Of a DNA stretch of 34,687 bases, positions 1-34,687 are shown in pieces (within the stretch, counting starts at the first letter, position 1; each line of letters starts with the position of its first letter). The stretch is from Utricularia gibba (Eukaryota > Plantae > Magnoliophyta). The position numbers and the translations under genes were made by a program. The stretch is from assembly GCA_002189035.1 (NCBI GenBank), contig NEEC01000124.1, positions 1-34,687 of the forward strand, written 5' to 3'. Below the pieces are notes generated by a model. The model saw only the letters and a program-made list of their open reading frames with translations, had not been told where the DNA came from and did not search any database.

Positions 1-225
1 TAAAAATTTGCAGATGCCAAGCTAGTAGCTTAAAAATATTTGTGCAAGCCAATGAAATCACAGTCAAAAAATCACTGCATAGATTTTCTCATCAATTAGC
101 AGTTCGCCTTTTCTTTAGGGATCTGAGCTTCTCACATGTTAGCTACAAAACTGATAACAGTAAATTAAAGGGATACCATGCATCGCAGATAAGATCGGGC
201 CTTTTAAAAATTAAAAAAAAAAACT
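1..225 (-). pseudogene. Extra copy of CPA intron 2 sequence running off the left edge of the window
   Basis: 1-225 aligns colinearly with 6165-6394 (e.g. aaaaatttgcagatgccaagctagtagcttaaaaatatttgtgcaa identical); homology stops after the A-run at ~225. Confidence 0.85.
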
Positions 226-455
226 AAATCCAAATTTCAATGCCAAAAATGAAAAAACTTATAAACTAGGGATACCATAAAACAGCATAAAAATCAAATT
301 TTTTGAATGTTAATCCGAGAAAATCGTGCACTTGAAAAAGCTATTGCAAATTTGAGTTCGGAAATGCATGCAGTGTTTTGACAACGAAATCATAACTAAA
401 TCAACATAATGTTTCCAATAAATGTGAAACGCTCTTGAGCCAGTTGATGCACATG

Positions 456-1003
456 TCATTCATTTCTACCAGCTTTGATTTTTGAGTATCCAATTTCAGC
501 ATCATCTTCTTCATCTTCATCGTCATCTTCTGTTGTTTCTCCACTATGAGATGAACTTCTGAAAAGCTTCAAATCCGTATCAGCTTCAAAATCACTGAAA
601 AGATCCTCTCCAATTTTCACATCACGGTGTTTAATCAAAAGCCATCGCAGCAATCTATCTTCCTTGTTCAGGTAGTACAGCTCACTGTTGAAGCTTGGTG
701 GTGTCATCATCGTCATTTGCATCAATTGAGCCTACACAAATAATAATTCTATGTTCATCATCATGCAGAGCAGTCCAGATAATACAAAGAGCAATTGAAC
801 TCACAGATGGCACACTAAACCTGATAGTAACGGCCATCCAACTTCTTTATGCCGTAACCCAATTGAACATTCCCAAAGGACTTCACATCAGCAAGAACTC
901 CATTTTTTCTAAAAACATGCTTCCCCAATCTTGTAACTAGATCCAAAATAGCCACACTTGTTACATTTGGTTTCAACAAAAGCATGCAGTCATAAATAGG
1001 CAT
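456..1003 (-). CDS. Bacterial-type ribosomal protein S6 (bS6) family protein, probably mitochondrial; 2 coding exons
   Basis: Exons 1003-821 (MPIYDCMLLLKP...GYGIKKLDGRYYQ) and 731-456 (AQLMQMTMM...LNKEDRLLRWLLIKHRD...acidic tail, stop) joined by an 89-nt GT-AG intron (820-732); motifs match plant bS6-family proteins as I recall them. A probable 5'UTR intron lies at ~1363-1034. Confidence 0.88.
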
Positions 1004-1612
1004 TTTTTCCTTGATTGATTGTGCTGAAGACCTGCAGCAGGCTGATAATTAGTCTTAGTTGAATATGGATAATCATCCAAATTTCGCTAGCTCCCACTAG
1101 CAGCCAAATCCCCCATACACATGCACCCGAACCCAAAGTGGCCCATTTCAAGAATTTCAATAAAGAATAAATCTTACGGCAACGCTACGAGTTATATTCC
1201 TCGATAAACCTTACGAACTCGATCCATGTCAAAAGAAATACAAGTAGGCAAAAAATTATAAAGCGAAACATAAAACTCAATTCTCAGTTTCACAACCCAG
1301 GCACGCAAGGGAAATCCATTGAAAAGAATAAGAAGTAAGAAAAGAGAAAGCCATTCATATCACCTGGGTGCCGACAACTTTCCCAAAGCGGCTGAAGACG
1401 CTTTCCAGCTGCCGGTCTATCTCGTCTGCCGCTAAACCACCGATGAATATACGGTTTTCCTACTGCTCCGCCATCTCTACGCTCTAAACTCAATGACCGA
1501 AAAGGAGCATCAACCAATAGAGAATCAAAATTCAAACAAAGCTCAGAAAACTCAGAAACGCAGCAAAAATACCACGGCCGTGGATCCACAAGCTCATTGG
1601 ATCCAAGAACGC

Positions 1613-1674
1613 GGCCCATGCCGCCTACTACTCGGGCCTAGCCCGTGATCCAAGACTTTATTCTTGTTGGCCCA
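1613..1674 (-). promoter_or_regulatory. Two site II (TGGGCC) motifs upstream of the bS6 gene
   Basis: GGCCCA at 1613-1618 and 1669-1674 at the GC-rich/AT-rich boundary; site II elements (TCP-bound) are typical of plant ribosomal and mitochondrial protein promoters. Confidence 0.45.
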
Positions 1675-2037
1675 TGACCCATTTGTACCTCTGTTTAATA
1701 TAATTTTTTGATACTTAGAAAATATTTTTAATAAATTAAAATTCTGAAACTTATTCAAAAAATTGCATCAAAGATCCAAATTTTTTATTTAATAGCAAAA
1801 ATGGTCTCCATTATTTGATGTGATTGATCTCCATTAGTAAAATTGATTCCTAACATTTTACTTATCAAGCATAATTGATCATTAAAATTTAAGATATCCC
1901 ACATAATTAGTTCTCAAAATTTTATATCCTCGTTTTTTTAGTCCTCATTGTATGCGTACCATGCATATTTGGTCCTTGATGTTAAAAAACTAGACATGAT
2001 TGGTTCTTGATATTTTAATATTTGGCATAATTAATGA

Positions 2038-2532
2038 TGTTGTGGTTGAAAATCAATATTCGAACAAAGACCGATTTTTGGGTTATGAGTACTGTCGGGG
2101 CATCATATCCAGTTAAAATTCTAGTGTTTTGGGGTGATGCGATATGGTCGACAGAAATGAAAAGAGACAAGGGATTTTTATGTGGAAATTGTCGAGAAAT
2201 GAAAAAACCTCAGAGCTGTCGGAACTTATCGAAAGATGGTTTCACTAAATAGAGAAGTAGAAGAAATACAAGTTAAAGAACCTGGAGTCCAACCTTTTCT
2301 TTTTCAGGATTTCTTATATTTATAGGAGAGTTTGATCTGATCGAATTTTGAATTCTGTAGGTGTCAGCTATTTTCTGTGGTTGCTATACGTACTGTGGTC
2401 TTACTTTTCGAATAATCGTTACTTGCTTTGTCATTGTCATAATTCGATCACTTTTCAAACTATCCACAACAATCGCCATTGACAAACTCTGACAGTTATT
2501 GGCCTGTCAGTTTGCACTAGTCCGTCAAAACA
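2038..2532 (-). mobile_element. Possible solo LTR or LTR fragment
   Basis: ~495 bp moderate-GC block in AT-rich DNA bounded by TGTT...AACA, with a TATA-like ctcctataaatata on the minus strand (~2313-2327). No matching target-site duplication found. Confidence 0.3.
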
Positions 2533-3863
2533 CCTTTAGATTACTTTTCATAGACCGATTAAACCAATCTAATTTAGACCCCATCAAATGCCCAAATAAT
2601 ATTGACATTATAAATTCCCATTATTTTTATTTTTTATGTTGGTTCCTATTGTAAATATTCATTTTTTCATAAACCTAATTTTTTGTTTTTTTTTTGCAAA
2701 ATAGGTTGATGCACTCTTATTACCCATATTCTTATATGATACCAGTTGCTTTGAATATCCAAACTTCATAATCTTACGTTTTTTACTTTGAGAAAAATAT
2801 TAATTTAAAATTAAAATAATCATTCTATTTAAACATATTATTTCTCGTTTATAATCAATATAGAGTATCATCATTAGATCTATTGCCTTACATTATTTCT
2901 AATCTTAAACAATTAGCATTTTCGTTAAATACGACTTCATCCACTATTTGTACGAGCCCTATTTGTCGTCATCATCATCGCCGATGCTAATGGCAATCGG
3001 CACCACGTGTGCAATGCTCCCATCGCAGCCACAGACAGCCAGCTGCTGTGTTGTGGCCATGCAGTTTGGATTTGATCCTGCTTGGTCAAAAGGCAAAAAA
3101 TTGAATCTATTTTTTTATTTTAATTATTAAGTTTAATATTATCATACCTTTCATAATTTAATATTAAATCGAAAATCATAATTAATTTTTTTCATTATGT
3201 GCTTTTGAAAAATACTTATTCTAGGGTCTTAGAAAATATTTGTGTAAATTTTATTGCGTTGTAATGTTTAAATTATAAATTCGTTTGATGATTGAGTGAA
3301 AAATATGAATTTTTTACTTAATGGAAAATAATCCCTAAATAATATTAGCACTATAGATCCCCAATCTATAATTTGAATGTTTTTTCTCCTTTATTTATTA
3401 ATTTTGAATTTAGAAGTGTGAGGTAGCTAGCCCCACCTATGGCTATAGATGCGAATAAGGGTAGAAAGTGGAAATAGTCTGGTTTATAGACGATCGGCAC
3501 ACCAAATCAGTCAACCCGACCCGACTCCGGTTTGATAACCCAACCAAGCTATCGATGCTGATTCATTAGGCTCCCTTTAGATTTCATTTCATGTGCAGAG
3601 AAAACTCAAAATCTTGTTCTGTTCGTCAACTTAGACCTGTTTGGTGTCTCCTTTTGGGGAGGCTCAGGGAGCTTGCTCAAACTCACATTCGAATTGATAT
3701 ATAAGAACAAAGGAAACGATGCAAACAAAGAAGAGATCTTGAAAGAGAGAGCTCACCCTAAATCAGAAAAATGGAAGAGATACACAACAGAGCAAACAGC
3801 AGATGAAATGAAAACGATGAAAGCTTGTGGTAGAAAAGTACCTTGTGTAGTAGTCATCAGAGA

Positions 3864-6782
3864 TCACTTGCTATCACTGTTATTGAGTCCCAAGTTTTTC
3901 TTCATATCTCTAGAGAGACTGAACTGCAGGGTGTTGTGCCATGGGAATAGTGTACGTGTTACAGGGAGCTTCCGCCGGAGGTCCTGCAATAGTCAAAAAA
4001 GCGAAAACCATGAAACTGCTAAGCATGCATTCTAGCGCTGTGCTTTGAAAGAAGAGGTGGCTACTTAAAACATTGAAACAAAGAATATGCTGCAGAACGA
4101 TTAGGATAAAGATTTGAAGGAATTGGAGAAACTTTATGGTGATAAAAATAGACTTGTACATAGACCAAATCTACATGTTGAAGATAAATAAATCAATGGG
4201 AATACCTTGAAGGTTGTGTCAGGTAATTTGGAGTAGGAAACCTGAAAACAAAATCACTTCCAGTAAAATAGAAAGTTAATACCGAATGCATTATAATGCA
4301 CAGGCAAAATGTGACACCTGAAGATAGTTTAGATATTCTGCCTCGTGGTGACGAATTATGTTAGTCAATGAAACTGCAGAATCATCAGGTGACTGAAAAA
4401 TAACTAATCATTATTGTCTGTTTAATCAGAAAGTACTCTAAGAATGTGAAAATGTCTCCCCACCAAGATCGATTTCATGTTAGTATTTATCTATATCAAA
4501 TTCTGCAGAGGATAAATAAATGTGGATTCCAATTACCTGAAGTATGGTTGAATCCTTGCACTCTTTCTTTGCATCTAACTGGACATTGCCCTCCTCAAAA
4601 TAGTGAGCCTCCACCTGGTTCAAACAAATAGCATGTCTTACTGAATCAAACAGTATATATGAAATCATTAAACAACAGGAAAATAATTTTAACCAAATAA
4701 CTGAGCACTGTACCAACACACAAGATATTTACCAGCAGCTTGCCTGTTAATTCCACGATTTGCAAATCATTCTTGAACTCCATAACCCACTTAGACAGCC
4801 AGCAACCATTGCTGCAAAAAAAAAAAAAAAAAAAGAGATGGGACGCTGAAAATAGGTTGTACGTTGAAGTTACATGGTATCTCCAAAGGAAAAAGGAAAA
4901 AAGAATAAGCATAGAAAACATCGTGTTAGATTGTCCTCTTCAACCAGATATTTCATCTTGGAAGCAAGACCGAAAAACCCACAGATGTAAACTATTTCAA
5001 CACATGCACCATACCAAAAATTTTGAGGAGTATTTTTAATGGAAGAAATCACAACAACAAGCTCAAACTCTGAGCCTGCTTCTTCCACATCTTTTCCACG
5101 GGTACAATACACAGAACTTACTCCCTTGGGATATGCTTCAGCAACATACTTCATGACTTCAGCATCTAAGGCCCTCTGCCAAAAAGAACTTTAATACTAA
5201 CAGAAGAAAATCAAGATAAAGCTCAGCATATCCAAACAGAACTAGGAAAAGAAACAATTCATAAATCTCCTTCACAGAAATTTTATTAAAAAAAGATTGT
5301 ATTTTAACATGATCAGAAAATGAAGCAAAGGCATTCCAAATATTGAAGTATAAAAGAAGTCCAGTTATGCCAAAGACATCCATGTGAAATGTCAAAGGGG
5401 TTTATGGTTAAATTTCACTAAAATCGATAATTTCAGTCAGAAAGCCAAGATCCCGAGGAGCTTAAAAAAAATCACTCATGAGGAAAAAACGCAAAAATAT
5501 CATGAAGCACAATTTCTTGGCAAAAAAAATAAAAAATAAGCATCAAAAGTACCGATATTCTTCAACATATGAAGAAGGAAGCTCTTCGTCAGTGGCTGCT
5601 CTTGTACCTTCACATAACTGAACAGGGAAGCACCATGGTTTAATAGGAATATAGTGTAGTGCTATCTAACACTATCAAGCGAGTGCCACTTCAGCAAGAT
5701 GAAGCAACAAGCATCGTTTGTATCAAAATCCATCACTATTTTATTCAATTTCATGATCATGTCAAGAGAAGAAAAAGTAAATGGAAGTTTTTGGGAACTC
5801 AAAAACATCTTTTTGCTCATTCACAAGCAAGGAGCATTCTAGTTCAGGCAAATGGGTTATAGTTGAATCCTGGCCACAGTTACAGCTTAACAACACGTAT
5901 CCTAGGCTGGATACAAACTGTTCACGAACTACGCACATGCTAGCATCAAAAAGGAAAAGAAAAAGCTCACCTGTTTTACATGGTTAACAATTGCAACCTG
6001 GGTAGTCCTGGGATCAAGATATTCGTTCTCAACAATCTCATTGTATGACGTAACGAGAACCTATAAAGAAATATAAACTAAATGATGTGAATCTCACAAG
6101 AATTGATGGAACAATGCGACACAGGTCACCATGTTTGAAACAAATTCGAAACTACATAAATATTGAAAAATTTGCAGATGCCAAGCTAGTAGCTTAAAAA
6201 TATTTGTGCAAAAGCCAATGAAATCACAGTCAGAAAATCACTGCATAGATTTCTCATCAATTAGCAGTTCTCGATTTCTTTAGGGGTCTGGTCTTCTCAC
6301 ATGTTAGCTAGAAAATTGATAACCGTAAATTAAAAGGATACCATGCATATAGCAGATAAGATCTGGCATCTCCATACAAAATTAAAAAAAAACTGTCGAA
6401 CAGCTACAACAAAGACAACATAGAAAGCGATAGAAACTAAAAGAGCAACTTTTCACACTTTTAATAAACGCGTAGTTCCAGATTACCTCACCGCTTCTAT
6501 CGGGAACCTCAAGACAGATCATGTGGTCCTTATTGTACACCGGAAACGCCTCTGCCGCGGCGGCTTCAAATAGCTCCTCATCCCTCAAAAGTTCCCTTAC
6601 ATCTGCATTTTCAGGAAAACAACTTACAAATCCATGCTTGGGGCTTGAGTAGTGCGCACAAAAGGATATTGCAAACCTTTAGCAACGTAAGAAATTTCAC
6701 CGGCCGGAGAATTTAGCAGAAACCATTTTGCGAATTCGATCTTCTGCTCGCCGGTGACTTCCGGCGCTGATTCTTCCTCCAT
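3864..6782 (-). CDS. CPA: F-actin capping protein subunit alpha, 10 exons; apparent 1-nt deletion at the start of exon 5
   Basis: Exons 6782-6677, 6602-6487, 6060-5971, 5617-5553, 5175-5015, 4811-4733, 4614-4537, 4392-4318, 4241-4206, 3983-3864, all GT-AG. Motifs KIEFAKWFLLNSPAGEI, EAYPKGV, HYFEEGNVQLD, DLRRKLPVTRTLFPW. Spliced length is 926 nt, one short of a multiple of 3. Confidence 0.93.
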
Positions 6783-7418
6783 GATCCGACAAACAAATTC
6801 AAGGATTTGAAAAAAAAAAGTGCAAACTTTTGAATCCACAGATCAGGCTCCCATCATCATTTGGGTTGAATTCTTCTTTTCAAAATGAATATATATCATT
6901 GATTATTAATTACGTTACATAATAGAAAGTGTATTTTTTAATTCTCATGAAAAATGTCACAATTTCAAATTGAAGGGTCCGTCCCAAGTTATGTCAAACA
7001 TTATTCCCGTGCTTGCCTTTTGGGGATATGAATTAAATGAATTCAGATTATTTAAATATAATTTATTCGTATATTTCCTACATCTACTTATCATTTAAAA
7101 ATTCGTAAATATAGATTTTGAAGAGATTTGTTGGATAAAAGAAATAAAAAACTATTTTGAAATATTTACATAAAATTAAAAATAAATTAAAAAGTACTAA
7201 TTTGTTACTTTTGCAGAAATAATTCTTTCCGTGTAAATTTAAAAGTATTTTTATTTTTGAAGTTGAAAACGTCATAATGCAAAATTGTTTTTATTTTACA
7301 AAAATAGAAATGGATCTCATGAAATTTTTCAAAAGGGTGATTTAGAAAATCTTTTGATGTGTGTTGATTTTATTAGAATAAATAATTATACATTCGAAAA
7401 TTAAAATAATAGTATTAA

Positions 7419-7440
7419 ATATATATATATATATATATAT
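7419..7440. repeat. (AT)11 microsatellite
   Basis: Perfect AT dinucleotide run. Confidence 0.9.
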
Positions 7441-9498
7441 AAATTAATAATAATGGATTAGATTTATTTTTTTAAAAAAATATTATTCATATTTATTGTG
7501 TATTGAAATTTAAGGCATGGTCATTCAACTCATCAAACTTAATTTGAACCTATCTTTCTTTTTGGGAAGGTGCAATGCACACTACAACTGCAAACAGATT
7601 TCACGAGCCAGTCTTTGGCGGTGTTTCTGGTCATGTTTCTGATAACCAGCTCTGGATTAGCAGCACGACAGATGAACATTCACCTCTGTTTAAGTAAAGC
7701 CAGTAGAATAAGGGCTAAGAGTAGATATGGGTAAGGATACTGGTGAATTTAAATATTCATTGATCTGTCATAAGTCAAACACATTACCCTTAATTATACA
7801 ACATTGATACGAAATGAATCTATATAATACATAGGTACGAGTAGATTCGATATTTTTTACTAAATGAGTTGAACAACTCAATCAATTGAATCTAGAATTT
7901 ATGAATTAAATTCGATTCATGATAATATATATAAATTATATAATGATTCGAGTCAACTCATGATTTAAGATGAATGTAATATATTAAATTGTATTCATTT
8001 AATCACAATTTTTTCATTAAATCGTAATTTTTTTATGTTGACTTGACGTATTCAACTCATATGTCCATTTCTACCTCCCAGCCAGCAAATGATAAGAGCT
8101 AGGCACTTCATCCTGTATTACTGAATAGAGCACCCCACTTTGCATATATTAGGGATACAAGCATCTTCCACTCATCTAAAGGGTAAAGCATGAATGGTTT
8201 ACAACGAAATCGACTAGCAAGAATCACAGCAAATGCTCTTGAGTTGCCGTAAGTGGAAGAAGATAACTGCAAAATCAGTAGGAGACTTGTTTCTGGTTTA
8301 GCAATCACAGACAATATTGCAAGGAAACAAAGTGATGATTCCAAAACCAGCACAAGGAGAGGCCCTGCGACCCAACAAGCTGAGCTAATAACTCCAGTTA
8401 TTATTACATAGGAAACTACTTTCTATAAAGTCCCTTAATATTCAAAAACTTGGGAAACACCAACTTAGTTTTAATCCCCCAAACAAAACTTTGATCAATG
8501 AATGATGATCTTGGCCCTCTATCCGCTCTTCAACCATGATGAAACAGCTAAGATAACAAGAGAACCACCCCACCCCCAACAAAAATGTAAGGATCATTTG
8601 CATTGTACATGTTAAAAATTGAAACTTTACATAATAGCTTGTTTTGAAAACTTAGATCGAAAAACAAGAAAAGTAAAAGAAAACATACCAGTTTTACATG
8701 AAAACTCGAGATGAGAGAATATCACGGGTAATGAAGTCGTTCATCACTACAAAAGAAAAGTTTTTAAAATTACAATACTTATAAAATAAAATAATTAAGT
8801 AAGAAAATAAATGTAAATAATATTAAATTTCTTAAAAGAAAAGTCTTATATCTTATATTGTATGATGTCGTATGAAATAAACATCATGTCTTGTTATTAT
8901 ATTAAATTATGATAACTCAAATTATAGCAAATTGAAGACATTAACCCAACAAAAAATGTTGAAACCATTATGTTCACACAAAAAATGGAACCATCCATGA
9001 CCTTTGAATGGCTAAAAGTTGCGCCAGAGAATCCAATCATTAGTCATCAAAATTGTAGAACTGATGAGATGGGTGTTGATAGGAATTGCCTGAACTCCAA
9101 CTCTCTACTTACATCAACATGATGATGAACATTGATAAGTGTATCTGCTTCCATTCTGAGATTTGAAGCGCACAGCATTACAACAAAAAAGTCAAGGATC
9201 CATACGAGTTCAATCAAAATAAAAAATTTGGAGCTATGAATCGATCTAAAGTTTTAACTTCAAAGAACAATCCAATCCATCACAAAATCTAATTTAAAAA
9301 AAAAAACAATCTTTACTTTCTTTGATGGGGGAAGAAGGATGAATTTTGTGGCAAGACTGATCATGGTGACTGGTGAGTGCTCTCTCTACAATATTATTTA
9401 TTAGGAAGAAAAATATATCCATATTGTACAAATTAGCAATGAGGTGTCGTCTATGCAAATTTATCCCTTTCAGGGTTTAAGCCTCATATGCAATTATA

Positions 9499-12400
9499 AT
9501 GGCCGCCGCCGCTTCTATTGCCGTCACCGTCGTGTCTTCTGGTTCAGGTTGTGGCTTTTCGAGCAAGCCTGAGCCGTGCATCACCTGCGCTAGCTTGTTT
9601 GCTATCCGCCGTCGAACTGCCTGGCCATTGAGCAAACTGGTACGTCACAATGCGTTGGGAAGGCCACGACTTTTGTGTTTCTGTTTTGTATGAAAAGTTG
9701 ATTTTTTTCGTGTTCAGGGAACTGGGACGGGGATTTATTCTTCTGTGTTTCGCGCGAAGGCTATGGCGCAAACTCTTTCTAATTCAGCAGTGGAGAGTTT
9801 GTCCTCGGGTTCTGGTACTTCTTCCTTCCTAATGAGATTTGTTAGGGAGTGGCAACTTTGCTGTTGTTCTCAAAATTGCATGCGCTCCTTTCTAATATCA
9901 AATTCTCTTATGCTTTTTTAAGGAAAGAGGCAAGCTTTGGTTTCATTGTCGGACAAGAGGGACTTGGAAATTCTTGGCCGGGGACTCCAAGAGCTGGGGT
10001 ATTCATTATTTTATTTAATTTCTTCATGGTGATTTGGAAGATGGGTTGTATTTTGAAGACTAACTCTTATAGTTCATCTCCTTTTTCCACTGAGTAGAGG
10101 GGATAAGTAATGGATGCCTCATGTTAACATTACTCAAGAGTTGCTTTCTTAGTGTGAACGCTTGCACTCGATTGAGATATTCACTAATGACGTATCCATG
10201 TTTCAAGGTTCAACATAGTTTCCACGGGAGGGACGGCCGCATCCATTGAAAGTCTTGGGGTCCCCGTTACCAAAGTGGAAAAACTTACTTCTTTTCCTGA
10301 AATGGTGTTTCTCTAGGCATTTTTTTGTCTGCCTTTCATTATTTTGTATAATCTAAGTGCCTGCAATTTCCTTTTACATTTGTTTTCATGCCCTGTGAAA
10401 AATCATTGTTGCCATTTCATTGCCATAATCGAATGCTTTCTCACCCTTTCTCGTATTTGAACAGCTTGATGGTCGTGTGAAAACCTTGCACCCAAACATT
10501 CATGGAGGCATCCTTGCAAGAAGAGATCAGAGGCATCACATGGAAGCTCTTGAGAATCATGGAATCTGTGAGTGAACATTTTTTTTGTAGAACTATGTTT
10601 TGGAGTTCAGGCATCTTTGCATCATCCTTCCATTCTTTGCATCTGTGAGTAAAACGTTTTCATCATCGGAAGGTTAAATCTTTTGTTTTCTTTTTTCCGT
10701 TTTTCAGTTTCATTCAGTGTTTCTCTTTTAGTGCACGATTAATCATAATTAATTACCTCCATATGAAATGGACAATATGGTTTGGTGACTTGCTTATTGA
10801 TGAAAACGAGCTCCAAAGTAATTAGCATTATACTTAAATATAGTTCGGGTGACTTTTTCTTTGATATTTTTTTTCCATTCTCTTTTGACGTCTAGTCCAT
10901 CATTTGTATGTAAACTTGTGTTTCTGCAGGTACATTTGATGTAGTCGTAGTTAATTTATATCCCTTCTATGATAAAGTTTCGGCTTCTTGTGGGGTATCT
11001 TTTGAAGATGGGATTGAAAATATCGATATTGGTGGACCTGCCATGATAAGAGCTGCGGCTAAGGTACATGAGGCTCAAACACTGATGCTTCGTTTTTGTA
11101 GTCAGAGCATTAACTTTTTTTGGTTTTCCCCAAGGACCCCGTAAACTTCCTCTTAGAGACCTGAGCAAAACTATAACTTCTCGAGGTTTCATTATGCACT
11201 CTGATAGATTTCCATATACAGAGGAGATTGTTATCTTCATGTTTTTCTCTTCTCTTTAACTTTTTGTTATGTGTATATGTGTGAGGCCGGATTCCTTCAT
11301 ATTACTAATGTGGATAAACGTATCTTTTTTCTCTGCAGAATCATAAGGATGTTCTAGTTGTAGTAGACTGCAATGATTATCCAGCACTAATAGAATATTT
11401 GAAAAACAACCAGGACGACCAGCTCTTTCGTAGATGGCTAGCTTGGAAGGCTTTTCAGCATGTAGCTTCATATGACTCTGCTGTCTCTGAATGGTTGTGG
11501 AAGAGTACTGAAACAGGTAGTTCCAATTTCTTCATTCCCAGTTCATTTAACGTATTGTTTCCCATGGATGTGAAAAGAATACACCACTTTGGAGTAGCAG
11601 TTTGCATTTAAATGTATAATGTGCAAAATCTTTCACAGGCAAGTTCCCCCCCGCCATGGCAGTACCTCTGTCTCTCATTAGTTCACTTCGGTATGGTGAA
11701 AACCCTCACCAGAAAGCTGCATTTTATGCTGATAAGTCTTTAGCAGAGGTAAATGCTGGTGGCATTGCCTCTGCTATACAACACCATGGAAAGGTATGAT
11801 AATCCCCTATTTCATTGAGCCTGAGTTGTTTTCCTGTAACCATTTTTAGCTGATTTGATAACCATTTTTTGGTTTTGCTAAATATGTTTCTCAGTTCAGT
11901 GTCTTTTATCATGCTTCAGTTAACGAGTGACTCATGAAATGTTTTCATCATGCAGGAGCTCTCTTATAACAATATCTTAGATGCAGATGCTGCCTGGAGC
12001 TGTGTATGCGAATTTAGCAAACCAACCTGTGTTGTGGTGAAGCATACCAATCCTTGCGGCGTGGCGTCGCGCGACAATATTGTGGATGCATACAGACTGG
12101 CTGTAAAAGCAGATCCTGTTAGTGCTTTTGGAGGCATCGTGGCCTTCAATGTTGAAGTCGACGAGGTATCACACATCTGACTCCTCAACATGCAGTTTTT
12201 ACTTCGTAACTTAAGATCTGTTTGATGCATCTTTAAAAAGATAACTCTAAAAAAAGTGATTCTCTATATTGAAGAAGCATTTCAGTGTTTCAATTCTATG
12301 TAAAGTAAAAATAGTGTGTTTTGTCTGAGAATTACTTCTAGAAGTAATTTTATTAAAACTGAAGTTGAAGTTGCACCAAACAGATTCTTGGATTGTTGTT

Positions 12401-13283
12401 AATGCATGTCGCATTCCTCATTTTTACGAATGAACATGTCGTGGGCATATGGTAACTTTGATCGTTGCAAAATCCTCAGGCCTTTCGATGTATTCATCCT
12501 ATTTGCTTCTCAGGATTTAGCCAGAGACATAAGAGAGTTCAGGAGTCCAACTGATGGAGAAACCCGCATGTTCTATGAGATCATCATCGCTCCCAAGTAC
12601 TCCGAAAAGGGCCTCGAAATACTCCGAGGGAAGTCCAAGAACTTGAGAATCCTCCAGGCAACCAAAAGCACCGGAGGAAAGATTTCACTGAGGCAAGTCA
12701 GCGGTGGCTGGTTGGTTCAGGAGGCAGATCAGCTAAGCCTGGAGGATATCCAGTTCAGTGTCCGCTCAGAGAAATCCCCACAGGAAAATGAACTCGACGA
12801 CGCCAAATTCGCATGGCTCTGCGTAAAACATGTGAAGAGCAACGCCATTGTCATAGCCAAGGTCTGCATTTCCCCTGACTTCCTGCACACTTCACTAGTT
12901 TTCACTGCAGCAAGTTTATTTTGGACAGAACAACTGCATGCTCGGTATGGGATGCGGCCAGCCGAACCGTCTCGAGAGCTTGAGGATTGCGATGAAGAAG
13001 GCAGGGGATAACATCACGGGAGCTGCTCTGGCCAGCGACGCGTTCTTCCCATTCGGTACATTTTCCTTCTAGAAGGCGTGCTTGGAATCCTCCATCACCT
13101 CTTAGTTTTGTGTTGTGGTGCATCGTCGCAGCTTGGAACGACGCCGTGGAGGAAGCGTGTCGAAGCGGCGTCGGCGTGATCGCAGAGCCGGGCGGCAGCC
13201 TGAGGGATCCCGACGCGGTGGACTGCTGCAACAAGTACGGAGTTGCACTCGTCTTCACCCAAGTAAGGCACTTCAGGCATTGA
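9499..13283 (+). CDS. purH: Bifunctional AICAR transformylase / IMP cyclohydrolase with N-terminal transit peptide, 12 exons, frame intact
   Basis: Exons 9499-9639, 9718-9814, 9923-9998, 10208-10304, 10465-10567, 10930-11063, 11339-11516, 11639-11793, 11956-12165, 12514-12861, 12929-13055, 13132-13283; phases are consistent. Motifs [65 protein letters not shown]. Confidence 0.96.
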
Positions 13284-13621
13284 TGGACGACCAAACTAGT
13301 GAACCTGATGGAAGAACGGGGGAGTCCATTTTATTTATTACTACTTATTTTTAAAAAAATAAAATTACATCATATCATTTTTAATGCATTAATTAATCAA
13401 ATAGAGAAATATCAATTTTTTAATATTATTAATCTAAGAATATAATATGTACGATTTATTTTTTGTCTTGTAATTTAAAATATATATTAAAAATAAAGAA
13501 AAATTATTTTTTAAATTACAATGTTTGAATTTTTTTATTTTATAGTTGAACACTTTAGATTATATAAAATAATTTTATCAATAAACTCATTTTATGGGTA
13601 TTCTGATAAAAAATTTGTCAA

Positions 13622-13839
13622 AATTAATAATCACAATTATCATTTGAGCTTCTTTCTTTTTTTTATTCAATAATTATGTGTTTTTTTCAAATAAATCATA
13701 AAAATTTTTAAATTATATTTGATTCAATAATTATGGTTCAGCACAATTATTAAAAATTATAGAAATTTTTTTGAAAAAAATACATAATTATTAAATCAAA
13801 AAAAGAAGTGAGTGCGAATGATAATCGTAATAGTTAGTT
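13622..13839. mobile_element. AT-rich fold-back (long inverted repeat), MITE-like
   Basis: Left arm aattaataatcacaattatcatttg...ttcaaataaatc is the imperfect reverse complement of right arm ...ttgaaaaaaatacataattatt...gaatgataatcgtaatagttagtt. No TSD identified. Confidence 0.6.
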
Positions 13840-14865
13840 CTTATGAGTTTTGGGTTGTAATGCTATAGAATGAATTTATTTGTAAATTTTTTGTTAAGAT
13901 TTTACATAATATAAAGTATTTAACTGTAAAATAAACATAAATCAAATATCATGATTTAAAAAAATATTTTCTTTAAAATTAATTATTATAGATTATTCCA
14001 ATTTTTAATTATTTATAATTTCTATTCAAACTTTCATTTAATTTTTACTTATTTTAAATTTCTTTATATTTCTACTCAAAATCCAACTTATTTTATAAGT
14101 TACCTTTGCCTACTTATCAAAATAAGTCATCAATTTTTTCAAATGTTATGCACACAACAACTACTTATTTAGATTCTACTCATTTAATAAATTATATTTA
14201 TAAATTAAGTAAAAATTATGAAATAAGTTGGGTAGATTATATTCTAAGTTTTTGTATAATATCAAACATTAATATAATCTCATTTGACCATATCATTTTT
14301 AATTCGACATACTTGATTATAGGAAAAAAATTAGATTTAATTTTTTAATTTAAAAAATATTTGAATATAATTCATTATATTCAATACTATTATATATTTA
14401 ATATATATTTTTACTTTTAAAATTGTTGTGTGTCTGGTGTGGATCATTTTTAAGGATGAAAATAAATATTTAATTGTATATATCATTTGATATTATATAT
14501 GAAATAATACTTTTGCACTGAATTTAAAAAAATGAAAAATTAAATACAATTAATATTAGAGAGAATAATTAACAATTTAATCGCTATATTTTCGTGACGG
14601 CTGCTGTCTAAACAAGCATCCAATCAATCCGTTAGGTCAAAATTCCTGATCCCTTTGTTTCGTTTCCAACTTGATTGTAGTTACCTTGTTTTTTCTTTCT
14701 TCGTCGTAAAGTTGACTTTGGAAGCGGAAAAGTTTCAGTGCATCATCTTCTTTTTGTAAGGTTTTGTGCGTTGTTTTTTTTTTTTTTTTAACGATTTGAG
14801 GAACGCATGCCCATGTTCAAATTCCTGGTCAGGTCGTGGGTGCTGAGCCGGTGGCAAACGCGGGA

Positions 14866-16577
14866 ATGGAAGGCGGTGATTGGAGGGGTCAGCTGCAACA
14901 AGATTCTAGGCAGAGAATTGTGAATGAAATGTAAGAATTAGGTTTTAAGTTTAGGTGGAGAGTGTCTTTTAAGACTTTGAGATAAGTATCAATTATGATG
15001 CTTTCGATTGCAGAATGGAGACGCTGAAGAGGCATCTTCCTTATTCTGGACCAGAGGGATTGCAAGAACTCAAAAAATCGCTGCCAGGTTTGAGGAGAAG
15101 ATATACATCGCAGCAACAAGCCAGGTTTAAATGAAATTTCCCCTGTTTCCTCCTGCGTACACGCTGAGCGTTACATGTATAATGACCGTTCCTGTTGTCT
15201 TTTAATTGGACATACAGTCAGATTATCTAAGAAAAATATCTATGAAGATGTTTACTATGGAGACAAAGTCTCAGAATCCGGATTCTATGCAGCCTGGTGG
15301 TGGAAGTAATTCGCAGGACCCAGGTACAGAATATCGCTGAAGTATATGAAAAGAGTTCTTTTTTTTTTGTTGTTGCCATTAAGAAGGTGACTCTCCTTGC
15401 TCTTGTGGCATTTGGGCTCGGTATATTCTCACCGGCACACCATCCCCTTTATAATGAGCCTCAACTTTTCATCATTGATGAGCCGATATACCTACCCATT
15501 CCGGCAACTTGTGTATCGCATACCTATGGATCCAATGGCATACTCCGAAAAATTTTCAACTCTTCTTGATTGTTGCAAATGAATGTGATTAAGGGGTCTT
15601 CTGGTGTTATTGTCCAAGTTGGATTTGATATTAGTGTCTGCTTCAAGTTATGGGGGATTGATTTCCTGACTGGAGCGGTTGATAACTTGCCAGATTTAAA
15701 GACTTTTTCCATAGCTGATTCCATGCATCGCTAGAATGCTGTCTAAAGACCATTTGAAAATCTAGTTCTGGGAAAGCTTCTAGTTTTCTTGCCAAATCAT
15801 AAAGTAAAGTGGTATTGGTATCCGAAAAGGGATTACAAATCATTCATCTTACAGGAAATATACGGAGCCCTGTCTAAAAGTTGTTTCTATCATGTTATCT
15901 GATTAGAGTCATAACACAGACGAATATCATCTTTTTTTTTATTATTTTTGATTGTTTGGAGCGAGCAGTAGTCTGCTAATATGTCTTGGTATTGCTTACA
16001 TGATTATTATCTGCACAATATGAATTGTTTTATACTGTTAATGCTGCCAGGATTTCGTCTCTGGTTATTTTTATCTTGAAATAAGTACTTGTACGCTACT
16101 GTGTTTATGATGATGCACTGTTTTATATGAGTTATTGTGTCACCATATGTTCAATCTCTCTGCATGCTTAACGCAGCTTCTCAAAGCATGCAGTCCCAAA
16201 TACAAAATCAGGTCCAACAACTTCAACTTCTGATGGTTTCCAGTCAGTCTCAGGCGCGGCTGCAGATTTCATCCCAGAATTTACATAATGATATTGCTTT
16301 GAATGGCGTTCCAAATTCTTCTGGTTTGTCATCTGGTCTTCCCGCTATGAGTGGCACCATGCCCAATATTCCTGGGCCAAATTCTAACATTCAGAACATG
16401 CAAAGCCTTGCAAATATGGCTTCTAGTGCAATTGGGAATTCAATGGGCCAAGGTATGCCTGCTGGCACCTATGCTAATCCGCAGAGGCAAGTTCAGAATA
16501 GGCAACCTGTTGCTAACCAGGAGCACGCACAGCACTCCCAGCGGTCTTATCAATATGTATACAATCAGCCGGTATTT
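14866..16577 (+). pseudogene. 5'-partial MED15a copy (exons 1-3 encoding the KIX domain plus the first ~400 nt of exon 4)
   Basis: Exons 14866-14930, 15014-15124, 15218-15323, 16177-16577 match the full gene. Exon 2 has A6 instead of A7 at 15072-15077 (frameshift), and homology breaks at 16577. Confidence 0.9.
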
Positions 16578-17805
16578 GTGACATTTTTTATGAGAATTAA
16601 AAAAAAACATATTTTATCATGTAACATAATTAATAATTAATAATATATTAATTTTGAAAAGAAGAATTTAATCCAAATAATTCGTGGATTTAAAAGTGTG
16701 CACTTTTTTTTTTCAAATCCTTGAATTTGTTTGTTAGATCATGGAGGAAGAATCTGCGTTGGAAGTCACTAATGAGCAGAAGATCGAATTCGCAAAATGG
16801 TTTTTGTTAAATTCTCCTGCTGGTGAAATTTCTTATGTCGCTAAAGGTTTGCAATTTGCTTTTGTGCTCACAATTGAAGCCTCAATAATGGATTTATAAG
16901 TCATTTTCTTGAAAATGCAGATGTAAGGGAGCTTTTGAGGGATGAGAAGCTGTTTGAAGCTGCTGCGGCAGAGGCATTTCCGATATACAATAAGGCTCAT
17001 ATGATCTGTCTTGAGTTTCCTGATAGAACCGGTGAGGTAATTTGAAACTACATGTTTATTGAAAGCGTGAAAGGTTGTTCTTCTTATTTCTATTGCTTTC
17101 TGTACTATCTTTGTTATAGCTGTTTGACAGTTTTTTAAAATTGTTTACAGAGAGAATATATCTTATCTGCCATATGCATGGTATCTTTTTAATTTACAGT
17201 TATTAGTTTTGTAGCTAACATATAAGAAGATCAGATCCCTAGAGAAATCGACAACTTGTAATTGATGAGAAATTTATTCTATGTTTTTTTTATTGTGATT
17301 ATGTTGGTTTGCACAAATATTTTTAAGCTACTACTTTGTTACCTACAAAATTTTTGTTAATTATGTAATTGTCATTATATTTTAAGTTTGGTGACTAATG
17401 TTGCATTGTTGCATCAATTCTCTTGGATTTTATATCATTAAAGTTTATATTTCGTTATAGGTTTTGATTACATCATACAATGAGATTGTTGAGAACGAAT
17501 ATCTTGATCCAAGGACTACCCAAGTTGCAATAGTTAACCATGTTAAACAGGTGAACTTGGTTTTTTCCTATTCATGGTAGCATGTGCATAGTTCATGAAT
17601 AAATTCATTTTCATCCATTTTTGGATTTTAAGCTTAGATTTTCACTAAAAATATGGACATTTTTTTTCTGGTTGCCGTGATCTTTGAGAAATTCATAGAA
17701 GGTTGTCTGATTTCTAGTGTGAGCCATTTGTCCAAGTCAGTAAATTTTATAGCATACGTGTTGTTAATTTGTAATTATTTTTGAGATTCAACTATAACCC
17801 ATTTC
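16576..17805 (+). pseudogene. Inverted partial copy of CPA (proximal promoter/5'UTR, exons 1-3, start of intron 3)
   Basis: Reverse complement of ~6962-5855. Exons 16741-16846 (MEEESALEVTNEQKIEFAKW), 16921-17036 and 17461-17550 have open frames and intact GT-AG sites; ~150 bp extra sequence at ~17600-17750. Confidence 0.93.
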
Positions 17806-17809
17806 TTAA

Positions 17810-18320
17810 AATTTTTCATTATTTATAATTTCTATTCAAATTTTTACTTAATTTTTATTTATTTTAAATTTTTTTATATTTCTACTCAAAATCCAACTTA
17901 TTTTGTAAGTTACCTTTGCCTACTTATCAAAATAAGTCATCAATTTTTTCAAATGTTGTGCACACAACAACTACTTATTTAGATTCTACTCATTTAATAA
18001 ATTATATTTATAAATTAAGTAAAAGTTATGAAATAAGTTGTGTAGATTATATTCTAAGTTTTTGTATAATATCAAATATTAATATAATCTCATTTGACCA
18101 TATCATTTTTAATTCGACGTACTTGATTTATAGGAAAAAAAGTAGATTTATTTTTTTTTAATTTAAAAAATATTTGAATATAATTCATTATATTCAATAC
18201 TAATTGCATATTTAATATATTTTTTTTTACTTTTAAAATTGTTGTGTGTCTGGTGTGGATCATTTTGAAGGATGAAAATAAAAAATGTAATTATATATAT
18301 ATAATTTTATGTTGTATATG
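17810..18320 (+). repeat. Third copy of a ~0.5 kb AT-rich piece of the purH-MED15 spacer
   Basis: Matches ~14000-14500 and ~22080-22590; the same spurious ORF MPTYQNKSS appears at 14106, 17916 and 22186. Confidence 0.9.
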
Positions 18321-18335
18321 AAATGAAATGATCTC

Positions 18336-18560
18336 TTCCTCTATTCTATCAAGGAACAGGTGAAGATCATTGTGGCATGTGCCGTTCTACACAACTTTAT
18401 ATGGAATGAAATGGATGTTAATCCATTTGAAAATGAACTCGATGATGAACATGAGGAAGATGATACCGAGCCAGATATTAGCATAGTAGAATCAACCCTT
18501 ATGAGATTGCAAGGAAGTTATATGATGAATGGAAAACATGACATATGCAGATTCAACTTT
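18336..18560 (+). pseudogene. C-terminal fragment of a PIF/Harbinger DDE transposase
   Basis: FLYSIKEQVKIIVACAVLHNFIWNEMDVNPFENELDDEHEE matches the Q..II.AC..LHNF motif ending DDE_Tnp_4-type plant transposases; the catalytic N-terminal part is absent. Confidence 0.75.
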
Positions 18561-18879
18561 GGTATTAATTCATTGTTGGTTTATACCTTTTCTTTATTAT
18601 AATATTTCAACAATGGATTCCAAATTTAGTTTCAATTGTTATCATTTTGTGTTTTTGGGCTGTGTTGACATTGCTTTTGGTTATTCATTATATATGCTAT
18701 TCATTATACATGTTTGTTTCTAGCATTAATTATAATGTTTTATAATATTGATATTTTAGTATAAATTATATATGTTATTTATAGAAGTACATAAAATAGG
18801 TATACTACATCTATTTTTATTTACATATTTTCTAATGTATTTTAAAACAAATAATTATTAATACTTTAGACAATTAATA

Positions 18880-19260
18880 TAAAATAAATAATACATTCAA
18901 TCATTAGAAAAGTATAAGGATATAATGCATTTTTTTTATTAAAAATAAATAATTAATAAAAATAATACATTCGATACTTATCATTTTTAAAAATAAAGTA
19001 TATTTTTTTAATGACAAAATGATGCATTCGATCCTCAAAAACATAAATATAGAATGTAATATTTTTATTAAAATAAATAATACATTCGATTATTATCGCT
19101 TCTAAAAATAAAATATATTTTTTATTATAAAATGATGTACTCGATTCTTAGAAAATATAAGAATATAGTGCATTATTTTTATTAAAAATAAATAATACAT
19201 TCTAATCTTATGTATTTTAAGGATTAAATGCATTGTTTATTTTATTAAAAATATTTCATT
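18880..19260. repeat. Degenerate AT-rich tandem repeat (~113 bp unit) inside the transposon spacer
   Basis: Motif aaaataaataatacattc recurs near 18881, 18957, 19070 and 19184 with similar downstream sequence. Confidence 0.6.
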
Positions 19261-20027
19261 CTATCCTTACATGTTATATGAGTTGAGTATGTTGTTTATC
19301 CATAACGTATGTGCGTTGTTGACTTACGTGGGTTACCCATAACCCAATTCTGTATGACATGCTGATGACATGGACGTGGGTCACATAACCCATGCCCATG
19401 TGCAATGCCGATGACACGAATGTCGTTCGTGTGAGTTGCCGATGGATGTGGATAACGCATGAGATTGTCAATGGACGTGGGTTATGTGTAACCCATGTTC
19501 GTGTTGCGTTTGATTATATATGTATATAATTTAATATTGTAGTATTAAATGAATATAAAATATTTATATCCATGTTAAATGTACAAAATAAAATTGAAAA
19601 TTTAATTGATTTGATTTTTAATAAATAAATCAAATCTTAATTGATTGATGTTATTTTATATGTGAATATGTATTTTAGTAAAAATAGTTATGAAAGAATA
19701 TTGTTTAATATATATTTATGACTATTATTTTTATAAAAAAGATATAATAAAATGACATATTTAATGAAATATATTCTAAAGATATTTAAAATTATAATAT
19801 ATTTTTAATTACATTTAAATGATGATTAGTGAAGCTAATTTTTCCCAACAAAACATTACGTAATACAAAAAAGGCAATCTTGTAATCTTAATCCATTGTT
19901 ATACATAATGCAGCAAAATAGACAACAAAACACATACTCCTACATAATACAAAAGAGATGTAGTGTGCAGCATCAAATCATTGTTTTTGGGATAATAAAA
20001 GAGGCAATGCTTCATTAAAGTTGTTTG

Positions 20028-20991
20028 TCATATAATCTGAAGTAGATCAACAACCCACTCAAGACGATTGTTCTCACTCATTTCAAGAAAACATTCTATT
20101 TTTGGTTGATCACTAAAAATCCTTGCATATACCTCGCCTTTTTGCTTAGCAGTCAAACCCATTGTTCCTACAATTTCTGGCACAGTCTTTCTATCATATG
20201 GGTTCCCACACATCAATGCAATCGTCATGGTGAACATATCCTTATTATTTGCAGCAATAGTATCTAGCTTCTGGACCAAGTTGTTCATCAATCCAATGGG
20301 ATCATCAAATGCCTTCCTCTTACCCAACCTTTTTGATTTTGTTCCAGCAGTCTCAATGCAGGAACTGCATTGATGGCTGAAGACTTTGTACCAAAAGATC
20401 CTGCTTCTAGATTACTGGTTGATACCTCAGGTGGCCCTTGAGGAGGTGCAAACTCATCAAGTCCATCTTCTTCATTGCATCCAAAACCTTGATCTCCACT
20501 TGCTCGATCTTTTTCAAATATCTCACACCATGCCTCATACATTGGGAACGATTTATCCTTTAGTGTAGAAAACTCGACCTGTCATGCTGCAAAACAAAAG
20601 TATAAAAATATGAAAACTTAAGGTATCTTAAAAGAATAGTTAGAGGTAGTTCACCTCTAAAAGCTCGTTCCATTGCTTGTCGGTGACATTTATCATTTTG
20701 GTTATCTGGTTGAAGCTATTTCCAGACCTATTCACAAAATCATACACGGCACTCCATTGATTCTTCCAAATTTTTATCTTAGATTCGATATGGGGTGTGG
20801 CTCGCAAATCACAATTTCGCAACTTCAATTTCAAAGCCATTTCTGGATCTTTCTGATAGTTACCCCTGAAACCATTTTCACAATGCCCTCCGTTAACAAT
20901 ATACTCACGCAAACAGTCAAGGAATACGTGCTCTTTGGCTGGAACCCATGAGCGTCTAGCACGCTTTGATTTCTATTGTGTTTTCCACCAT
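20028..20991 (-). pseudogene. PIF/Harbinger Myb/SANT-like DNA-binding ORF, frameshifted
   Basis: RRSWVPAKEHVFLDCL...NGF...PHIESKIKIWK...WNELLE, a GT-AG intron (~20652-20590), then KSFPMYEAWCEIFEKDRASG and a C-terminal LEWVVDLL; several frameshifts are needed to join the pieces. Confidence 0.8.
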
Positions 20992-21311
20992 GTGTGAATC
21001 TGCCATTTGCGGCTAAAGACTTGAGAAGCAGGCTTAGGGTTCGTAAAATCACCAAGAACGCTGCATTTGAGTAAACTCAACGCACATCCAAAATTCCCTC
21101 GATTTATTTCAGTAAAATAAGGACATTTTCATTATTTTAGATATACAAACAATTATCTCATCCCAATTATTACAATATAAATAAAACACATCAAAATACA
21201 TTCCCATTTAATCCTAACCTACTATCCTACTTAATTTTATCTTGAGATAACTTATCCCACGAACCAAACGCAAATGCAACCTTAGTTTTGTGTTGCGGTG
21301 CAACATCGCAG

Positions 21312-21403
21312 CTTGGAACGACGCCGTGGAGGAAACGTGTCGAAGCGACGTCGGCGTGATCGCAGAGCCGGGCGGAAGCCTGAGGTATCCCGAAGTGGTG
21401 GAC
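21312..21403 (+). pseudogene. Orphan purH exon 12 fragment
   Basis: [30 protein letters not shown] is preceded by the acceptor gcag; ~97 bp covering the rest of the exon and the stop (13225-13321 in copy 1) are deleted. Confidence 0.9.
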
Positions 21404-21711
21404 GAGCGCATTTTATTTTTTACTACTTATTTTAAAAAATTAAAATTACATCATATCATTTTTAATCCATTAATTAATCAAATAGAGAACTGTTAATTTT
21501 TTTAATATTATTAATCTAAGAATATAATATGGATTTATTTTTTGACTTGTAATTTAAAATATACATTAAAATTAGAGAAAAATTATTTTTTAAATTACAA
21601 TGCTTGAATTTAATTTTATTTTATAGTTGAACACTTTAGATTATATAAAATCCAATTAATAAGTTTATCAATAAACTCATTTTATGGGTATTCTGGTCAA
21701 AAATTTGTCGA

Positions 21712-21921
21712 AATTAATTATCACAATTGTTATTTGCACTATTTTCTTTTTTTATTCAATAATTATGTTTTTTTTCAAATAAATCATAAAAAATTTTAAG
21801 TTATAATTGATTCAATAACTATGGTTCAGCAAATTATTAAAAATTATGGGAAATTATTTGAAAAAAAACATAATTATTGAATAAAAAAAAGGAGAGCAAA
21901 TGATAATCGTGATAGTTAGTT
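21712..21921. mobile_element. Second copy of the AT-rich fold-back element
   Basis: Duplicate of 13622-13839 within copy 2. Confidence 0.6.
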
Positions 21922-22980
21922 ATGCTGAGTTTTTGGTTGTAATGCCGTAGAATGAATTTATTTGTAAACTTTTGGTTAAAATTTTACAAAATATAAAGTA
22001 ATTGACTGTAAAATAAAAATAAATCAAATATTATGATTTAAAAAATATTTTCCTTAAAATTAATTATTATTGATTATTCCAATTTTTCATTATTTATAAT
22101 TTCTATTCAAATTTTTACTTAATTTTTATTTATTTTAAATTTCTTTATATTTCTACTAAAAACCAACTTATTTTGTAAGTTACCTTTGCCTACTTATCAA
22201 AATAAGTCATCAAGTTTTTCAAATATTGTGCACACAACAACTACTTATTTAGATTCTACTCATTTAATCAATTATATTTATAAATTAAGTAAAAGTTATG
22301 AAATAAGTTGTGTAGATTATATTCTAAGTTTTTGTATAATATCAAATATTAATATAATCTCATTTGACCATATCATTTTTAATTAGACATACTTGATGTA
22401 TAAAAAAAAAACTAGATTTAATTTTTTTAATTTAAAAAATATTGAATATAATTCATTATATTCAATATTAAGTTGTATATTTCATATATATTTTTATTTT
22501 TAAAATTGTTGTGTGTTTGGTGTGGATCATTTTAAAGGATGAAAATAAATATTTAATTATATATATCATTTGATATTATATATGAAATAATAACTTTTGC
22601 ACTGAATTTAAAAAAAATGAAAAATTAAATACAATTAAATTTATAGATTGCTTATGGTATTATTAGAAAATATAATTAATAATTTAAAAAATGAAAAGAA
22701 AATCGCTATATTTTCGTGATGGCTGCTGTCTAAACAAGCATCCCAATCCGTTAGGTCAAAATTCCTGATCCCTTTGTTTCGTTTCCAGCCTGATTGTAGT
22801 TACCTTTTTTTTTCTTTCTTCGTCGTAAAGTTGAGTTTGGAAGCGGAAAAGTTTCAGTGCATCATCTTCTTTTTGTATAAGGTTTTGTGCGTATTCTTTT
22901 TTTTAACGATTTGAGGAACGCATGCCCATGTTCAAATTCCTGGTCAGGTCGTGGGTGCTGAGCCGGTGGCAAACGCGGGA

Positions 22981-25900
22981 ATGGAAGGCGGTGATTGGAG
23001 GGGTCAGCTGCAACAAGATTCTAGGCAGAGAATTGTGAATAAAATGTAAGAATTAGGTTTTAAGTTTAGGTGGAGAGTGTCTTTTAAGACTTTGAGATAA
23101 GTATCAATTATGATGCTTTCGATTGCAGAATGGAGACGCTGAAGAGGCATCTTCCTTATTCTGGACCAGAGGGATTGCAAGAACTCAAAAAAATCGCTGT
23201 TAGGTTTGAGGAGAAGATATACATCGCAGCAACAAGCCAGGTTTAAATGAATTTTCTCCTGTTTCCTCCTGCGTACACGCTGAGCATTGACCGTTCCTGT
23301 TGTCTTTTAATTGGACATACAGTCAGATTATCTAAGAAAAATATCTATGAAGATGTTAACTATGGAGACAAAGTCTCAGAATCCGGATTCTATGCAGCCT
23401 GGTGGTGGAAGTAATTCGCAGGACCCAGGTACAGAATATCGCTGAAGTATATGAAAAGAGTCATTTTTTTTTTGTTGATGTTGCCATTAAGAAGGTGACT
23501 CTCCTTGCTCTTGTGGCATTTGGGCTCGATACATTCTCACTGGCACACCATCCCCTTTATAATGAGCCTCAACTTTTCATCAATGATGAGCCGATATACC
23601 TATCTATTCCGGCAACTTGTGTATCGCATACCTATGGATCCAATGGCATACTCCGAAAAATTTTCAACTCTTCTTGATTGTTGCAAATGAATGTGATTAA
23701 GGGGTTTTCTGGTGTTATTTTCCAAGTTGGATTTGATATTAGTGTCTGGTGTGTAGATCACATGTTATGAGTGCTTATGAAGTTGGGGGCTTCAGGCTAT
23801 GGGGGGATTGATTTCCTGACTGGAGCGGTTGATAACTTGCCAGATTTAAAGGGTTTTTCCATAGCTGATTCCATGCATTGCTAGAATGCTGTCTAAAGAC
23901 CATTTGAAAATCTCGTTCTGGAAAAAGCTTCTAGTTTTCTTGCCAAATCATTAAGTGAAGTGGTATTGGTATTCGACAAGGGATTACAAATCATTCATCT
24001 CACAGGAAATTTACGGAACCCTGTCTAAAAGTTGTTTCTATCATGTTATCTGATTAGAGCCATAACACTTTTGAATATCATCTTTTTTTTTACTATTTTT
24101 TATTTTTTGGATTGAGCAGTAGTCTGCTAACATCTCTTGGTGTTGCTTACATGATTATTATCTGCACAATATGAATTGCTTTATACTGGTAATGCTGCCA
24201 GGATTTGGTCTCTGGTTATTTTTATCTTGAATTAATTACTAGTACGCTACCTGTTTTATATGAGTTATTGTGTCACCATATGTTCAATCTCTCTGCTTGC
24301 TTAACGCAGCTTCTCAAAGCATGCAGCCCCAAATACAAAATCAGGTCCAACAACTTCAACTTCCGATGGTTTCCAGTCAGTCTCAGGTGCGACAGCAGAT
24401 TTTATCCCAGAATTTACATAATAATATTGCCTTGAATGGCGCTCCAAATTCTTCTGGTTTGTCATCTGGTCTTCCGCGATGAGTGGCACCATGCCCAATA
24501 TTCCTGGGCCAAATGCTAACATTCAGAACATGCAAAGCCTTCCAAATATGGCCTCTAACGCAATTGGGAATTCAATGGGCCAAGGTATGCCTGCTGGTAA
24601 CTATGCCAATCCACAGAGGCAAGTTCAGAATAGGCAACAACCTGCTGCTAACCAGGAGCAGGCACAGCACTCCCAGGGGTCTCATCAGTATGTATACAAT
24701 CAGCAGGTATTTATGAAGCCAAAGTACCAGACAGGTGGTATTCCACAGCAACCCATCATGCAATCTCAGGTCTCACAGCAGCAGCAACAACAGAACCTGA
24801 TGCTTCCTAATCATCTTCAGTCGTCGCAGCAGCCTGTTATTCAACCATCATTGAGGCAAACATCTTCACCAGCATCATCATCGTCTTCTACTCTCCAAAG
24901 TCAACAGTCATCTCTTCAGCATTCAAATCAATCTATGCTTCAACAGCCATCACAGTCGGTTCTTCGACAGCAGCAGCAGCAGCAGCCACAGGCTCCAGTC
25001 ATGCATCAGCAGCAAAACCCAATGTCTCAACACTCAATATTGCCTTCTCAGCAGCCGCACCATACTGCACAGCAGCCAAATGCTGCAAATATCCAACCAA
25101 GTCAGCTGATTGGCCAACAAAACATTGTTGTTGATACACAACAACAGCAAAGGATGATGCCGCAGCAGAATGCTATGCCCAACATGCAACAGCAGCATAC
25201 AGCCAGTAAGCAAAACAATATTCCAAGTTTGCTTCAGTCGCAATCAGCCGCCCAGCAGAATAATATCCCAAATGTGCATCAGCAGCAATTAGGCTCCCAA
25301 AACAACCTATCTGGATTCCAGCAGCAGCAAGCGGTTGGTATCCAACTTGGCAATTTTATCTTGCAACTTACTTTGAGCCTGTCTGTGGTTACAGTAATCA
25401 ATGTTTTGATGCAGCAACAGATGCAGGCGAGTATGTCAAATATGTTGCCTAATCAATCTCAATCGCAGCCAATGCAGCATCAGTTGATGTCACAGATGCA
25501 GTCACAGTCAGGGCATATGCAACAGCAGTTAGGATTGCAGCAACAGGCGAATGCATTGTCAAGGGACATGCAACAAAGGATTCAAGCATCTGTTCCCTTG
25601 AATCAACAGCCGACAACGGTTGATCAAAAGCCGATTATGCAACCTCAGAGAGTGATTGGTGAATCACAACTAAGTAAGTAGCTGGTGCTTTTGTAATAAC
25701 TCGGACATTTATCAAAGGAGAAAAAAATATGATAATGATATTGAGGCTCAGCTATTAGTGCAGGCCATGGATTCGAAAATTGAATGTTCTTTCCTTGTCT
25801 GGATTGTGCCGTATAATTCATTTACTGCTTTTAATCATGGTTCTCTTTTGCTTAATCTAACACTTTGAAAACTTAGCATCTCGAGATCCCTCGTCACAGA

Positions 25901-28900
25901 TGGGAAATTCAGGTGGAGATTGGCAAGAAGAAGTTTATCAAAAGGTATTACATCTAAGTGGAGATTGGCAACTGTGACCTGTCGCGTGTGCATTTTCTGT
26001 GTGAAGCTCCACTTTAGTCTTCCTAACTTTTGGGCTGATTGCAGATCAAATCCATGAATGAGATGTATTATTCTGAATTAAACGAAGCATACCAAAGAAT
26101 TGTTGCAAAGTTGCAGCAGGTGAGCTACTGTTTGATTTTCATTGTACTCTAATTGGTCACCTTTGATCAAGTGGTTGATTGGTGTGTTTTGTGCTTCACA
26201 ATCTGTGGTTATTTAAATTTGAAAGCTAATGTAGGTTTTGTTGATAGAAAGTAATCACGCGTGTATAATCCATCACTTAAATCGATTTGACGTATGACGT
26301 CTGGCTCTTGTTTTTTTTTTAAGAATACATTTCCTTCCAACTCTGTATCATTCAATTTCTATTGCCGTGTATCAAATTTTTATTCCCTCTTTCTTATACT
26401 TCTTTTCATCATTTTAACGTTTCATCAAGCTTTACCAATAAATCCTTGTTGCGTTTGATACAACTGAAATCGTTGATTTCTTTTTTCTTTTTTTTAAATG
26501 GGTATTTTGAATAAGGTGAGTAAATAACTGTTAAATAGGGGTAAATGAGATTATTCATTTAATTACTTATACGACAAGCACAATGCCTATAATCTACTTC
26601 TTAATGAGGCATATAAAGCACATAAAATTTCACCTTAATGCACTGCAAACTAGTCTCTCTTCAAACAAATTATTTATAAAAGGCCAGATTTATCTTTGAA
26701 AATTCACTTTGATTATCAACATTTTTATTTTCGACTGACTTTACTTCTGCTTTTGCAGCATGATTCGATTCCTCAAATGCCAAAGGGTGACCAATTTGAT
26801 AAGCTCACCTTTTTCAAGGGAATGTTGGAGCGATTGCTTTCATTTCTGAGAATTTCCAAGAATGAAATTCAACCAGCTCTTAAGGATAAGATGGTTCAGG
26901 TTGAGAAGCAGATCATCAGCATTCTGAATTCAAATAGGCCTCGAAAGCCTGTTTCTTCATTGCAGAAAGGACAACACATGCTTGCTGCACAGCAGCCTCA
27001 GCAACAACAGCCTCAAATTTCTCAGATGCAGACAAATGAAGGTCAAATGAATTCTCAGATACAGTCTCTGAATGGACAAGGTTCAGTTGTGACTAATTTG
27101 TCCAATCTGCAGCATGGTTCACTATCTTCAGCTTCTGGTGTTCCGAATTCTCGTCAGAGTATTATGGATATTATGCAGCATGGTTCGAATTTTGATGCAG
27201 GACAAGGAAATGCATTAAACCAGATGCAGCAAGTGGCTATAAACTCTCTGCAGCAGAACTCTGTGAGTGGTCCTCAGCAGATGAACATCCCTTCTGTGAC
27301 ATCCCAATCTGGTTTGACAACCTTAGCATCTTCTGTTAACCCATTACATGGAAATTCTAATATGATTCAGGGACAGCAAATAAAGCAGGAACCACTTATG
27401 TTAAACCAACAGTTGAAACAACAGTACCAGCAGCGACAGATTCAGCAGCAATATATACAAAGACAACAGATCATGCAGCAGCAACAGCAGCTCCAAGCAC
27501 ACCAACAAGCTGTCCAGATGCCTGGTCAACAAGTGACCCATCTTAATCAGATTAATGATGCAAACGATGTGAAATTGAGGCACCAGATGGCTGGAAAAAC
27601 AGGAGTTCTGCAGTCACATTCCTCTATCCAGCGGCCGGCCTATCATCATCAGTCATTCTCTATTTCCTCACAACAGGCTCCATCCTCACAGATTCCTCAT
27701 CATTCTTCTCCCCAAATGGAACAACAAAGTCTTCTGGCATCCCATACAAAAGTTGGAACTCCTTCACAATCTGCAAATTCTCCTTTTGTTGTCCCATCAC
27801 CTTCAACCTCGGTGGCTCCATCTCCCATGCTAGGTGATTATGAGAAGATTGTCTCTGTTGTTCCTTCACAGTCAAATGCTGGAAATAGCAATAATCTGCC
27901 GACACCTGCAGCATCTGTACAAAATCAGTCACTTGCCATTGGAACTCCTGGTATATCAGCCTCGCCTTTACTGGCAGAATTTTCCAACCCAGATGGGCCA
28001 CATGGTGTGTTGCCTAACATTATTCCTGCAACCTCGAATGTAGTGGAGCGACCACTTGATCGCTTGATAAATGCTGTCAGTGAGACTTTAACATCTTTTG
28101 TATTTAGACATTTCGTCCTTATGTAGTCTGAATTTCTATTTTATTTTGACAGGTAAAATCTTTGACTCCCACAGCTTTGAGTGCTTCAGTTAATGACGTC
28201 AGCTCTGTTGTCCGGTTGACTGACAGAATAGCTGGTTCTGCACCAGGAAATGGATCACGGGCTGCAATGGGTGAAGACTTAGTTGCTATCACAAAGTGTC
28301 GTCTTCAGGCCAGAAATTTCTTCAGTGCAGATGGGTCTGGCTGCACAAAAAAAGTTAGACGTTGTATCTCTGCAATGACTTCTAATGTTGTTTCGTGTAC
28401 TGGGACCATGAATGAGAGTTCCAAGAGTGCTGGTGGAAATGAATCCTATGGACAGTCCACTGAAGTTTCATCCAAGAAAAGGCCTAGAAATGATGTACTT
28501 CATCTTTTTTTTAAGCCTAAATTGATGCATGTTTTTATGGAGACTGCCAATGTTTAAATATCAATATGACATTTGTGTTATTGTTGCACACCTGTGAATT
28601 TAAAATAAACTAAAGCTGTTCTTATTTGCAGGTCAATCACGTGCTTGAGGAAGAACTGCATGAAATTAATGTGGAACTTATTGATACTGTGGTGCATATT
28701 AGTGATGATGTTGATCCAACTGCAGTAGCTGCAGCTGCTGAATGTGCAGAAGGAACTGTGGTGAAGTGCTGTTTCAGTGCTGTGGGTCTTGGCCCAAATC
28801 TGAAATCGCAATTTGCTTCCGCTCAGATGGTGAAATTTTGGACCTCTTGAGCCATCTTTTATTTTACTGTTTTCTTTTAGTCATCATTGTACCTTTCTTT

Positions 28901-29349
28901 AAATGCAGTCACCAATTCAGCCTTTAAGATTGCTCATTCCAAAGGATTATCCAAGCTGCTCTCCTGTACTTCTGGATAAGTTTCCAATTGAAGTGAGGTT
29001 AGTCTATGTGCGGTTAGTGGTGCATCCATTTATTCCTGAGTAGTTGAATTGGATGATTTCGTTTTAGAATGTATTTTTTTCTTACCTTTGGTCGTATGTT
29101 TTTTTGCACAACCATGGTAATGCTTTTTCCCTCACCTTCAGCAAGGAATACGAAGATCTTTCTATGAAGGCAAAGTGTAGACTCAGCATCTCCCTTCGAG
29201 CTCTTCCGCAGCCAATGTCTCTTGGAGAAATTGCACGAACCTGGGATAAATGTGCCCGAGCCGTCATATCCGAGTATGCACAGCAGAGTGGTGGCGGTAC
29301 TTTCAGCTCCAAATATGGTACCTGGGAGAACTGCCTCAGTGCCGCCTGA
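22981..29349 (+). CDS. MED15A: Mediator of RNA polymerase II transcription subunit 15a (KIX domain, Q-rich region, conserved C-terminus), 11 exons; apparent 1-nt deletion in exon 4
   Basis: Exons 22981-23045, 23129-23240, 23323-23428, 24310-25673, 25877-25944, 26045-26119, 26759-28075, 28153-28494, 28632-28829, 28909-28997, 29142-29349. Motifs [90 protein letters not shown]. The start codon is a best guess. Confidence 0.93.
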
Positions 29350-29850
29350 ACGAAGTTTAGATCAACTGAGAGAAGTGCTTCCATTAGTCTGCAGCCATCT
29401 GTAAAGCCGAGGGGGTCTTCAATCCCTCTTTGTATCAGTGCTGCCTGAACGACCTCAGGGACTCAGTTGCAAAGATGAACATTCTATACATACATATCTC
29501 ATACTGTCCTAAAACATGAATGATGTTGGTAGTTGAAGTATTATTTTGTATCGTTGGAAAGGTGTATTTGAATGTGTCGAGTCATTTTTGTATTTTTGAA
29601 ACTTGAGAAACATATGCTAAATTATTAGTTTTTGGAGGGTATTAACTAAGTATGTGTTTGATAGTTATATCGATATAGATTATTTTGATATAAATTTTTA
29701 TTGATTGAAGTTATAAAAATAAGGAGGTATATTGATGTAGATAATTTTATGTTTTTAAAAAAGTAAAAAAGTATTTCGATAAAATTTAATATCGATTATT
29801 AAACATATTATTATTATCTCTAATGTTTGGATATTTTATGTTATCTTTAT

Positions 29851-30165
29851 TAGTCTAACAGTACAACTGAGTCGAGTCGGCTCGAACTCAACTCAACTAC
29901 AACCGGCTCGATTGAGTTTGAGCTGAGCCAATATCAAACTTGAGCCAATTGTCGAACCGAGCTCGAGCTTCACATTCCAAGGCTCAAGGCTCGAGTAGAC
30001 ACATTTGTGGGTTCGAAATACATTTTTGGACTCGAGGCATATTTTTGGATTCAAATTTAGCCCGAGTTCGAGCCAAGTTTTCTTGGGTTCGACGAGCTTG
30101 AGCTCGAGCTCGAGCTCGAAATTTACTGAAAAACTAGGTTTGGCTCGAGCTCGTTTGCAAACCTA
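29851..30165. mobile_element. hAT-derived MITE or fragment rich in GAGCTC/CGAGC subterminal motifs
   Basis: Dense gagctcgagctcgagctcga and gctcga repeats; ends gctcgtttgcaaaccta, resembling the TAGG..TGCAAACGAGC type hAT terminus; left end degenerate. Confidence 0.6.
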
Positions 30166-31520
30166 GTATCAACCATTATAGGTATATGGAAATTATGTGC
30201 ATGTTTTATGATATTTTTTTCATACATCTATATTGAATTATTATCGAATTAGTGAAAAATACATATTTTATAATAAATAATTTCTATGTAACCATAATAA
30301 TGTTAATCAAACATTAATGATCAATGATGTTAAGTTTTGACCAAAGAATCATAGTTATTATTATTAAATTGACATACAATTTTGATTAAAGTAGATGATT
30401 AAAAAACTATGTCATGTCTCTAGCCAAATTGGTTGACTATTTAAGTCTTAAAAAATACTCACTATTAGTTTAAATTAATAATTTATAAAACCAAGATTAA
30501 AATCATACATTTTAATACTTGTCATTGTTATATATAAAAATTTAATAAATTCTAAAAGGTTATATAGTAAAAAATATCTATATTGATACTTGAAATTACC
30601 AAATTAATTAAATCAATTAAATTGATCATTTGAGTATAAATAATTGATGTTCGAAATTATCAAATTGATAAAACATTTGATCAAAATAAATCTTAATTAT
30701 TCGTTAAAGTTGTTTATTCAATAAACGTTATTAATCAGTTTTGTTATTGTTAATAAAACTTAGGTAAAAATTACATGTTTTGCAAAATATGCAAGTCACG
30801 TTTGCATTGTATATAACATGGTTGATGATCAAAATTATAATTATTAAATATCATTTATGTAAAAGAAAATTTAATAATAACACCTCAAATTTTGATCACT
30901 ATAAATAGTTTAAATCTAAATAAATTATAATAATTTGTGACATTGTTCATTATCAAAATATGCACATTCTTGGTTGACTTAAAAAAATTCGGAAACCGTT
31001 AAACTGAGTAACCGTTTTTTCCGGTTACAAATGTGGTCAGAAAATCATGTTATCATCATCTGGCTTCCCAGTTTTTTGGTCAGTTATTTTTGTGGGCACC
31101 AGGGAAGAGGTTCCACGTAGATTCATGTTGGTGTCGGTTTTTCTTTTCAATTTACAGATGCACGCATTTATGGAGTTCCGTTGATTCTTGCTTCCCGCGG
31201 TAAAGACGCCTACTCTTTGTCCTTCCCTGCAAATTTCGTTAGAGAAAAAAGGAGGGGGGGAAGAGATTGTACCGGGAGAGTGGCATTGGCCGTGAAAATC
31301 AACTTTCTTTGGCGTAAACGAAATTGCCCAGATCATTTCCACGGCCACCGTTCACTTTTTCCAACCAACGGATATAGACATACGGTGGAGTCCCTGAAAT
31401 CTCTCATTTTTTTATTTCCAAACCTTTCATTGTTCTTGTATCTTACACCCCAGATTGCGTTTCCCCTCCTTTTCTCCTGTTTTCAAGCTCTTTAGGGTGC
31501 TACACTATATTGCCAATACT

Positions 31521-34500
31521 ATGCGTAGTTTGAAGATGATTGATGGGTGCAAAGGAGCCCAAGTTTACGCTCTGAATCCAAGCAGCGGCGGTGTTGCAGA
31601 GCGGTTCTTGCAACATTTGCAAGATAACCTCAGGGTTAATTCGATGAGATCGAAATCTCATCGGCGTAACCGAAGTTTACCTCAGATTCCTAATAATGCG
31701 AATGTAATTAGTGTAGCAGAAACTTTTGCGGTTTATGGGCTTCCTCAAAAGGACCTTTTGGAGCCTCAAATTGATCCATATCTTAAATTTGTTGATTATG
31801 TTGATGTTCTAGCGGATGCTTATAGGAGACTTGATGAATGCCCTGAATTTGATAGATCAAGGATGTACATTGAGCAATCTGCGATCTTTAGGGCTTTCAT
31901 GACTCAAAATTTTTTAGGCGATGTCTTCGTTCTGCGAGGCAATATGCAGTGGATGTGCATTCTAAGGTTGTGCTTTCATCTTGGTTGAGGTATGAACGAC
32001 GGGAAGATGAGTTGTCTGGTGTGTCCGCAATGACGTGTAGTAGCTTAAATATGGAATGCCCCAAAGAGTCATTGCGACCAGGGTATAATCTTGAGTCTTC
32101 AAATGATTTATGTTGTTGTTACAATGGAGAAAAGGAGCAATGCTCAAAATCTATTAGATATAATGATGGTTGTGATAGCCTTGGTGATGATCATGATCTT
32201 TGTTTTTGCATTGGGGATAGTGAAGTTCGATGCAATAGGTTTAAAATAGCTTCACTGTCAAGACCATTCAAGGCACTGTTGTATGGTAGCTTCATGGAAG
32301 CTAGAAGTGAAAGAATATATTTCTCTGAAAATGGTATTTCCGCAAGAGCAATGAGAGCTGCTGAGGTGTTTTCCAGGACGAAGAATGTGAATTCTTTCGA
32401 GCCAAATACAGTTTTGGAGCTCTTGACATTGGCTAACAGATTTTGTTGTGATGAGATGAAATCTTCATGTGACGCACATCTTGCTTCTCTTGTTACAGAC
32501 ATGGATACGGCTGTTCAGCTCATTGAATATGGACTGGAGGAGGCTTCATACCTTCTAGTAGCAGCTTGCTTACAGATCTTTCTCAGGGAATTGCCACATT
32601 CGTTGCGAAATCCATTTGTGATGCGAATCTTGTGCAGTTCAGAAGCAAAAGCGAAGTTAGAATTAGCTGGGCATGCATCCTTTTTGCTTTACAGTTTTTT
32701 GAGTCAAGTTGCTATGGAGGAAGATATGGAGTCCAATACAACTGTCATGCTTCTGGAGAGGATGGCAGAATGTGCATCAGAGAGTTGGGAGAAGCAGTTG
32801 GCGTATCATCAGTTGGGCTGTGTGATGCTTGAGAGAAAAGAATACATAGATGCACAAACATGGTTTGAAGCTGCTGTTCAGGAAGGACATATTTATTCCT
32901 TGGTTGGAGTTGCAAGAGCTACAGATAAGCGTGGCCAAAAGTACAAGGCTTTCAAAATGATGAACTCCATCATTTCTGACTACACACCCTGTGGATGGAT
33001 GTATCAAGAAAAATGTTTATATAATAACAATGGAAGTGATAAACTTACTGATCTAGATACAGCTACCAAGCTTAACCCCACTCTTTTGTATCCTTACAAA
33101 TACAGAGCAGTATCAAAAATGGAAGAAGAAGATATTGATGGAGCCATATCCGAGATAAACAGAGTCATTGGCTTTAAGGTGTCTCCAGATTGCCTTGAGT
33201 TGCGTTGTTGGCTCTTGATTTCCAAAGGAGACTATGAGGGAGCTCTAACAGATGCTCGTGCTCTCATTACATTGGATCCTCATTATATGATGTTCCATGG
33301 GAAATTACATGGAGGCAAGCTAGTTGAACTGCTAAACCATCATGTTCAGGAGCAGCGCAGTCAAGCTGATTGCTGGATGCAGCTGTATGATTCTTGGTCT
33401 TCAGTTGATGACATCGGCTCTTTGGCTGTTGTGCACCACATGTTGGATAATGATCCTGGGAGAAGCCACTTAAGATTCAGGCAGTCTCTCCTTCTTCTCC
33501 GGTGAGTACCTACTTTTGTTCTGAGCTCTGCAATCTCTGATGCATGATGGCATAGTGAATTGGTGCTGTGAATAGATTAAACTGTGACAAGGCTGCTATG
33601 AGATGTTTAAGAATGGCGAGGAATGATGCACCATCCGAACACGAGAGGCTTGTGTACGAAGGATGGATGCTATATGACACAGGCTACCGTGAACAAGCAG
33701 TTGCAAAAGCTGAGGAATCCATCTCAGTACAGAGATCATTTGAAGCATTTTTTCTAAAAGCATATGTTTTATCTGAAACAACCACAGACCATGAGTCTTC
33801 ACTCTATGTCATCCATCTTCTAGAGGAGGCTCTGAGGTGCCCATCAGATGGTCTGAGGAAGGGACAAGTAAGTAGTATTGCTTCTGCATTTTCACTGTGA
33901 AACAAATAATGTGAGAAGAGATTCATTGTGCAACTGCAGGCCTTGAGCAATCTCGCTAGTATATATGTGGATGTGGATAAACTAGACAAAGCTGTGGACT
34001 GCTACATGAATGCACTCAACATTAAGCATACAAGAGCTCATCAGGGCCTGGCTCGAGTATACCATCAAAAGAATCTTCGCAGAGCGGCCTGTGACGAGAT
34101 GATCAAGTTGATCGAAAAGGCTCAAGGTAGCAACAATGCTTCAGCTTCAGCTTCTGCATATGAGAAGAAATCAGAGTACAGTGACCACGAAACTGCTAAA
34201 AGTGACCTTGCCATGGCCACTCGTCTTGATCCTCTAAGAACTTACCCCTACAGATACCGTGCTGCTGGTAAAAATCTAATCATCCATGAGTACAGTAACG
34301 ATTTTCATCTTGGGGAAGCATCAAAATTGAGTCTTGCTTCAAATTCTGCAGTTCTCATGGATAACCACAAGGAAGCTGAAGCCATAACAGAGCTGGCAAA
34401 CGCCATAGCTTTCAAGCCAGACCTCCAGCTGCTTCATCTTCGCGCGGCGTTTCATGATTCGATGGGTGAAACCGCTGCCACCCTACGTGACTGTGAAGCT

Positions 34501-34575
34501 GCTCTGTGTCTGGATCCTACACACACTGATACACTTCAGCTATACAAGAAAGCTAAAAATGGAACCTTGATTTGA
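31521..34575 (+). CDS. ETO1: ETHYLENE OVERPRODUCER 1 family BTB-TPR protein, 4 exons; apparent 1-nt deletion in exon 1
   Basis: Exons 31521-33501, 33576-33867, 33940-34267, 34352-34575. Motifs MRSLKM..GCKG.QVYALNP, LEPQIDP.LKFVD, SWLRYERREDEL, IASLSRPFKA.LYG, WSSVDDIGSLAVVH, CPSDGLRKGQAL, DPLRTYPYRYRAAVLMD. The N-terminus fits ETO1 better than EOL1; ETO1 versus EOL2 is not resolved. Confidence 0.92.
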
Positions 34576-34687
34576 TCGACTTGTTGCTACTGGTGTCTTG
34601 TTGTGTTTTAAGTACATATCTCAGAGATAATGTGTTAACATTGCGTTGTATTGAGTTGTATATGAGTTCTGTTTTTTTGGATTCATA

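Follow-up and report, generated by a model that had tools for sequence, protein, structure and literature searches.

Introduction

Complex duplications with inverted inserts are known from human genomic disorders, where they are attributed to FoSTeS/MMBIR. In maize, Ac/Ds elements of the hAT superfamily produce tandem direct duplications through reversed-ends transposition (PMC3744419) and composite insertions through transposition-induced re-replication (PMC4270019); their junctions carry transposon ends on both sides together with 8-bp target duplications, and two nearby termini are needed. Within PIF/Harbinger, structural variants linked to mPing/Ping have been described in rice RILs, where the element lies at one breakpoint only in four of nine mPing-associated cases, one variant combines a deletion with a duplication, and filler DNA occurs (PMC7584900). 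These rice events are fresh, were detected with short reads and are mostly deletions of 0.7–56 kb. Filler DNA of 8–131 bp has also been reported from plant DSB repair, for example at the maize p2/p1 chimera (PMC2686159), and abortive gap repair of PIF-like elements yields truncated copies, some of them one-ended, usually by internal deletions that keep both ends and are unlinked to any duplication of the flanks (PMC6327408).

Here we describe a locus in a 34.7-kb window (the whole stretch of Utricularia gibba DNA analysed) in which two direct copies, B and B', are separated by a composite filler, X, that ends in half of a PIF/Harbinger element. As in the maize Ac/Ds events, a class II terminus coincides exactly with the junction of a kilobase-scale tandem direct duplication, with extra DNA between the copies. 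Unlike in maize, only one terminus is present, the far junction has no target duplication, the filler pieces come from places that do not adjoin the transposon site, and the element belongs to PIF/Harbinger rather than hAT. With the rice mPing/Ping events the locus shares both the superfamily and breakpoints that fall exactly at element termini, whereas no kilobase tandem duplication with multi-piece filler was reported there (PMC7584900). Like plant DSB-repair filler, the event creates a chimeric gene, but its copied pieces, of 0.5 and 1.2 kb, point to more extended synthesis, like that of SDSA or MMBIR, and away from simple end joining. The locus also resembles FoSTeS/MMBIR products in its apparent serial local template switches, its microhomology and small insertions, and its direct and inverted segments lying between direct copies; that model is transposon-free, whereas here one switch would have landed in, or started at, a resident transposon. 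The truncated, one-ended element recalls abortive PIF gap repair, from which the locus differs in the accompanying duplication.

Organization of the duplicated locus

Self-BLAST of the window gave the layout A-B-X-B'-C. Copies B (13101–16581, + strand) and B' (21282–24716, + strand, first bases TTA) were delimited by self-BLAST and alignment, and B' additionally carries a Pfam KIX_2 match on 23088–23243. In the self-comparison, 13101–16581 pairs with 21281–24716 in direct orientation over ~3.5 kb, in three blocks with 91–95% BLAST identity. The extra base on the left is a C common to both positions (13101 and 21281), which at 21281 is the last base of the PIF terminus and coincides by chance. 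A MAFFT alignment of B with B' contains 181 substitutions at 3330 aligned sites (5.4%) and 257 gap columns; the copies differ by 31 indels, one of them of 98 bp. These direct copies and their layout bear out the tandem duplication that the first-pass annotation had claimed. One B/B' difference, a homopolymer length, would fit an assembly artefact with two haplotypes of one locus placed in tandem, but the 5.4% substitutions and 31 indels (including that of 98 bp), the zero Ns in the window, the unique sequence of X with its four defined junctions, and the continuity of genes across both A-B and B'-C leave such an artefact a next to negligible probability. We take the locus to be a genuine complex tandem duplication of fairly old date.

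The gene for capping protein alpha (CPA; 3560–6842, − strand, limits approximate and taken from ORFs) was recognized by Pfam F-actin_cap_A on its exon ORFs, and purH (AICAR transformylase/IMP cyclohydrolase; 9700–13283, + strand, start approximate) by Pfam AICARFT_IMPCHas and MGS. As read from the sequence, the last purH intron spans ~13048–13131 (84 bp) and the last exon 13132–13283, including the stop. Segment C (24717–28126, + strand), defined from ORFs, is the remainder of MED15, with an open Q-rich exon (24425–25678) and another long exon; these exons had no Pfam match, and C is named MED15 because the KIX exon lies upstream. Exons were searched individually, and the gene models are readings of ORFs and sequence rather than joined spliced proteins.

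Copy B begins 30 bp ahead of the last purH exon and ends inside the Q-rich MED15 exon. From left to right it contains the tail of the last purH intron, an intact final purH exon, the spacer between the two genes, the promoter and KIX exons of MED15, and the beginning of the Q-rich exon; 1 bp is missing from an A-run at 15071 in the KIX exon. Copy B' holds a relic of the last purH exon, from which 98 bp including the stop have been lost, followed by the spacer, the MED15 promoter and the KIX exons, and runs continuously into the remainder of MED15. Both genes therefore remain whole, purH through B and MED15 through B' and C.

The PIF/Harbinger remnant and its target site

Hallmarks of PIF/Harbinger elements are paired TIRs that start with GG and contain GTTTGG-like bases, a 3-bp TTA/TAA target-site duplication, an ORF1 with a Myb/SANT-like domain, and a DDE transposase (DDE_Tnp_4/Plant_tran). 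The right-hand part of X is a one-ended remnant of such an element (18325–21281, assigned to neither strand as a whole), recognized from a Pfam Myb_DNA-bind_3 match, a Myb/SANT homologue, a protein-atlas lead, the terminus and repeats. It comprises AT-rich 115-bp repeats (18880–19290), pieces of a Myb/SANT ORF1 (20031–21076, − strand) and the right terminus (21257–21281). The ORF on 20643–20972 (− strand) covers the whole Myb_DNA-bind_3 profile (Pfam E = 3.8e-8), and a word search returned a single distant homologue, a Myb/SANT-like protein of Acer negundo (E = 3e-15). A putative C-terminal piece of the transposase (~18339–18500, + strand), ending ...KIIVACAVLHNFI, has clusters with Plant_tran/DDE_Tnp_4 as its protein-atlas neighbours (score 0.94–0.97), which we take as a lead only; with a length of only ~45 residues, it had no Pfam match even at E ≤ 10 and no word-search match.

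The element ends ...CGCAAATGCAACC at 21281, and TTA follows directly, succeeded by homology to 13102 onward. This boundary between terminus and TTA is exact, in agreement with the earlier claim that B' begins at the TTA right after the transposon terminus. On the reverse strand the right end (21260–21281) reads GGTTGCATTTGCGTTTGGTTCG, which resembles the termini listed in PMC6327408, where PIF termini and TTA duplication are described. The terminus has no left partner: a search that allowed up to 6 mismatches in 22 bases found no second terminus in the 34.7-kb window. A TTA flanks the one terminus present, and the second target-site copy is not visible since the left end is missing. The half element is stranded and predicted to be immobile.

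The same TTA stands empty at 13102–13104 in the last purH intron, as the first-pass annotation, which called it intron 11, had noticed, within the sequence CTC-TTA-GTT (13099–13107, + strand). That this TTA also abuts the PIF terminus at B' supports the view that a PIF once sat there. The empty site fits eight of nine positions of what we take to be the 9-bp extended PIF target consensus.

Composition and junctions of the filler

The filler consists of three pieces, X1, X3 and the PIF remnant, that abut with no unexplained gap. It had initially been described as an inverted copy of DNA from ~10 kb upstream, a third copy of part of B, and half of a PIF element; all three components hold, and the first is now defined as the 5' end of CPA (promoter and exons 1–3). 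X1 (16576–17804) is an inverted copy of CPA 6962 to 5850 that now reads on the + strand, identified by self-BLAST, sensitive search and alignment, with a Pfam F-actin_cap_A match on exon 2. Its core (16576–17599) corresponds to inverted 5921–6962 at 82.7% identity, and in the sensitive search the match continues past an indel as far as 17804, equivalent to 5850, so that 210 bp at 17600–17809 that had once seemed sourceless belong to X1. In alignment with X1, the source tract (5850–6962) covers the CPA promoter, exons 1–3 and part of intron 3. X3 (~17806–18324, + strand), found by self-BLAST and alignments, is a direct third copy of B 14000–14505; its matching part, 17810–18324, is 93.4% identical to B and to B' alike. 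A dispersed repeat was ruled out as the source of X3, which exists in three copies only and has indels and flanks in common with B and B'; in X1, CPA exons are copied in order. Separately from the X1 copy, the window contains a small repeat at 2–221. All templates of the filler lie within ~10 kb in cis, one inverted and two direct, with the source of X3 0.9–1.4 kb to the right of the PIF site and that of X1 6–7 kb to its left, in inverted orientation.

The four junctions and the origin of each piece can be read directly. At J1 the MED15 exon passes into inverted CPA sequence through a 2-bp microhomology, and neither a transposon end nor a target-site duplication is present. J2 contains ~5 bases (CTTAA) without a source. 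J3 falls at GAAAT, where comparison on the PIF side needs a second PIF copy, and J4 lies exactly between terminus and TTA. From their sequence, J1 and J2 look like products of end joining or template switching. The ORF that spans the MED15–CPA junction (16131–16637) had no protein match in a word search. An exhaustive HMMER search with CPA exon 2 for a KIX::CPA protein gave 60 matches, all at ≤74% identity; the 12 of these 60 that were inspected, chosen partly for long N-terminal extensions, were all read-through ORFs of other plants, and none contained a KIX domain.

Relative ages of the pieces

Compared three ways, B, X3 and B' form a star tree, with 12, 14 and 17 changes unique to each, respectively; the three copies are of equal age. 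If B was the template, the star shape puts the origin of X3 into the earlier half of the period after the duplication (p < 0.05 for 0.5 or later), and if B' was the template, into its first fifth.

X1 differs from CPA by 16.2% substitutions, with a strong excess of C>T/G>A: C>T changes affect 37.5% of CG, 25% of CHG and 18% of CHH sites, versus 7–12% in the reverse direction. Without the C>T class, X1 and CPA differ by 7.8% versus 6.9% for the neutral flanks of B/B' (p = 0.40), and removal of the excess C>T alone leaves X1 at ~10% versus the same 6.9%. A<->T changes amount to 3.6% for X1/CPA versus 2.1% for the flanks (p = 0.07), and transversions to 5.6% versus 3.5% (p = 0.014), an excess from which X1 could be up to 1.5 times older. 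The raw contrast of 83% with 91–95% identity is mostly C>T decay, and the ages of the pieces are therefore compatible. The earlier argument that different ages would refute a single event is accordingly rejected as stated, and very different ages are not found once the decay of X1 is allowed for.

The same data bear on whether X1 and J1 were copied from an ectopic template containing CPA instead of the local gene, 10 kb distant. Identity between X1 and the local CPA reaches only 83%, and in a 229-bp three-way comparison the X1 branch is four times as long as that of the local gene (31 versus 8 changes, p = 0.0003). However, most of the length of the X1 branch reflects C>T decay, X1 shares its intron-2 repeat with the local CPA, and a local template is the simpler choice; we consider an ectopic source very improbable.

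Origin of the locus

The reading we prefer, to which we would give slightly less than an even chance, is that serial template switching, during break repair or replication, produced the complex tandem duplication while a PIF was resident at the TTA of the last purH intron. Template-switch repair had been proposed in the first-pass annotation and is supported by a three-segment mosaic drawn from within ~10 kb in mixed orientation, by the 2 bp at J1 and ~5 bases at J2, and by the star tree of B, B' and X3. Starting from a DNA end in the Q-rich MED15 exon (16581), synthesis would have jumped ~9.6 kb back to the CPA promoter, on the opposite strand, and copied 1.2 kb there; a next switch, to B at 14000, would have copied 0.5 kb, and another would have led into the interior of the resident PIF, from which synthesis would have exited via the right end and TTA into B again and onward. 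The original site no longer has its full PIF, whose excision would have been either the starting break or a later, clean event. We infer that all junctions arose in a single episode, that the PIF is older than the duplication, and that synthesis ran in this direction. Against a resident element stands the size of the intron: a PIF of 5–6 kb may be poorly tolerated in a last purH intron of ~84 bp, which favours insertion into a dead copy.

Insertion into a dead copy is part of a stepwise history that we regard as quite possible, if somewhat short of likely. An older and larger tandem duplication, with an inverted full-length CPA as its filler, would have made a MED15-KIX::CPA gene; a PIF would then have inserted at the TTA of the dead purH intron in B', and a deletion from CPA intron 3 to the PIF interior would have been sealed by a 515-bp templated patch, X3. 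B' would start at the PIF end because all DNA to its left was deleted. Insertion into a dead intron copy would be neutral, whereas the live last intron, as we read it, has only ~84 bp, and the empty site resembles a preferred PIF target, as expected from an ordinary insertion. X1, moreover, may be somewhat older than B/B', given its transversions (p = 0.014), and nearby-copied filler DNA is known at deletion junctions in plants (PMC2686159). On the other hand, X3 is as old as the B/B' split, so that the whole series of three steps would have to belong to the early period after duplication; a sensitive search of X found no further CPA sequence and no purH sequence from left of 13101; and three events are invoked where one might suffice.

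Possible involvement of the transposase

A PIF-driven origin had been proposed in the first-pass annotation. Under template-switch repair the initiating lesion may itself have come from the element: PIF transposase would have cut in the purH intron, and long synthesis with three template switches would have yielded the duplication, the composite insertion and the MED15-KIX::CPA chimeric gene in one step. We consider this rather unlikely, and none of our results supports a driving role for the transposase. J1 has no transposon end or target-site duplication, and the filler pieces lack the contiguity with the transposon site that a re-replication composite insertion requires. Two ordinary routes give the same picture equally well, namely a resident PIF copied in the tract, with later precise excision of the full copy, and insertion of a PIF into the dead B' intron copy, with later deletion of its left half.

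An Ac-type alternative transposition (sister-chromatid or reversed-ends), with PIF ends drawn from two chromatids or two elements, would have inserted those ends at a TTA in the MED15 exon to give, in a single step, A-B-[full PIF]-B', the left half of the PIF being replaced later by X1 and X3. In favour are the exact coincidence of the terminus with the duplication junction, the empty donor site, and the sequence GGTAT-TTA-TGAAG at the position in B' that matches the end of B, in which a TTA spans the breakpoint; there is precedent in maize Ac (PMC3744419), and mPing termini mark rice deletions and one deletion-plus-duplication (PMC7584900). Nevertheless, B is joined to CPA by 2-bp microhomology with no transposon end or target duplication at J1, the window has no second terminus, though a partner may have existed in the past, and a second event, as old as the first, would still be needed. 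TWA occurs 1834 times in the window and, by a rough estimate, would lie near any given breakpoint about one-quarter of the time by chance in such AT-rich DNA. Such a transposition therefore appears improbable.

Implications

As a product of break repair the locus belongs to a known kind, of which it is a clean case. Plant genomes commonly contain complex tandem duplications, but junctions that can still be read are rare; here four junctions and three filler sources are given with base precision, and one boundary is a transposon end beside its empty target. The event spares two neighbouring genes while joining a promoter and KIX domain to the 5' end of another gene, and so links structural variation to the birth of chimeric genes. 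If PIF was not the initiator, the locus is a well-preserved textbook case of template-switch repair. If a PIF cut began the event, transposon-initiated duplication would extend from hAT to PIF/Harbinger elements, which are far more abundant near plant genes, and the locus would be the first natural, fixed duplication with composite insertion tied to a non-hAT transposon, with the birth of a gene.

Gene content and the duplicated segment

The window is plant DNA rich in AT (35% G+C), and its genes were called from open reading frames (ORFs) and Pfam matches, with the exons searched individually. The calls comprise a ribosomal protein S6-like gene (about 400–1640) and the capping protein alpha gene, CPA (about 3560–6842), on the minus strand, and purH (about 9700–13283), a MED15-like gene (KIX exon at 23088–23243 and an open Q-rich exon at 24425–25678), and a BTB/TPR gene (from about 31.4 kb) on the plus strand. 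Approximately 220 bp of CPA intron 2 (6166–6392) is repeated at 2–221 on the same strand with 89.5% identity, carries an A-rich run at its end, and occurs a third time at 17160–17355 within an inverted CPA copy (X1, below). The stretch at 2–221 is either a SINE-like intron repeat or a third CPA fragment left of the window.

The first-pass annotation had described a tandem duplication with a composite filler, laid out as A-B-X-B'-C, and self-BLAST and MAFFT alignment recovered the direct copies, B (13101–16581) and B' (21281–24716). In the MAFFT alignment the copies differ by 181 substitutions over 3330 aligned sites (5.4%) and by 31 indels. The left edge of B falls in an intron placed at about 13048–13131, 30 bp upstream of the last purH exon, and the right edge lies within the MED15 Q-rich exon, with purH complete across the outer flank A and B and MED15 complete across B' and the outer flank C. 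The relic of the purH exon in B' has lost 98 bp (13224–13321 compared with 21403), a loss that takes out the stop codon together with the 19 codons before it. In B, the KIX exon has lost 1 bp from an A-run at 15071, which could be decay or a homopolymer error. Divergence between the copies falls to 2.7% over 14561–15698 (compared with 22660–23800), against 6.7–7.5% in the flanks (p = 4e-7). This tract covers the MED15 promoter and the KIX exons with their introns, which suggests gene conversion, or constraint that kept both copies working for a time. The AT-rich spacer 3' of purH also contains, in both copies, an imperfect fold-back (inverted repeat) of approximately 500 bp and 72% identity (13494–13986 and 21558–22071), possibly a MITE-like or foldback element.

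Composition and junctions of the filler

X (16576–21281) is fully accounted for by three adjoining pieces, matching the proposed inverted copy, third partial copy of B, and half PIF/Harbinger (PIF) element. X1 (16576–17804) is an inverted copy of the 5' part of CPA, running from 6962 to 5850 and containing the promoter, exons 1–3, and part of intron 3; BLAST reached only 17599, and a short-word search crossed an indel to extend the match to 17804. X3 (17806–18324) is a copy of B 14000–14505, and the PIF remnant (18325–21281) carries an ORF on the minus strand and a putative transposase piece on the plus strand. Across B and X1 (14866–17550), the MED15 promoter and KIX exons lie upstream of CPA exons 1–3 in one orientation.

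The junction of B with X1 (J1) has 2-bp microhomology, and that of X1 with X3 (J2) contains about 5 bases of no assigned source (CTTAA). X3 joins the PIF interior at GAAAT (J3), where the PIF side is known from one copy, and the PIF end meets B' exactly, as terminus and then TTA (J4). The junctions have the anatomy of repair or replication in which templates were switched serially across about 10 kb, and not that of transposase strand transfer; template-switch repair had been proposed in the first-pass annotation. Recourse to an ectopic template is very unlikely for this locus, and an assembly artefact is scarcely credible.

The PIF remnant and its empty site

The minus-strand ORF of the remnant matches Myb_DNA-bind_3 (Pfam E = 3.8e-8), and one Myb/SANT homologue was found. 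The short plus-strand piece, ending KIIVACAVLHNFI, has protein-atlas neighbours that carry Plant_tran/DDE_Tnp_4; because it was without a match in the Pfam and word searches, this placement is treated as a lead only to a transposase identity. On the reverse strand the remnant ends in GGTTGCATTTGCGTTTGGTTCG, which resembles published PIF termini (PMC6327408), and a search throughout the window found no left PIF terminus. Tandem and inverted 115-bp units occupy 18880–19290, between the putative transposase tail and the Myb ORF (ORF1), and short G+C-richer inverted repeats (ACGTGGGTTACCCATAACCCA / TGGGTTATGTGTAACCCATGT) at 19326–19498 may represent a small nested element.

The TTA that follows the terminus at the start of B' is, as had been noted, also present unoccupied at 13102–13104. 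This position lies in the last purH intron, where the site CTC-TTA-GTT (13099–13107) is empty and without a footprint. It agrees at eight of nine positions with CWCTTAGWG, which we take to be the extended PIF target. Among the 1834 TWA trinucleotides of the window, 23 are sites like this one, with 20 expected by chance. PIF elements do have an extended 9-bp target preference (PMC6327408). That a PIF integrated at the purH-intron TTA at some past time is as good as certain.

Ages of the pieces and routes to the locus

Dating of each duplicated piece had been called for in the first-pass annotation. Over the X3 segment, the changes unique to B (12), X3 (14), and B' (17) describe a star tree, placing the origin of X3 in the earlier half of the interval after the duplication if it was copied from B, or in the first fifth if copied from B'. 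X1 differs from CPA by 16.2% raw substitutions, and these are skewed in direction (86 C>T/G>A, 23 in reverse; G+C from 37% to 30%), with C>T loss at 37.5% of CG, 25% of CHG, and 18% of CHH sites. A methylated, silenced fragment is expected to decay in this way, and loss in all three contexts would be a signature of RNA-directed DNA methylation acting on a duplicated piece of a gene. With the C>T class excluded, X1 and CPA differ by 7.8% and the neutral flanks of B and B' by 6.9% (p = 0.40); the corresponding values are 3.6% and 2.1% for A<->T changes (p = 0.07) and 5.6% and 3.5% for all transversions (p = 0.014). The age of X1 is therefore compatible with that of B/B', being at most about 1.5 times older.

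The likeliest route, at a little under an even chance, is a single episode in which a PIF already resided at the purH-intron TTA and its right half would have been copied as part of the repair tract, the full copy having either supplied the starting break or excised cleanly afterwards; a start by transposase makes up about half of that likelihood. A stepwise history is somewhat less likely. In it, a larger duplication, its filler an inverted copy of CPA, would have come first, a PIF would then have inserted in the ordinary way into the dead copy of the intron in B', and a deletion reaching from CPA intron 3 to within the PIF, with X3 as its patch, would have come last. The last intron of the live purH is short, as favours such a history, but the early age of X3 instead favours the one-episode route, by a rough estimate of threefold.

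Like this locus, the reversed-ends duplications (PMC3744419) and composite insertions (PMC4270019) of Ac have a transposon terminus at a junction, but both depend on two transposon ends and on target duplications. Alternative transposition of this kind, into a TTA spanning the breakpoint in B' and with later loss of the left PIF half, is improbable: such a TTA does exist, but J1 has neither a transposon end nor a target duplication. Termini of rice mPing mark structural variants, of which some have the element at a single breakpoint and one combines a deletion with a duplication (PMC7584900), and plant repair junctions contain simple or mosaic filler DNA from nearby (PMC2686159). The locus belongs with these known kinds and is well preserved; what is unusual is the kilobase size of its filler, compared with 8–131 bp at those repair junctions, and the MED15-KIX::CPA arrangement that arose as a by-product.
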